DNA of 64,000 nt from Verrucomicrobiaceae bacterium (GTDB taxonomy: Bacteria; Verrucomicrobiota; Verrucomicrobiia; Verrucomicrobiales; V1-33), in contig JAIXPK010000220.1 of the NCBI GenBank assembly GCA_027486335.1, positions 5,620-69,619 of the forward strand, in the 5' to 3' direction. This document shows, piece after piece, positions 1 through 64,000 of the stretch. The notes beneath the pieces are model-generated. The model was not told the DNA's origin. It searched no databases and worked only from the letters and a program-made list of their open reading frames with translations. Every line of letters starts with the position of its first letter. Position 1 is the first letter of the stretch. The translations under genes were made by a program, and so were the position numbers.

Positions 1-2
1 GG

Positions 3-1124
3 TTGGCTAGTGAGAATGCGGTGCCGGCGGTTTCGAGTTACGGGGTGATGTGTCTGGTGGAGGCGAAGCTGACGGGGAAGGACGGGGCTGGGAAGCATCC
101 AGCGGTGGTGAATTTCAATGGCGGGCGGATGTTGTTAAGGGATGTGAAGACGAGCGGGTATGGTCGGGCGCTGGCGGATGTGTCGCAGACCCCGGATTTC
201 GGGGCGGCGTACCGGGTTGAGGGGGAGGACAAGGCGGGGAGTCGGGGGCCGGAGATTGGGGAATACAGTTCGCATGGGGCGGCGAGTTTGTTTGCGTCGC
301 CGGAGCGTTCGCTGCGCTTGGCGGTGAAGGAGACGCCGGAGGTGGCGCGGGATGAGCCGGGGCGGTGGGCGGACGCGACGAAGTTCGGGGCGGATCCGAG
401 CGGGGAGAAGGATGCGTCGGCGGCGGTGCAGCGGGCGATGGATTCGGGCGCGACGACGGTCTTTCTACCGGGGAATTACAAGCTGGAGCGGACGGTGGTG
501 ATTCGGGGGAAAGTGCGGCGGGTGGTGGGGACTGGGGGGATGATCAATTACGGGGGGAAGCTGAAGCCGGATTTCCGGTTAGGGGACGGGGAGTCGCCGG
601 TGGTGATGCTGGAGCATTTTGGGAATATCTTCGGGGGGATGGAAGTGGATACGAAGCGGACGCTGGTGCTGCGGAGTGTGGCGGATTGTGATCTGACGGT
701 GACGAAGCGGGTGGTTGGGGCGGAGTGGTTTTTCGAGGATGTGGTGACGCATCACCTGGAGATGCGGGGGGTGAAGCTGTGGGCGCGGCAGTTGAACATT
801 GAGAATGAGGGGACCCATCTGCTGAACGACGGAGGGGATGTGTGGATTCTCGGGTACAAGTGCGAGCGAGGCGGGACCCTGCTGGAGACCCGGGGCGGCG
901 GGCGGAGTGAAGTGCTGGGAGGATTCAGTTATACGACGACGGCGGGGAAGCTGGCTCCGATGTTTGTGAATCGGGAGTCGTCGATGTGGGCGTTTTTCGG
1001 GGAAGTGTGTTATAACGGCGATCCGTTTGCGGTGCGGGTGGAGGAGACACGGGGAGGTGTGACGAAGCGATTGGGGAAGGACGGGCACACGGCACCGTAT
1101 GCCGGGTGGAGTGCGGAGCGGTGA
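3..1124 (+). CDS. Secreted beta-helix (pectate-lyase-fold-like) protein, 5' end cut by window edge
   Basis: The frame is open from base 3 to the TGA at 1122-1124. The segment KFGADPSGEKDASAAVQRAMDSGATTVFLPGNYKL resembles the N-terminal part of Pectate_lyase_3-type right-handed beta-helix proteins. The function call rests on motif recollection only. Confidence 0.5.
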   Translation: MASENAVPAVSSYGVMCLVEAKLTGKDGAGKHPAVVNFNGGRMLLRDVKTSGYGRALADVSQTPDFGAAYRVEGEDKAGSRGPEIGEYSSHGAASLFASPERSLRLAVKETPEVARDEPGRWADATKFGADPSGEKDASAAVQRAMDSGATTVFLPGNYKLERTVVIRGKVRRVVGTGGMINYGGKLKPDFRLGDGESPVVMLEHFGNIFGGMEVDTKRTLVLRSVADCDLTVTKRVVGAEWFFEDVVTHHLEMRGVKLWARQLNIENEGTHLLNDGGDVWILGYKCERGGTLLETRGGGRSEVLGGFSYTTTAGKLAPMFVNRESSMWAFFGEVCYNGDPFAVRVEETRGGVTKRLGKDGHTAPYAGWSAER

Positions 1125-1283
1125 GGGGGCGGGGATGCGCAGGAGCGGACGGATGCCGCGGCTGAGTCGCATACCACGGCGTTCCCGGAGGCGCTTACAG
1201 AGTGGCTTCAGAGCAGCCAACAAGTCAGAAAATCCCTCGAAGCATTGGGAATGTGAAGCCTTTCATTCCCAACCTTCGTTTTC

Positions 1284-1366
1284 ACCAGGCAGTAAAAATG
1301 GCTGTTTTCAGTGGAAATCTGTTCGCTTTTTCACTGAAATGCCCAATTTTACCCGGCAGTGAAAAT
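1284..1366 (+). promoter_or_regulatory. Operator-like nested repeats upstream of and overlapping the start of the AbiEi-like gene
   Basis: A direct repeat, accaggcagtaaaaat (1284-1299) and acccggcagtgaaaat (1351-1366), is 14/16 identical. It brackets an inverted pair, tttcagtggaaat (1306-1318) and ttttcactgaaat (1328-1340). All lie in an AT-rich patch, and the second direct repeat covers the GTG start at 1359. Confidence 0.35.
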
Positions 1367-2417
1367 ATTTGATTCCAGTAAAAGCACAATCATCCGCCAC
1401 GAAAGCGAGCTGGCCCTCCATTTCCGGGAGTTCCTGCCCGAGGACCCTGATTTGCGCTGGCAGCTGCCACCCGGCGGCAACTGGCAGCGCCTCGACCATG
1501 TGGAACTGGAACTGGATCATCAAAGGCTTGCCTTTCGTCCCTTCTATGAACTGAAGCCCAGCCTGCCGTGGCTGGAAAACCTGAGGGTGTTCCCCGCGTC
1601 TCCGCGACCACTGATCGTGACGCCGGAGTTGTCCCCGCGCATTGTGGCTGCCTGTAAGGAACTTGGTATTGCCGCCATCGACCTCAATGGTCGCTGTTGG
1701 CTGCGCGCTCCCGGTCTGCTAGTGGATCGCCGTCCGCTGCCGGGCCGCTCGTTCAGCTACGAACTGGAGCCGCGAAACATCTTCATTGGTAAGAGCGCCC
1801 GCATTGTCCGGTGCCTGCTCACGGATCGGGACCGCACTTGGACGCAGGGGGAAATCGTCCCACGCACCAAGGCTAGTTCCGGCCTTGTTTCACGTATTGT
1901 GCAGCACCTCATCAGTCAAGGATTCGTCGGAAAGACCAGCGCCCGTGAGTTCCGGCTGCGCGACTGGCATGGGTTGCTCAATGAATGGGTAGAGTCGGAC
2001 CATTTCCCTAAACGCACGCGCACGACGGCCTACGCTGGCTACTTCGGACCGCCACAGGAACTGGCGCACCGCCTCCAGCAATGGGCCAAGACGGAAAGTG
2101 TCCCGCTGGCCTTCACGCAGTGGACAGCTGCATGGACCCGGCATCCCTACACGGAGCCCGTAGTCTGTTCCGCTTATGTCGAACGCCTTCCTGACGCGGC
2201 TACACTCGAGCAACTTGGACTCCGCACTGTCACCGAAGGCGGGAAACTCTGGCTGCATGTCCCGGATGACGAGGGCATCCTGACTGAGACGCAGACGCGC
2301 AGTGGTCTGACGCTCGTCACCGATGCTCAAATCTACCTCGACCTCAAACGCACCGGACTCCGCGGGCCGGAGGCCGCCGCGGCACTACGGGAATGGGAGG
2401 GTTTCTGTCGCCCATGA
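1359..2417 (+). CDS. wHTH-containing hypothetical protein, possible AbiEi-like (type IV TA antitoxin/regulator)
   Basis: 352-aa ORF with a GTG start. It has a central winged-helix-like stretch (TQGEIVPRTKASSGLVSRIVQHLISQGFV) and a C-terminal end (VTDAQIYLDLKRTGLRGPEAAAALREW) like AbiEi-family C-termini. Its stop overlaps (ATGA) the start of the downstream nucleotidyltransferase-like reading frame. Confidence 0.5.
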   Translation: MKIFDSSKSTIIRHESELALHFREFLPEDPDLRWQLPPGGNWQRLDHVELELDHQRLAFRPFYELKPSLPWLENLRVFPASPRPLIVTPELSPRIVAACKELGIAAIDLNGRCWLRAPGLLVDRRPLPGRSFSYELEPRNIFIGKSARIVRCLLTDRDRTWTQGEIVPRTKASSGLVSRIVQHLISQGFVGKTSAREFRLRDWHGLLNEWVESDHFPKRTRTTAYAGYFGPPQELAHRLQQWAKTESVPLAFTQWTAAWTRHPYTEPVVCSAYVERLPDAATLEQLGLRTVTEGGKLWLHVPDDEGILTETQTRSGLTLVTDAQIYLDLKRTGLRGPEAAAALREWEGFCRP

Positions 2418-2964
2418 AATACGAGACCCACAGCGAATACGACCCACGCCATACCGCTCTCGCGGAGAGCGCTTTTCTAACCCTGTGGTCAACGCTCGGC
2501 TCATGGCATGACGATCTGGTGCTCGTGGGTGGACTTGTGCCCAGGCCCGATCCATCGAAGTAACGGGAGTGGATCTCCACGGAGCGGATCAAAAGCTCAT
2601 CGCCCGCGTCTGCGAAGTTGGTCCCTTTCTCGCGCTCAAGCTCCGGGCCTTCTGCGACCGTCAGCAGCCAAAAGACGCCTTCGACATCCTCTACACTCTG
2701 CGCCACTGCGACGGCGGGAGCGCCGCTGCCTTTGCCGCCTTTGCCGAAGAAGTCCGGGTGGGCAATCCCGCCTGCACTGACGCCCTGCGCACCTTGCAGG
2801 AGCACTTCCCAACGGAAACCTCACCCGGTCCAGTGAAGGCTAGCCATTTCGTGCTCGGGCAGGCCCAGCCCGGCGAATCCGAAGACACTCGCTTCCTCCG
2901 CACCACACTGCGGCAGGACATGGTGGACGCCGCCACTCAACTACTCAAAGCCGCCACCGCATGA
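2414..2964 (+). pseudogene. AbiEii/AbiGii-like nucleotidyltransferase, apparently frameshifted
   Basis: The ATG at 2414 opens a 49-aa frame (MKYETHSEYDPRHTALAESAFLTLWSTLGSWHDDLVLVGGLVPRPDPSK*) that stops at 2561-2563. The sequence continues in another frame as ORF 2569-2964 (..GVDLHGADQKLIARVCEVGPFLALKLRAFCDRQQPKDAFDILYTL..). The LVGG and KLRAF..R...KD.FDI motifs fit one nucleotidyltransferase split near 2540-2570. Confidence 0.4.
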
Positions 2965-3177
2965 CCGCCGCCCTGCCAGCACTCGCCAAACTGAAGCCCA
3001 ACCCCGCCTGGGCCTCCCTTCCGCTGTTCGATCGCACGGGATGGAAGGGTGTGGCGTTTGGTGAGTTTGCGGAGAGCATTGGGGAGCGGGCGGAGCCGAA
3101 GGCTGCGTAGGAGAAGATCTATGTGGGGCTGGAGCATCTGGACCCGCAGTGCCTGAATTTCACTAAGCCTGAGAGGC
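2961..3177 (+). pseudogene. Remnant of a type I restriction-modification specificity subunit (HsdS N-terminus)
   Basis: The ATG at 2961 (ATGA overlap with the previous stop) reads ..PLFDRTGWKGVAFGEFAESIGERAEPKAA. An in-frame TAG follows at 3108-3110, then EKIYVGLEHLDPQCLNFTKPER. The W-K-x-V-x-L/F-G-E and Y-V-G-L-E-H-L pattern is typical of HsdS N-termini. The sequence then runs into REP elements with no further HsdS-like sequence. Confidence 0.4.
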
Positions 3178-3233
3178 ATAGGCAGACGGTGACTAGCCAG
3201 TGGACCTTCGGCAAGGCCGGAGTGGCTAGGTCC

Positions 3234-3391
3234 GGTGGCTTGTGCGGAGACAAGGCCGGGACGGCCTTGCTACAGTGGCTGCCGCTGGGGAGGAGGGGCG
3301 TTGGCATTGAGGGTCACAGGCGGGACGCCCGTGCCACTTTGGCGGCTGCGGTGGCTTGTGCGGAGACAAGGCCGGGACGGCCTTGTTTTTT
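3234..3391. repeat. REP-like cluster: two identical 36-bp copies flanking a second hairpin family
   Basis: ggtggcttgtgcggagacaaggccgggacggccttg occurs at 3234-3269 and again at 3350-3385. It contains the hairpin CAAGGCCG-GGA-CGGCCTTG. Between the copies lies tcacaggcgggacgcccgtgccacttt (about 3312-3343). The same two motifs recur at 24.7, 25.4, 41.5 and 63.6-63.8 kb. Confidence 0.8.
3367..3391 (+). terminator. Hairpin plus T6 (a REP copy that has the form of an intrinsic terminator)
   Basis: caaggccg (3367-3374), gga, cggccttg (3378-3385), followed by tttttt (3386-3391). Confidence 0.4.
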
Positions 3392-3438
3392 CGAGTATGA
3401 TTGGCGGCGATGGAGAGGGTGATGGATTCGAGTGCGCG

Positions 3439-4479
3439 TCAGTCGGCGGGGGGATCGGTGGGGAAGGTGGCGAGGGGGCGGACGAGACGGGTGGTGAGGG
3501 GGCGGGTGCGTTCGAAGATGTTGCGGCTGACGGTGGGGGAAGATTGGTAGGAGGAGAACATCATTTCGAGTTTGGCGTCGATGTTGTCGACGTGATGGAG
3601 GACGATGGCTTCCGGGGTTTTGGGGAGGACTGGGGAGCCGTACTGGTATTCGCCGTGATGGGAGCCGATGAGGTGGAGGAGGTGGAGGCGGACCTCTTCG
3701 GAGGTGGGGGTGAGGTCCTTCCATGGGGCGTGGGCGGGGGAGTCGGAGAGCTGACGCCAGAGACGATTAACGAGTTCGATGCCGAGAGGGATGTGGCCGA
3801 GGAGTTCGCCGGGTTCGGAGTAGGGCATGTGGAAGCCGTCGGCGGCGAAGCAGTTTTCCCAGAGCTTGCCGCAGTCGTGGAAGAGGACTCCTGTGATGAC
3901 GAGGTCGCGGTTGAGTTGGGGGTAGGCGGAGCAGACGGCGGCGGCGGTGCGCATCATCTGGGCGACGTGTTCGACGAGACCGCCGCGTCTCGCGTGATGG
4001 TATTCGCGGGCGGCCCCGGTGCGGCGGAAGCGTTCGCCGAATTCCGATAGGAAGAGGGCGCAGAGCGCGTGGAGGCGTGGGTCGGAGATGGATGAGGTGA
4101 GTTGCTGGATGTCGGCGAAGTCGGCGGCTTGTTTTTCGCGGAGGGCGGGTGGGCCGCCGAGGAGCGTGGCGATTTCGTCGGGGAGGAGCGGGCGCATTTG
4201 CCATTGTTTGGCTTCGAGCCCGTACTGGCCGGAGGACCATTCGCCGGAGATGGCGATGAAGGCGTGGGTGGGGAGGGCTTTGGCGTCGGCGTAGATGGGG
4301 GCGTCGCTCCAGACGCGGAGGGTGCAGTGTTCTTCGGCGTCGGCGATTTTGAGTTCGAGGAATTCGCCACCGGACTTGGTGGGTTTGACGGTGGAGGATT
4401 CGACCTGGACGAAGGCTTCGGCTTGGGTGGGGGAACCGGCGGCGGTTTGTTTGATCTCGCGCAGGCACAGAGTATTCAT
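3439..4479 (-). CDS. OB-fold + HD-domain phosphohydrolase (YhaM-like 3'-5' exoribonuclease family)
   Basis: N-terminal OB-like segment (GGEFLELKIADAEEHCTLRVWSD). HD-domain motifs are YHHARRGGLVEHVAQM and VLFHDCGKLWE, followed by LIGSHHG. The start is taken at the MNTLCL methionine (4479); the ORF could extend to 4515. Confidence 0.7.
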   Translation of the reverse strand: MNTLCLREIKQTAAGSPTQAEAFVQVESSTVKPTKSGGEFLELKIADAEEHCTLRVWSDAPIYADAKALPTHAFIAISGEWSSGQYGLEAKQWQMRPLLPDEIATLLGGPPALREKQAADFADIQQLTSSISDPRLHALCALFLSEFGERFRRTGAAREYHHARRGGLVEHVAQMMRTAAAVCSAYPQLNRDLVITGVLFHDCGKLWENCFAADGFHMPYSEPGELLGHIPLGIELVNRLWRQLSDSPAHAPWKDLTPTSEEVRLHLLHLIGSHHGEYQYGSPVLPKTPEAIVLHHVDNIDAKLEMMFSSYQSSPTVSRNIFERTRPLTTRLVRPLATFPTDPPAD

Positions 4480-4594
4480 GTGTTCCCGCATACTGGCCTG
4501 ATGCCGCATGGTCAACCCGGAAGGGCGGTGTGGGGAGGTGAATGCGGAGCGATTGGGCGAAATGCGGGGAGGTGGTGAGGCGTAGGGATTCGCG

Positions 4595-6508
4595 ATGATG
4601 ATTCGGAAGACGGAACTAGTTTTGCTGATGATGCCGCTGAGTGTGCTGATGGCGGCGGGGGTGCGTGGTGGGGAGGCGGAGGCGTTGTGGGAGGCGCATG
4701 TGAGGCCGATGGTGGATGAGCAGTGTGTGAAGTGTCATGGGCCGATTGAGGAGAAGAGCGGGCTGGAGGTGGACACGGTGGAGGGGATTCTGAAGGGTGG
4801 GGATGAGGGGGCGGCGGTGGTGCCTGGGAGGCCGGAGGAGAGCCGGATGTATTTGTATCTGGCGGCTGGGTCGGAGACGCACATGCCGCCGAAGAAGCAG
4901 GTGAGTGATGCGGAGCGGGAGGCGGTGCGGCAGTGGATTGTGGCGTTGGGGGCGCCGAAGGAGGCGGAGGTGGCAGGGCCGGTGGTGGCTGGGCCGGTGA
5001 CGGAGGATCCGGCGGTGGCGATTGATCATTTTATTGAGGCGGGTTGGCGTGCGGGCGGGGTGGAAGGTTCGCCGAAGTGTGATGACCGGACATTTGTGCG
5101 TCGCGTGTGGCTGGATCTGGCAGGGGTGTTGCCGACGGCGGAGGTGCAGGAGGCGTTTGTGAGGTCGGATCGGGCGGACAAGCGGGAGGCGCTGATTGCG
5201 GAGCGGCTGGCGGCGCCGGAGTATGGGCGGACGATGCGGGAGTTGTGGGATGTGGTGCTGATGGGGCGGGGCGGGGATGGGAAAGTGCGGCAGCGTGCGG
5301 AGCATGGGTGGCACGGGTTTCTGGAGCGGGCGTTCAACGAGAACCGGCCGTGGCCGCAGGTGTTGCGGGAGATTATTGTGGGGAGGCCGGATAGTGAGGA
5401 GACGAAGGGATCGCAGTGGTTTCTGTATGAGCGGGAGGCGAAGCATCAGGAGATGGCGGAGGCGATTGCGCCGGTGATTTACGGGACGCGGCTGGATTGT
5501 GCGCAATGTCATGACCATCCGCTGGCGCGGGAGATTCGTCAGGGTCATTACTGGGGATTGGTGGCGGCGTTCAACCGGAGCAAGCGTGCGGAGGGCGGGC
5601 CGCCGGCGGTGGATGAGGCGGCGGTGGGCGGTTTCATGAATTTCACGAATCTGAAGAAGGAATCGCAGGCGGCGGTGGTGGCGCTGCTGCATGGGCCCGT
5701 GGTGGAGGAGGTTAGGCCGGCGGAGGGGGAGAAGGAAGCGGACGGGGAGGAGAAGTATGTGAGTGGTGGCGGCCGGCCGAAAGTGCCGAAGTTTTCGCGT
5801 CGGGCGGCGCTGGCGGAGGCGGCGACGCGGGACAATCCTTTGCCGGCGCGGGCGATGGTGAACCGGACGTGGGCGCAGTTTTTCGGGCGTGGCTTGGTGC
5901 ATCCGGTGGATGAGATCAACAGCCGGAACAAGGCGTCGCATCCTGAGCTGCTGGAGTGGCTGACGGCGGATTTTCTGAAGAGTGGCGGGGATGTGAAGCG
6001 GTTAGTGGGTGGGATTGTGAGGAGCGGGGCGTGGCAGAGGGCGGCGTGGGGCGGGGCGGGTGAGCCGCCGGCGGCGGCGCGGTTTGCGGCGTTTGCGGAG
6101 CGGGTGCTGCCAGCGGAGACGATTGCGCGGTCGATGGCGGTGGTGGCGGGGCGTTCGGTGCCTGATGAAGCGCTGGCGCGGGAGATGGCGGCGAAGTTTC
6201 CGGATGTGATGCCGCGGGAGTATCTGGCGACGACCCAGCAGGCGATGTTCCTGACAAATTCGCCGGTGATGGCGGGGTTGCTGGGGGCGGCGGATGGTGC
6301 GGCGGTGGAGCTGGCGAAGGAGCTGGACGATGCGGTGCTGGTGCGGCGGACATTTGAGGTGGTGCTAGGGAGGGGGCCTGTGGCGGACGAGGCGGAGCGG
6401 GCGCAGGAGTTTGTGGCGCGGCGGGGGGATTCGGTGCGGCGGGCGAAGGCGGTGGCGGGATTGATGTGGTCGCTGATGTGCGGGCCGGAATTTCTAACTA
6501 ATCATTGA
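4595..6508 (+). CDS. PSCyt1/DUF1549/DUF1553 family protein (planctomycete cytochrome-C-like domain protein)
   Basis: Signal peptide; CVKCHGP heme-binding-like motif; DUF1549-like FVRRVWLDLAGVLPTAE; DUF1553-like CAQCHDHPL. It is followed 4 nt later by its usual DUF1501 partner. Confidence 0.85.
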   Translation: MMIRKTELVLLMMPLSVLMAAGVRGGEAEALWEAHVRPMVDEQCVKCHGPIEEKSGLEVDTVEGILKGGDEGAAVVPGRPEESRMYLYLAAGSETHMPPKKQVSDAEREAVRQWIVALGAPKEAEVAGPVVAGPVTEDPAVAIDHFIEAGWRAGGVEGSPKCDDRTFVRRVWLDLAGVLPTAEVQEAFVRSDRADKREALIAERLAAPEYGRTMRELWDVVLMGRGGDGKVRQRAEHGWHGFLERAFNENRPWPQVLREIIVGRPDSEETKGSQWFLYEREAKHQEMAEAIAPVIYGTRLDCAQCHDHPLAREIRQGHYWGLVAAFNRSKRAEGGPPAVDEAAVGGFMNFTNLKKESQAAVVALLHGPVVEEVRPAEGEKEADGEEKYVSGGGRPKVPKFSRRAALAEAATRDNPLPARAMVNRTWAQFFGRGLVHPVDEINSRNKASHPELLEWLTADFLKSGGDVKRLVGGIVRSGAWQRAAWGGAGEPPAAARFAAFAERVLPAETIARSMAVVAGRSVPDEALAREMAAKFPDVMPREYLATTQQAMFLTNSPVMAGLLGAADGAAVELAKELDDAVLVRRTFEVVLGRGPVADEAERAQEFVARRGDSVRRAKAVAGLMWSLMCGPEFLTNH

Positions 6509-6511
6509 GAC

Positions 6512-7837
6512 ATGAAGAGCGACACTGAACCCGGGGAGTGCCGGAGTGATGAACACACCCTGCATCGGCGGAGGTTTCTGCAGGGCGTGGGGACGGCTGG
6601 GTTGGGGTCGGTGGTGACGAGTTTTGCGGGATTGTTCAGTTCGCCGGCGTTTGCGGAGGATGTGAAGAAGAAAGGGAAGCGGTGTATTCTGCTGTGGTTG
6701 TGTGGGGCTCCGAGCCAGTTTGAGACGTGGGATCCGAAGCCGGGGCGGCCATCGAGCGGACCGTTTGGGAGCATTGCGACGGAGATTCCCGGTGTGAGGT
6801 TTTCTTCGTTGATGCCGCGGTGTGCGGCGATGGCTGGGAAACTGTCGGTGGTGCGGTCGATGAAGACGGCGCAGTCCGAGCATTTTCAGGCGATCAGCCT
6901 GCTGCAGCGGGGGAATCCGGACCGGCCCGGGTTTACGCGGCCGACGTTAGGGTCGGTGGTGGGGCATGCGCTGGGGCAGGTGGAGACGAAGCTGCCGAAT
7001 TTCATTCTGCTGGATCCGATTCCCGGGGGGAATGAGTTTCAGGCGTTCAAGGCGGGGAACTGGGCTGGGTGGCTGGGAGCGGAGTACGGGCCGGTGAGGA
7101 TGGGGGGCGAATACACCCAGTTGTCGGCGGCGGGGGATGGATTGACGCCGGAGGATAGGGAGGAGCGGGAGGCGCTGCGGCGTTTTATGGCGAAGAAGTA
7201 CGAGAACGAGCGGCGGAGTGCGGCGGCGCGGAGTCAGAATGCGGTTTTTGAGCGCGTGCGGGGGTTGATGGCGTGTGCGGATTTATTTGATCTGACGAAA
7301 CTGCCGGAGGCGGACCGCGCGCGGTACGGGCCGGGGATGTTCGGGTTGAACGTGCTGCAGGCGCGGCATCTGGCGGAGAACGGGTGTCCGTTTGTGATGG
7401 TGGCGAACGGGATGAACTGGGACAACCATGTGTTTCAGCATGAGATTCATCAGATGCTGGTGCCGGAGCTGGACCGGATTCTGTTTCATCTGGTGAATGA
7501 TCTGGAGGAACGCGGGATGCTGGATGATACGCTAGTGATTGCGATGGGTGAGTTCGGGCGGACGCCGTGGCTGAATCCGGCGCGCGGGCGGGATCATTAT
7601 CCTAACGCGTGGAGCCTGATGATGTGCGGTGGGGGGATTCGTCGTGGCGTGGTGACGGGAGCGACGGACGAGGATGGCCGGGAAGTGGTGGAGAAGCCTT
7701 ACAACGAGCAGAACCTGTTTGCGACGATCTTCACGGCGCTGGGACTGGATCCGCATGCGGAGTACGGATTGCCCGGGTTGCCGACATTCCACCGGGTGGA
7801 GAATGAGGCGGCTCCGATCCGGGAGATCCTGTTGTGA
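6512..7837 (+). CDS. DUF1501 family (sulfatase-fold-like) protein with Tat-type signal
   Basis: RRRFLQGVGTAGLG twin-arginine leader; GEFGRTPWLN and GRDHYPNAW motifs; canonical pairing with the upstream DUF1549/DUF1553 gene. Confidence 0.85.
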   Translation: MKSDTEPGECRSDEHTLHRRRFLQGVGTAGLGSVVTSFAGLFSSPAFAEDVKKKGKRCILLWLCGAPSQFETWDPKPGRPSSGPFGSIATEIPGVRFSSLMPRCAAMAGKLSVVRSMKTAQSEHFQAISLLQRGNPDRPGFTRPTLGSVVGHALGQVETKLPNFILLDPIPGGNEFQAFKAGNWAGWLGAEYGPVRMGGEYTQLSAAGDGLTPEDREEREALRRFMAKKYENERRSAAARSQNAVFERVRGLMACADLFDLTKLPEADRARYGPGMFGLNVLQARHLAENGCPFVMVANGMNWDNHVFQHEIHQMLVPELDRILFHLVNDLEERGMLDDTLVIAMGEFGRTPWLNPARGRDHYPNAWSLMMCGGGIRRGVVTGATDEDGREVVEKPYNEQNLFATIFTALGLDPHAEYGLPGLPTFHRVENEAAPIREILL

Positions 7838-7849
7838 GGGAGGAGATGG

Positions 7850-9388
7850 TTAGAGGAGACTTTCGATGGGGAGGAGCCGGTAGATACAGCATTTGAAGCG
7901 CTGCCAGCGGGTGGTGGCGGGTTCGTGGTGGGAGATGGGCGGGGCCCATTCGAGCCGGTAGTGCGGGTTGAGAGTGACGCGCCATGAGTTTTCGGGGAGT
8001 GTGGCGGTGTCGAGGAAGTTGGAGACCCTGCGGGCGATGACTGGGTTGTCGATGAGGAGACCGACCTCGGTATTGATGTTAGCGGAGCGCGGGTCGAGAT
8101 TGAAGCTGCCGACGAAGGCTTTGCGTTCGTCGATGACGAGGGCCTTGGTGTGGATGCCGGTGAGGGCGGATTGGCGGCCGGGGGCGTGGTCGGCGCGGGC
8201 GACGGCGGCGTCCGGGCGGAGTTCGTAGAGAGTTGCGCCGGAGCGGAGGAGATCGTGGCGGCGGTTGGCGTGGCCCGAGTGAGCGGCGGGTTGGTTAGTG
8301 GAGGCGAGGGAGTTGGTGACGACGCGGACGTGGACCTGTTTATTGAGGAGCGCGCTGGTGATGGCGGCGTCGCGTTTGCTCATGACGAAGTAGGCGGCTT
8401 CGACTTCGAGGGAGTGGCGGGCAGTGGCGAGTTCCTGTTCGAGGCGTTTGACGAGAGTGCCTTCGTGGTTGCGGGAGCGGAAGGAGGCGATGTTGTCGTA
8501 GAGGACCTCGCAGCGTGCGAAGACGAGGTCTTTGGCGATGGCTCGCTGGCGGGCGGCGAGGGAGGATTCGCGCGGGAGGAACGGGGAGTGTTCGGCGGCG
8601 AGTTGTGATTTGAGGGTGTCGGTCTGGGACTGGAGGGAGGCGAGGTCGGCGCGGCTGCGGGTGAGGGCTTCGACGGGAACGGCGACGGCGCTGTTCCAGT
8701 AGTCGTCGAAGACGCGGGAGGCGTCGCGGACGACCGGGCCGGCGGCGAAGAGGTCGAGGTCGCGCATGTTATGGGATTTGTGGAGCCCGAAGTATTCGTC
8801 GGCGATGTTGCGGCCACCGATGACGGCGCAGGCATTGTCCATGATGAACATTTTGTTATGCATGCGGTAGTTGAGGCGTGCGAAGTCGAGGATGAAGTCG
8901 ATTTTGCGGAGCCTGCGCCAGCCCTGAGGATTGAAGAGACGGATTTCGACGTTCGGGTGGGCGGCCATGGCGGCGAGGGTTCGGTCGCTGAAGGTCGGGT
9001 TGAGGTCGTCGATGAGGAAGCGGATGCGGACCCCGCGGCGGGCGGCGGCGAGGACGGCGTCGGTGAGGAGGAGGCCGACGGTGTCCGGGGTCCAGAGGAA
9101 GTACTGGATGTCGAGGGTTTTGGTGGCGCGGGAGGCGAGGAGGAGACGGTCGTTGAAGGCGTCGATGTTGGAGTTGATGACGGCGATGCCTGAGGTTCCG
9201 GGCGGGGCGGCGCGGAGCTGGAGTTCCACGGAGGCGGCCCAGCCGGAGGAGGGAGGGGCGGCGAGGGCTTTGGAGATTTGGCGCGGGGATTTCCGGCCGG
9301 GAATGGCGCAGGCGACGGAGAAGAGGGTTGCTGCGACGAGGAGGAATCGTGCGGCGGCGCTGGTCAGGAAACGGGCGTGGGCGGGCAT
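7850..9388 (-). CDS. Phospholipase D family protein (two HKD motifs)
   Basis: HNKMFIMDNACAVIGGRNIADEY and HTKALVIDERKAFVGSFNLDPRS; N-terminal signal/anchor MPAHARFLTSAAARFLLVAATLFSVAC. Confidence 0.85.
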   Translation of the reverse strand: MPAHARFLTSAAARFLLVAATLFSVACAIPGRKSPRQISKALAAPPSSGWAASVELQLRAAPPGTSGIAVINSNIDAFNDRLLLASRATKTLDIQYFLWTPDTVGLLLTDAVLAAARRGVRIRFLIDDLNPTFSDRTLAAMAAHPNVEIRLFNPQGWRRLRKIDFILDFARLNYRMHNKMFIMDNACAVIGGRNIADEYFGLHKSHNMRDLDLFAAGPVVRDASRVFDDYWNSAVAVPVEALTRSRADLASLQSQTDTLKSQLAAEHSPFLPRESSLAARQRAIAKDLVFARCEVLYDNIASFRSRNHEGTLVKRLEQELATARHSLEVEAAYFVMSKRDAAITSALLNKQVHVRVVTNSLASTNQPAAHSGHANRRHDLLRSGATLYELRPDAAVARADHAPGRQSALTGIHTKALVIDERKAFVGSFNLDPRSANINTEVGLLIDNPVIARRVSNFLDTATLPENSWRVTLNPHYRLEWAPPISHHEPATTRWQRFKCCIYRLLPIESLL

Positions 9389-9519
9389 GGGAGGGCAGTA
9401 ATGAATTCCGGGTGATCGGGCAAGGCGGATGGCGAGGGAAACTGGGGGGGATGGTGAGGGTGGGGAAAATCGGGAGTTGAGCGGCTTGATGAGGCGGGAG
9501 AACCGGGTGAGTGGTGGGG

Positions 9520-10893
9520 ATGCATGTGAGTGTGTTTGAACTGTTCAAGGTGGGGATTGGGCCATCGAGCTCGCATACGGTGGGGCCGATGAAGGCGGCG
9601 CGGGCGTTTGTGGCGGAGTTGGGGGCGGGTGGGATGGAGGATCGGGTGGAGCGGGTGGTGGTGAATCTGTTTGGGTCGCTGGCGTTGACTGGGAAGGGGC
9701 ACGGGACGGACAAGGCGGTGATTCTGGGTTTGGAGGGGCATTTACCGGAGACGGTGCCGCTGGAGGAGATTGAGCCGACGCTGGAGCGGGTGAGGGGGCA
9801 GGAGCGATTGAGGTTGGGTGGGGGGCGGGAGATTGCGTTTCCAGTGAAGGAGTCGCTGGTGTTTCAGCGGATGAAGAGCCTGCCGTTTCATCCGAACGGG
9901 ATGAGTTTCGGGGCGTTTGGTGCGGGCGGCGAGGAACTGCTGGGGCGCGTGTATTACAGTGTGGGTGGCGGATTTATTGTGCGGGAGGAGGAGACGGGTG
10001 GCGGGGTGGTTGAAGTGGTGGAGGTGCCGATGCCGTTCAATTCGGCGGCGGAATTGCTGGGGTGGTGTCGGGCGGAGGGGATTGCGATGAGCGAAGTGCA
10101 GCGTCGCAATGAGTTGGTGACCCGGACTCGGGAGGGATTGGGGGAGGGATTGGAGGCGATCTGGCGGGCGATGCAGGATTGTGTGGCGCGGGGGTGTGCG
10201 GTGGATGGGGAGTTGCCGGGTGGGTTGAAGGTGCGGCGGCGTGCGAAGCAGTGGCACGAGCAGTTGCGGGAGCAGCCGGAGGCGAGTTTGCGGGATCCGC
10301 TGACGGTGCTGGACTGGGTGAATCTGTATGCGCTGGCGGTGAATGAGGAGAATGCGGCTGGTGGGCGGGTGGTGACGGCTCCGACGAATGGGGCGGCGGG
10401 GATTATTCCGGCGGTGCTGCATTATGCGACGCGGTTCACGCATTCGGCGTGGCCTGATGGTGTGCACCGGTTTCTACTGACGGCGGCGGCGATCGGGGCG
10501 CTTTACAAGAAGAATGCGAGCATCAGCGGGGCGGATGTGGGGTGTCAGGGGGAGGTGGGCGTGGCGTGTTCGATGGCGGCGGCGGGGTTGACGGAGTATC
10601 TGGGGGGGACGCCGGAGCAGGTGGAGAATGCGGCGGAGATCGGGATGGAGCACAATCTGGGGCTGACGTGTGATCCGGTGGGCGGGTTGGTGCAGATTCC
10701 GTGCATTGAGCGGAATGCGATGGGGTCGGTGAAGGCGATCAATGCGGCGCGGATGGCGTTGCGCGGGGACGGGCGGCATTTTGTGTCGCTGGACAAGGCG
10801 ATCCGGACGATGCTGGCGACGGGGCGGGACATGAAAACGAAGTACAAGGAGACGTCGCGGGGCGGGCTGGCGGTGAATGTGGTGGAGTGCTGA
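9520..10893 (+). CDS. sdaA: L-serine ammonia-lyase (iron-sulfur dependent, single chain)
   Basis: [25 protein letters not shown]-terminus and [16 protein letters not shown], with full-length collinearity to the SdaA architecture. The ATG at 9520 is preferred over the GTG at 9511. Confidence 0.9.
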
Positions 10894-10988
10894 GGGGATA
10901 TTTCGATGTCCGTGACGAATCAGTCATTGGACAGATGAGGCGGGAGGCGCATAGAGTCTGAAATTCTGATTTCTCGTTCCTTTTCTTC

Positions 10989-11231
10989 ATGATTCCGTTG
11001 ATTTTAGTGCTGGCTCTTGAGACTCCGGACGCGGCGGCGGTGGTGCCGACGGCGGTTCCGGTGACGGAGTGGCGGGCACCGGACAGTGATCCGGCGTTGC
11101 CGGCGGGTCCGTTGTTTCATCCGGTGCGTCCGGACAACATGGCGACTCCTCCGATGCCGGTGCCAGAGCCGGTGTGGAGTTCGGTGGCTGCTGCGGCGGC
11201 CTTGGTGCTGATGCGGCGGCGGGTGCGATGA
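10989..11231 (+). CDS. Small protein with PEP-CTERM-like sorting tail
   Basis: 80 aa ending VPEPVWSSVAAAAALVLMRRRVR, which is a PEP motif, a hydrophobic helix and an Arg cluster. The body is Pro-rich, so coding status is uncertain. Confidence 0.4.
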   Translation: MIPLILVLALETPDAAAVVPTAVPVTEWRAPDSDPALPAGPLFHPVRPDNMATPPMPVPEPVWSSVAAAAALVLMRRRVR

Positions 11232-11371
11232 AAGTGAGAAGTGGGAAGTGGGAAGTGAGAAAGGCCTGTGGGGAGAGGGTGGAGGGGAAAGTGAGAAGTG
11301 GAAAGTGGGAAGTGAGAAAGGCCTGTGGGGAGAGGGTGGAGGAAGTGGGAAGGGCTTGTGGGGAGAGGGGG
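11231..11371. repeat. Tandem repeat, about 57-bp unit x 2.5
   Basis: aaagtgagaagtgggaagtgggaagtgagaaaggcctgtggggagagggtggagggg (11231-11287) repeats almost exactly at 11288-11342, and a partial third copy runs to about 11371. Confidence 0.85.
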
Positions 11372-11453
11372 CGAAGGGGCGGAGGGGAGCGAATGGGTAA
11401 ATGAGGGGTTGCAATGACTGGGAACGGGGTGACTGTCTCGACACTACTGTCAT

Positions 11454-11811
11454 GGGGGCGCACCGGTTTCGACTGGTAATCGGAAGCGCGGGCAGCATGC
11501 CGCGGATGATTCGTTGGCCGCGTTAACAATCCGGATCAAAACAAACAAATGCGAACTCTAACGAGCTTGCTCTCGCTGCTTAATTGACAGCGACGGTCGA
11601 CGCAGAATGTCTGTTACTGCGAAGGCCGACTACCAACAGGCTGGTTTCTGAGCCGGGCATCCGGGCGAGGAGACGAGATTCAACAGGGTGACCGGGGAGA
11701 AGAATTCTGTCGGCGGAAGTCTTCAACCTTAAATCAAATCGCTGGCTAAGCATGTAGAAACCTACGCGGAAGGGTATCAGGACACGGGTTCAATTCCCGT
11801 CGCCTCCACCA
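11454..11811 (+). ncRNA. ssrA: tmRNA (transfer-messenger RNA)
   Basis: The 5' end GGGGGCGCACCGGTTTCGACTGG pairs with the 3' end CGCCTCC-A-CCA, including the G3:U wobble. A T-arm is present (GGACACGGGTTCAATTCCCGTC). The tag reading frame is GCG AAC TCT AAC GAG CTT GCT CTC GCT GCT TAA (11551-11583), giving ANSNELALAA. Confidence 0.92.
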
Positions 11812-11824
11812 ATCCATGAGTGAT

Positions 11825-11860
11825 CCGCCGCCCCTCCCCGGGGGCGGCGGATGTTTTTTT
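11825..11860 (+). terminator. Intrinsic terminator after ssrA
   Basis: ccgccgcccc (11825-11834) pairs with ggggcggcgg (11841-11850), followed by a T7 run (11854-11860). Confidence 0.8.
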
Positions 11861-11974
11861 GGGTGGGGTGGGGAGGGGGGAATTCGGATGCGTGAGGGAG
11901 GAAGTGGTGCGATAGGGAGGTGCGCTGGGGCTTGAGGCGGCGGGATGCTGCGGGCGGCGGCGCTGGAGAACTGC

Positions 11975-12931
11975 ATGAAACGGTACCTTACTGCGATTTT
12001 ACTGAGCCTTGTGTTTTTGGGACCGCTGGGCCTTTGCGGGTATTACCGGTGTTACACGGAGCCGCGGGTTGGGTTGTTGACGATCTGGTTGGTGTTCACG
12101 TTTGGGTTGAGCGTGCCGTGCCATGTGGTTGCGGATTTATGGCGGCGCTGGATGCGATGGCCGGTGTGGACGGTGTTCGGGGTGGTGCCGGTGCTGGCGT
12201 ATCTGGTGTATTTGGTGGGATTGCCGGGCGGGGTTGGCGAGAGGCGGTCCAGTTCCGTGTTCGGCAGCTATGGGCCTGCGGGGCGGGAGAGCCTGCGGTT
12301 CTGGATGATCTGGGCGGCGACGCTGCCGATGAGTGCCGTGGTGAGTTGTGCGAGTGTTGCGGGGATTGAGATTGGGCGCGGCTTGGGAGGGAGGCTGGGG
12401 CGTTGGGGCGCTCGGTACGGGGCGATCGGGCTGGTGAGTGGCGTCTTCTGGATAGAGGTGGTGCTGTTTGAGGGATGGGCGTGGATGGCGGACAGTTCCG
12501 GGAACGGCACAGGGGTTTATGCGATGCTGTATGTGGTGGCGGCGTATTCGGTGAGTAGGGGTTGGATGAGGGTGCTGGCCTCGATGGGAATGCTGCTGGG
12601 CCGATCGCTGGCATACAGTCTGCTATTTATGGCTGCTATTGACTTCATCCGGCGGCGACGGGGATGGAGGGCGGCGGCGATCCTGTGGCTGGGTCCGGCG
12701 GTGGCGATGGTGCTGAGTTATCTCTGGCTAGTGGTGATGACTGGTGGTGCGCTTGGGTTTTCGAGGGAAGCTGTGGTAGCTGCTGCCATGCACGGGCTGT
12801 ATATGTTTCCGCTGAGCCTGTCGCTGGCGGTTGCGTACTGGCTGATGCCTCCGGTGAAGGCGAAGGCGGAGGAGAGCGAGGGGCGAGAGTTGGATGACGG
12901 AGTCAGCGGCGGGCGGCGAGGACGTTCCTGA
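11975..12931 (+). CDS. Polytopic membrane protein, unknown function
   Basis: About 8 hydrophobic segments (for example LTAILLSLVFLGPLGLCGYY and WTVFGVVPVLAYLVYLVGL). The ATG at 11975 is preferred. The 3' end overlaps the convergent sulfatase by 29 nt. Confidence 0.6.
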   Translation: MKRYLTAILLSLVFLGPLGLCGYYRCYTEPRVGLLTIWLVFTFGLSVPCHVVADLWRRWMRWPVWTVFGVVPVLAYLVYLVGLPGGVGERRSSSVFGSYGPAGRESLRFWMIWAATLPMSAVVSCASVAGIEIGRGLGGRLGRWGARYGAIGLVSGVFWIEVVLFEGWAWMADSSGNGTGVYAMLYVVAAYSVSRGWMRVLASMGMLLGRSLAYSLLFMAAIDFIRRRRGWRAAAILWLGPAVAMVLSYLWLVVMTGGALGFSREAVVAAAMHGLYMFPLSLSLAVAYWLMPPVKAKAEESEGRELDDGVSGGRRGRS

Positions 12932-14258
12932 GGTGGGCTAGGGTGTCGGCGTTGGCGGGGTGGGAGGCGACGTTGTGCCACTCGCCGGAATCGGTGTTGT
13001 GGTCGTAGAGTTCGGTTGTGCCGTCGCTCCATGAGATGAAGCGCCAGCGGTTGGTGCGGAGGCTGAAGCCGGTGATGTTGCCGCGGGAGATGTGGGTGAG
13101 GGCGGATTCGTGGAGGGAGAGATCCGGGTTGGCGAGGAGAGGCTGGAGGTTTTTGCCTTTAACGGTGGCTGGGAGAGGGAGGGCGCAGATTGAGGCGATG
13201 GTGGGGTAGAGATCGAGGAATTCGACGAGACTGCGGCAGACGGCGGGTTTGGTGCCTGGGGCGGCGATGAGGAGGGGGGCGCGGCAGGAGCGTTCGAAGA
13301 GCGTGTTTTTGTTCCACCAGCCGCGTTCGCCGAGATGATAGCCGTGGTCGCCGACGAAGATGACGATGGTTTTGTCCCAGAGGTTGAGACGGTCCATGGC
13401 GTCCATGAGGCGACCGACCTGGGCGTCGGTCTGGGAGACCCCGGCGTAGTAATGTGTGAGGAAGTCCATGCGGTCCCTGTCGTCGAAGCGATTGAAGGCG
13501 GCTTCGAAGGCACCGCCGCCGAGGGCGTGTTTGTTGAGAGGCGAGGCGTCGGCGGGGTCGCGGTGGAGGGAGAGCGAGCCAGCGGGGAACTGGGCGACGT
13601 ATTTTTTTGAGACGACGAAGGGGTCGTGCGGGCGATGGAAGCCAGCGCCGATGAACCATGGTTTGGCGGCGAGTTTTTCCATGGCGGCGATGGTTTGCTG
13701 GGCGGTCTGGCCGTCGGACTGGTCGTTGTCGGCGCCTTCGAGGTCGGCGACCTCGCACCATTTGAGGGAGCCGTTGGTGAGATTGCGGCGCGGGCCGGAA
13801 TTGCCGAGGGCGGTGGGGCGGAACATGGAGGCTTGGTCCCATGATTTGCCGATGTCGAGGAAGCGGTTTTCGGAGGTGCCTTCGACGAGACCGGCGTGGT
13901 AGATTTTGCCGAAGGATAGGGCGGTGGCACCGTGCTGGCGGAAGAGTTGGGGGAGGGCGATGATGTCCGGCATTTTGTCGCGGAAGAACGTGGCATTGCC
14001 GGTGATGCCGTTGTGTTCCGGGCGAGTGCTGGTGAGGAGGGAGACCCTGCTAGGGTTGCAGACGGGGTACTGGACGTAGGCGCGGTCGAAGCGGACGGCG
14101 CGGGCGGCGAGCCGGTCGAGGTGGGGCGTTTTTGCCATGGAGTCCCCGTAGCAGCCCATGGCGGGACGGAGATCGTCGGCCATGATGAGGAGGACATTGA
14201 GGGAGGGGGTGGCGGCGGCGGGTGCGGCGAGCGCGAGGATGAGGAAGAGGGACTTCAT
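12903..14258 (-). CDS. Sulfatase (Cys-type, iduronate-2-sulfatase-like)
   Basis: Signal peptide MKSLFLILALAAPAAA; LLIMADDLRP; formylglycine signature CNPSRVSLLTS; GDHGYHLGE. Confidence 0.9.
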   Translation of the reverse strand: MKSLFLILALAAPAAATPSLNVLLIMADDLRPAMGCYGDSMAKTPHLDRLAARAVRFDRAYVQYPVCNPSRVSLLTSTRPEHNGITGNATFFRDKMPDIIALPQLFRQHGATALSFGKIYHAGLVEGTSENRFLDIGKSWDQASMFRPTALGNSGPRRNLTNGSLKWCEVADLEGADNDQSDGQTAQQTIAAMEKLAAKPWFIGAGFHRPHDPFVVSKKYVAQFPAGSLSLHRDPADASPLNKHALGGGAFEAAFNRFDDRDRMDFLTHYYAGVSQTDAQVGRLMDAMDRLNLWDKTIVIFVGDHGYHLGERGWWNKNTLFERSCRAPLLIAAPGTKPAVCRSLVEFLDLYPTIASICALPLPATVKGKNLQPLLANPDLSLHESALTHISRGNITGFSLRTNRWRFISWSDGTTELYDHNTDSGEWHNVASHPANADTLAHLRNVLAARR

Positions 14259-14270
14259 GGCGCGGCGAGG

Positions 14271-15659
14271 TCACTTTGCGGGAGCCGCAGGTTTGTTGGC
14301 GTCGGGTGGCGGCGAGTAATCGGCGGCCTGCATGAGCTTGGTGAGTTCGGCGTCGAGAGTGGCTGTGAGGGAGGCGTCGGCGGCGAGGTTTTTGATTTCG
14401 TAGGGATCGGTGGAGAGGTCGAAGACCTCGGTCCATTCCGGGTGGTTAGGGTAGCGGACGAGCTTGTGGGTGTCGGTGCGGAGGGCGTAGCAGGTGGGGA
14501 CATCGCCGAGTTCCTTGTAGTACTGGGCGAGGAAGGACGAGCGCCATGAGGCGGGTTTGAGGCCAGCGGCGAGAGGTTTCCAGCTAGCGCCCTGCATCTG
14601 GGATGGGACGGGCAGCCCGGCGAGATCGAGGAAGGATGGGGCGAGGTCGATGTTGAGGACGAGCTGGTCGACGACTGAGCCTTTTGGGAAGAGACGCGGG
14701 TAGCGGACGATGAAGGGGATGCGGAGGGATTCGTCGTAGAGCGAGCGTTTGTCGCCGGAGTTGTGTTCGCCGAGGTAGTAGCCGTTGTCGCTGGAGTAGA
14801 CGACGACCGTGTCGTCGGCGAGGCCGAGGGAATCGAGGGAGTCGAGGAGACGTGCGATGTTGTCGTCGACGCCGGCGACGTGGCGGAGGTAGTCGAGATG
14901 GACCTCGTTGGCGGAGAGCCCGGTGGCTTTGGAGCCGTCGGCGGCGGGTTTGTGGAAGATGGCGGGGACCCCGCAGTTAGGGGTGGGGCGACTGGATTGG
15001 CCGTCGTAGAGATTGCGGAGACGAGGTGGGAGGTGGTTGCCGCCGCGCGGGCTGTGAGGGCTTTTGTAGCCGAGGACGACGGAGAACGGCTGGTCCTTGT
15101 GCTGGCGGATGAAGTCGATGGCGAAGTCTGTGGCGACGTCGTCGGTCCAGCCCTTGGTGGGGGTGGTGGTGCCGTTGACCTCGAATGGGCAGTTCTGGTG
15201 CTGGCCCTGGCCGATGTAGCTGGCGGAGTAGGCGAAGCCTGGGCGGATGCGCTGATTGCCCATGTGCCATTTGCCGATGTAGGCGGTCTGGTAGCCAGCG
15301 GCGCGGAGGAGGGAGGCGTGAGTGATGGAATCGGCGGGGAACGGGCGGCTGTTGTTGGTGATGCCGTTGAGGTGATTGTAGCGGCCGGTGAGGAAGGCGG
15401 CGCGGCTAGGGGCGCAGAGGGAAAGAGTGACGAAGGCGTTGCGGAAGCGGACCCCTTCGGCAGCGAGACGGTCCATGCCTTTGGACTGGATCCATGGGAA
15501 GCGGGCCTTGTCGCCTTGTTCGCGCTGGACGGTGCCGATGGCGTCCCAGCGGTGGTCGTCGGAATAGATGAAGAGGAAGTTAGGTTTGCGGTCGGCGGCG
15601 CGGGCTGTGGTGATGCCGAGAGCGAGGAGGAGGAAGAGGAGAGTGGGGAGCGGTTTCAT
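14271..15659 (-). CDS. Sulfatase (Cys-type)
   Basis: Start trimmed to MKPLPTLLFLLLALGITTARA (residue 205 of the track ORF, which otherwise overlaps the upstream gene). FLFIYSDDHRWD; CAPSRAAFLTGRY; SSDNGYYLGEH. Confidence 0.9.
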   Translation of the reverse strand: MKPLPTLLFLLLALGITTARAADRKPNFLFIYSDDHRWDAIGTVQREQGDKARFPWIQSKGMDRLAAEGVRFRNAFVTLSLCAPSRAAFLTGRYNHLNGITNNSRPFPADSITHASLLRAAGYQTAYIGKWHMGNQRIRPGFAYSASYIGQGQHQNCPFEVNGTTTPTKGWTDDVATDFAIDFIRQHKDQPFSVVLGYKSPHSPRGGNHLPPRLRNLYDGQSSRPTPNCGVPAIFHKPAADGSKATGLSANEVHLDYLRHVAGVDDNIARLLDSLDSLGLADDTVVVYSSDNGYYLGEHNSGDKRSLYDESLRIPFIVRYPRLFPKGSVVDQLVLNIDLAPSFLDLAGLPVPSQMQGASWKPLAAGLKPASWRSSFLAQYYKELGDVPTCYALRTDTHKLVRYPNHPEWTEVFDLSTDPYEIKNLAADASLTATLDAELTKLMQAADYSPPPDANKPAAPAK

Positions 15660-15669
15660 GAGATTGGGG

Positions 15670-17205
15670 TTATTTGAGGAATCGTTGCCATTTGACGGGC
15701 ACGTCGTTGGGATGGGCGTTGACGAGCCGCTGCATGGCGGCGGTGAGATCGGCGACGACGTCGGGGTGCTGGTTCCAGAGGTTAGTGGATTCGGAGGGAT
15801 CGGATGCGAGATTGTAGAGCTGGCCGGAGGAGGCGATGGGAGGGGCACCGGAGAAACCGCCGCCGGATTGGCCGAAGATGATTTTCCATGAACCGCGCCG
15901 GAGGGAGGGGAGACCGGAGCTAGCGTGGCTGATGGCGAACTCGCGGACAGGGTTGGTACTGCCTTTGAGGAGCGGGAGAAGACTGACGCTGTCTTCTGCG
16001 GCGGTGGAGGGAAGGGCGGTGTGGAGGGAATCCGCCAGGGTGGCGATGAGGTCGGCGTGATGAACGAGCGCGTTGCAGGTCGAGCCGGGAGCGACGGTGC
16101 CGGGCCAGCGGACGATGAACGGGACCCGGTGCCCGCCTTCCCATGCATCGGCTTTGTAGCCGCGCCATGGGCCGCTGGGGAAGTGGCCTTTGGCTTCGAG
16201 GTCCTTTGCGCCGATGTAGGGGGCGCAGCCATTGTCGCTGGTGAGGATGACGAGAGTGCGCTGGGCGGCACCGGATTTTTCGAGCGAGTCGAGGATGCGG
16301 CCGACGGCGGCGTCGGTTTGCATGACGAAGTCGGCGTAGGGGTTGAGACTGCTTTTGCCGCGCCAGTCGGCGGTGGGGCTGATGGGGGTGTGCGGGGAGG
16401 TTAGGGGGAGGTAGAGGAAGAATGGTTCCGGGTGCTTCGCGGCGTCATCGATGAAGGTGCAGGCGCGGTCGGTGAGGGTGGGGAGGATGTTTTCGAGATT
16501 CCAGTTGGCGAGGGCGGGGCCGCGGAGACTGGCCTTGTGATCGAGGAGATCGGCAGCGGGGAGCAGATTGGAAGGGATGCCGACAGTGCGGGTGTTTTCG
16601 ATGAAGCAGAAAGGCGGCCAGTTAGGGACATCGGTGCCGAAGTAGGAATCGAAACCGGCTTCGGTGGGACCGCCGAGGAAGTCGCGCGAGTAGATGGTGT
16701 GCCATGCGGCGCGGTCGGCGGCGAGGGTGTTCTCGTCGGCGGCGGGATTGTCTTTTTTGCGGTAGCTGAGGAGGAGCTTTCGTTCCGGGGCGGAGAGTTG
16801 GAGGTTCCAGCCGAGGTGCCATTTGCCGATGGCGGCGGTGCGGTAGCCTTGCTGTTTGAGGAAGTCGGCGACGGTGAGCCTGTCTGGGGCGATGAGGGGG
16901 TCGCCGAGATAGGGGACGATGCCTGACTGGAGGCGGGAGCGCCAGTGATAGCGGCCGGTGAGGAGCGCGTAGCGGGAGGGAGAGCAGACCCCGCTGGAGG
17001 AGTGGGCGTCGGTGAAGCGCATGCCCTGAGCGGCGAGGGCGTCGAGGTTTGGCGTGGGGATCCTGCCGCGATCCGGGTTATAGCAATGGACATCACCGTA
17101 GCCGAGGTCGTCGGCGAGGATGACGAGGACATTGGGTTTCTCGACGGCGCGGGAGCGTGTGGTGACGAGGCAGAGTGCGCAGAAGAGGAGGGCGCGGAGA
17201 TTCAT
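15670..17205 (-). CDS. Arylsulfatase-A-like sulfatase (Cys-type)
   Basis: VLVILADDLGYGDV; CSPSRYALLTGRY; LTSDNG. Its ATG overlaps the stop of the upstream sulfatase (ATGA at 17202-17205). Confidence 0.9.
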   Translation of the reverse strand: MNLRALLFCALCLVTTRSRAVEKPNVLVILADDLGYGDVHCYNPDRGRIPTPNLDALAAQGMRFTDAHSSSGVCSPSRYALLTGRYHWRSRLQSGIVPYLGDPLIAPDRLTVADFLKQQGYRTAAIGKWHLGWNLQLSAPERKLLLSYRKKDNPAADENTLAADRAAWHTIYSRDFLGGPTEAGFDSYFGTDVPNWPPFCFIENTRTVGIPSNLLPAADLLDHKASLRGPALANWNLENILPTLTDRACTFIDDAAKHPEPFFLYLPLTSPHTPISPTADWRGKSSLNPYADFVMQTDAAVGRILDSLEKSGAAQRTLVILTSDNGCAPYIGAKDLEAKGHFPSGPWRGYKADAWEGGHRVPFIVRWPGTVAPGSTCNALVHHADLIATLADSLHTALPSTAAEDSVSLLPLLKGSTNPVREFAISHASSGLPSLRRGSWKIIFGQSGGGFSGAPPIASSGQLYNLASDPSESTNLWNQHPDVVADLTAAMQRLVNAHPNDVPVKWQRFLK

Positions 17206-18644
17206 TGTTCGGGAGATGGCTTCTGGTCGTGCGGGATGAGCGGCTTGGGATTTTCGACCTTGCCGAGCGGGCGGCAGCCTTGGCCGACGCCATCGCTGGC
17301 GAGGTCGGATTCGTTCGCGGCGATGATGGCTTTGATCTGGGCGACGACCTCGGGGTGAGCGGCGGCGACGTTGGAGGATTCGCTGAGGTCGGTGCGGAGA
17401 TTGTAGAGTTGGGGTTCGAAAGGTTTTGAGAGTTTTTTGTTGGCCGCGGGACTGCCTGCGGCGATGACGAGCTTCCAGTCGCCGAGGCGGACAGCGTTGA
17501 GATGGAGACCTTGATAGTAGAGGAAGGAATCGTGAGCGGGTTTGGCGTCGGGGGTGCCTGCGAGGTGGGGCCAGATGTCTGCGCCGTCGAGTTTGCGGTT
17601 GGGTGGGAGGGCGGCACCGGCGAGGGCGGCGAAGGTGGGGAGGATATCGAACATGCCGGTGATGGCGTCGGTGGAGGTGGCGGCGGGGATTTTACCGGGC
17701 CACCATGCGATGGTGGGGACGCGCATGCCGCCTTCGGTGGTGGAGCCCTTGTGGCCGCGGAGGGGAGTGTTGAGACCGCGGGGCGTGCCGCCGTTGTCGC
17801 TGGTGAAGATGACGAGCGTGTTGTCGGCGAGATGGTTTTCGCGGAGCGTGTCGAGGATGCGGCCGGTGCTCCAGTCGACTTCCTCGCACCAGTCCGAGTA
17901 GATCCCGTTAGGTGATCTGCCGGCCCATTTTTTGCCGGGGTAGATGGGGAAGTGGACGGCGTTGTGGGGGAGGTAGAGGAAGAAGGGTGAGGATTTGTGA
18001 TCGGAGATGAACCTGACGGCTTCGTCGGTGTAGATCTCGACGAGAGACTGCTGGTCGTCGGGGAGGACCCGTTTCACGACCGTGCCATTGCGGAGGAGCG
18101 GGAGAGGAGGCTGGCCTTTGCCGTTGCCTTTGGGGGTGGGGATGGGTTTGCCGAGATCGCTGCGGACCCCGTCGCTGACGGGGCCCATGTCGTTGGAGTA
18201 GGGGAGCCCGAAGTGGAGGTCGAAGCCCTGGGCGTTGGGGAGGAATTCCGGTTGGTCGCCGAGGTGCCATTTGCCGATGATGGCGGTGGTGTAGCCGGAT
18301 GGTTTGAGGACTTCGGCGACCGTGACCTCGTCAGGCGAGAGCCCGGTGGGGCCTTCGGGGAAGAGGACGTGGGGGATGGGCAGGGCGCGTTTTGGATAGG
18401 CTCCGGTCATGAGCGAGGCGCGGGAAGGCGAGCAGACCGGAGCGGCGTAGAAGCTGGTCAGCTTGCGGCCTTCCCTGGCCATGCGGTCGAGGTGGGGCGT
18501 GCGGTTGAGGGTTGAGCCGAACGGGCCGATGTCGGCGTAGCCGAGGTCGTCGATGCTGATGATGATGAAGTTAGGTTTTCCGGCGGCGGCGAGCGGGATG
18601 CCGGAGAGGGCGAAGGCGGCGAGGAAGTGGAAGAGAGGTTTCAT
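17202..18644 (-). CDS. Arylsulfatase-A-like sulfatase (Cys-type)
   Basis: Start trimmed to MKPLFHFLAAFALSGIPLAAA (residue 61 of the track ORF). FIIISIDDLGYADIG; CSPSRASLMTG; FTSDNGG. Confidence 0.9.
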   Translation of the reverse strand: MKPLFHFLAAFALSGIPLAAAGKPNFIIISIDDLGYADIGPFGSTLNRTPHLDRMAREGRKLTSFYAAPVCSPSRASLMTGAYPKRALPIPHVLFPEGPTGLSPDEVTVAEVLKPSGYTTAIIGKWHLGDQPEFLPNAQGFDLHFGLPYSNDMGPVSDGVRSDLGKPIPTPKGNGKGQPPLPLLRNGTVVKRVLPDDQQSLVEIYTDEAVRFISDHKSSPFFLYLPHNAVHFPIYPGKKWAGRSPNGIYSDWCEEVDWSTGRILDTLRENHLADNTLVIFTSDNGGTPRGLNTPLRGHKGSTTEGGMRVPTIAWWPGKIPAATSTDAITGMFDILPTFAALAGAALPPNRKLDGADIWPHLAGTPDAKPAHDSFLYYQGLHLNAVRLGDWKLVIAAGSPAANKKLSKPFEPQLYNLRTDLSESSNVAAAHPEVVAQIKAIIAANESDLASDGVGQGCRPLGKVENPKPLIPHDQKPSPEQ

Positions 18645-18666
18645 GATCGGGGGGAGGTGGTAGAGG

Positions 18667-19737
18667 TCAGGGCGAGGATTTCGGGAGGAGGGGCAGCATG
18701 GCTTTGCCGAGGGCGTCGCCGACGAGGAAGATGGTTTCAGCGTTTCCGAATTCGTGGTGGCCGTGGCCGGGGTTGGGGGAGTCCTCGGGTTTGCGGACGA
18801 AGGAGCGGGTTGGGGCGAAGGCAACCGAGTTGAAGTGGTAGTCCTTGCCGGTGAGGTCGACGACGGCCTGGCCTTCCATGTTGGACTGGCCGGCGAGGAT
18901 GAAGATTTTGAGAGGAAGTTTGGTGGGTGAGGCTTTGAGCCAGCCCAGGGAGACGAGGAACTGGATCGTTTCCCTTGTGGTCTGGGAGAGATAGGATTCC
19001 TTGTTGAAGAAGCCGTGACCGGCGCCGGGATAGACGTGGGCGTCGCAGCGTGCGCCGGAGGTTTTCATGGCGGCTTCGTATTCGCGGAGGACGGGGACGC
19101 CGATGAGTTTGTCGGCGTCGCCGAGGAAGACGCAGGTGGGGGGAGCGGCTTTGGAGATGTGGTGGGCGGGGGAGAATTCGCGGTAGCGATTGCCGAGCCG
19201 CTGGTGGCCCCATTGGCCGGGGCCGTTGTTGAAGACCGGGTTGAAGAGGATGAGGGCGTCGGGTTTGCAGGAGATGGACTTATCGTCGGCGGGGTCGTCG
19301 AGGCTGGGGACGAGGGCGGTGAAGGCGGCTAGGTGGCCTCCGGCCGATCCGCCTGCGGCGGCGATGCGGGTTGGGTCGATGCCGAGGTCGGCGGCGTGAC
19401 TGCGGACGAAGCGCATGGCTGATTTGGCGTCGGCGCAGCAGACGACGGGAGGGCCGGGATCGCCTTTGGGGATAGTGCGGTACTCGACGCGGATGCCGAC
19501 GGCGCCTTGATCGGCTAGGGATTTGCTTTGAGGGAGAAACTGCTCGGCGGAACCGCCGACCCAGCCGCCGCCGAAGAAGAAGACGACGGCGGGGCGTTTG
19601 TCTGTGGGTTTCCAGTCGGAGGGTTTCTCGACGTGGAGGTGGAGCTGGCGGTTGTCGGTGGATTTGTAGACGATGGATTCGGCGGCCGTGAGGGGGGCGG
19701 CGGCGAGGAGGAGGAAGATGAAGAGACGACGGAGCAT
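18667..19737 (-). CDS. Alpha/beta-hydrolase esterase with short C-terminal GQSNMEG (SASA/DUF303-like) appendage
   Basis: Start trimmed to MLRRLFIFLLLAAAPLTA. AVVFFFGGGWVGGS oxyanion-type motif; nucleophile elbow GGSAGGHLA. The last ~85 aa begin LKIFILAGQSNMEGQ. Confidence 0.8.
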   Translation of the reverse strand: MLRRLFIFLLLAAAPLTAAESIVYKSTDNRQLHLHVEKPSDWKPTDKRPAVVFFFGGGWVGGSAEQFLPQSKSLADQGAVGIRVEYRTIPKGDPGPPVVCCADAKSAMRFVRSHAADLGIDPTRIAAAGGSAGGHLAAFTALVPSLDDPADDKSISCKPDALILFNPVFNNGPGQWGHQRLGNRYREFSPAHHISKAAPPTCVFLGDADKLIGVPVLREYEAAMKTSGARCDAHVYPGAGHGFFNKESYLSQTTRETIQFLVSLGWLKASPTKLPLKIFILAGQSNMEGQAVVDLTGKDYHFNSVAFAPTRSFVRKPEDSPNPGHGHHEFGNAETIFLVGDALGKAMLPLLPKSSP

Positions 19738-19747
19738 GGCGGCGGGG

Positions 19748-21166
19748 TCAGTTAGGGGCGGTCGACGGATTGGCGTCGGGAGGTTTGGGGGTGGGGCGCC
19801 TGGGTTTCGGGCGGTTGCGCTGATTGGCGCCGCCGGGGCCCCAGTCTTCGTTTTTGACCGAGCTGCCGGGGAAGACCGGGTCGATGAGTTCGCGGTTCCA
19901 CGAGTCGAGAGTGGCGGAGAGACGAGTGACGACGTCGGCGTGCTGGGCGGCGACGTCTTTGGATTCGGAGGAGTCGGATGCGAGGTCGTAGAGTTCGGGT
20001 GGGGTGTTGCCGGTGCGGATGAGCTTCCAGTTGCCGTCGCGGATGGCGAGGGACTGTTTGCCGTGCATGCGCCATGTGAGGTGAGTGTGGGGTGGGGTGG
20101 AGACCTCGCCGGCGAGATGGGGGATGAGGTTGACCCCGTCGAGTTTGCGGTCGGTGGGCATGGGGATGTCAGCGGCGGCGAGGGCGGAGGGGAGGACATC
20201 GAGCGAGGAGACCGGGTGGTGGTAGTGCTTGCCGGCCGGGAGTTTTGCGGGCCAACTGACGAGGAAGGGGACGCGGACGCCGCCTTCGTAGAGCGTGCCT
20301 TTCATGGCGCGGAGAGGGGAGTTGTCGGATCCGCTGGGTGTGTGGCCGCCGTTGTCGCTGAAAAAGAATGTCAGGGTGTGGTCGCGCTGGTTAGAATCGG
20401 CGAGGGCGGAGGTGACGAGACCGATGGCGTCGTCGAGGAGACTGAGTTGGGCGAGGTATTTGCGGCGCTGAGGGTTGGGGATGTGGGAGAATTTTTCGAG
20501 ACGGTCGGGAGAAGGTTCGTGGGGAGTGTGCGGGGCGTTGAAGGGGAGGTAGAGCATCCATGGGTGGTCCTTGTGGGAGCGGATGAAGGCGGCGGCGGCG
20601 TTGCCGAAGGCGAGCGTGAGGTGTGGGGGGACGTCGGTGGTGGGTTTGCCGTCGCGGATGAGAGGGAGCGAGTACTGGCGTTCGTCGGGCAGCCAGTTGG
20701 TGAAACGGTGACCGCCGCCGATGAAGCCGAAGGATTCGTCGAATCCGCGGGCCCATGGGACGAAGGCGGGGGCTGAGCCGAGATGCCATTTGCCGATCCA
20801 GCCTGTGTGATAGCCGGCGCGTTTGAGGAATTGGGGGAGGATGGTTTCGGTGAGAGGAAGGCCTTCCTTGTTATCTAGCGGGTCGTAGACGGGATTGTTA
20901 TCGTGGCCGAAGCGTGCCTGGTAGCGGCCGGTGAGGAGACCCGCGCGGGAGGGCGAGCAGACTGGATAGGTGACGTAGCCGCTGGTGCAGGTGATGCCGG
21001 ATTTGGCGAGTGCGTCGAGATGGGGTGTGATGGCGACCTTGCTGCCCTGGAAGCCGGCGTCGGCGTAGCCGTGGTCGTCGCTGACGATGATGAGGATGTT
21101 GGGATGCCTCGCGGTGGCGGTGGCGATGATGGCGCCGAGGGTGCAGAGGATGAGGAGGCGAGTCAT
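19748..21166 (-). CDS. Sulfatase (Cys-type)
   Basis: Start trimmed to MTRLLILCTLGAIIATATA. ILIIVSDDHGYADAG; CSPSRAGLLTGRYQARFG; FFSDNGGH. Confidence 0.9.
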   Translation of the reverse strand: MTRLLILCTLGAIIATATARHPNILIIVSDDHGYADAGFQGSKVAITPHLDALAKSGITCTSGYVTYPVCSPSRAGLLTGRYQARFGHDNNPVYDPLDNKEGLPLTETILPQFLKRAGYHTGWIGKWHLGSAPAFVPWARGFDESFGFIGGGHRFTNWLPDERQYSLPLIRDGKPTTDVPPHLTLAFGNAAAAFIRSHKDHPWMLYLPFNAPHTPHEPSPDRLEKFSHIPNPQRRKYLAQLSLLDDAIGLVTSALADSNQRDHTLTFFFSDNGGHTPSGSDNSPLRAMKGTLYEGGVRVPFLVSWPAKLPAGKHYHHPVSSLDVLPSALAAADIPMPTDRKLDGVNLIPHLAGEVSTPPHTHLTWRMHGKQSLAIRDGNWKLIRTGNTPPELYDLASDSSESKDVAAQHADVVTRLSATLDSWNRELIDPVFPGSSVKNEDWGPGGANQRNRPKPRRPTPKPPDANPSTAPN

Positions 21167-21304
21167 GGCCGGGAGATGATGTGGGGGGGCGACGAGGGCG
21201 CGATGATGGCGGGCGGAGATGGGGGTTTCGAGACATTTTTCCGGCGGGAGGTGGGCATTGCAATTGCCGGGAGGGTCCATGTCGGCGGGTGTGGGTGCGG
21301 GGGA

Positions 21305-22033
21305 TCAACTGAGGACCTCGATGAGATAGGCGAGTTCGGAGGCGACGTCGTCGGATGACGGGACGGTCTGGGCGATTTCGGTTTCTACGGCGGAGCGGAA
21401 GGCTTTGCGGAGCCTGTGGATGGCTACTTTGACGGCTCCGGTGGTGATGCCGAGAGAGGCGGCGGCGTCGGATTGGGAGAGGTTTTCGGAGTCGCCGACG
21501 AGCCATGGTTTGAGGGCCTCGAACTGCGGGCCTTTGCCGGCCTGTTCGAAGGATGACTGGACGGCGGAGAGACTGCGGTCCATGATGGCGAGGGCCCATT
21601 CGCGGTCGAACCATTTGTCGGCGAAGGCTGCGGAGGGATCGGGGATTTGAGGGGGTGGCGAGCCGTCGGTGGGTGGAGCGTCGAGGGAATCGGTGACGGC
21701 GTCGCCTGCGCGTTTGAGGCGGCTGGCGAGGCGACGTTGATCTGCGAGGAAGTGTTTGAGAGCGCCGAGCAGGTAGGAGCGGAAGCGGCCTTTGGCGGGG
21801 TCCGGGTTGCCGATGCCGCCGCGGGCGAGGATACGGGCGAAGAATTCCTGGGTGAGATCGCGGCTGAGGTCGTCGGAGCGGCCTTCGCGTCGGAGGAAGA
21901 GGAAGACTGGGTTCCAGTAGGCGGCGCAGAGTTCGCTGAGGGCGAGGCGGGATTCGGGGGAATCGCCCTGAGCTTTGATGACGAGCGTCCAGCGGGTGGC
22001 GGTGAAGTTGGAGACGGAGGAGGAAGCGGTCAT
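21305..22033 (-). CDS. ECF-type sigma-70 family factor (kinase-associated class)
   Basis: Start trimmed to MTASSSVSNFTATRWTLV. Region 2 (LTQEFFARIL, FRSYLLGALKHF). Region 4 HTH (SQSDAAASLGITTGAVKVAIHRLRKAF). It lies 20 nt downstream of a Ser/Thr kinase gene. Confidence 0.85.
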   Translation of the reverse strand: MTASSSVSNFTATRWTLVIKAQGDSPESRLALSELCAAYWNPVFLFLRREGRSDDLSRDLTQEFFARILARGGIGNPDPAKGRFRSYLLGALKHFLADQRRLASRLKRAGDAVTDSLDAPPTDGSPPPQIPDPSAAFADKWFDREWALAIMDRSLSAVQSSFEQAGKGPQFEALKPWLVGDSENLSQSDAAASLGITTGAVKVAIHRLRKAFRSAVETEIAQTVPSSDDVASELAYLIEVLS

Positions 22034-22053
22034 GGGGGTGGCTGATGATCCGG

Positions 22054-24021
22054 TTAGGGTGCTGGGTCGGGTGGTGGCGGGGAGGCGACCGTTTCGAGGT
22101 AGAGCGACTCGAGTTTTTTGCCGTACCAGTTGGAGCGGGAGGCGAGTTCGGCTCGCTCCTTGAGGCCCTGGGTGAGCTGGAGGTGAGCTGAGTCCGAGGA
22201 GGTGAACGTCCATGGGTCGTCGAGCTGGATGGTTTTTCTGCTGGTGGATCCTGAGGGGGAGTGATGGGAGATCTCGATCTGCTGGTGGGCGTTGTTTTTC
22301 CAGCGATCGGTCGTGAGGACGATGAGACTGGCGATGAGTGGCGAGCTGGGGGGAGCGAAGATGCGGCCGTTGATGTTCATGGGGGATTCGTGGCCGTCGG
22401 TGCTGACGCGGATGAGTTGGTAGGAGAGGGAGGTTCCGGGTGGGAGGGAGATATCCATGGCCATGCGAGTGCCGGATGGGTGGAAGTAGGTGTCGTTAGA
22501 AGAGCGGACCTTGAGGAGATAGGCGGTGGAGCAGATGAGGGCGAGGGAGGCGGCGGTGGCGAATGGCCAGATGCGGGGGCGGGTGGGGGCGGCGGATGGG
22601 GGGCGTGCGGACATGCTGCGGAAGAGACCTGCGATCGTGGTGATGCCGAGACTGCCGGCGACGACGAGCAGGGCGACGAGGAGCAGGCGCGAGACGGTGC
22701 CGACGGCGTTGTCGGCGAACGCGGTGGCGATGGCGAAGGCGAGCATGAGGGCGACGACGATGGCGGGCCATGCGAGGGCGCTGATGATCGACCGTTTGAG
22801 GCCTGCGGGATTGCTATCCGGGGTGCGAAGGAGGCGGAGGGCGCGGAGGGCGAGGATGGTACCGGGTATGGCGGTGATGGCGATGAGGAAGAGGGAGAGG
22901 GCGACGATGGGGAGGGGACTGACGGGGATGGGCGTGTCGGACTGGTTGATGGATTCGATCTGATAGATGGGGATGGCTCCGAGGGCTGCGATGATGAGGC
23001 TGAGGGCGGTGCAGAGGAGCGCGGTGTTGGCGAGGCGCGTGGTCTTGCGGTCGGGAGGAGCGGGGTTTGAGGGTGGTGCGGTGCGGGTGGCGGCGTCGAC
23101 GTGGGTTTTCAGTTGCTGGACGTCCTTGAAGCGGGCGTCGCGTTCGCGTTCGAGGGTGCGCATGACGATTTCGTCGATGCGGGCGTCGGCGGTGGATTTT
23201 TCCGAGGGTGGTTTGAAGCGACCGATGGGGAGTTCGCCGGTGAGCAGTTCGTAGAGAACGACGCCGAGCGAGTAGATATCGGCGCGATGGTCGATGCGGG
23301 CTGGGGAGTCGAATTGTTCCGGGGCCATGTAGTGCATGCTGCCGAGGATGGCGCCGTTGGCGGTTAGGGTTGCGTGATCGTTGCCGTGATCGCCGATGAG
23401 TTTGGCGATGCCGAAGTCGGCGATTTTCACGTGGCCTGAGTGGTCGATGAGGATGTTTTCCGGTTTGATGTCGCGGTGGAGGATGCCCTGGGAGTGGGCG
23501 AATTCGAGGGCGGAGCAGATTTCCCTGGTGACGGCTAGTGCGTCCATGGGGGAGAAGCCGCCGGACTGCATGGCCTGGCGCAGATTGACGCCATCGACGA
23601 ATTCCATGAGCAGGTAGGCGAAGGAGCCCGCGGTGCCGCTGTCGAAGATGGTGACGATGCCTGTGTGGTTGAGGCGTCCGAGGACTCGGGCTTCGCGTTC
23701 GAAGCGTTCGAGGAATGCGGGGTCGTCGGCGAGGGAGCGGGAGAGGATTTTGAGGGCGACGAGGCGTCCGAGATTGATCTGGCGTGCCTTGTAGACGGCT
23801 CCCATGCCGCCGATGCCGATGAGATCGAGGATTTCAAGGTCTGGGAAGTGGGGGGCGAGGTCGTGCGTGGAGGGAGGAGGACCCTGAGATGTGAGAGGGG
23901 AGGGAGGGCCTGCGTCGGTGGCGACGGCGAGGAGCAGGCATTTCGGGCAGAGACCCTGCGGTGCGCCTGGGGTGATGGGGGCGCGGCATTTCGGGCAGAG
24001 GGGGCTGGATGGAGAGGCCAT
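22054..24021 (-). CDS. Membrane Ser/Thr protein kinase with N-terminal zinc-ribbon
   Basis: CPKCRAPITPGAPQGLCPKCLL; glycine loop IGIGGMGAVYKA; HRDIKPENIL; DFGIAK. Several TM helices follow, then a ~170-aa C-terminal domain. The start is taken at MASPSS (24021). Confidence 0.85.
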   Translation of the reverse strand: MASPSSPLCPKCRAPITPGAPQGLCPKCLLLAVATDAGPPSPLTSQGPPPSTHDLAPHFPDLEILDLIGIGGMGAVYKARQINLGRLVALKILSRSLADDPAFLERFEREARVLGRLNHTGIVTIFDSGTAGSFAYLLMEFVDGVNLRQAMQSGGFSPMDALAVTREICSALEFAHSQGILHRDIKPENILIDHSGHVKIADFGIAKLIGDHGNDHATLTANGAILGSMHYMAPEQFDSPARIDHRADIYSLGVVLYELLTGELPIGRFKPPSEKSTADARIDEIVMRTLERERDARFKDVQQLKTHVDAATRTAPPSNPAPPDRKTTRLANTALLCTALSLIIAALGAIPIYQIESINQSDTPIPVSPLPIVALSLFLIAITAIPGTILALRALRLLRTPDSNPAGLKRSIISALAWPAIVVALMLAFAIATAFADNAVGTVSRLLLVALLVVAGSLGITTIAGLFRSMSARPPSAAPTRPRIWPFATAASLALICSTAYLLKVRSSNDTYFHPSGTRMAMDISLPPGTSLSYQLIRVSTDGHESPMNINGRIFAPPSSPLIASLIVLTTDRWKNNAHQQIEISHHSPSGSTSRKTIQLDDPWTFTSSDSAHLQLTQGLKERAELASRSNWYGKKLESLYLETVASPPPPDPAP

Positions 24022-24040
24022 GGTGGTGCGACTGCTAGGG

Positions 24041-24490
24041 TTACTTTTCGGCCAGTTTCCATGCATTGAGTGATCTGACGACTTTGAGGGGGGGCAGGGA
24101 TTTGTCTTTGAATGTGGCGGTGACGGTACCGGAGTTGGCATCGCCGGTGAAGGTGAAAGTGAAATCGACTGGCGACCATGAACCGAAGGCCTTGTCGAAG
24201 CCGAGTTTGTATTGATCGAGCCACTTTGAGGCGGTGGTGGCGGAGAGGCCCATTTTGCGGGTGGTTGGCTGGTCCCAGCACTGGAGGAACAGGGAGGTGT
24301 TGGAGTCTTTCACGGACTGGAGGAGGGCGGCGACGGGGATGGCCTGTTCGATGGTTTCCGGATGTTTGGCGGGGGTGGTTTTGGATGGTTCGGCGGGTGG
24401 ATTGGACGATTGAGGTGCGGCTGTGGCGGGGATGGCGCTGGCGAGCGCGATGAGGAGGATGAGGGAGGCGGAGGAGTGATGGGATTTCAT
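24041..24490 (-). CDS. Small secreted protein, unknown function (first gene of the kinase-sigma operon)
   Basis: Signal peptide MKSHHSSASLILLIALASAIPATAAP. 149 aa. Its stop lies 19 nt upstream of the kinase ATG. Confidence 0.6.
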   Translation of the reverse strand: MKSHHSSASLILLIALASAIPATAAPQSSNPPAEPSKTTPAKHPETIEQAIPVAALLQSVKDSNTSLFLQCWDQPTTRKMGLSATTASKWLDQYKLGFDKAFGSWSPVDFTFTFTGDANSGTVTATFKDKSLPPLKVVRSLNAWKLAEK

Positions 24491-24520
24491 GGATTGGTGA
24501 TGGTTGTGAGCGTATGATTG

Positions 24521-24730
24521 GGCTCATCCATTACCTGAGCTGTGGGGGCGTGGAGGTTACAAGGATTCTGGTTTTGGGGAGTGGATTGGGGTTTGGTGTG
24601 CGGGGAGGGGAGCGGTTGGCTCGGTCATGAGGCCCGGGATGGCATACTGGGGCTTTGGCTGTGGGGTCGCAGGCAGGATGCCCGTGGCACTTTGCTTGTT
24701 GCGAGTCTGATAGCAAAGGAGGCGTGTTTA
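24521..24730. repeat. ~210-bp intergenic module, copy A (contains one REP family-B hairpin)
   Basis: Aligns base-for-base at roughly 85% identity by eye with 25207-25415. Both start ggctcatccatt..gagctg.gggggcgtggaggtt and end gcaggatgcccgtg.cac.ttgcttgttgcgagtctga. Confidence 0.85.
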
Positions 24731-24771
24731 TCTCGGGAGGGGGTGGCGAGCGGAGGCGTTGGTCTTGCTTG

Positions 24772-25200
24772 ATGAAATCGATGTCGGCGGCTAATGATGG
24801 TAGGAAAATGGAACCTATCCTGATCATCTTCCTCTTTTTCCTGATCCTTGCCGGGCTGATTGTTCGTGTTGCCAGAGCTGAATCGCGCAAAGGACGAATT
24901 GTTGCCGGGGCGGCGGCGCTGGGGTGGTCGGGGTTGATGTTCGTGGCGGCCGGGGCGGTTGAGTCATTCAATCTGAATATCTGGTACAGCCAGTCGGCAG
25001 ACGACCTTCTGGAGGCGACCGTGGGGGCAATTGAGGCGGGGAAGGGCGATGAGGCTGCGAGTGAGCTGGCGGCGATGCGGTCGAGGCTGCAGGTGATGTA
25101 TGAAGGCCGCGGCAATTTCAAGGTGCTTGCTGAGGAGACGACGCGGCGATTGAGGGGGTTGGCCGGAGCGAAGCGGGAGGTGAAGGGGGCGTCGCCGTAG
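24772..25200 (+). CDS. Small two-TM membrane protein, unknown function
   Basis: EPILIIFLFFLILAGLIVRVA and AAALGWSGLMFVAAGAV hydrophobic helices, then a helical tail. The ATG at 24772 is chosen (24808 is also possible); the upstream part of the track ORF lies in repeat copy A. Confidence 0.5.
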   Translation: MKSMSAANDGRKMEPILIIFLFFLILAGLIVRVARAESRKGRIVAGAAALGWSGLMFVAAGAVESFNLNIWYSQSADDLLEATVGAIEAGKGDEAASELAAMRSRLQVMYEGRGNFKVLAEETTRRLRGLAGAKREVKGASP

Positions 25201-25206
25201 GAGGAT

Positions 25207-25415
25207 GGCTCATCCATTCGTTGAGCTGCGGGGGCGTGGAGGTTCAAGGGATTCTGGTTTTGGGGAGGGGATTGGGGGTTTGGTGTGCGGGGAGGGGAGC
25301 GGTGGGTTCGGTCATAATGGCCGGGCTTCCATGCTGGGGCTTGGGCTTTGGGGTCACAGGCAGGATGCCCGTGCCACCTTGCTTGTTGCGAGTCTGACGG
25401 AAAAGGAGGCTTGTT
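25207..25415. repeat. ~210-bp intergenic module, copy B
   Basis: See copy A. It starts 7 nt after the stop of the small membrane protein gene. Confidence 0.85.
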
Positions 25416-25518
25416 CTGCGAGGTGGGATCTCGTGAAGGAGAGGGGGGAACGCAGAACGCCGGCCTTTGTGGGGCCGGCGTTCGCGGAGTTTGAGGGTGT
25501 GGTACGACCTCGAGGAGG

Positions 25519-28329
25519 TTACTTCACGACCACGTAGCGGGCGTCGAGCATTTTGGTGATGCGGGCGCTGTTTTCGCGGAGGTGGGAGCGGGTGTAGTTG
25601 TCGAGGTTGGCGTTGCCGGCGGCGGCGTTGAGTTTGTCGCGGAGTTCGGCGAGTTGCGTGGCGGCGAGATCGCTGATGGGTTTCGCGGCTGGGGCGCTGC
25701 CGAGCTTGTTGTTGGCGAGGTCGACGAGCCGGTCGATGTGTTCGCGCTGCAGGTTGCGGCGCAGACTGCTGATGAGCGGCTGGCGGTCGCTGAACTTCTG
25801 GTTGGCGTCGACGTTGTCGAGTTCGGTCCATGCGGCGGCGCGGACGGTGGAGAGGACCTCTGGGAGGGTGAGGGCGTCCTGATCGGCAGCGGTGCGGAAT
25901 TCGTTATCGAAGACGCGGCTGAGAGTGACCGGGTTGAGGATGGCGGTCATGGCGCTGGCCTGGATGCCGAGGACGCGGTCGTGGACTGGCCAGTTGGGTT
26001 CCTCGAAGTTGTTTTCCATGTCGAACCATTTGTCGACGGTGAGGAACTTGAGGAGGTTAGGGCTGAGGCCGTAGGAGTCGTCCGGGAACGTGTTGGCGAG
26101 GACGAACTTGAGGGCTTCGCGCTGAGTGGCGGCGGGCACTGGTTCGACTGGTGCGCCGGCGTTAGGGTCGCCCTTGCGGTTTCTGGTGGTGAGGCTGCCG
26201 CCGAGCCAGTTGGCCATCATCATGACGGCCTGGACCTGGGTCTGGAGGGTGAGCTGGTAGCCGCGGCGGGCCTTGGACCATGATTCGCCGTCCTTGACGA
26301 ACTTGTCGAGGAGCTTGCCGCGGTGTTCGCGGACGAGCGTCATCTGATTTTCGGCGAAGGCGATGGGGTCCTTGGCGAAGTCGTAGCGGCGTGCGCGTGG
26401 GTCAGGGCCGCCGGTGTCTTCGTCGGTGGCGTACATGAGTTCCGGCTGCGTGTTCTTGGCGAGGATGGGTTTGAGGTCCTTCTCGAAGGTGTAGCCGTAT
26501 TCGATGGCCCAGTCGTCATAGGGTCCGACGGTGATCATGCCGTAGTCGCCCTGGGGGACGTCTTTTTTGGCGACGACATTGATAGGGATGTAGTCCATGA
26601 CGCTGGAGGCGAAGGGTTTTTTCCCTTTGACGGCGTCGCTGTTGATTTCGGCCCACGTGTAGATGCTGGAGCCTTTAAAGTTATGGCGGAGCCCGAGCGT
26701 GTGGCCGACCTCGTGGACGGTGAGGTCAGCGAGGAGGGGCCCGATGAAGTTTTCGGGGATGCCGTCGATGAGCTGGTCGCCGGGGGCTGGGGCGACGGCG
26801 GCGGTGGCCATGGCCATGTCCATGAGGGCGAGGCCGTGGCTCATCCAGTCGGCGGCCTGGCAGTAGCCATTGAACTGGACATTGCGGCCAACGAGACCGT
26901 CGTATTCGTTTTTCCCGGCGAGCGGGCCGCCCATCATGGCGGCGGCGATGGCGTGACCGCCGAGGGCGGGCATGGGGGAGCGCTTGATCTGGTCGAGGAC
27001 GGTGGCGCGCTTTTCGGGGGCGGCGAGGCGGACGCGCGGATCCCAGTTAGGATTGTCGTGGAGCCACGCGAGGGTTTCCGGGGACGCGCCTTCCATGGCG
27101 AGCTGAGGGACGATTTCGTTATACTGACGCCACCAGTGGCGGATCCAGCCGTCGGTGAGGACGATGTCTGCGTCGAGGATCTGGCCGGTGAGCGGGTGAG
27201 TCCGGGAGGGCCCGATGGCGGTGCCGACCCCGTTGGAGAGCCAGCGGATGAAGTTGTAGTTCACGTCTTCGGGGTCTTTTTCCATGTGTTCGCCGGTGCT
27301 GGCGTCCTGGAAGTAGACCTGGATGGCGTTGACGAGCCCGACTTTTTCGAAGGCCTTGTTCCACATGTCGACACCCTCCTTGACCCAGCGGCGGTAGCGG
27401 ATGGGGGTGGTGTGTTCGATGTAGAAGATGATCGGGGTTTTAGGCGGACTGAGCTTGAGGGAAGGGTCGGCCTTTTCGAGATGCCAGCGGTTGATGAACC
27501 GCATTTTGGTTTCTTCGGGGGTGAACTTGCCGAAGTCGGTGTACGACGTGGTGAAGTAGCCGACGCGTTCATCGGCCTGACGCGGCTGGTAGCCGGTGTT
27601 GTCGGGGATGAGGCTGAAGCTGTAGTGGAACGTGCGGAGTTTGCCGCCGGCGGTGGGGGCTTCGATGGCGATTTCGACGTTGTTAGGGAATGCCTTGGCG
27701 GTTTTGATTTTGTAGAGCCCCTTGTTCATGCCAGCGGCTTCTGCGCCGAAGAATTTTTCGGCGTGCATGACGACGAGTTCGTCGAGATCGATGATGGGGC
27801 CGCCGTTTGGCATGATGCCTTGGATGGGCATGTCGAGGACGACGCGGTCGGTGAAGAGCCTTTTGATGCTGTCCTGGCTGGCTTTATCGCCGGTGGAGCG
27901 GATGCCGAGTTCCGGGGTGACCATGGCGAGGCGTTTGCCGTAGGGGCGCCAGTAGAAGTAGAGGTCACCGGCCTGGAGCCCGGCGTAGTCGTCGCCGCTG
28001 GCGACGGTGAGGGCGAGATAGTGGCGCTGGCCTGCGAATTCCTTGGGGAGTTCGGCGTAGAGTTGCTGGTCCTTGCCGCGGCTCCAGAGAGTGTAGAAGG
28101 ATTTGCGGCCGTCGGCGGTGCTGACGACTTTTTCGAAGCCGCGGAGGACGTCTTCGATTTTAGGGAAGTCGGGCTGTGCGGTGGGGTCTGGTTGGGGGAC
28201 TGGAGCAGCTGGGACGGTGGCTGGCCCGTTGCCTTGAGGGGGCGGCGGGGCGATGAGCGGGTTCTGGGCGGCGAGGATGCCGGTGAGACCGGCGTAGATG
28301 AGCGAGAGGGCGATGGGATTTGGGGTCAT
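25519..28329 (-). CDS. Secreted zinc metalloprotease (HExxH zincin, DUF4953/DUF5117-like architecture)
   Basis: Start trimmed to MTPNPIALSLIYAGLTGILAAQ (28329). Zincin site HEVGHTLGLRHNF. 936 aa. The upstream 235 codons of the track ORF are a translated Pro-rich repeat and overlap the sigma gene. Confidence 0.85.
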   Translation of the reverse strand: MTPNPIALSLIYAGLTGILAAQNPLIAPPPPQGNGPATVPAAPVPQPDPTAQPDFPKIEDVLRGFEKVVSTADGRKSFYTLWSRGKDQQLYAELPKEFAGQRHYLALTVASGDDYAGLQAGDLYFYWRPYGKRLAMVTPELGIRSTGDKASQDSIKRLFTDRVVLDMPIQGIMPNGGPIIDLDELVVMHAEKFFGAEAAGMNKGLYKIKTAKAFPNNVEIAIEAPTAGGKLRTFHYSFSLIPDNTGYQPRQADERVGYFTTSYTDFGKFTPEETKMRFINRWHLEKADPSLKLSPPKTPIIFYIEHTTPIRYRRWVKEGVDMWNKAFEKVGLVNAIQVYFQDASTGEHMEKDPEDVNYNFIRWLSNGVGTAIGPSRTHPLTGQILDADIVLTDGWIRHWWRQYNEIVPQLAMEGASPETLAWLHDNPNWDPRVRLAAPEKRATVLDQIKRSPMPALGGHAIAAAMMGGPLAGKNEYDGLVGRNVQFNGYCQAADWMSHGLALMDMAMATAAVAPAPGDQLIDGIPENFIGPLLADLTVHEVGHTLGLRHNFKGSSIYTWAEINSDAVKGKKPFASSVMDYIPINVVAKKDVPQGDYGMITVGPYDDWAIEYGYTFEKDLKPILAKNTQPELMYATDEDTGGPDPRARRYDFAKDPIAFAENQMTLVREHRGKLLDKFVKDGESWSKARRGYQLTLQTQVQAVMMMANWLGGSLTTRNRKGDPNAGAPVEPVPAATQREALKFVLANTFPDDSYGLSPNLLKFLTVDKWFDMENNFEEPNWPVHDRVLGIQASAMTAILNPVTLSRVFDNEFRTAADQDALTLPEVLSTVRAAAWTELDNVDANQKFSDRQPLISSLRRNLQREHIDRLVDLANNKLGSAPAAKPISDLAATQLAELRDKLNAAAGNANLDNYTRSHLRENSARITKMLDARYVVVK

Positions 28330-28485
28330 GGGAATGGGCTTTGAGGTGGAGAAGGAGGGTGAGGGTTTGTGGTATTTATAAAAATTACAGAAATTCAGAT
28401 TGAGTGCAAGTGGAAAGGGTGGGTGAAGTGGCAAGTGCCTGAGGGAAGCGACGGTGGGGGGAGGAATGATTTGGAAATCGTCCCG

Positions 28486-28658
28486 GGAATGCGGAGGGGG
28501 AGGCAAAGGAATGAGGGGGAGGGGAATGCGGGGGAGGAGAGGGAGAGGCAAGGGAATGGATGGCAGAGGAATGCGGAGGAGGAGAGGGAGAGGCAGGGGA
28601 ATGGGTGGCAGGGGAATGTGGGGGAGGAGAGGGAGAGGCAGAGGAATGTGGAGGGGGG
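28486..28658. repeat. 45-bp G-rich tandem array (3 full units plus a partial)
   Basis: The units GGAATGCGGGGGAGGAGAGGGAGAGGCAAGGGAATGGATGGCAGA (28523-28567), 28568-28612 and 28613-28657 are near identical. The same unit occurs at 40341-40430. Confidence 0.9.
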
Positions 28659-28805
28659 CGAGTCGCGGGCATGAGGTATTGCAGCGCACTGAGCGGATGG
28701 GCGCGGTGCGTGGAGGGGATGGGGTGTGGTGGGGCGCCCGGCGGCTGATGGGGCGGCGGCGGGGGCAGGTCGGCGATGCTGTTAGGGATCGCTGGGTGGG
28801 ATGGG

Positions 28806-29426
28806 TCAGCCGCGTTCTTCGAGGAGGTTGATGCTGGCGCGGAGCATTTTGCGGACGCGGAAGTTGGTGACGTGGACGGAGACTCTGGAGACCTTGAGGA
28901 CGCGGGCGACGTCTGCTGGTGGGTGGCCCTGGATGGTGGTGAGTTCGAAGATCTGGAACTGGAGTGGGGGGCAGGTACGGCGGACGCGGTCGAGGGCGGC
29001 GGCGACGATGTGCTCCTGCCATTCTGCGTCCCATGTGGCGTCGAGCTGGGCCATGGCTGGGTCTTCGAGGTTGGCGACGGCGGCGGCGTCGAGGGCGACG
29101 ACTTTGTCAGGTGGTTGTTCGCGGTAGCGGCGGCGGAGGATGTCGGCGACGCGGCGGCGGGTGATGGTTTTGAGCCATGCTTTGAAGCGGCCTTTGGAGC
29201 GATCGTATTTGAAGTCGGCCATTTCTTTGGCGACGCAGAGGATGGTGTCCTGGACGGCGTCCTGAGCTTCCTGGTCGTCGAGGCCTGATTTGCGGGCGAC
29301 GGCGTAGATGAGTTTCCAGTAGGTGTTGAAGAATTCCTGCCATGAGTCCTGATTATTCCAGTCTCGGAGCCGGCTGAGGAGACTGTGCCGGGTGGGTTGG
29401 AGGCTGGGAGGGTCGAGGGTGGTCAT
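28806..29426 (-). CDS. ECF-type sigma-70 family factor (orphan paralogue of 45330-46040)
   Basis: DSWQEFFNTYWKLIYAVARKSGL, FKAWLKTITRRRVADILRRR, QFQIFELTTIQG, and the region 4 HTH ADVARVLKVSRVSVHVTNFRVRKML. Confidence 0.85.
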   Translation of the reverse strand: MTTLDPPSLQPTRHSLLSRLRDWNNQDSWQEFFNTYWKLIYAVARKSGLDDQEAQDAVQDTILCVAKEMADFKYDRSKGRFKAWLKTITRRRVADILRRRYREQPPDKVVALDAAAVANLEDPAMAQLDATWDAEWQEHIVAAALDRVRRTCPPLQFQIFELTTIQGHPPADVARVLKVSRVSVHVTNFRVRKMLRASINLLEERG

Positions 29427-29519
29427 GGGGCGGGCTGAGCGCGCAGGTGGGTAGGGAAGTATAGGGCGCGGGAGGGGAGGAGGGCGAGTTGGAAAACGGG
29501 GAAAATGCGGTAGAAATGG

Positions 29520-31409
29520 CTAGTAGCGATGGTCGGTGCTGACGGCGCGGAAGAAGCGGGTGGGCGGGGTGCCGTTGAGCGGGGAGACGTTGATGACCTT
29601 GTCGAGGCCATCGCCGATGTAGCTGTCGGCGCGTTGCCATGAGCGGAGATCGCTGGAGATTTCGAGATCGTAGAAGGCACCTTGTTCGGTGGAGATGCGG
29701 AGTTCGAGGCCGGACGCTGATTTGGTGAGGGAGATGAAGGGGAGCGTGGCTGGAGGGAGGGCGGGCCATGCTGGTTCGGGGGAGGCACCGATGCTGGCGA
29801 TGCTAAAGGGGGAGTAGTAGGTGCCGGCTCCTCCGTAGCCGATGCCGATTGAGGCGTCCATTCCCATTGGTTGGTCGGATCCATTGCGATCGTGGTAGAT
29901 GGCCCTGCCGTAGGTGGGTGCCTGGGCCATGAAGAAGGCTGGGCGGGAAGTGAAGCCGAAGCCTTGTTTTTCGAAGGGGACATTACCGACCTTGACGCCC
30001 GGGAAGGTGTTAGTCGGTGCGGGGACGAAGAAGCTGTCGAGGGGGGTGTTGAGGTGCGGGCTGATGACCCGGACGTGGGGGCCGCCGTCTTCGCCTGCGC
30101 CGGTGACGATGTCTGCGAAGCCGTCCCGGTCGTAATCGCCGGAGGCGACCCAGACCCCGCCGCGGAAGTCAGCGCCGTAGACGGTGGTGATGAAGAGGGG
30201 CGGGCCGCCGACGTTGTTGAGGGAGCTGAGACGGCCGCTGTAGACACCGGCTTCCGGATCGCCGCCGGGGCCGAAGCCGTAGATGATGTCGTCGAAGCCG
30301 TCGCGGTCGACGTCGCCGGAGGCGACGCGGATGCCGCCGGTGAAGGTCGGGGCATGGGGGAGGAAGAAGTCGCGGAGGAGGCCTGGGGGGCTGGAGTTAG
30401 CGATGACGGGGCCGAGATCGAAGGCGCGGAGGTGGGGGCCGCCGCCGGAGCCGGGGCCGGTGATGATGTCGTCGCGGCCGTCGCCGTTGACATCGCCGAT
30501 GGCGACGTGGACACCGCCGGTGAAGTCGCCGTAGGGTTGGAACTGAGTGATCTGCTGATTGGTGACGGTGTTGACGACGACGACGAGGGATCTGACACCT
30601 TGGGCGGAGCCGAAGACGGCTTCCGGGACGCCGTCGCCGGTGACATCGCCGACGGCGGCGGAGATTCCGATGTTGCCGGGGCCGGATGCGGTGAACTGGC
30701 TACCGAGGTGAGTGCCCTCGGTGTAGGAGCCGAGGTGGAGTGTGGAGTCGGGCTGGCGGCCGGGGACGATGGAGGAAGAGCTGATGGGACGGCTGGTGAG
30801 GTGGGCAGAGTTGAGGCCGTTGAGGGAGAAGAGGAAGTAGCGGACGCCGGCGTCCTCGATTTCGCCGGTGGTGAGCCGGTGTTTGCCGGTGGCGAGGGCC
30901 TGGATGAAGACGGGGCCGTCGTCGTCGGTGACTCTGGTGGTGACGGAGGAAGTGGCGAGCGTGAGGTTTCTGGGACTGTGGAAGGTGAGTTTGGCGTGTT
31001 CAGAGTCAGGTTCCTGGAAGCCGTCGGGCTGGATGAGCCATGAGAAGGAAGCTGTGGTGACTCCGGGTGGGATTTCGATGAGGCCGGGGCGCGGGTGCGA
31101 GGGAGAGAATTCCCAGACGATGTCTTTTCCGGGGGTCAGGGGGGACTGATTGGATTCCGGGAAGCCGAAAGAGTATTCGAGGTGGCAATTGGCGGGGGCT
31201 GGTTCGGATAGGGAGATGCGGAATTCGAGGCGGGCGGGCGCGAGGGCACCGTTATCAAGGTTAGGGAAGGGGCCTTGTTCGACGACGCCTGGGTTGACGG
31301 CGGTGATGATGGCGGTGGGGGTTGCGGAGGCGAGGGCAGCGGGGAGGGAACCGAGCAGAGCGATCCGGCAGAGCGAATGGCGGGTGGAGAGGAAGGAGAG
31401 AGGAGACAT
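29520..31409 (-). CDS. Secreted FG-GAP/VCBS repeat protein
   Basis: Signal peptide. Repeated GDVNGDGRDDIITGPGSGGGPHLRAF, GDVDRDGFDDIIYG and GDYDRDGFADIVTG units. C-terminal FYDLEISSDLRSW...TRFFRAV module. Confidence 0.8.
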   Translation of the reverse strand: MSPLSFLSTRHSLCRIALLGSLPAALASATPTAIITAVNPGVVEQGPFPNLDNGALAPARLEFRISLSEPAPANCHLEYSFGFPESNQSPLTPGKDIVWEFSPSHPRPGLIEIPPGVTTASFSWLIQPDGFQEPDSEHAKLTFHSPRNLTLATSSVTTRVTDDDGPVFIQALATGKHRLTTGEIEDAGVRYFLFSLNGLNSAHLTSRPISSSSIVPGRQPDSTLHLGSYTEGTHLGSQFTASGPGNIGISAAVGDVTGDGVPEAVFGSAQGVRSLVVVVNTVTNQQITQFQPYGDFTGGVHVAIGDVNGDGRDDIITGPGSGGGPHLRAFDLGPVIANSSPPGLLRDFFLPHAPTFTGGIRVASGDVDRDGFDDIIYGFGPGGDPEAGVYSGRLSSLNNVGGPPLFITTVYGADFRGGVWVASGDYDRDGFADIVTGAGEDGGPHVRVISPHLNTPLDSFFVPAPTNTFPGVKVGNVPFEKQGFGFTSRPAFFMAQAPTYGRAIYHDRNGSDQPMGMDASIGIGYGGAGTYYSPFSIASIGASPEPAWPALPPATLPFISLTKSASGLELRISTEQGAFYDLEISSDLRSWQRADSYIGDGLDKVINVSPLNGTPPTRFFRAVSTDHRY

Positions 31410-31502
31410 CGTGATGGTTCGGCGGGTTGGGATGGGCGATTACGGGAGATTTCGAGAAATCGTGTGAGGATGGGTGGCGGATTGGGGAGAGAGCGGATGC
31501 GG

Positions 31503-34500
31503 TTATTCCATGATGACGCGGTAGAAGCGTTTGGATGCGGCGGCGTGCTGCTGGGTGAAGGCGCCGTGGCCTTGATCGAGCGGGAGCGGCGAGAGACGGG
31601 TGGCGACGTTCTGCCATGATTTGAGGTCGGAGGAGAATTGGAGCGAGTAGAAGCGACCGGGGAGGGCATCCCATGTGACGGAGGTGGCGGTGAGTTGGGG
31701 GGAAGGGACGAGCGAGATGATGCGGACGCGGCCGTGGCTGATGATCTGGATGGCGTTGATGGCGGCGCTGGTGCCGCCGACGCCGGCGCGGCCGACGATG
31801 CGGAGACGGCCGCCGGAGTGGTTTTTGAAGATGGCGACATTGCCGGCGGCACCGCTGGACTGGACGGCCACGAAGCTGCCGGATTCGCCGGCGACGTTCC
31901 AGTCGGTGATGTCGCGCAGACCAGTTAGGGATTCGGATTTCGTCAGGGACGTGACGGTGAAGTCCGAGCGGTTGTCCGGGGCGGGGCCGTCGAAGTAGAC
32001 GCAGACATCGTAGGACTGCCACGGGATGTTATAGAGGTCGGCGACGCAGCGTGTGTCGGTCGAGCAGATCATGGAACCGTGCATGAGGCGGGAGCTGCCG
32101 TCGGTTGGGAGCGGTTGGCCGGGCTGAGCGAGGGCGAGGTCGGCGGCACCGGAGTTCTGGATATTGAAGACGACCTCGTTGTAGCCCTTGGTGTAGGGGT
32201 AGCCGCCGGTGAGGTCGGGGCTGACATTGAGCCATTGCTGCTGGAGGACGATGCCGGCGTAGGTTAGGGAGGGGATTTCGAGGTCAGAGGAAACGACGCC
32301 GTCGGGGACGCGGCCTGAGAAATTGAGAGCGAAGCTGCCTGGGCCGGAGGTGGCGGGGGTGCTGGCAGCGGAGGCGGGATTGGAGCCGTTGTCGATTTCT
32401 GCGGCGTCGAGCCAGCCGTCGTTGTCGGAGTCGACGAGGGCCGGGGAGGCGACGAGGATGGAGTGACGCCATGGTTCGGCGATGAGAAGAGAACCGTTAG
32501 GCGCGACGGCGAGGGACTGGGGCGAACGGAGCGGGGTCTCGAGATGGCCGCCGGAGTAGTGGTCGTCGTAGACCCGTTGGCGTGAGAGATTGGGCTGACC
32601 GAGAACTCGGTGGGGGAGGATGCGGTCGGTGGAGCTGACGTCTTCGGCGCGGTACTGGAGGACGCGGTGGTAGCCGCTGTCGGCGACGAAGATGGAACCG
32701 TCCGGGCCGGAGGAGACGGCTTCCGGATAGTAGATGCCGCAGACATTGTGAGGGATGAGATTGGCGGATGCAGGGGAGGCCTGGCCGAGGGAGTTGGAGG
32801 CGGAGGCGTTGGCGGAAGGGAGGGAAGCGGCGTTGTCGAAGCGCTGGACCCGGTGATTGCGGGAGTCGGCGACCCAGAGACGGCCGGCGGGGTCGAGGGC
32901 GATGCTGACGGGTTCGGTGAACTGGTTAGCGGCGGTGCCCCAGTTGAAGCCGTTGAGACTGGTTTGGCCGACGACGAGGTCGGCGGATCGATCGGGGGAG
33001 GAGGCGGTGGCGCTGTTGAATTTAAGGACGCGGTGATTGAGCTGGTCGGCGACCCAGAGGTGGTTGGCGGCGTCGATGGCGACGGCGGCTGGTGTATCGA
33101 GGCCCGTGCTGCTGATGCTGGGGAATTCCGAGGAGAAGTCAGGCTGACCGAAGTGGCATCCGGCGTCGGCATCCGTGTTAGGGTCGGTACGGGTTGCGGC
33201 GTTGGCGAAGCGGAGGATGCGGTGGTGGCCGGTGTCGGCGATGAAGAGGTGGCCTGTGGGTGAGAAGGCGAGGCCGCGCGGGAGTTTCAGATTGCTGCGG
33301 GTGGCGGGGCCGGTGGCGTCGGTGCGGAGGTCGGGTTGACCGATGACCCATTCTGCGGCGATGCCCTCGCGGAGTGCCTGCCAGTTAGGGAACCGGAGGA
33401 CGCGGTGGTGTTTGCGGTCGGTGACGAAGACCTTGCCGGAGATCGGGTCGATGGCGATGGCGGCGGGGTCTTCGAGGTGTTGTTCGGAGACGAAGTTGTC
33501 GGACTGTTCGGAGAGACGGGAGATGATGGCGGGGGAACCGGTGAAGGGGGTGGCGGGAGAGGATTCGACGCGGAGGATGCGGCGGCTGTTGAGGTCGTTG
33601 ACGAAGAAGCGGCCGTCGGTGTCGGCGAGGATGCTGGCGGGCAGGATGTTCTGGAGACTCGAGGTGAAGTCGGATTGCCAGAAGACGGAGTCGGCGGGAG
33701 CGCCGTTGGAGAGGAGGGCGGAGGCGCGCCAGCGGAGGACTCGGTAGTTGTTGTAGTCGGCGAGGAGGAGATTTCCTGCGGGGTCGAAGGAGAGTGCACC
33801 GCTGTTGCCGATGAGCTGGGCGGTGAGGCCGCCGCCTTTGGTGAGGAGGTCTGGTGCGCCGAGGACGCCGCTGGCAGGGGCGTTGTCAGGGAGAGTGCGG
33901 GCGTTGTCGAAACGGAGGATGCGGGCGTTGTGTTCGTCCATGATCCAGAGCGTGCTGCCGTGAGCGGCGATGGTGCGGGCGAAGAATTTGTTGGGGGAAG
34001 CGAGGGTCGAGCCGTCGTCGGTGACGAGGTCCGGCTGACCGAGGACGCCGTCGGCGGACGGCATGTTGCCGCGGAATCTAGCGCTATCGAAGCGGATGAC
34101 GCGCGAGCCTTGAGAGAGCCAGAGCGATCCGGCGGTGTCGACGGCGAGCCCGAAGGCCCAGCCGGTGGTGGCGGTTAGTGGTGGGTAGGGAGAGTGGTAG
34201 TCGAGCGTGCCCTTGGCGAAGTCCGGGTATCCGAGGACCTGGGCGGCGGGGGTGCCGCTAGCGGCGTTGGCGGCGTCGTTGAAGCGAACGGCGCGGCGCG
34301 TTTTGAATTCAGCGACCCAGAGTGAGCCGTGGTCCCATGCGAGGGCGGCGGGGCCGCGGAGTGTGGTGGAGACGATGGAGTCCTGGCGGAGGGTTTCGGA
34401 GACGGAGCGCTGACCGAAGACGGCTTCAGGCTCGCCGTTTTCGGCAAGTTTCTGAGCGGAGCTGTAGCGGAGGACGCGGTCGCCGTTCCAGTCAGCGACG

Positions 34501-34709
34501 AAGAGTTTGCCGGTGGCGGGGTCGACGGCCATGGCGCTGGGGGAGACGAAGCGCGGGTTGTCGGTGTGGCCGAATCGGGCGGAGAAGACCTGACCGTCCT
34601 GAAATTCCGAGATGGCGGAGAGCTGGGTGCAGGTGGCGAGGAAGCAGAGGACGAGCGGCAGCCGGAGCGGGCTGGCGGGATGGATGACGGACGGGCGCGG
34701 AGGAGTCAT
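31503..34709 (-). CDS. Secreted NHL-repeat beta-propeller protein (1,068 aa)
   Basis: Signal peptide. More than 15 repeats of the type ..D..NHRVLRF.. (NHRVLKF, NHRVQRF, YHRVLQY, NYRVLRW). C-terminal FYSLQFSSDLKSW...KRFYRV module. Confidence 0.8.
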   Translation of the reverse strand: MTPPRPSVIHPASPLRLPLVLCFLATCTQLSAISEFQDGQVFSARFGHTDNPRFVSPSAMAVDPATGKLFVADWNGDRVLRYSSAQKLAENGEPEAVFGQRSVSETLRQDSIVSTTLRGPAALAWDHGSLWVAEFKTRRAVRFNDAANAASGTPAAQVLGYPDFAKGTLDYHSPYPPLTATTGWAFGLAVDTAGSLWLSQGSRVIRFDSARFRGNMPSADGVLGQPDLVTDDGSTLASPNKFFARTIAAHGSTLWIMDEHNARILRFDNARTLPDNAPASGVLGAPDLLTKGGGLTAQLIGNSGALSFDPAGNLLLADYNNYRVLRWRASALLSNGAPADSVFWQSDFTSSLQNILPASILADTDGRFFVNDLNSRRILRVESSPATPFTGSPAIISRLSEQSDNFVSEQHLEDPAAIAIDPISGKVFVTDRKHHRVLRFPNWQALREGIAAEWVIGQPDLRTDATGPATRSNLKLPRGLAFSPTGHLFIADTGHHRILRFANAATRTDPNTDADAGCHFGQPDFSSEFPSISSTGLDTPAAVAIDAANHLWVADQLNHRVLKFNSATASSPDRSADLVVGQTSLNGFNWGTAANQFTEPVSIALDPAGRLWVADSRNHRVQRFDNAASLPSANASASNSLGQASPASANLIPHNVCGIYYPEAVSSGPDGSIFVADSGYHRVLQYRAEDVSSTDRILPHRVLGQPNLSRQRVYDDHYSGGHLETPLRSPQSLAVAPNGSLLIAEPWRHSILVASPALVDSDNDGWLDAAEIDNGSNPASAASTPATSGPGSFALNFSGRVPDGVVSSDLEIPSLTYAGIVLQQQWLNVSPDLTGGYPYTKGYNEVVFNIQNSGAADLALAQPGQPLPTDGSSRLMHGSMICSTDTRCVADLYNIPWQSYDVCVYFDGPAPDNRSDFTVTSLTKSESLTGLRDITDWNVAGESGSFVAVQSSGAAGNVAIFKNHSGGRLRIVGRAGVGGTSAAINAIQIISHGRVRIISLVPSPQLTATSVTWDALPGRFYSLQFSSDLKSWQNVATRLSPLPLDQGHGAFTQQHAAASKRFYRVIME

Positions 34710-34915
34710 AGGTCCCTCTGTTCGGCGGCGGGGAGCGGCCGATTACGGGAACCTTGAGGAATTTTTTTAGGGGGGAGGGGTGAGGCGGCCTCCGGTGGGA
34801 GGTCAGGTTCTGAAATAGTTTCGGGGAGGAGGCGAAGCCGCTGGGGCGCAGGCTGCTGCGTGCCATCCTTGCCGATCCATGTGAGGTCAAGTCTGGTTTC
34901 CCCGGAACGAAGGCG

Positions 34916-35659
34916 TTAGTAGTTCTTGAAAGCAGAGACACAAGCCGACCAGACGGCGGGATGGTTTTGGCGGAGGGAGGACATGGGGGATTCGTTGACT
35001 CCAGCTCCTCGGAAGCACCAGCCGAGGATGCCGTGTTCGTCGGCGTCCTTGAGATCACTGATGAAAGCGGCGGCGTGCCCTGCGGGATCATCGAGGATGG
35101 TCTGGATGATTTTGCTGATGCGCCGGAAGCTGCGTCGATAGCCGAGGGTGACGGCGTCGCGTTTTGCAAACTGGAACACGCGGGCCGTTTCGGAACCTTT
35201 GATCGAGGTGCTTCCTTTCGAATCCATGCGGGCGAAGAGGATTCCGGTGGCGGGGCTGAAATCCAGGAAATCCCACGGATCATCCACGGTGGGGTCGAGG
35301 AGTGCGGGGTTTCCGTTTACTAACGGGAACTGGCTGCCTTTGCAGTCACGGCCGCAGCCCGTGCAGCAAAGCAGCAAATTGGGCCATCGGAACATCTGCT
35401 CTGGATAGACAGACTTAGGCCAGAAGTGCTCAATGTCCGTGCCAGCGGAGTCCGAGCAATACATGCAACGCTGTCTGCCGCCTGCCATTTGCTGAAGCTG
35501 ACGCTTCACCATCGCGAGCTTATCGGTCTGGCGAGCGTTCTTCCAAGTCTTCTCGATATTGAGCGTCCCGGCTGCCATGTCGGCATCGGCCCGCTTCTGC
35601 CTTTCCTCCATGTAGCGGACAACGACAGGAGGCAGGTCATGTCTGGGGACGCGGCGCAT
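34916..35659 (-). CDS. ptuB: HNH endonuclease, Septu PtuB-like
   Basis: CMYCSDSAGTDIEHFWPKSVYPEQMFRWPNLLLCCTGCGRDCKG is an HNH/zinc-finger core. 247 aa. It starts 3 nt after the stop of the ATPase gene. The DNA is visibly lower in GC than its neighbours. Confidence 0.75.
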   Translation of the reverse strand: MRRVPRHDLPPVVVRYMEERQKRADADMAAGTLNIEKTWKNARQTDKLAMVKRQLQQMAGGRQRCMYCSDSAGTDIEHFWPKSVYPEQMFRWPNLLLCCTGCGRDCKGSQFPLVNGNPALLDPTVDDPWDFLDFSPATGILFARMDSKGSTSIKGSETARVFQFAKRDAVTLGYRRSFRRISKIIQTILDDPAGHAAAFISDLKDADEHGILGWCFRGAGVNESPMSSLRQNHPAVWSACVSAFKNY

Positions 35660-35662
35660 CGA

Positions 35663-36964
35663 TTACAGGTCTTCGTCAACGTTAACGAACAGTTCGAGCT
35701 GTTTGAACCGTTTCTGTTCTTCTGCGGTCAGTTTGCCTGTGGATCGTTTCTTCCCCTCGATGAGTGCATACTCAATGCGGGCCTCTACGGCGACCGGCGA
35801 GAGAGTGCTCTGAAGCCCAAACGCCGGGCTGCGCAGAATGGCGTCCGGGCGTGAGGCGATGATGGAATCGCGCACATCATCGGTGAGACGGCGTGGCTCT
35901 TGCCCGCTGCCCGGCTCGGGCAGGACGAATAAACCGCCAGGGTCCGCGGCCTGGCAAATGATGGGGCTGTGCGTGGTGACGAGGAATTGGATCTTCGGGA
36001 AATGGCGTTTCAGCCAAAAACCGATGTCACGCTGCCACTCGGGATGAAGATGGGCGTCGATTTCGTCGATCAGGATCACTCCCGAGTGAGCGATCTCGAT
36101 ATTGCCGTCGAGCGTTGTCGTGAGCAGGTTTTCGTGACCGTAAGCATTGATCAGATGGCGAAGGATATCGGCCACCAGCGCCAGTGCGGAGCGATATCCG
36201 TCACTCATGGAGGCCCATGAGATTTCCACCCCATTACGATCCTTCAGCCAAAGGCCATCCGAATCTACTCGGTCTACTGTGATCTGGTTGGGCAGGAGGT
36301 CCTGCCGCAGCAGGCTGAGGAGGATGGCAAGTTGGCTGACTTCGGCTGCCTTTTTCTCAAGTTTCTTATGGTCCAGCTCCCTCAACCAGCGGTCCACTTC
36401 GGCGAGAGATGCGGCCTCCTCGAACATGGTGACAAATCGTTCTGTGCTAGGAGAAGACATGAGTCGCTGTGCTACGGGCGACTCACCGAAAACTCGCCGG
36501 AATGGTCCATAGCCGCAGCAAAACCATCCGCTGGATCCGTTGGCCCAAATAGTGCGTTCAGGTGTTTGGTAGGATTTTTGCCGTCCTTCTGGCAACTCGA
36601 CCGTGAGTGAGGTTTCCTTTCCGCCGTTTTCAAAAACCAGGTGGGCAGGGAATTTTTCGGACGGGCTTTTGCCGACGCCGCTGAGTTTGTCATCCGGCTT
36701 CACACGAACGATTTCGAGTTCTACATGACCTTTCTTTTGGGGGGCGTCATGCCGGACCCACTTGTTGAAGCTTGGTTGCAGCGAACGGGCTGTATCGCGG
36801 CCGGTAAGCCCGATGGCGATGGATTTCAAAAGCGTGCTTTTGCCTGAACCATTGTCACCCGTGAAGACCGTCCAGCCTGCATAACTTTTGTCCGGGCGTT
36901 GAAGATCAAAATCCAGGCTTTTGAAGCCGCGAATGTTGGTGAGCTTGATCTTATGAAGATACAT
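35663..36964 (-). CDS. ptuA: ABC/SMC-like AAA ATPase, Septu PtuA-like
   Basis: Start trimmed to MYLHKIKLTNIRGFKSLDF. Walker A GDNGSGKST; signature-like SMSDGYRS; Walker B VILIDEIDAHLHP; H-loop TTHSP. 433 aa. Confidence 0.75.
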   Translation of the reverse strand: MYLHKIKLTNIRGFKSLDFDLQRPDKSYAGWTVFTGDNGSGKSTLLKSIAIGLTGRDTARSLQPSFNKWVRHDAPQKKGHVELEIVRVKPDDKLSGVGKSPSEKFPAHLVFENGGKETSLTVELPEGRQKSYQTPERTIWANGSSGWFCCGYGPFRRVFGESPVAQRLMSSPSTERFVTMFEEAASLAEVDRWLRELDHKKLEKKAAEVSQLAILLSLLRQDLLPNQITVDRVDSDGLWLKDRNGVEISWASMSDGYRSALALVADILRHLINAYGHENLLTTTLDGNIEIAHSGVILIDEIDAHLHPEWQRDIGFWLKRHFPKIQFLVTTHSPIICQAADPGGLFVLPEPGSGQEPRRLTDDVRDSIIASRPDAILRSPAFGLQSTLSPVAVEARIEYALIEGKKRSTGKLTAEEQKRFKQLELFVNVDEDL

Positions 36965-37304
36965 GGGTGACGAATGGTGAACGGGAATCAGACCTGACTC
37001 CAGCGGAGAGTGATGTGTGGCTGGGTGGGGCCGGATTGCTGCAGGTTCCAATCAATGGTCCCAAAGCAGCCTTGGAACTGCTGATTGATGACGGCGTTGG
37101 CGACGAAGAGCGGGGGGGCTGGGCGTTTTGGTGGTGTCCGAGGCACGGCGTTTCGGCGGTTGGGGAGCGACGGAATTGGCCTGATGGTCTGTGATTGACA
37201 TGGGGTGGGGGAACTGGGCCGTGGGTGCGAGGAGATTGGGGAGAGGGTTGGGTGTTTTGAGCGGTTGTGCAAAGGGTGAATGGGGCTGGGGTGGGAGGTT
37301 GGGG

Positions 37305-40280
37305 TCAGGGGGAGGGCCAGTCGAGGTGTAGGGTGGCGAGGTGGGAGCGGAGGAGGGGGAGGTCCCAGATGCGGGCGAGGTGATTGGTTTCGGTGACGAG
37401 GAGGCGAGTGCTGTCGGGGCTGAAGGCGAGGGTGCCGATGACGGTGCCGAGGTGGTGTTCGACGCGTGCGATGGTGGTGCCGTCTGCTGGGTTGAGGAGG
37501 AGGAAGGAGGTGGAGGAGTCCTGGGCGGCGATGAGCGAGCCGTCCGGGGAGCAGGCGGCGACCATGCCGCGTGCTTTGTGGGAGGAGGACCATGAGGTTG
37601 CGGAGGGGACGAGGGGTTCGCAGCGGATGCCTGAGGAGGAGCTGATGATGAGGCTGCGGGAATCGGCGGAGAAGGCGACGATGGAAGTGCCTGCGCCTGT
37701 CCAGTTAGCGGCGGGGCGGAGGGGATCCGGGGCGTTGAGGTCGAAGACGAGGAGTCGGGTGCCTCGGGTGGCGAGCCAGCGGCCGTCGGGGCTGAGGAAG
37801 AGCATGCGGAATTGTTCCGGAGCTGGCATGACAGGGGCGAAGTTGCCGAGGTTGCGGCGGAGGTGGATGGTGCCTTTGGTCATGGCGGCGACGGTGAGGC
37901 CGTCGGCGCTGGCGGCGACGCTCCATGTGTCGCCGGGGATGAGGAGGGAAGGGGGATCGAACTGGAGGGAGCCGTCCGGGTTGCGATGGACGTTGTGCTG
38001 GAAGAGCCCCTCGATGGTGGCGGTGTAGAGCGGGCCGGATTCTGTGGCCATGGCTGTGTGGCGGACGGAGGCGGAGGGGAGGAGGTGTGTGGGGAGGAGA
38101 GAGATGGCGTCATTGATATGGACCCCGGAGTTGCCGGTACTGAGGAGGAGACGGCCGTCGGCGGCGAAAGTGGCGATGCTGGAGAGATCGGATAGGGGCA
38201 GGCGCCATGGGCGGCAGACATCGCGGCCGGCCCATTCAGCTTCGATGAGGTCGTAGGTGGTGCCGTCGGAGTAGGCGATGCGGTGATTGTTGGTGAAGCG
38301 GATGCTGCCGGTGACGAACGCTGGGTGGAGGCCGAGGAGCGTGCGGTCGGCGACGCCGTAGAGCTGGAGCGTTCCGTCCCAGCCGCTAGTGAAGAGGACC
38401 TCGTCGGCGGGGTCGAATTCGAGGGTGGTGATGATACCGTGGCGGCCGAGGGAGTCTGGCTGGGGAGGATTGGGGACGAGGTTGTGGACCGAGACGGTGC
38501 CGTTGGCGCCGACGGCGGCGGTGCGGGCGTCGTGGGAGAGGCCGAAGGAGCACGAGGAGTCGAACGGGGGCATGGCGAGTTCGACGGAATGGGAGAGGAG
38601 ATTGACGAGGTAGGCTGGGCCGTTGTGGCGGGAGCCGACGAGGATGCGGTCGGAGGCGACGGCGGAGAGGATATCGCGCGGGGAGGGGAGGGGGATGGAG
38701 ACAGGGGCGCTGCCGTCGAGTGGAAAGATGCGAATGGCTTTGTCGACGAGCATGATGAGTTCCGGGCGGGCCTGGTTGAAGCGGACCATGTCGAGGGCTT
38801 CGGCGGCGACGGGTGCGGGGATGTGCAGCTGGACTGAGCCGGAGTCGGTTTCCCAGACGATGCAGTCGCCGCGGCGCTGCGGGCTCATGCTGACGAGGAA
38901 GCGGCCGTCCGGTGAGAAATCGAGCCATTCGCTGATGGGGGAAGGGCCCTTGATGGTTAGATCGGTGCCGGGGCCGTGGGTGGGGCGGATGCGGATGGTG
39001 CCGTCGGGCTGGACGCTGGCGTAGCGGTCGATGCTAGGGTTGATGGCCTGGCGGAGGGGAGAGCCGTCCGGGGATTTGGAGGCGGGCCAGCGGGAGACTT
39101 CGCGGAAGTCCGGGATGGCGAGGGCGGTGATGGCCTGACTGCGGAGGGCGACGTCGCCTGGGTGGATGAGAGCGGCATCGCGGAGGGCGTCGAGGGCGCG
39201 GAAGCGACGGCCGGTTTGAGAGGAGAGGCATTCGGCGCGGGCGAGGGCGGCGGACTGGCCGAAGAGACGCTCGCGGGCTTCCTGTTCTGCGGTTTCGGTG
39301 CGGAGGAGGAGGGTTTCGGTGTGCTGGCGAGCGGAGCGTTCGGCATTGGCGCGCCAGACGGCGATGGTGCCGATGGCGGCGGCGAGGACGGCGGCGAGGA
39401 CGGCGGCGAGGCCGCCGCGTCTGGCGAAGCGGAGACGGTCGGCGGAGCGGTGGGCGTCGCGGACTGAGCGACCGCTTTGCATGGTGGCGAGGTCGGCGAG
39501 CATTTCTGCGCCGGACTGGTAGCGGTTGGTGGCGTCCGGGGCGCAGGCTTTCATGGCGACGGCGTTGAGGTCCATGATGCCGGAGAGGGCGGCGAGGCCG
39601 TCGGGGCCGGAGGCTGGAAGGGAGGGGAAGCGCATGCGGTCCATGCCGGTGGCGGCTTCGTAGAGGGATTTGCCGAGACTGAAGAGGTCGGCTTGTGGGC
39701 TGTTAGGGCCTTCCGGGGGAATGTAGCCTTCGGTGCCGACGAAGCTGCGGCTTTCGCTCATTTCTGCGACGAGGCCGATGTCAGCGAGTTTGGCGACGCC
39801 GTCGACGAGGATGATATTGGAGGGTTTGACGTCGCGGTGGATGAGACCGAGACGGTGCATGTGGCCGAGGGTGGCGGCGAGAGTTAGGAAGAAGTTGACG
39901 CAGCTGGAGGTTTCGATGCGGCCGAGGGAGTCGATTTCCGAGCGGAGCGTGCGTGGGCGGTAGGAGTCGGGAGAGCCGGAGGCGTTGTCGGCGAGTTCCA
40001 TGACGTAGTAGAAGAAGCCTGCGTCGTCGTTGCGGCCGACCTGGAGGATGTCGACGAGGCCTTCGTGGCTGCGGGAGACAGGTTCGAAGCGTTTGATGCC
40101 GCTGAATTCGCGTTCGTAGGGACGGACGCTGTCGAATTTGTCGCGCCAGACGACCTTGACGGCGCGCATGGTGCCGAGGGTGCTGCGGGCGCGCCAGACC
40201 TGGCCGTAGGAGCCTTCGCCGATGATGGCGAGCATTTCGTGGTCGGGGACCGGGGGTGGAGGGGCGGCGGGCGGTTTCAA
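37305..40280 (-). CDS. Ser/Thr protein kinase with TM segment and C-terminal WD40-like beta-propeller region
   Basis: IGEGSYGQVWRA, HRDVKPSNIIL, DIGLVA. TM segment GLAAVLAAVLAAAIGTIAVW. About 650 aa of propeller-like repeats (FSPDGRFL, LSPDGRWLAT, FSPDSTRLLVT). TTG start at 40280; an ATG follows 15 codons in. Confidence 0.85.
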   Translation of the reverse strand: MKPPAAPPPPVPDHEMLAIIGEGSYGQVWRARSTLGTMRAVKVVWRDKFDSVRPYEREFSGIKRFEPVSRSHEGLVDILQVGRNDDAGFFYYVMELADNASGSPDSYRPRTLRSEIDSLGRIETSSCVNFFLTLAATLGHMHRLGLIHRDVKPSNIILVDGVAKLADIGLVAEMSESRSFVGTEGYIPPEGPNSPQADLFSLGKSLYEAATGMDRMRFPSLPASGPDGLAALSGIMDLNAVAMKACAPDATNRYQSGAEMLADLATMQSGRSVRDAHRSADRLRFARRGGLAAVLAAVLAAAIGTIAVWRANAERSARQHTETLLLRTETAEQEARERLFGQSAALARAECLSSQTGRRFRALDALRDAALIHPGDVALRSQAITALAIPDFREVSRWPASKSPDGSPLRQAINPSIDRYASVQPDGTIRIRPTHGPGTDLTIKGPSPISEWLDFSPDGRFLVSMSPQRRGDCIVWETDSGSVQLHIPAPVAAEALDMVRFNQARPELIMLVDKAIRIFPLDGSAPVSIPLPSPRDILSAVASDRILVGSRHNGPAYLVNLLSHSVELAMPPFDSSCSFGLSHDARTAAVGANGTVSVHNLVPNPPQPDSLGRHGIITTLEFDPADEVLFTSGWDGTLQLYGVADRTLLGLHPAFVTGSIRFTNNHRIAYSDGTTYDLIEAEWAGRDVCRPWRLPLSDLSSIATFAADGRLLLSTGNSGVHINDAISLLPTHLLPSASVRHTAMATESGPLYTATIEGLFQHNVHRNPDGSLQFDPPSLLIPGDTWSVAASADGLTVAAMTKGTIHLRRNLGNFAPVMPAPEQFRMLFLSPDGRWLATRGTRLLVFDLNAPDPLRPAANWTGAGTSIVAFSADSRSLIISSSSGIRCEPLVPSATSWSSSHKARGMVAACSPDGSLIAAQDSSTSFLLLNPADGTTIARVEHHLGTVIGTLAFSPDSTRLLVTETNHLARIWDLPLLRSHLATLHLDWPSP

Positions 40281-40340
40281 TGAGGGATGGTTAGCTTGAA
40301 GATGGGGGCGGGGACAAGCTTTGAGTGCGGGGTGGGGCGG

Positions 40341-40430
40341 GGAATGCGGGTGGGGAGAGGGGGAGGCAGGGGAATGGATGGCAGGGGAATGCGGGTGGGG
40401 AGAGAGGGAGGGGCAGGGGAATGGATGGGG
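40341..40430. repeat. 45-bp G-rich tandem array (2 units), same family and orientation as 28486-28658
   Basis: GGAATGCGGGTGGGGAGAGGGGGAGGCAGGGGAATGGATGGCAGG (40341-40385) and 40386-40430. Confidence 0.9.
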
Positions 40431-40491
40431 TGGGGGGTGAATGCGGTAAAGAGAGCGCTTGAGTGGGGTGAGGAGGGGTGGTCAGATTTCA

Positions 40492-41406
40492 ATGATGAAG
40501 ACCATGATTCGCCGAGCTGTTTTTCTGATGGTTGCTGTGAGCGCTGTGATGCCTGCGGTGCGGGCAGCGGAGCCGAAGCGGATTGTGTTTATTGCGGGGC
40601 GGCCGAGTCATCCGCCGGGGATGCATGAATTCCGGGCGGGGTCGCTGCTGCTGGAGAAGTGTCTGAAGGGAGTGCCGGGGGTGGTGTTTGACCGGCATGA
40701 CCAGGGATGGGTGAAGGATGAAGCGGTGCTGGAGAAGGCGGATGCGGTGATTATTTATGCGGATGGTGGTGGGGGGCATCCGGCGCTGCAGGGGGATCAT
40801 CTGGAGAAGATGAAAGCGTTAGCGGCGAAGGGGTGCGGGATTGGGTTCATGCATTACGGCGTGGAGGTGCCTGCGGAGCGGGGAGGGCCGGCGTTCAAGG
40901 ATTTTGTGGGTGGGTATTACGAGCATCAGTTTTCGTGCAATCCGATCTGGGAGCCCGAGTTCAAGGCGTTCCCGGAGCATCCGGTGACGCGTGGGGTGCA
41001 GCCGTTTCAGATCAAGGATGAGTGGTATTTCAACATGCGGTTTGCGGGGGATTTCGGAGCGGACGGGGCTGGGGAGAAGGACGGGGTGAAGTTCACGCCG
41101 TTGCTGGTGGCGAAGCCGACGGACAAGGTTCGGAAGGGGCCGTATGTGTATCCTGCGGGGCCGTATCCACACATTCAGGCGGCGAGTGGGCGGAGCGAGG
41201 CGATGATGTGGGCGGTGGAGCGGAAGGATGGCGGGCGTGGGTTCGGGTTCACGGGCGGGCATTTTCACCTGAACTGGGGGAATGCGGATTTCCGGCGGGT
41301 GATTCTGAATGCGCTGGTGTGGGTGGCGAAGGCGGAGGTGCCTGCGGGGGGAGTGGATTCGCGGGTGGCGGAGGAGGATCTGAAGGCGAATCTGGACAAG
41401 AAGTGA
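40492..41406 (+). CDS. Secreted ThuA-like domain protein
   Basis: Signal peptide MMKTMIRRAVFLMVAVSAVMPAVRA. KRIVFIAGRPSHPPGMHEF and ADAVIIYADGGGGHP resemble ThuA-type (class-I amidotransferase-like fold) proteins. The assignment is by recollection. Confidence 0.55.
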   Translation: MMKTMIRRAVFLMVAVSAVMPAVRAAEPKRIVFIAGRPSHPPGMHEFRAGSLLLEKCLKGVPGVVFDRHDQGWVKDEAVLEKADAVIIYADGGGGHPALQGDHLEKMKALAAKGCGIGFMHYGVEVPAERGGPAFKDFVGGYYEHQFSCNPIWEPEFKAFPEHPVTRGVQPFQIKDEWYFNMRFAGDFGADGAGEKDGVKFTPLLVAKPTDKVRKGPYVYPAGPYPHIQAASGRSEAMMWAVERKDGGRGFGFTGGHFHLNWGNADFRRVILNALVWVAKAEVPAGGVDSRVAEEDLKANLDKK

Positions 41407-41527
41407 GGGGCGGGCGGCTGGGGAAATGTTAGGATGTGCCTGCAAGAGCAGGGGTGCCAGTAGCAGGGCCGGGTCGGCGATGTTACGGGGCGTCCTGCGG
41501 AAGCACGATGGAGCCGATTTGCTGGTG

Positions 41528-41562
41528 CAGCGACAAGGCCGGGACGGCCTTGCTACGGGGGC
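41528..41562. repeat. REP family-A hairpin copy
   Basis: caaggccg (41534-41541), gga, cggccttg (41545-41552), between two convergent genes. Confidence 0.75.
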
Positions 41563-41578
41563 GAGGCGGGACTAGCGG

Positions 41579-42568
41579 TTATTTAATGACGCGGGTGGCG
41601 GCTTGTTTTTTGAGCCATTCCTCGCGTTTGCGGACGAGTTCCTCGTATTGTTTGCGGATGCGCTCGTCATTGCGGGCGTCTTTGGTGAGGAATGTATTAT
41701 TAGCGCCGTAGCGGCTCCATGGGCCGTCGGGGACTTCTGATTCCTCGCAGAAGCGCCAGTCGCAGCGGGCGCCGGAGGAGATGCCGAGGAAGTCGCGGAC
41801 GGCGGGTGAGACGTCGAGGCCGGCGCCGTTGTTTTCCTTGTTCATGGGCTGGCTGCCGCCGAAGACGTAGGCGTGGTCGCTGGTGGTGAAGGGGCCGCAG
41901 TCCTGCCATTGGGCGAAGCAGGTTTTGTTGCCGCAGCGGATGGAGAGCCAGACGTCTTTGCAGACGCTTTTGGAGCCATCGGCTTTACGGGCTTTGAACC
42001 ATGGGATGCGGCGGGCGACTTCCGGGTTTGTTAGGTCGTTGAAGGGGAGGGCGACGTAGAACGGGTTGAGGCCTGGGGTGAAGCCCTTTGGGCAGAAGTC
42101 CCATGTGCGGGCGTCGCGGTCCGGGTTGTCGTAGCCGCCGAAGTTGAGTTGCCACTGGCGGTCCCAGCTGCTGGCGTGATTGGGGACCGGGTTGTTTTGG
42201 GATGGTTGTTCGCCGATCCAGAAGATGGTGGTGACGATGTCCTTGCGCCACGGGTATTTGGGGGCGGCGTCGCGGGCGCGGGTGGGGGCGTAGACGCGGG
42301 GCATGGGGGCCATGGCGCCGATGGCTCCGCGGGCACCGGAGGAGGTGGTGGCGGGTTTCTCCGTGGAGGGGGCGGCGGGTTTCGTGGCCGGTTTGGCGGC
42401 GGGTTTCGTTGCGGTTTTCTGAGGGGCCGCTGGTTTTTTGGAGGACGAGGACGAGCCGGACTTGGAGGATTTTTTGGTGGTGATGTCCGCGATACTGAAT
42501 CCGGTCGAGAGCGTGAGCGCGAGCGCCACGGACGGGACGAATGAGAGGATTGGCAGCAGACGGCGCAT
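41579..42568 (-). CDS. Secreted protein with Ser/Lys/Pro-rich linker and Cys/Trp-rich C-terminal domain, unknown function
   Basis: Signal peptide MRRLLPILSFVPSVALALT, then a low-complexity KKSSKSGSSSSSKKPAAPQK linker. The conserved-looking domain includes WFKARKADGSKSVCKDVWLSIRCGNKTCFAQWQDCGPF. It lies directly downstream of the kinase gene. Confidence 0.6.
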   Translation of the reverse strand: MRRLLPILSFVPSVALALTLSTGFSIADITTKKSSKSGSSSSSKKPAAPQKTATKPAAKPATKPAAPSTEKPATTSSGARGAIGAMAPMPRVYAPTRARDAAPKYPWRKDIVTTIFWIGEQPSQNNPVPNHASSWDRQWQLNFGGYDNPDRDARTWDFCPKGFTPGLNPFYVALPFNDLTNPEVARRIPWFKARKADGSKSVCKDVWLSIRCGNKTCFAQWQDCGPFTTSDHAYVFGGSQPMNKENNGAGLDVSPAVRDFLGISSGARCDWRFCEESEVPDGPWSRYGANNTFLTKDARNDERIRKQYEELVRKREEWLKKQAATRVIK

Positions 42569-42655
42569 GACGGGGAGGAAAGACGGGCGGGGGTGGCAGT
42601 TTGCCGTGGTGGGACGCGGCCCGCAACGGGAAACCGGGAGGCGGGCGAGTGGGGG

Positions 42656-45349
42656 TCAGCGTGGCGGTTCCGGGGAGACTGGCGGGTTGGGAGAAGGGAA
42701 CGCGGGGCTGGTTGGGGAAGGAGCGGGATTGGTGGACGGGCTGTCTTTGGAGGGAGAGGCGACGGGTGCGAGGACGGCGCGGAAGCCGGTCCAGCTGTCG
42801 GGTTCGGCCTCTTGTGGGACGGCGCGGCGGAACTGGGTATTGAGTTCGAGGATGGCGGTGGCTGGGGTGGCCCATGAGGCACCGCGGGTGACAGCGAAGG
42901 CAGCGTTGGCGGGGTTCTTGCCGCCGTAGGCATCGGCGACGAATTCGGAGACATTGCCTGCCATGTCGTGGAGTTTGAATTCGGCGATGCGAAACGAGCC
43001 GACTGGGGCGGTGAAGGGGGTGCCGTCGTCGTAGGCGAGTTGTTCGACGGCTTTGACCTGTTCCGGGGCGATGGCGTTGAGGGCGCCGGAGCGGGCGGCG
43101 GTGAGGTCGCCGAGATTGCCGCCGGGTTTGGGGTTAGCGGCGTCAGGGAGAGGCGGGAAGAGGTAGTGGGGGAGCCATGGGTAGACCCCGGTGATGCGGA
43201 GGTGGCGTTCGGACGGGGAAGTGAGGAGAGGGTCGATGTCGGGAGCGCCGGCGGCGGCGGACCATTCGGCGTCGGTGGGGAGACGGTATTCGCGGCGGTC
43301 GTCGAGGAGCCCTTCGGTGCGTTCCTTCTGGGTGAGCCAGCGGCAGAAGTTCTGGGCTTCGGTGCGGGTGATGCGGGTGACAGGGTGGGTGCCGTCTGGT
43401 GGGGCGGGGACTGGAGGGGAGGGTGGGCGGATGGCGGTGGCGGAGGCGGCGGCGAAGGCGGCGAAGTCCTGGACGCGGGTTTCCCACTGACTGAAGAAGA
43501 GCTGGTCGACGGGTTGGAAGACCATGCCGAGACTGTTCTGCCATTCTTTGCCGGTGACCGGGCGGCGGCTTTGTTTGAGTTGGGCTTTGAGGAGGAGCGT
43601 GCCGCCGCTGGGGACATCGCCTTCGACGATGGCGTCTTCGAAGCCGTCGAAGGTGACGGTGAATTTGACGGGGCCGGTGCGGCGGCCGTACATGGTGAAG
43701 GGCGTGAGTTTGAGGAGACGGCCGTTTTCGAAGACTCGGGCGGAGGAAGGGACGCTTTCGAAGACGACCTTGCCGGTGCGTTCGGCGACGCAGCGGAAGC
43801 AGATGGTGGCGCCTGCTTTGAGTTCCGGGGAGGCTGGGTTGGGCGATTTTTTTGGGGTGTAGGGTTCCGGGCGGTAGCACCAGTCGTCGGGGAGGAAGCC
43901 GGAGAGCCGTTCGGATTCGGTGAGGCGGTCGCAGTAGCGGAGGGCTTCTTCCGGGGGGACACTGATCATGTAGATGGTGCCCTGGTCGCCGAAGTTTTCG
44001 TCGATGACGGTTCCTGACATGATCTGGAGGACATCGCGGAATTGGTCATAGCTGACGGGCCAGCGGGAGACATGGGAGAGCCCGCGTGGGTCGAAGAGCA
44101 TGCGGATGCTATTGGTCCATGGCTGGCCGGGGACGGGTGGGTCGTAGAAGGAGAGCTTGACTGGAGGAGGTGCGACGGTGCCGCCGGGGATGATCTGGTC
44201 GATGCGAACGGAGGTTTCGCGGTGTCTGGCGAGGCGGAGCGTGAAGTCAGCGGCTCCGACGGGGATTCCGTTGATGGTGGCGGGGGTTTTGCCGAGAGAG
44301 CGGCCCTGGAAGAAGATGTCTGCACCTTTGGGGGTGCTTTCGAAGTAGACGGCACCGGAGACGGGAGGGAGGGGTGTATTGAGATCGTGGAATCGGCCTG
44401 GGGGCCATGGGAGATCGCCCTTGTGACGCCAGACGAGGAGGGAGAAGGCGGCGATGGCGCTGTAGATGGTGAGAGCGGCGGCGCGGCGGAGCCATGCGAA
44501 GCGATTGCGGCGGACCTTGCGAGCGGCGCGGAGGGCGTCGGCCATGGGGCGGGCGCCGGGGAAGCGTTTTTTGGGATTGGGGGCGCAGGCTTTGCAGACG
44601 ACGTCGTTGAGGGCACGCCACATGGGGCGATTGACGGCGTTGCCGAGGTCGTCCGGGAGTTCTGGGAACTGGAGCCGGTCGTTGCCGGTGGACATTTCGT
44701 AGAGGACCATGCCGAGACTGTAGAGGTCTGCGGAGGCGGACCCCGGGCCTTCCGGAGGGACGAAGCCTTCGGTGCCGACATAGGTGTGCTGGCCTTCGGC
44801 GGCGACGAGGCCGATGTCGGCGAGTTTGGCCTTACCGTTGACGAAGATGATGTTGGAGGGCTTGATGTCGCGGTGGGTGAGCCCGTGTTCGTGGAGGTGG
44901 ACGAGGGCGTCGGCGAGAGTGATGCCGTGGTCGATGCACTCTTCGATGGAGAGACGGCGGTGGGCGGTGCGGTCGGTGCCCATGGTGCGGGCCTCGTACT
45001 CTGCGGGGTCGATGCGGCTTCCGCGGTCGCGGTCGTCGCCTAGTTCCATGACGTAGTAGTAGAAGCCTTCGTCGTCGTTTCTGCCGACATGGAGGATGTG
45101 GACGAGGCCCTGGTGGTCGCGGGAGATGGGTTCGAATTTGCGGATGCCGTCGAATTCGCGTTCGAAGGTACGGTCGAGTTCGAAGTCTTCGCGGCGGACG
45201 ACTTTGACGGCGCGGAGTGCGCCGGTGACGCTTCTGGCGAGCCAGACCTCGCCATAGCTGCCCCTGCCGATGCAGCGCAGGACCTCGTGGTCGGGGATGC
45301 GCGGGGGATCGGTACGGATGGCGACGAGCTTAGATGAGCTGCTTTTCAA
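42656..45349 (-). CDS. Ser/Thr protein kinase fused to two PEGA domains and an FGE-sulfatase (SUMF1-like) domain
   Basis: IGRGSYGEVWLA, HRDIKPSNIIF, DIGLVA; TM segment; PEGA units (VYFESTPKGADIFFQGRSLGKTP, VVFESVPSSARVFENGRLL). The C-terminal FGE-like region includes WQNSLGMVF, HDMAGNVSEF and RGASWA. TTG start at 45349, overlapping the sigma gene by 20 nt. Confidence 0.85.
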   Translation of the reverse strand: MKSSSSKLVAIRTDPPRIPDHEVLRCIGRGSYGEVWLARSVTGALRAVKVVRREDFELDRTFEREFDGIRKFEPISRDHQGLVHILHVGRNDDEGFYYYVMELGDDRDRGSRIDPAEYEARTMGTDRTAHRRLSIEECIDHGITLADALVHLHEHGLTHRDIKPSNIIFVNGKAKLADIGLVAAEGQHTYVGTEGFVPPEGPGSASADLYSLGMVLYEMSTGNDRLQFPELPDDLGNAVNRPMWRALNDVVCKACAPNPKKRFPGARPMADALRAARKVRRNRFAWLRRAAALTIYSAIAAFSLLVWRHKGDLPWPPGRFHDLNTPLPPVSGAVYFESTPKGADIFFQGRSLGKTPATINGIPVGAADFTLRLARHRETSVRIDQIIPGGTVAPPPVKLSFYDPPVPGQPWTNSIRMLFDPRGLSHVSRWPVSYDQFRDVLQIMSGTVIDENFGDQGTIYMISVPPEEALRYCDRLTESERLSGFLPDDWCYRPEPYTPKKSPNPASPELKAGATICFRCVAERTGKVVFESVPSSARVFENGRLLKLTPFTMYGRRTGPVKFTVTFDGFEDAIVEGDVPSGGTLLLKAQLKQSRRPVTGKEWQNSLGMVFQPVDQLFFSQWETRVQDFAAFAAASATAIRPPSPPVPAPPDGTHPVTRITRTEAQNFCRWLTQKERTEGLLDDRREYRLPTDAEWSAAAGAPDIDPLLTSPSERHLRITGVYPWLPHYLFPPLPDAANPKPGGNLGDLTAARSGALNAIAPEQVKAVEQLAYDDGTPFTAPVGSFRIAEFKLHDMAGNVSEFVADAYGGKNPANAAFAVTRGASWATPATAILELNTQFRRAVPQEAEPDSWTGFRAVLAPVASPSKDSPSTNPAPSPTSPAFPSPNPPVSPEPPR

Positions 45350-46040
45350 GTTCCGCGATCTCTTTCTTGATGAGGCCCCCGACGCGGTGTTTGGCGAGGT
45401 AGACCTGAGCCATGCTGACGCCGAGTTCGGTCATGACTTTTTTGACGGACCAGCCCTTGATGACGTAGGCGTCGAAGATCTGGAACTGGCGGGGGGAGAC
45501 TCGTTGTTTGACGGTGGCGACGGCGCGGTCGGCGAGATTCTGTTTCCACTCGAGGTCCCAGATGCCGTCGAGTTTCTGGGCTTTTGGGTCGGCGAAGCGG
45601 TCGAGGGTGGACGTTTTGCGGTCGTCCTCGTCCGGGAATTTCTGCATGGCGGTGTCCTTGGCGCGTTTGCGGAATTGGTCGCCGATGCGCCAGCGGGTCA
45701 TGTTCATGAGCCAGACCTTGAAGGAACCGGCTTTGGGGTCGTAGCGGTGTTCGCGGCTTTGTTTGGCGATGGCGAGGATGGTTTCCTGGACGACGTCGAG
45801 GGCTTCTTCGGGGCGGAGACCGCTTTTGAGGCCGACGCCGTAGATGAGGCGCCAGTAGGTGCGGTAGAACTCGTCCCATGAGCGTTGGTCCTCCCAGTTG
45901 CCGAGTCGTTCGATGAGACTCTTGCGAGTCTTCTCGTAGTGGGAGCGCACGACTTCTTCCGCTGGTTCAACCACCTGTTCAGGGGGGGCTGGATCGGCGG
46001 CGGGAGGGGGATCGTCCGCGATGTCTTTCCGACGGGCCAT
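45330..46040 (-). CDS. ECF-type sigma-70 family factor (kinase-coupled)
   Basis: RSWDEFYRTYWRLIYGVGLKSGL, FKVWLMNMTRWRIGDQFRKR, QFQIFDAYVIKG, and the region 4 HTH KKVMTELGVSMAQVYLAKHRV. Confidence 0.85.
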   Translation of the reverse strand: MARRKDIADDPPPAADPAPPEQVVEPAEEVVRSHYEKTRKSLIERLGNWEDQRSWDEFYRTYWRLIYGVGLKSGLRPEEALDVVQETILAIAKQSREHRYDPKAGSFKVWLMNMTRWRIGDQFRKRAKDTAMQKFPDEDDRKTSTLDRFADPKAQKLDGIWDLEWKQNLADRAVATVKQRVSPRQFQIFDAYVIKGWSVKKVMTELGVSMAQVYLAKHRVGGLIKKEIAELEKQLI

Positions 46041-46905
46041 GATGAGAATTTACCCCGGAAACCTTAAAGTCTAATGCTGTTTGATGTCGAATGAAAAAGG
46101 GGGAAGGGGGTGGTGGGCTCTGCGCAGCGGGCCGAGGACCATTGTGGCGGTGGATTTCGGGCGCGGTTTGTGGTCGCCCGACTGGTGGTATGCAGGATGC
46201 TTGAGTCGGCTCGGGCGAACGGCAGTCCGATGGGCTCGGCTTGCCGGGGCGGTGACGGGCCATTTGATGCCGAGATTTGGCTCGTGGGCTTTGGTCTTGA
46301 AGTAAAGCGGCTGGGCAGGGTTGCGAAGTGGTCACCGCCTCAGGTGAAGGCGGGGAGGGTTTCATGCTGACGGCCAAGAGCGGCGGGGGAGGGGTGGTGC
46401 CGCGGAGGGTGATATAGGCGCACTGGTGGAGATCAGGGGCAGTGGTGTGATCATGGCCCCCGCGGTGTGTTGTGGTGTTGGCGGCGGCTTATAGCCGTGA
46501 GAGTTGTGGCAGTGCGACGGAAGCGAGTGTCGTCTGGGCAGATCGTCCGGACGCGGAAGATGATGGAGAGGACATGGCGGAATGAAGTCACCCGGATGGG
46601 GCGAATGGTTCAGCAGGAAATGCGGCCTGCCTTGTGTGCCTAGTGTAAGGGGTGAGGTGAAAATCGGTGATAGAAAGACAACGAAGTGAGAATTCTCTTG
46701 GCAAACCGGTGAAGGAAAGGTACGCCGCGTGGCATGCTTGAAGACTTTTGCAGTGCGCACCCTGCGTGGGGAGTCTTTGTCCTGAGGGTTCAGGCGTGGA
46801 GCCAATGGAACTGTTTCGTGATTCGGAGCGTGCGGGGGACCGGGTGCATTCCGCATCGAGGCGCGGTAGCATGATTCGGCAATCAACCAACGACGATTTG
46901 TTTAC

Positions 46906-47751
46906 ATGAAGCATCAACTTCCGTTAAGTGTCCTGCTGGGCCTGTTTGCCTGCGGCATTGGCCGAGCGTTTCCGCCGGCGCCGTACTACACGATTTTTGG
47001 TACGGTGCGGGATCAGGTTGGGCAGACGCTGAATGTTGAAGGGGCGGTGGTGGTGCTGTTAAAGGGAACGGTGGAGATTGGGCGGTCGCCGATCCGGAGC
47101 GGGTTGCTGCTGGAGCAGAATTATGATCTTAGTGTGCGGTTGGATCACAACCGCAACGGCACGGCGTTATATACGGACAAGGCAGTGATTACCGAGGGGC
47201 AGTTCAGCCTTGCTGTGGAGATGAACGGCAGCCGGTTTCTCCCGATTGAGGTGAGTGGCAATCTGAGGGCGGGAAAGGGAGGAGAGCGGGTGCGGTTAGA
47301 TTTGAATCTCGGCGAGGATGTGGATAGGGACGGCCTTCCGGATGTGTGGGAGCAATGGCAGCTTTATCAGGCGGGAGTGTTGCCGGACGAGAACGGCAAC
47401 TGGCCGATCAACCTATTGAGCATGCGAGGGGATTTTGACAAAGACGGGCTTTCGGACTGGACGGAGTATCTGGCGGGGACCTTTGCTGGGGATGCTACGG
47501 AGCGATTCACACTTGAGATCAGGGAGAAGACAGCAGGCAGTGTCCGGCTGGAGTTTTACGGTATTACTGGGAAGACGTACACGATTGAGCGGAGTACGGA
47601 TGTGAAGACGTGGGCACCTGTGGAATTCTCCATTGGTAGTCCGGCTGCGGGAGCTGGTGCTTATACCGCCCGGGAGGTGGGAATCATCCGGGCGTTTGCC
47701 ACCCCGGCGCCGGGCAATGAGAAGGAGTTCTACCGGTTGACCGTGCGTTGA
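46906..47751 (+). CDS. Lipoprotein-like secreted protein with TSP3-like Asp motifs
   Basis: MKHQLPLSVLLGLFAC leader. DVDRDGLPDVWE and DFDKDGLSDWTEY calcium-site-like motifs. C-terminal TYTIERSTDVKTW...KEFYRLTV module. Confidence 0.7.
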   Translation: MKHQLPLSVLLGLFACGIGRAFPPAPYYTIFGTVRDQVGQTLNVEGAVVVLLKGTVEIGRSPIRSGLLLEQNYDLSVRLDHNRNGTALYTDKAVITEGQFSLAVEMNGSRFLPIEVSGNLRAGKGGERVRLDLNLGEDVDRDGLPDVWEQWQLYQAGVLPDENGNWPINLLSMRGDFDKDGLSDWTEYLAGTFAGDATERFTLEIREKTAGSVRLEFYGITGKTYTIERSTDVKTWAPVEFSIGSPAAGAGAYTAREVGIIRAFATPAPGNEKEFYRLTVR

Positions 47752-47803
47752 GAGTGAGCGCGGAAAACGGACAAGCAGTGAGGACCGCAGAAGCAGGAAC
47801 CAG

Positions 47804-49600
47804 ATGAAAAAGCAGAATACAGTACACAAAAAGGCCGAGTTAGGTTCTCGGGCGATTCTGGCCGCGTTATTTCTGATGGCATCGTTTGCCGACCGGGCCT
47901 CCGCGCAGTGGCAAACGGTATCCTATGCGCTCAAAGGCGGCTGGAACTCGATTTATCTGCATGGGGATGCCAGTTATGCGCCCATTGAAACACTATTTCC
48001 TAACGCCGGTGCGACGGCAGTCATTCAGGAGGTCTGGCGCTGGAATCCCAACCCGGATCAGGTGCAGTTCACGGAATCGCCGTTGATTCCGGCGACTGGC
48101 ACTCCGGAGTGGAGCGTATGGATCCGTGGTGGCGTTGCAAACACGCTGAGCACCCTCAACGGGCAGACGGCCTATCTGGTGAAGTGCTCCGGGGCCGGGA
48201 CAACATCGCATCCGGCGGTGACTATCAAGCAGTCGCCGAGACTGCCGGGGAACACGTGGGTGCGCAATGGAGCGAATTTTCTTGGATTCCCGGCGTTCTG
48301 GAATGGAAACAGCTATCCATTGTTGTCGAGTTACTTCGCGACCTTTCCGGCAGCCATTGCGGCGAATGCGAGGGTCTTCAGGTACGTGGGAGGGGACCTT
48401 GGAGCGGGCAATCCACTGCAGATTTTTTCCCCTGCTACCGAGCGACTGGATGCGACCCAAGCCTACTGGTTTTCGGCCGAGGTGGTGGGCAACTTTTCCT
48501 CGCCGCTGTCCATCAGCCTGAGTACGGCTGACGGCATGGATTTCGGCCGGAATGGGAGCATCATCAGCGCTCGATTGATGAACCGGAGCGCGGCCGCGAT
48601 GACGGTTACGATATCGCCGGTGGCATCCAGTTCCGCGCCGGCCGGTCAGGACGATCTCGGTGGCAGCACCAACAATGCCGGCTTGCCCACGGGCAACGTG
48701 CCGGTCACCCGCCGGTCGTTCGATGCTGGCACTGGACAGTGGATTGAAACGCTGATCAGCAGCAGCTATACGCAGGTAATCGGCCCTGGTGGTTCGGTGG
48801 AGTTGTTCTTTGGGATTGATCGTACTGCCATGACCGCGGCCAGTCCGGGCGCGCTCTATGCGTCACTGCTCCGCATGACGGACAATACGCTATTTGACAT
48901 CCTCGTGCCTGTCAGAGCGCGCAAGACCTCTCTTTCCGGCCTCTGGGTGGGTGATGCACTTGTCAAGGCGGTCGAGAGCAAGCCTGCTGCGGACGCAGTG
49001 ACGGCCACGGCCCGTCCCTATCCGCTGCGTTACATACTTCATGTGGCTGATGACGGCACGGCCCGGGTGCTTTCCCAAGTTTACCTTGGACGGCTGAGCA
49101 CGCCTGGAAACAACTTCGGTGTCTGCACGAAGGAAGCCGGACTCCTTGGGACTGAGAAGGCCAAAGCTGCCAGGATCTGCGCCGTGCATCTGCCGCTGGA
49201 CCGTGTGCTGGACGGCAGTGCGGGCAGTGGCAGTGTGGCGGTGCCGGGAACACTCAGCCGCAGCATCAGCCTGCCGTTTGATGATCCGACGAATCCATTT
49301 GTTCACAAGTACCACCCGGATCACGACAACAAAGACCCGCGGGGTCAGCCACTTTCTGCTGGTAAGGAAAGCTACAGCGTCACTCGCGAGGTAACCTTTA
49401 CCTTCACGAGCACCCCACCGCCGGGCAGCACCGTTACGTCCGGTTGGGGCAGCACGGTGATTGGCGGCAACTACGCGGAGGTGATCCACGGGCTGCACAA
49501 GGACAGCGCGGGCGTCGGTGCCGGGAACGGCCTGAACCTCAGGGGCACGTTCGAGCTGCACCGCATCTCCGAACTGGGGAGTATTTCGATCAATCCCTGA
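47804..49600 (+). CDS. Secreted 598-aa protein, no recognisable family
   Basis: Signal peptide ...AALFLMASFADRASAQ. An uninterrupted ORF with protein-like composition, starting 52 nt after the previous gene. Confidence 0.7.
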   Translation: MKKQNTVHKKAELGSRAILAALFLMASFADRASAQWQTVSYALKGGWNSIYLHGDASYAPIETLFPNAGATAVIQEVWRWNPNPDQVQFTESPLIPATGTPEWSVWIRGGVANTLSTLNGQTAYLVKCSGAGTTSHPAVTIKQSPRLPGNTWVRNGANFLGFPAFWNGNSYPLLSSYFATFPAAIAANARVFRYVGGDLGAGNPLQIFSPATERLDATQAYWFSAEVVGNFSSPLSISLSTADGMDFGRNGSIISARLMNRSAAAMTVTISPVASSSAPAGQDDLGGSTNNAGLPTGNVPVTRRSFDAGTGQWIETLISSSYTQVIGPGGSVELFFGIDRTAMTAASPGALYASLLRMTDNTLFDILVPVRARKTSLSGLWVGDALVKAVESKPAADAVTATARPYPLRYILHVADDGTARVLSQVYLGRLSTPGNNFGVCTKEAGLLGTEKAKAARICAVHLPLDRVLDGSAGSGSVAVPGTLSRSISLPFDDPTNPFVHKYHPDHDNKDPRGQPLSAGKESYSVTREVTFTFTSTPPPGSTVTSGWGSTVIGGNYAEVIHGLHKDSAGVGAGNGLNLRGTFELHRISELGSISINP

Positions 49601-49653
49601 CTTAATTGCCGAAGAAGCACTTTCAACAACCGGAATAGCCAACCCACCAAGCC

Positions 49654-51753
49654 ATGAACACGACCTTCCGCCAGTTCCTGACAATGTTTCTGCTCGCGCT
49701 GCCGGCGAGCGTGACGGCCCAGACTGCCACCACTGCCATCCCGGGTTCGATCAGCTATCAGGGACGCGTGCTTGACTCGACGGGAGCCCCGGTTGGCGGC
49801 ACGGCCCAGAACCCCAATCCGGTCAACCGCACGGTCATCTTCCGGGTGTGGGACCATCCGTCCAACACGCAGAATGCCAACCTGATTTACTCCGAGCAGC
49901 AGACTGTGACCATCTCGGCTGGAGAGTTCAGCGTGCTTGTGGGCACCGGCACTGGCACGAGCATCACGCCCTTTGGATTTTCGGAAACGCCGAAGGGGCC
50001 ACCCGTGGTGAGCATTGCGGATGCCTTCAACGGTTCGAGTCGCTATCTTGGTGTGACTGTGGCGGCCGGGGCAGCGATCGCGACGACGGACAATGAGATC
50101 AGTCCACGTCAGCAGGTTGTGACGTCTGCCTTTGCCTTCCGCTCGAGGTTTGCCGAGTCACTTGGCACCAGCGCCCGCACGGCCCTGACCACTCTGGATT
50201 CGGGAAACATCGGTGTTGGGAATGCCTCGCCGCCGGCGCGGTTCACAGTCACTGACGCAGGCACCGGCACCGGCAGCCCGCAGTTGGTCATTACTGCGGA
50301 CGATGTAACGGAGCGGCTCCGTATCGGGGTGGACAGCACGGGCAGCGGCACTGGGTACATCCAGTCCTTCAAAGAGGGCAGCGGGGCGCAGAATTTTCTG
50401 CTGAACCCGAACGGCGGGAATATTGGCATCGGCATGACCACGGCCCCGACCTCCCGGCTGGATGTCAATGGTGGCATCAAGGCCACGGGTCCCGGGGGGC
50501 ACTCGTTCAACTCGGGAGACACTGGTGGCGGCCTGTTCTCGCCAGCGGCCGGTGTCGTGACGCTCCACACGAGTGGCTCGGAGAGAGTGCGGGTGGATGG
50601 CAGCGGCAATCTTGGCATCGGCACGACCAATCCTGCGGCCCGGTTGTCGCTTGGCTCCACCCTCGCCAACACCAAGTTGGCCCTCTTCGACGATGGGACA
50701 ACGTTGATGGGTCTGGGCGTCCAGGGGAATCAGTTTCGGTTCCACACTGGGAATGCCACGGACCGCTTCGTGTTTCTGAATGCGCCGAATGGAGCGGAAA
50801 CGATGACTATTACGGGCAACGGAAATGTCGGTATCGGGACGAACAACCCTTTCGCGCGGCTTGAGGTCGCCGGTGGAAACGCGATGATCCGCGGCACGAA
50901 CCCCGCAGACAATCTGGGTCTGACCCTCGTGAGCAGCGCGGGGACGGAACGCGGTGCCTTCGGAATGGGAGGAGGCCCTCAAGCCTGGTCCACCGATGCC
51001 TTGGCTGGTGATGCCGTGCTGCGTGCGAGCGCCGGCAGGCTACTGTTGCAGTCGGGAAGCGGACCAGCGGCGATCTGCATCAATTTGTTCAACAGTGTCG
51101 GCATCGGCACCCCTTCGCCCGCTGATCTGCTGCATGTCAGGGGTGCGTTGCGGATCGAGCATGCGTCCAATGGAAACAACTACCGGATGTTTGTGGATAA
51201 CACCAATTCGCTCATATTCCGGTGCAATCTGACGGCCGGAAACAACTTTTCATTCCTATCGCCGACATCGTTCGGCTTGATCTCCACTTCGGACCGCCGC
51301 GTGAAGAAGGACATAGAGCCGATGACCGATTGCCTTGCCCGCCTGATGAGACTTACGCCGAGCACATTCCGCTACAAGCACGCGTCGGCCGATTCGCCTC
51401 TGATTCACGGGTTCATTTCCCAGGATGTGGAGAAGCAGTTCCCTGATCTCGTGCAGGAGAAGGACGGACTGAAGCATCTTGCGAGCGCTGGTTTCGAGGG
51501 GATCAACGCGCGGGCGATTCAGGAACTGAAGCTGGAGAAGGACGCCGAGGTGAAGGCGCTGCGTGAGGAGAACGAGGCGCTCAAGGCGCGGCTCGCGGCG
51601 CAGGAGAAGCGACTCGCCGGACTTGAAGCGCGCGACAAGGAAGACAAAGCCCTCGCTGCGAGGCTGGCCGCGCTGGAGAAACTGGTGCAGAGCGGGGCCG
51701 GAGGCAACGCGCGGCCTGTCGTTCTGAAAGCGGGTGCCCGGCGCGCGGAGTGA
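49654..51753 (+). CDS. Tail-fibre-like surface protein with S74 intramolecular-chaperone domain and C-terminal coiled coil
   Basis: Signal peptide. N-terminal ISYQGRVLDSTGAPV...FRVWD...LIYSEQQTVTISAGEFSVLVG. Five GN(I/V/L)GIG(T)..P..(R)L.V repeats. SDRRVKKDIEPM...FRYKH...GFISQDVEKQFPDLV is S74-like. Then LKLEKDAEVKALREENEALKARLAAQEKRLAGLEARDKEDKALAARLAALEKL. Confidence 0.8.
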   Translation: MNTTFRQFLTMFLLALPASVTAQTATTAIPGSISYQGRVLDSTGAPVGGTAQNPNPVNRTVIFRVWDHPSNTQNANLIYSEQQTVTISAGEFSVLVGTGTGTSITPFGFSETPKGPPVVSIADAFNGSSRYLGVTVAAGAAIATTDNEISPRQQVVTSAFAFRSRFAESLGTSARTALTTLDSGNIGVGNASPPARFTVTDAGTGTGSPQLVITADDVTERLRIGVDSTGSGTGYIQSFKEGSGAQNFLLNPNGGNIGIGMTTAPTSRLDVNGGIKATGPGGHSFNSGDTGGGLFSPAAGVVTLHTSGSERVRVDGSGNLGIGTTNPAARLSLGSTLANTKLALFDDGTTLMGLGVQGNQFRFHTGNATDRFVFLNAPNGAETMTITGNGNVGIGTNNPFARLEVAGGNAMIRGTNPADNLGLTLVSSAGTERGAFGMGGGPQAWSTDALAGDAVLRASAGRLLLQSGSGPAAICINLFNSVGIGTPSPADLLHVRGALRIEHASNGNNYRMFVDNTNSLIFRCNLTAGNNFSFLSPTSFGLISTSDRRVKKDIEPMTDCLARLMRLTPSTFRYKHASADSPLIHGFISQDVEKQFPDLVQEKDGLKHLASAGFEGINARAIQELKLEKDAEVKALREENEALKARLAAQEKRLAGLEARDKEDKALAARLAALEKLVQSGAGGNARPVVLKAGARRAE

Positions 51754-51936
51754 GTTGCTTTTTCTTTCCATTGTTGTGAAGCGAGGAAATCCAACCATGA
51801 GCCCGGATGCCTGGGAACGCTGGGACGCGGCAGCGACGTGGAGAGGCGCTGGGCAGGCCTCGCTAGTTCCGCCGCGTCAGGGCCTCTTTGTCCGTGTCCC
51901 GGGCTGTCTTATTCATCAGAACTGGTCATCGTTCCC

Positions 51937-64000: not shown

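What the first reader, a model, noticed from the sequence alone, without database searches (positions are those of the whole stretch)
28486..40430. Direct 45-bp repeat arrays bracket an 11.9-kb segment whose two ends are an orphan ECF sigma and an orphan kinase
The same 45-bp G-rich unit, in the same orientation, occurs in two places. One is just downstream of sigma gene 28806-29426 (array 28486-28658). The other is just upstream of kinase gene 37305-40280 (array 40341-40430). That sigma is a clear paralogue of the kinase-coupled sigma at 45330-46040 (shared W.EF...YW.LIY.V..KSGL and QFQIF). That kinase is a clear paralogue of the sigma-coupled kinase 42656-45349. Their shared N-terminus is PDHE.L..IG.GSYG.VW.ARS..G..RAVKVV.R..F...R..EREF.GI..FEP.SR.H.GLV.IL.VGRNDD.GF.YYVMEL.D. 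Joining the two arrays (circularising the segment) would place sigma directly upstream of the kinase, which is the canonical order. The present layout therefore looks like a circular permutation of a sigma-kinase unit. It could have arisen by recombination at the repeat, or by tandem duplication plus deletion, with FG-GAP, NHL and the Septu-like genes carried in between.
Basis: inference. Interest (0 to 1): 0.55.

Follow-up and report, generated by a model that had tools for sequence, protein, structure and literature searches.

The report
Rewired sigma–kinase module; repeats incidental
The two repeat arrays are real but are ordinary, variable copies of a G-rich repeat scattered through this bacterial lineage; what they flank is a sigma factor and its partner kinase that were once adjacent and are now reordered around two probable target genes, and the repeats did not cause that reordering.

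Summary
Two same-orientation arrays of a 45-nt G-rich unit (28486-28658 and 40341-40430) flank kinase K1, Septu, NHL, FG-GAP and sigma-1.

Supported: sigma-1 and K1 are cognate former neighbours.
- Their nearest outgroup relatives form an adjacent sigma-then-kinase pair (L139).
- In one relative (L128), a fragment specific to the K1 orthogroup sits directly behind the sigma-1 orthologue.

Not supported: the repeats as the cause.
- A sister lineage (L137 and L138, 87-94% nucleotide identity) has the same K1-NHL-FG-GAP-sigma-1-zincin order. It has neither array and no Septu.
- The repeat is a dispersed family, on at least 6 contigs of the closest MAG and in at least 3 species genomes.
- Copy number varies between close relatives.
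- The orientation follows local GC skew in 14 of 14 loci.
- Array 2 resembles an unlinked array more than it resembles array 1.

New inference: a promoter-like motif (GTAA-N18-CGAAC, 7-10 nt before the ATG) precedes sigma-1 homologues elsewhere. In this window it occurs only in front of NHL and FG-GAP. This suggests a kinase-to-sigma module that drives two secreted beta-propeller proteins.

The K1/NHL spacer is a defence hotspot: Septu here, HEC-01 in the closest MAG, and empty in the sister lineage.

The parts
28486..28658 (+). Array 1. About 3.4 units of the 45-nt G-rich minisatellite (G-rich on the + strand). It is intergenic, between the sigma-1 stop and the zincin start.
   Evidence: Conserved at the same site in the D1 MAG. 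Absent in L138.
40341..40430 (+). Array 2. About 2 units of the same family, lying in the divergent K1/ThuA intergenic region.
   Evidence: There are 3 units in the D1 MAG. Absent in L137.
28806..29426 (-). Sigma-1, an ECF-type sigma factor of 206 aa. No anti-sigma or kinase gene is adjacent. Its own promoter motif is missing.
   Evidence: Pfam Sigma70_r2 and Sigma70_r4_2, and TIGR02937. Upstream region examined.
29520..31409 (-). FG-GAP repeat protein of 629 aa with a signal-peptide-like N-terminus. Full-length relatives were found only in this narrow clade.
31417..31443 (-). Predicted ECF-type promoter GTAATCGCCCATCCCAACCCGCCGAAC, ending 7 nt before the FG-GAP ATG.
31503..34709 (-). NHL-repeat beta-propeller protein of 1068 aa with a signal-peptide-like N-terminus.
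34720..34746 (-). Predicted ECF-type promoter GTAATCGGCCGCTCCCCGCCGCCGAAC, ending 10 nt before the NHL ATG.
   Evidence: Conserved in L123 and L137.
34781..37294 (-). Inserted Septu cassette: PtuB 34916-35659 and PtuA 35663-37051. It has lower GC (0.54-0.60) and near-zero GC skew.
   Evidence: PADLOC PtuA 5e-159 and PtuB 4e-38. Composition. Absent in L137. Replaced by HEC-01A/B in the D1 MAG.
37305..40280 (-). K1, a Hanks-type Ser/Thr kinase. Domains in order: kinase domain, one hydrophobic segment (~aa 287-309), WD40 beta-propeller.
25519..28329 (-). DUF5117/DUF4953 Met-zincin gene downstream of array 1. It is a neighbour, not shown to belong to the module.
40459..41406 (+). ThuA-like gene, divergent from K1. 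It is a neighbour.
42656..46040 (-). Canonical paralogous pair used for comparison: sigma-2 (45330-46040) overlapping kinase K2 (42656-45349; PEGA and FGE-sulfatase domains).

Best explanation
Two separate things coincide here.

(1) The arrays. They are two members of a dispersed, copy-number-variable G-rich minisatellite family (45-nt unit built of three 15-mers). The family sits in intergenic DNA across Verrucomicrobiales genomes. Its G-rich strand always lies on the locally G-rich DNA strand. The arrays expand, contract, appear or disappear between close relatives. They are not rearrangement joints.

(2) The genes between them. They form a rewired ECF-sigma / Ser-Thr-kinase signalling module.
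- Sigma-1 and K1 descend from one adjacent sigma-then-kinase pair.
- In this clade the order is K1, NHL, FG-GAP, sigma-1.
- Sigma-1 has lost the promoter motif GTAA-N17/18-CGAAC, which precedes its homologues elsewhere 7-10 nt before the ATG.
- The same motif now stands in front of NHL and FG-GAP.

Inferred mechanism:
- The membrane kinase K1 senses a signal through its WD40 domain and activates sigma-1 by phosphorylation. This is by analogy with EcfP/PknT and EcfK/PknS.
- Sigma-1 RNA polymerase then transcribes the two secreted beta-propeller genes.
- Sigma-1 is also transcribed, by read-through from the FG-GAP promoter, so it remains autoregulated.
- K1 has become uncoupled from that autoregulation.

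The Septu cassette is a recent insertion into a defence hotspot in the K1/NHL spacer.

Shown: repeat anatomy and distribution, presence/absence polymorphism, cognate ancestry, motif positions.
Inferred: promoter function, phosphorylation, read-through, and how the reordering happened.
For: Repeat family:
By my count of the record titles, about 53 are Verrucomicrobiota.
- In the closest genome (D1_MAG_00053, 95% nucleotide identity) the scan hit 6 contigs. Five of them lie outside the window's region.
- The full 45-nt unit (up to 9 substitutions) occurs in loci of 3 species genomes.
- Array 2 has 2 units in the window, 3 in the D1 MAG and 0 in L137. Array 1 is present in the window and D1 MAG and absent in L138.
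- Array orientation equals the flank GC skew in 14 of 14 loci.
- Array 2 is 92% identical to the unlinked D1 array in L022, against 88% to array 1.

Cognate pair:
- L127 and L139 are canonical sigma-then-kinase pairs.
- The L139 sigma is 96.7% identical to P0005.
- The L128 fragment hits only K1 and P0121-P0124.
- In that region the K1 orthogroup is 46-51% identical to K1, against 25-27% for outgroup kinases.
- Mirror-tree correlation is r = 0.93 among 8 pairs. One pair is overlapping in the window, one was verified as adjacent (L127), and six rest on contig-length coincidence.

Promoter motif:
- It is present upstream of sigma in L128, L130 and L139.
- It is also upstream of neighbouring genes in L121 and L139, and just after the K1 orthologue in L125.
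- In the 64-kb window there are only two matches, at NHL and FG-GAP (0.19 expected). This holds even when one mismatch is allowed.

Septu and the hotspot.

Phosphorylation precedent: PMC8999054 and PMC7826278.
Against: - L128 is a single 1-kb metagenome contig. A chimeric assembly cannot be excluded.
- L137 and L138 come from two different sequencing runs. I assume they represent one lineage.
- Loss of both arrays in that lineage is as parsimonious as gain in the window/D1 lineage. The arrays could therefore still be older than the split.
- The number of arrays in the source genome itself is unknown. With only the at least 7 arrays seen in the D1 MAG, two arrays within 12 kb would be somewhat unexpected (about 0.1 pairs expected for an assumed ~5-Mb genome).
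- The promoter motif is a pattern inference without transcript data.
- Sigma-1 keeps an acidic EAQD stretch where ECF43 sigmas lack DAED. An EcfP-like phospho-switch is therefore not demonstrated.
- No terminator or promoter scan informs operon structure.
Confidence: 0.7

Rival explanations
1. First reader's model. Homologous recombination between the two direct arrays (excision as a circle and reintegration, or unequal exchange) permuted a sigma-kinase unit. The arrays are the scars or substrates of that event.
For: - The arrays are homologous, in direct orientation, and flank exactly the sigma and kinase ends.
- Sigma-1 and K1 are indeed former partners.
- Logan contig L001 (11769 bp) begins and ends inside the two arrays.
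Against: - The same gene order exists without either array in L137 and L138.
- K1 orthologues at 63-67% identity are already sigma-less and array-free.
- The family is dispersed.
- Orientation is dictated by GC skew.
- The two arrays are not each other's closest relatives.
- No recombinase is encoded in the segment.
- The L128 junction lies at the sigma stop codon and K1 codon ~391, not at an array.
Confidence: 0.05
2. The reordering arose by tandem duplication of a sigma-1, K1, NHL, FG-GAP block, followed by loss of the first sigma and the last K1-NHL-FG-GAP. The repeats played no part.
For: - All genes keep one orientation.
- L128 shows a 5'-truncated, frameshifted K1 copy directly behind sigma-1. 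Partial deletion of a distal copy would look like this.
- In L125 a motif-driven gene follows the K1 orthologue. A K1-then-targets arrangement may therefore be old.
Against: - No duplicated intermediate was seen.
- In L128 sigma-1 carries its own promoter motif and shows no detectable FG-GAP spacer upstream. It looks like a decaying ancestral locus rather than a duplication junction.
- FG-GAP has full-length relatives only in this narrow clade.
Confidence: 0.3
3. The arrays are functional cis-elements acting on the flanking promoters of K1, ThuA and zincin. Examples would be protein-binding sites or G-quadruplex / i-motif forming upstream sequences. Under this reading they are part of the module's regulation.
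For: - The GGCAGG-GGAATG core is conserved across species at unrelated loci.
- 7 of 12 independent arrays lie 16-160 nt upstream of a gene start on the C-rich strand.
- The B/C part of the array 2 unit contains four closely spaced runs of 3-4 G.
Against: - The arrays are dispensable, being absent in a sister lineage with the same genes.
- Copy number varies.
- Other arrays abut 3' ends of genes.
- There is no Rfam match.
Confidence: 0.15
4. Sigma-1 and K1 were never adjacent. L128 is a chimeric contig, and the proximity of the two genes in the window is coincidental among many paralogous sigma and kinase genes.
For: - L128 is short and carries frameshifts.
- The window alone holds three kinases and two to three sigma-like genes.
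- The closest sigma-1 homologues checked (53-59% identity: P0004, P0008, P0009) lack a downstream kinase.
Against: - Independent co-phylogeny evidence exists: the nearest outgroups of both genes are one adjacent pair.
- The sigma-type promoter motif accompanies K1 orthologues in L124 and L125 and in the window.
Confidence: 0.08

Closest known systems
Ser/Thr-kinase-regulated ECF sigma factors. Characterised examples are EcfP/PknT of Vibrio parahaemolyticus and EcfK/PknS of Xanthomonas citri (group ECF43). Kinase-associated groups ECF59-62, ECF217, ECF267 and ECF283 are common in Planctomycetes.
   Same: - An ECF sigma without an anti-sigma gene.
- A cognate Hanks-type transmembrane kinase.
- Relatives show the canonical adjacent sigma-then-kinase order (L127, L139, and sigma-2/K2 in the window).
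- Family-level co-evolution of sigma and kinase (PMC7826278, PMC8999054).
   Different: - Here the pair is split and reversed (kinase first, sigma last), with two putative target genes and a defence cassette in between.
- Sigma-1 keeps an acidic EAQD stretch where ECF43 has STTA-like residues.
- ECF group assignment was not made.
- Phosphorylation is untested.
Bacterial minisatellites / VNTR loci, such as the mycobacterial MIRU-type dispersed tandem repeats (from my own knowledge).
   Same: - Units of 40-100 nt repeated head to tail.
- Intergenic location.
- Many loci per genome.
- Copy number differs between close strains.
   Different: - The unit is extremely G-rich with a 15-nt sub-period.
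- Orientation is locked to the G-rich strand of a genome with very strong GC skew.
- The same unit is shared by several species-level genomes.
- No described family was found (Rfam; literature).
Septu (PtuA/PtuB) anti-phage system in a defence hotspot.
   Same: An ATPase PtuA and an HNH nuclease PtuB lie in tandem. The cassette has atypical composition and occupies a site that holds a different system (HEC-01) or nothing in close relatives.
   Different: The NCBIfam PtuA and PtuB hits are below the equivalog cut-offs, so this is a divergent member. No activity was tested.
Direct-repeat-flanked excisable segments, such as composite elements or repeat-mediated amplification and excision.
   Same: Two homologous direct repeats flank an ~11.8-kb gene block.
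   Different: - No recombinase or transposase is present.
- The block is present without the repeats in a sister lineage.
- The repeats are not specific to the block boundaries.

Membership tests
ECF (group IV) sigma-70 factors | [quoted passage not shown] | tested here: met
   Sigma70_r2 (5e-12), Sigma70_r4_2, and TIGR02937 at 71.8 bits against a cut-off of 42.9.
Kinase-associated ECF groups (ECF43, 59-62, 217, 267, 283) | A Ser/Thr kinase gene conserved next to the sigma gene | tested here: inconclusive
   Not adjacent in the window: the neighbours are FG-GAP and zincin, and K1 lies 7.9 kb upstream. Adjacent in outgroup relatives (L127, L139), and as a remnant in L128.
Kinase-associated ECF groups | No anti-sigma factor gene in the neighbourhood | tested here: met
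   None of the Pfam or NCBIfam matches for the cluster genes 25.5-41.4 kb is an anti-sigma domain.
ECF43 specifically (EcfP type) | Absence of the acidic DAED motif in sigma-2.2, replaced by the phospho-acceptor Ser/Thr | tested here: not met
   By eye, sigma-1 reads DDQEAQDAVQDT and sigma-2 reads PEEALDVVQET at the corresponding place. Acidic residues are retained. Criterion taken from PMC8999054.
Kinase-associated ECF groups | Assignment by the published group HMMs | not testable with these tools
   No ECF-group HMM library was available.
Hanks-type Ser/Thr protein kinases | Pkinase fold with the catalytic HRDxKxxN loop | tested here: met
   Pkinase 4.5e-25. The sequence shows LIHRDVKPSNI and a DIG (DFG-like) motif.
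Septu defence system | PtuA ATPase adjacent to PtuB HNH nuclease | tested here: met
   PADLOC PtuA 5e-159 and PtuB 4e-38. The NCBIfam equivalogs are below cut-off.
Repeat-bounded mobile or excisable element | Encodes or adjoins a recombinase, integrase or transposase | tested here: not met
   No such domain in any gene from 25.5 to 41.4 kb.
Repeat-bounded mobile or excisable element | The bounded segment is present or absent as a unit, and the repeats are specific to its ends | tested here: not met
   The segment is present without the repeats in L137 and L138. The repeats are present at many unlinked loci.
Dispersed minisatellite / VNTR family | Head-to-tail units, several loci per genome, copy-number polymorphism between close relatives | tested here: met
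CRISPR array | Constant repeats separated by unique spacers | tested here: not met
   The units abut without spacers, with a 15/45-nt period.

The most novel reading that the evidence does not exclude
The 45-nt G-rich unit may be a self-propagating minisatellite. Well-formed multi-unit arrays appear at sites that, in a sister lineage, hold only a 15-nt GGAATGCGG-like seed. This happened at both sites on the same branch. It suggests copying templated from other arrays (ectopic conversion or template switching on the G-rich strand) rather than local slippage. That would be a transposase-free way of spreading repeats in genomes with extreme GC skew.
Probability: 0.15. Interest if true: 0.6.

Novelty: new variant of a known kind. 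Interest (0 to 1): 0.35.

Why it matters
Kinase-regulated ECF sigma factors are abundant in Planctomycetes and Verrucomicrobia but almost uncharacterised there. Pairing is normally inferred from adjacency.
- This locus shows that a cognate pair can be split and reordered while apparently staying wired. So-called orphan sigmas and kinases in these phyla may therefore still be partners.
- It provides a concrete, testable promoter motif and a two-gene candidate regulon.
- It is a caution against reading bracketing direct repeats as rearrangement scars in genomes that carry dispersed, strand-locked minisatellites.
- It documents a small defence hotspot with three states: Septu, HEC-01 and empty.

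Tried and rejected
- Rfam: nothing at the arrays. The only window hit is a tmRNA.
- Sigma-70 promoter and terminator scans around the arrays and across 28-41 kb were uninformative.
- I looked for a kinase remnant in the sigma-1/zincin spacer. Only proline-rich low-complexity matches turned up.
- The first promoter patterns (GTAAAC... and TGTAA...) were too specific and found nothing. The relaxed GTAA-N17/18-CGAAC worked.
- The metagenome scan with sigma-1 returned only 9 loci, mostly short.
- Several informative contigs had no retrievable DNA (P0004 and P0008).
- The sigma-1/K1 mirror profile (r = 0.56, n = 8) lacks power.
- Considered from the sequence and rejected: sigma-54 (GG-N9-GC, one base short) and ECF -35/-10 readings of the array.
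- CRISPR was rejected because there are no spacers.
- A coding repeat was rejected. The ORF running through array 1 is an over-extension of the zincin gene.
- A literature search for a described verrucomicrobial repeat or GC-skew phenomenon found nothing relevant.

Full report
**1. Observation**

Tandem Repeats Finder reports two period-45 arrays. One is at 28494-28648 (3.4 copies, 87% matches) and the other at 40339-40428 (2.0 copies, 93%).

The repeat finder places them in one direct-repeat family, 80% identical over 90 nt ungapped and 11773 nt apart. A local alignment gives 88% over 88 nt.

A 17-nt core pattern occurs 10 times in the window, only inside the arrays, against 0.8 expected.

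The unit is three 15-mers: GGAATGgatGGCAGG, GGAATGcggGtGGGG and AGAGGGAGAGGCAGG.

Both arrays are intergenic.
- The long ORF 25519-29034 that crosses array 1 is an over-extension of a DUF5117/DUF4953 Met-zincin gene. Its real start is about 28329.
- Array 2 lies between the start of K1 (40280, minus strand) and a divergent ThuA-like gene.

- ECF sigma-1, 28806-29426
- FG-GAP, 29520-31409
- NHL, 31503-34709
- PtuB/PtuA (Septu), 34916-37051
- K1, a Ser/Thr kinase with WD40 domain, 37305-40280

Sigma-1 is 39% identical to sigma-2. The K1 and K2 kinase domains are 50% identical.

**2. Source and relatives**

The window is 95% identical over 28213-34774 to contig JAIXVE010000127.1 of Verrucomicrobiaceae MAG D1_MAG_00053.

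That contig (L123) has this layout: K2 (partial), p329, ThuA, divergent K1, HEC-01A/B, NHL, FG-GAP, sigma-1, array 1, zincin. Array 2 is also present, with three units instead of two.

Two Logan contigs at 87-94% nucleotide identity represent a sister lineage.
- L137 reads ThuA, divergent K1, then NHL. It has no array 2, and no cassette between K1 and NHL.
- L138 reads NHL, FG-GAP, sigma-1 (98.5% aa), zincin. It has no array 1.
- In both cases only a 15-nt GGAATGCGG-like seed remains at the site.

Logan contigs of the window's own lineage break at the arrays. The unbroken L137 and L138 contigs therefore argue that the arrays are really absent there.

**3. The repeat family**

- By my count of the record titles, about 53 blocks come from Verrucomicrobiota and about 12 from Planctomycetota.
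- The D1 MAG has hits on 6 contigs, 5 of which do not match the window.

The full 45-nt unit (up to 9 substitutions) is found in loci from three species-level genomes: D1_MAG_00053, RE-27jun17-61 and V1-33.

All inspected arrays are intergenic. Several lie 16-160 nt upstream of a gene start, and others lie at 3' ends of genes.

In 14 of 14 verrucomicrobial loci the G-rich strand of the array is the G-rich strand of the flanks, with skew 0.16-0.50. The window itself has GC skew of about +0.35 to +0.45 across 3-47 kb. Two arrays in one skew domain are therefore expected to be in direct orientation.

Array 2 is more similar to the unlinked D1 array in L022 (92%) than to array 1 (88%).

There is no Rfam match.

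Conclusion: this is a dispersed, polymorphic minisatellite family. Gain in the window/D1 branch and loss in the L137/L138 branch are equally parsimonious.

**4. Were sigma-1 and K1 partners?**

Family level:
- Seven sigma-1 homologues (46-52% identity) share contig length and source with STK-WD40 homologues of K1.
- L127 confirms adjacent sigma-then-kinase.
- Pairwise distances of sigma and kinase domains correlate at r = 0.93 among eight pairs. One pair overlaps in the window, one was verified as adjacent, and six rest on contig coincidence.
- Both sigma-1 and K1 are closer to this WD40 clade than to sigma-2/K2.

Nearest outgroups:
- K1's orthogroup is P0121-P0124 (63-97% identity).
- The next kinases are P0125 and P0126 (39-40%).
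- P0126 starts at the stop codon of a sigma (L139). That sigma is 96.7% identical to P0005, a member of sigma-1's nearest outgroup clade (56% to sigma-1).

Direct adjacency:
- In JGI contig L128 the sigma-1 orthologue is 84% identical at the amino-acid level and 79% at the nucleotide level.
- It is followed immediately by a frameshifted stretch homologous to K1 aa ~391-506 (68% nucleotide identity to window 38779-39029, E 1e-17).
- Among 122 kinases this stretch hits only K1 and P0121-P0124.
- In this region true orthologues are 46-51% identical to K1 and outgroup kinases 25-27%. The L128 fragment is 41-51% identical.

The two genes are therefore cognate, and the ancestral order was sigma then kinase.

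The split is probably older than the arrays.
- K1 orthologues at 63-67% identity (L124, L125) have no sigma upstream and no array.
- The closest sigma-1 homologues (53-59%) are followed by a convergent gene or a TSP3-repeat protein.
- L130 holds a sigma-1 pseudogene.

**5. A promoter-like motif and a functional reading (inference)**

The motif GTAA-N17/18-CGAAC lies immediately upstream of sigma in L128, L130 and L139, 7-10 nt before the ATG.
- It also precedes neighbouring genes in L139 and L121.
- It follows the K1 orthologue in L125 and lies divergent from it in L124.

In the 64-kb window it occurs exactly twice (0.19 expected). This holds even with one mismatch allowed and an ATG required downstream.
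- One site is 31417-31443, before FG-GAP.
- The other is 34720-34746, before NHL.
- The extended sequence TCCCGTAATCG...CCGCCGAAC is shared by both.

The motif is missing upstream of sigma-1 itself. NHL and FG-GAP both have signal-peptide-like N-termini.

My reading:
- K1 activates sigma-1. Phosphorylation is the precedent mechanism for kinase-linked ECF sigmas (PMC7826278, PMC8999054).
- Sigma-1 then drives NHL and FG-GAP-sigma-1.
- Sigma-1 retains acidic residues (EAQD) where ECF43 lacks DAED, so it is not an EcfP-type member.

**6. The Septu cassette**

Window 34781-37294 is absent from L137 and has GC 0.54-0.60 with almost no skew. It encodes PtuA (PADLOC 5e-159) and PtuB (4e-38). The D1 MAG carries HEC-01A/B at the same spot. 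The insertion leaves the NHL motif intact.

**7. Verdict**

- Its inference that sigma-1 and K1 are displaced partners is correct.
- Its proposed cause, recombination at the repeats, is not supported.
- How the reordering occurred is unresolved. Tandem duplication plus deletion or relocation of sigma-1 both remain possible.

Interest is moderate. The locus is a variant architecture of a known signalling module with a testable motif. A previously undescribed but probably mundane repeat family sits alongside it.

Noticed in passing
window 11230-11342 and 11454-11811: A tmRNA gene (Rfam RF00023, 166 bits) is preceded about 110 nt upstream by a perfect-ish 57-nt x 2 purine-rich tandem repeat (GAAAGTGAGAAGTGG...). 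This is a different G-rich intergenic repeat.
   Followed up: no
window 3298-3354, 24651-24707, 25338-25394, 63661-63764; also 24572-24728 / 25259-25415: A dispersed element of about 50 nt contains the hairpin GTCACAGGCAGGATGCCCGTGCCAC (REP-like). Two 157-nt copies are 84% identical, 687 nt apart. A related AGILPA-coding sequence ends contig L121.
   Followed up: no
window 3000-47000 versus 48000-61000: There is an extreme GC skew of +0.35 to +0.45 where nearly all genes are on the minus strand, so coding strands are C-rich. It drops to about +0.03 to +0.15 (-0.04 to +0.15) where genes are on the plus strand. Related verrucomicrobial loci show the same magnitude.
   Followed up: partly
window 34781-37294; L123 7645-9413; L137 3572-3586: The K1/NHL spacer is a three-state defence hotspot. 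It holds Septu (PtuA/PtuB) in the window, HEC-01A/B (AAA_21 plus DUF4276) in the D1 MAG, and is empty in L137.
   Followed up: yes
window 21305-24141 (minus strand): A third Ser/Thr kinase (22054-24141, Pkinase 8e-51) is followed by a 302-aa protein with a weak ECF-sigma / region-4 match (21305-22213). This is a kinase-then-sigma-like order in the same window.
   Followed up: partly
window 46906-61500: A block of plus-strand genes has lower GC and little skew. It includes a 2773-aa ORF with no Pfam match and a protein with a Peptidase_S74 (endosialidase chaperone) domain. It may be an acquired island or phage-tail-like region.
   Followed up: no
window 12903-21280: A cluster of at least four paralogous sulfatase genes accounts for many of the direct-repeat families D6-D9, D14, D16 and D20.
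   Followed up: partly
L008 37-383 (minus) and 3268-3622 (plus), Pirellulaceae MAG M30B19: Two long arrays (~20 units each) of a related 14/15-mer GGAATGRGGGACAGA lie in inverted orientation and flank ~2.9 kb. Both start with GGAGGTGRGATAGGGACAGA on the inner side.
   Followed up: no
L130 3376-3624: A sigma-1-like pseudogene (80% identity over aa 1-83, with an in-frame stop) keeps the GTAAAC-N16-CGAAC motif. It is followed by a strong hairpin, in an unrelated gene context.
   Followed up: partly
window 31417-31443, 34720-34746; L128 40-66; L139 491-516, 3016-3041: The predicted -10-like CGAAC lies only 7-10 nt from the ATG in all cases. Transcripts from this promoter type would be leaderless or nearly so.
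   Followed up: partly

Follow-up and report, generated by a model that had tools for sequence, protein, structure and literature searches.

The window, by which we mean the whole 64,000-nt stretch of Verrucomicrobiaceae DNA analyzed here, carries a pair of genes, ptuA and ptuB, best explained as a stand-alone (type I) Septu system with a predicted anti-phage role. The pair lies on a 2.5-kb foreign insert, and would have come from a donor in which it was embedded between helicase and methylase genes. We give this explanation as a whole a probability of about 0.88. Annotation of the locus as type I Septu can be made with high confidence. The features of the locus, with positions counted from the first letter of the window and related loci referred to by L numbers, are as follows:

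31503-34709, minus strand: downstream core gene, encoding a 1068-aa NHL-repeat protein (Pfam NHL/TEN_NHL)
34781-37294: whole variable insert, 2514 nt in the kinase-NHL intergenic slot, delimited by alignment to empty-site and HEC-01 relatives
34866-34910, minus strand: methylase relic, comprising the beginning (~15 codons) of a gene for a type III-like N6/N4 DNA methylase, without its start codon; a pseudogene just downstream of ptuB
34916-35659, minus strand: ptuB, 247 aa, predicted HNH nuclease of the TIGR02646 family
35663-36964, minus strand: ptuA, 433 aa, predicted ABC-type ATPase of Septu
36988-37110, minus strand: helicase relic, the last 40 codons and stop of an SNF2 (DrmD/HmaA-like) helicase; a pseudogene 23 nt upstream of the ptuA ATG
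37111-37294, minus strand: C-rich leader, between the kinase stop codon and the helicase relic, belonging to the insert
37305-40280, minus strand: upstream core gene, encoding a Ser/Thr protein kinase with a WD40 beta-propeller (Pfam Pkinase 4.5e-25, WD40-type repeats)

Both open reading frames, the gap between them and every motif quoted in the first-pass annotation were verified, and the non-coding flanks measured 206 nt (34710-34915) and 340 nt (36965-37304), as it had claimed. Only 3 nt separate the ptuA stop codon TAA (35663-35665) from the ptuB ATG (35659), and the same-strand order from ptuA to ptuB is operon-like, as expected of Septu. All the other loci observed retain the pairing (433 aa plus 247–248 aa) and its gene order; the gap is 2–3 nt in L005, L012, L013 and L017, while in L020 ptuB lies directly downstream. 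Read from a TTG, the minus-strand frame 35663-37051 encodes 462 aa, and read from the ATG at 36964 it encodes 433 aa. Since M1 is invariant and Y2 almost so across 44 homologues, the ATG was taken as the correct start. A promoter scan found no sigma-70-type promoter in either flank. A search for intrinsic terminators returned four terminator-like matches, all within open reading frames and no more numerous than in shuffled sequences. Transcription of ptuAB would probably occur by read-through from the kinase gene, or from an unrecognized promoter.

The slot between the kinase and NHL genes is a polymorphic defense hotspot between core genes. Three states were seen among the 12 contigs surveyed: a Septu allele (the window, L001–L004 and L020), a HEC-01 allele composed of an ABC ATPase and a DUF4276/TOPRIM-like protein (L007 and L018; HEC-01A E=1.8e-127, HEC-01B E=5.5e-71), and an empty allele with a gap of 95–96 nt (L009, L019, L021 and L022). 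The genomes with the three alleles are 92–97% identical over the NHL gene and its 80-nt leader. Orthologues of the NHL protein (91–97% aa identity) have each of the alleles upstream, and the NHL gene is 97.4% identical between a locus with Septu (L020) and one without any cargo (L019). On the other side of the slot, the kinase-WD40 protein has 90–97% aa identity in L007, L019 and L021. No integrase, transposase or tRNA adjoins the slot; the other neighbors in the window encode an FG-GAP protein, a sigma factor and ThuA. When the NHL protein was used to look for further alleles, the genome scan returned one locus, L007, and the scan of metagenome contigs one irrelevant 59% fragment. Three allelic states at one core-gene junction make the locus a small, clean natural example of defense-gene turnover.

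The borders of the insert are well defined. Homology between the window and L009, L019, L021, L022, L007 and L018 ends at 37295/37282 and restarts at 34780/34774; the counterpart of the insert is ~13 nt in the empty-site relatives and a 1.9-kb HEC-01 cassette in the others. The GC content of ptuA (0.555) and ptuB (0.589) is lower than that of the NHL gene (0.662) and the kinase gene (0.676), as the first-pass annotation had noticed, and the contrast is sharper at third codon positions than in total GC: C3 is 0.385 in ptuA and 0.480 in ptuB, compared with 0.732 and 0.762 in the NHL and kinase neighbors and 0.68–0.76 in same-strand host genes overall. The plus-strand GC skew is likewise ~0.02–0.10 within the insert, compared with 0.35–0.50 outside it; a further comparison gave 0.10 versus 0.37. 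Close relatives have or lack the pair as a unit, its conservation at the locus is not universal, and its composition is not host-like. The horizontal insertion proposed at first sight is thereby supported, and the ptuAB insert is, judging by composition and distribution, foreign DNA.

The plus-strand GC skew is 0.59 over 37081-37294, the region of the C-rich leader. This 184-nt leader is open in all three frames, is missing from the empty-site and HEC-01 alleles, and has ~79% identity only in the Septu allele of L020; neither the window nor the related loci contain a further copy, and no homology is recognizable. The insert ends yielded one candidate for a target-site duplication or att-like direct repeat (33 nt, 73%, 34778-34810 / 37274-37306), which was attributed to the chance resemblance of C-rich sequences and discarded, its local alignment being matched or beaten in 124/500 shuffled flanks. 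A duplicated kinase 3' end was rejected as well, the semi-global score being reached in 321/1000 shuffles for the window and in 145/1000 for L020. A phage vehicle was likewise rejected, the best relative in IMG/VR being only 35% identical.

The likely donor context can be read from the closest homologues. In L005, L006 and L012 (89–91% aa identity), the pair is nested between intact SNF2 helicase and methylase genes. The order in L005 is a DrmD/HmaA-like helicase, PtuA (91% aa), PtuB, a type III methylase, PDC-M56A/B and a type III REase; the matches of its helicase are DrmD (E=1.3e-202) and HmaA (E=1.5e-57), and that of its methylase is MTase_III (E=3e-211). The helicase relic of the window aligns with the C-terminus of the L005 helicase (45% identity over 40 aa, E=4.4e-8, tblastn), the two stop codons being in register, and also aligns at the DNA level to L005, L012 and L017. 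The methylase relic was aligned at the DNA level with the starts of the methylase genes of the same three loci, which read ATG TCC AAA AAA ACC AAA CTC GAA CTC ACC TGG ATC GGC AAG GAG. Since the closest homologues sit between those helicase and methylase genes, we infer that the PtuAB pair of the window was once embedded in the same way, and that the cassette still bears the broken ends of the genes that formerly enclosed it. In the window itself the parent system is absent and just the ~120-nt and 45-nt relics are left, so the pair is not an embedded Septu.

Septu systems lying between the genes of Hma systems were described by Payne et al. (bioRxiv 10.1101/2024.01.29.577857), and HEC-01 was itself defined as a candidate embedded in Hma. 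The closest homologues of the window pair are nested likewise, whereas the window keeps relics only, and in L005 the best-scoring assignment of the parent system is DrmD plus type III Mod/Res, not canonical Hma. A candidate helicase relic upstream of HEC-01 in L007, suggested by a by-eye likeness ("...F-S-V-R-W-T-x-x-stop"), was rejected as unsupported: tblastn gave E=0.077 in a tiny search space, and a profile of five real helicase C-termini missed it among 32,945 six-frame fragments (E<=10).

Between the window and L020, dN/dS is 0.041 for ptuA and 0.15 for ptuB, and the genes are 93–94% identical, compared with only 71–85% for the non-coding parts of the insert. On these values both genes have been maintained, and the comparison indicates that each has been under purifying selection while at the kinase-NHL locus. 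Polarized substitutions on the window branch revealed no trend of amelioration towards C, the outgroup being too distant (dS 1.4) for this result to be reliable.

Selection bears directly on the alternative that survives best, namely that the pair is a decaying leftover of an Hma-like or type III R-M-like system, functional only with that system (for example as a guarded back-up nuclease) and by now functionless or deregulated. The DrmD/HmaA-like helicase and the type III methylase that enclose the closest homologues would fit such decay, as would the pseudogene relics that border the pair and the result of the promoter scan. However, both open reading frames are intact with their catalytic residues conserved, and the low dN/dS values were obtained at ~6–7% nucleotide divergence at the locus, over which the surrounding relic DNA has drifted. 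Furthermore, the homologues in L013–L016 (83% identity) have other surroundings, in which no adjacent gene was called as a helicase or methylase; Payne et al. (bioRxiv 10.1101/2024.01.29.577857) report Hma embedding for just 0.7% of Septu systems; and the stand-alone Septu of E. coli defends by itself (PMC13096335). We consider decay improbable. Purifying selection on both genes after the loss of the helicase and methylase context argues instead that this PtuAB clade works autonomously, although the embedding of the closest homologues means that the pair might have relied on partners since lost.

The relics also invite a broader reading, which we regard as doubtful: modules in helicase-methylase immune systems may be exchangeable cassettes that recombine via the conserved helicase and methylase ends and can be released to seed a small hotspot. 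The two relics next to ptuAB, one a helicase 3' end and the other a methylase 5' end, may be footprints of such an event, and the Septu/HEC-01/empty polymorphism may represent ongoing cassette replacement without a dedicated recombinase. A related possibility, by analogy with PrrC inside EcoprrI, is that the PtuAB clade may originally have been a back-up nuclease guarded by an R-M-like host system.

The stand-alone Septu reading depends on the identity of the two proteins. PtuA contains GDNGSGKST at 36-44, with the Walker A lysine K42; MSDGYRS at 253-259; VILIDEIDAHLHP at 296-308, with the Walker B residues D300/E301 (in VILIDEID); and TTHSP at 330-334, with the H-loop residue H332. Across 44 homologues, G36, G41, D300, E301 and H332 are invariant and K42 is conserved in at least 90%. 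The PADLOC model of PtuA (PDLC00269) matched at E=3.9e-159, with residues 1-427 of 433 covering profile positions 1-429 of 446, and Pfam AAA_21 (78.7 bits) and AAA_15 (56.7 bits) each exceeded their cutoff. The PDB sequence matches were retron and Septu PtuA plus three weak matches to AriA, to which weaker PADLOC matches were also present; the sequence match to 8EE4 was limited to residues 248-350. With the AF2 model (pTM 0.77, disordered stretch at 157-182), the best 50 Foldseek PDB matches were all PtuA chains (50/50). Identity with the studied E. coli proteins in structural alignments was only 16–22%.

The first-pass annotation had taken a long helical C-terminal tail on the ATPase as the sign of a special variant. 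The tail exists (~390-427; helices 390-409 and 414-427 in the AF2 model), but the family profile covers residues 1-427 and the homologues are similar in length: nearly all of the 120 closest homologue clusters are 431–438 aa long, with three exceptions of 448–453 aa. As judged from this coverage and these lengths, the tail is a family trait, predicted to be the canonical PtuB-binding extension (PMC12819146).

PtuB contains CMYC (65-68), DIEHFWPKS (75-83), NLLLCC (at 94) and CTGCGRDCKG (99-108), and its residues C65, C68, H78, N94, C99 and C102 are invariant across 43 homologues. The spacing between H78 and N94 (16) equals that between H75 and N91 in Septu EcB88, in which mutants of H75/N91 lose defense (PMC13096335), and H78 aligned to the His that is Ala in PDB entry 22bu. 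PtuB matched PADLOC PDLC00317 at E=4.2e-38 and NCBIfam TIGR02646 at 54.7 bits, against a cutoff of 52.15. All significant PDB fold matches of its AF2 model (pLDDT 92) were PtuB chains (9/9), including E. coli Septu 8EEA, at 14–25% identity to the studied E. coli proteins in structural alignments. Its predicted helical C-terminal domain (153-244) lies within family-profile coverage, as does PtuA 390-427. For the pair, TM-scores were moderate (0.45–0.59). Neither protein matched TOPRIM, DUF4276 or DUF4435 in PADLOC, NCBIfam or Pfam. The PADLOC, NCBIfam and Pfam profiles, the AAA_15/AAA_21 and HNH searches among them, and the matches to solved PtuA/PtuB structures thus agree with the earlier assignment to a Septu-type pair and not to a RecF/OLD-like repair pair.

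PADLOC also bears on a different reading, in which the pair is a modification-dependent (type IV-like) ATPase plus HNH restriction enzyme that attacks modified phage DNA directly rather than acting by abortive infection. Its mREase_IV models match both proteins (PDLC03660 E=4.9e-56, PDLC03661 E=6.2e-23), R-M genes are associated with related copies, and PMC12640716 cites in vitro nicking of plasmid DNA by stand-alone Septu. Nevertheless, the PtuA and PtuB models score far better, with full-length coverage, while the mREase_IV ATPase model spans residues 145-409 only; Pfam shows no domain that reads DNA modification, and the in vivo target of the studied Septu is tRNA-Tyr (PMC13096335). This reading is still less probable than decay of the pair.

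The first-pass annotation had left a choice between Septu and the effector pair of a retron; the former stood, as the stand-alone kind, and the latter did not. Type I-A retrons (Retron-Eco7/Ec78 and Retron-Eco4/Ec83; type II Septu) have homologous PtuA/PtuB effectors, and the best PDB sequence and fold matches of both proteins are indeed the PtuA and PtuB of Ec83 and Ec78; the NCBIfam retron-Ec78 models match both proteins as well. These NCBIfam matches fall far short of the equivalog cutoffs, however (NF041760, 130 vs 500 bits; NF041761, 61 vs 150 bits). The insert has two genes only, the neighbors are the kinase, NHL, FG-GAP, sigma factor and ThuA genes, and no Rfam family was found at E<=1 within 34000-38000. 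Retron PtuA is 542–552 aa long with a ~60-aa N-terminal extension that binds RT/ncRNA (PMC12819146), whereas the 433-aa PtuA of the window lacks it, residue 5 aligning with residue 65 of Ec83 PtuA. Because RT, ncRNA/msDNA and this extension are all absent, the pair is classified as stand-alone, and it is very improbable that it is half of a retron whose RT and ncRNA were missed. Just as improbable is a RecF/Rad50/OLD-type housekeeping DNA-repair pair without an immune role: the N-terminal P-loop of PtuA weakly resembles RecF, Rad50, RecN and DndD (E 1e-6 to 1e-3, residues 1-60 only), but the likeness is confined to the Walker A region and far below cutoffs, very close relatives are without the pair, the pair is compositionally foreign, and elsewhere it sits in defense gene clusters.

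A mechanism for the Septu pair can be proposed from the Septu of E. coli and from retron PtuAB, both at just 14–25% identity to it; given this great distance from the studied E. coli proteins, the substrate and trigger of the window pair may differ. E. coli Septu forms a 6:2 PtuA:PtuB complex with ATP inhibition and plasmid nicking, according to the summary in PMC12640716, and Septu EcB88 cleaves tRNA-Tyr (PMC13096335). In the proposed process, a PtuA oligomer would hold PtuB via a bundle of the PtuA C-terminal extension and the PtuB C-terminal domain, an arrangement common to Septu and retron PtuAB (PMC12819146). ATP binding would keep the nuclease silent until a phage cue lifts the inhibition. 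The HNH nuclease would then cleave host or phage nucleic acid (in the studied systems, the tRNA-Tyr variable loop and/or nicked DNA), whereupon phage replication would be halted, with host growth as the price.

The nearest studied counterpart is the stand-alone Septu of E. coli (PDB 8EE4, 8EE7, 8EEA and 8SUX; EcB88). The two share the two-gene ptuA-ptuB operon without RT or ncRNA. In both, an ABC ATPase extended at its C-terminus by helices is paired with an HNH nuclease whose C-terminal domain is helical, and both have the Walker A/B and H-N-H residues whose mutation abolishes defense in EcB88 (PMC13096335). The window pair belongs to a different subfamily (PDLC00269, PDLC00317), with an identity to the E. 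coli structures, in structural alignments, of only 16–20% for PtuA and 14% for PtuB, and its host is instead a member of the Verrucomicrobiaceae. Similarly, the slot resembles the cDHS of Pseudomonas aeruginosa (PMC10250203), in which a fixed core-gene slot holds varying defense cargo or none; those are multi-system islands in another phylum, whereas here the slot is very small and holds one two-gene cassette of 2.0–2.5 kb. Current ideas on Septu and on defense hotspots are unchanged by this locus, and its value is confirmatory and illustrative, extending both to Verrucomicrobiaceae. HEC-01, PARIS AriAB, Gabija and OLD also share the combination of an ABC-type ATPase (AAA_15/AAA_21) with a small nuclease. 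In these systems the partner is TOPRIM, DUF4276 or DUF4435, as in the L007 allele with its DUF4276 protein, whereas in the window it is an HNH protein of TIGR02646.

The two open reading frames lie at the positions reported in the first-pass annotation, separated by 3 nt, and every motif quoted there was found in their products:

36964 (ATG) to 35663 (stop), minus strand: ptuA, ABC-type ATPase, 433 aa
35659 to 34916, minus strand: ptuB, HNH nuclease, 247 aa, 3 nt past the ptuA stop

The mechanical ptuA ORF is longer only through a TTG 29 codons upstream of the ATG at 36964. PtuA carries Walker A GDNGSGKST (K42), MSDGYRS (253–259), Walker B VILIDEIDAHLHP (D300/E301) and TTHSP (H332), and PtuB carries C65-x-x-C68, DIEH78F, N94 and C99-x-x-C102. 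The catalytic residues are invariant or near-invariant among 44 PtuA and 43 PtuB homologues, and PtuB H78 aligns with the histidine changed to alanine for PDB entry 22bu. The non-coding flanks measure 206 and 340 nt, as first read. The proposed assignment to Septu was borne out by a PADLOC profile run, in which PtuA matched model PDLC00269 (E=3.9e-159, residues 1–427 of 433) and PtuB matched PDLC00317 (E=4.2e-38). The call was correct, and the system itself is already known. What the locus adds is the setting, a minimal defence hotspot that exists in three allelic states and whose Septu cassette still bears traces of an earlier embedded position.

Orthologues of the flanking kinase and NHL-repeat genes were found in 11 contigs besides the window. 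An identical Septu insert is present in four metagenome contigs (L001–L004). At exactly the same junction, L007 (a Verrucomicrobiaceae MAG contig, JAIXVE010000127, with flanks 96–97% identical) and L018 have a cassette of the two-gene defence candidate HEC-01, consisting of HEC-01A (ABC ATPase, E=1.8e-127) and HEC-01B (DUF4276, E=5.5e-71). The slot is empty in four sister-lineage contigs (L009, L019, L021 and L022), with 95–96 nt from kinase stop to NHL start and NHL proteins 91–92% identical to that of the window. In a further sister-lineage contig, L020, the slot is occupied by Septu, joined to the flanks at the same two points as in the window. Since homology of the window to the empty site stops at 37295 and resumes at 34780, the insert spans 34781–37294. 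The NHL gene is 97.4% identical between L020 (Septu) and L019 (empty), and 95.8% identical between the window (Septu) and L007 (HEC-01); thus, the slot is polymorphic inside both lineages. The comparison of close relatives that the first-pass annotation had suggested therefore shows the genes coming and going as a unit, the slot holding the Septu pair, the HEC-01 pair or nothing. The neighbouring ORFs that were scanned gave no integrase or transposase domain, and tRNA-like genes in the window are limited to one tmRNA gene 23 kb from the slot (11454–11811, plus strand, tag peptide ANSNELALAA). HEC-01 was not protective in published E. coli assays (bioRxiv 10.1101/2024.01.29.577857). That it alternates with Septu at this slot is circumstantial evidence that it serves in defence.

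The insert was also said to be compositionally foreign, and this held. GC content is 0.555 in ptuA and 0.589 in ptuB, lower than in the adjoining genes (0.662 and 0.676), as had been noticed. Host minus-strand genes here have a third-position C frequency (C3) of 0.68–0.76 and a G3 of about 0.1, while the Pfam-verified ThuA-like gene on the plus strand (40459–41406) is their mirror image (G3 0.63, C3 0.11). The asymmetry thus tracks the DNA strand and is independent of gene orientation. This host strand bias is absent from both ptuA (C3 0.385) and ptuB (C3 0.48), and plus-strand GC skew is 0.10 over 34781–37050 versus 0.37 outside. Lack of the strand asymmetry marks the insert as foreign much more strongly than its lower GC does. 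The HEC-01 allele (L007:7603–9413; also L018:2–1263) is likewise foreign in composition, with C3 of 0.42–0.43; its DUF4276 protein is TOPRIM-like.

The closest PtuA homologues outside the locus occur in unrelated contexts, each followed by a PtuB of 247–248 aa. L005 and L006 share the gene order SNF2 helicase (DrmD E=1.3e-202; HmaA E=1.5e-57), PtuA (91% amino acid identity), PtuB and type III methylase (E=3e-211); past the methylase, L005 also has PDC-M56A/B and, after them, a restriction subunit of type III (E=4.2e-200). In L012 (PtuA 89% identical), a methylase gene directly follows the pair. The L005 region (1022–11953) is a composite defence cluster with two different two-gene modules, PtuAB and PDC-M56A/B, both lying inside a single helicase/type III R-M-like system, and the L012 cluster comprises PtuAB, the methylase and two further proteins, PDDEXK_3 and RhuM/PDC-S05. 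DNA similarity of the window to these loci runs from 37049/37013 to 34866, overhanging ptuA by about 50–85 nt and ptuB by 50 nt. These overhangs are gene fragments:

36988–37110, minus strand: helicase 3′-end relic, translated as LFVANAVINQQFQGCFGTIDWNLQQSGPTQPHITLRWSQV and a stop, matching the C-terminal 40 residues of the L005 helicase
34866–34910, minus strand: methylase 5′-end relic, aligned with the first methylase codons (MSKKTKLELTWIGKE), ATG lost

The helicase relic is 45% identical to the L005 helicase C-terminus (E=4.4e-8), with the stop codon in register. Helicase and methylase fragments flanking the pair point to a donor in which PtuAB would have been nested between the two genes, and the cassette probably came from such a donor. 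Septu nested in helicase-methylase-ATPase (Hma) systems has already been described, and HEC-01 was defined as a further embedded candidate (bioRxiv 10.1101/2024.01.29.577857). In Hma-embedded Septu, the pair lies between intact helicase and methylase genes, whereas the window retains fragments of both only. From the kinase stop to the helicase relic, the insert begins with a leader of 184 nt (37111–37294, minus strand) that is extremely C-rich. Only L020 shares it (about 79%); none of the three frames is closed by a stop, and it otherwise has no detectable homology. It is host-like in composition, in contrast to the remaining insert.

Between the window and L020, nucleotide and amino acid identities are 92.8% and 97.5% for ptuA, 94.1% and 93.5% for ptuB, and 91.8% and 90.9% for the NHL gene, versus 71–85% nucleotide identity for the non-coding parts of the insert. 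In the same comparison dN/dS (Nei–Gojobori) was 0.041 for ptuA and 0.15 for ptuB; the NHL gene value of 0.137 comes from a different comparison (window versus L007). Both genes have thus stayed functional at the locus for a time roughly equal to that since the two host lineages split. Their maintenance without the former helicase and methylase neighbours argues for autonomous action. The pair could instead be a relic that depended on an Hma or type III system, but we regard this as unlikely, since selection on ptuA and ptuB points the other way and the same PtuAB clade occurs outside such systems.

Other profiles and the predicted folds were examined for the identity of the pair. Pfam AAA_21, AAA_15, AAA_23 and SMC_N matched PtuA above cutoff, and no Pfam family matched PtuB. 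PtuB scored above the NCBIfam cutoff for TIGR02646 (retron-system-type HNH), and the retron-Ec78 PtuA and PtuB equivalogs matched only far below cutoff. Sequence matches in the PDB were PtuA chains (retron Ec83, retron Ec78 and E. coli Septu 8EE4) and PtuB chains, the ATPase also giving three weak matches to AriA of PARIS (E of 1.5e-4 and above). AlphaFold models built from the 44 and 43 homologues (PtuA: pLDDT 75, pTM 0.77; PtuB: pLDDT 92, pTM 0.87) were compared with Foldseek. The best 50 matches of the PtuA model were all PtuA chains, among them 8EEA, 8EE4 and 8SUX, and all nine significant matches of the PtuB model were PtuB chains, including 8EEA_G. The modelled folds give the same answer as the sequence profiles, Septu PtuA and PtuB. 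PADLOC mREase_IV models also match the pair, as a type IV-like restriction enzyme would, but much more weakly than PtuA/PtuB and partially, making this identity rather improbable.

The pair is of the stand-alone Septu type, neither a retron nor a tail variant. Retron-type PtuA has an N-terminal extension of ~60 residues, acquired for binding RT and ncRNA (PMC12819146), which the window PtuA lacks: position 5 in the window protein pairs with position 65 of Ec83 PtuA. The insert contains ptuA and ptuB and nothing else, the ORFs around it have domains of the kinase, NHL, FG-GAP, ECF-sigma, Met-zincin and ThuA families, and no Rfam family matched in the region around the pair. With RT, ncRNA and extension all absent, a retron effector pair is very improbable. 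The helical C-terminal tail, at first taken for a special variant, forms helices 390–409 and 414–427 in the model; since it is covered by the PADLOC PtuA profile and the closest 120 homologue clusters are nearly all of 431–438 aa (three exceptions, 448–453 aa), it is a canonical feature. A DNA-repair pair is equally improbable given the presence/absence among relatives, foreign composition and genomic context; of the contrary outcomes the first-pass annotation had named (a RecF/OLD-like pair, or one universal at the locus with host-like composition), neither was seen, the profiles being those of Septu, the slot empty in some relatives and C3 foreign.

Studied homologous systems suggest a mechanism for the stand-alone pair. 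[quoted passage not shown] 2024 a 6:2 PtuA:PtuB complex, inhibition of the nuclease by ATP and nicking of plasmid DNA. Septu EcB88 cleaves tRNA-Tyr and depends on PtuB H75 and N91 as well as on the Walker A/B residues of PtuA (PMC13096335). Equivalent residues are retained in the window pair, and the H-to-N spacing is 16 in both systems. Substrate and trigger could differ, because structural-alignment identity to the studied proteins is only 14–25%. No promoter-like site was detected in the flanks of the pair, all genes at the locus share one orientation, and read-through transcription of ptuAB from the kinase gene is possible. Three Ser/Thr protein-kinase genes (22054–24141, 37305–40280 on the minus strand, and 42656–45349) are interspersed with two genes for ECF-type sigma factors (28806–29426 and 45330–46040) and with genes for large secreted-repeat proteins (NHL, FG-GAP, Met-zincin); one of the kinases carries WD40 repeats and another PEGA and FGE-sulfatase domains.

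Host plus-strand GC skew is 0.35–0.50 across tens of kb (window 3000–47000 and 61000–64000), far above that expected for a bacterial chromosome. A literature search on extreme strand compositional asymmetry found nothing specific, and the feature may deserve its own look. At the left end (1000–3000), unlike other host DNA, skew falls to about 0 (−0.04 to 0.12); ORFs 3–1124 and 1359–2417 had no Pfam match. A second atypical block occupies 47800–60200, with a GC skew of 0.07 and C3 about equal to G3. Its plus-strand ORFs encode 598, 699 and 2773 aa; the 2773-aa ORF (51838–60159) had no Pfam match, and the 699-aa protein has a Peptidase_S74 domain (endosialidase-chaperone, tail-fibre-type). This block could represent a further acquired island, a cluster derived from phage, or one of surface proteins.
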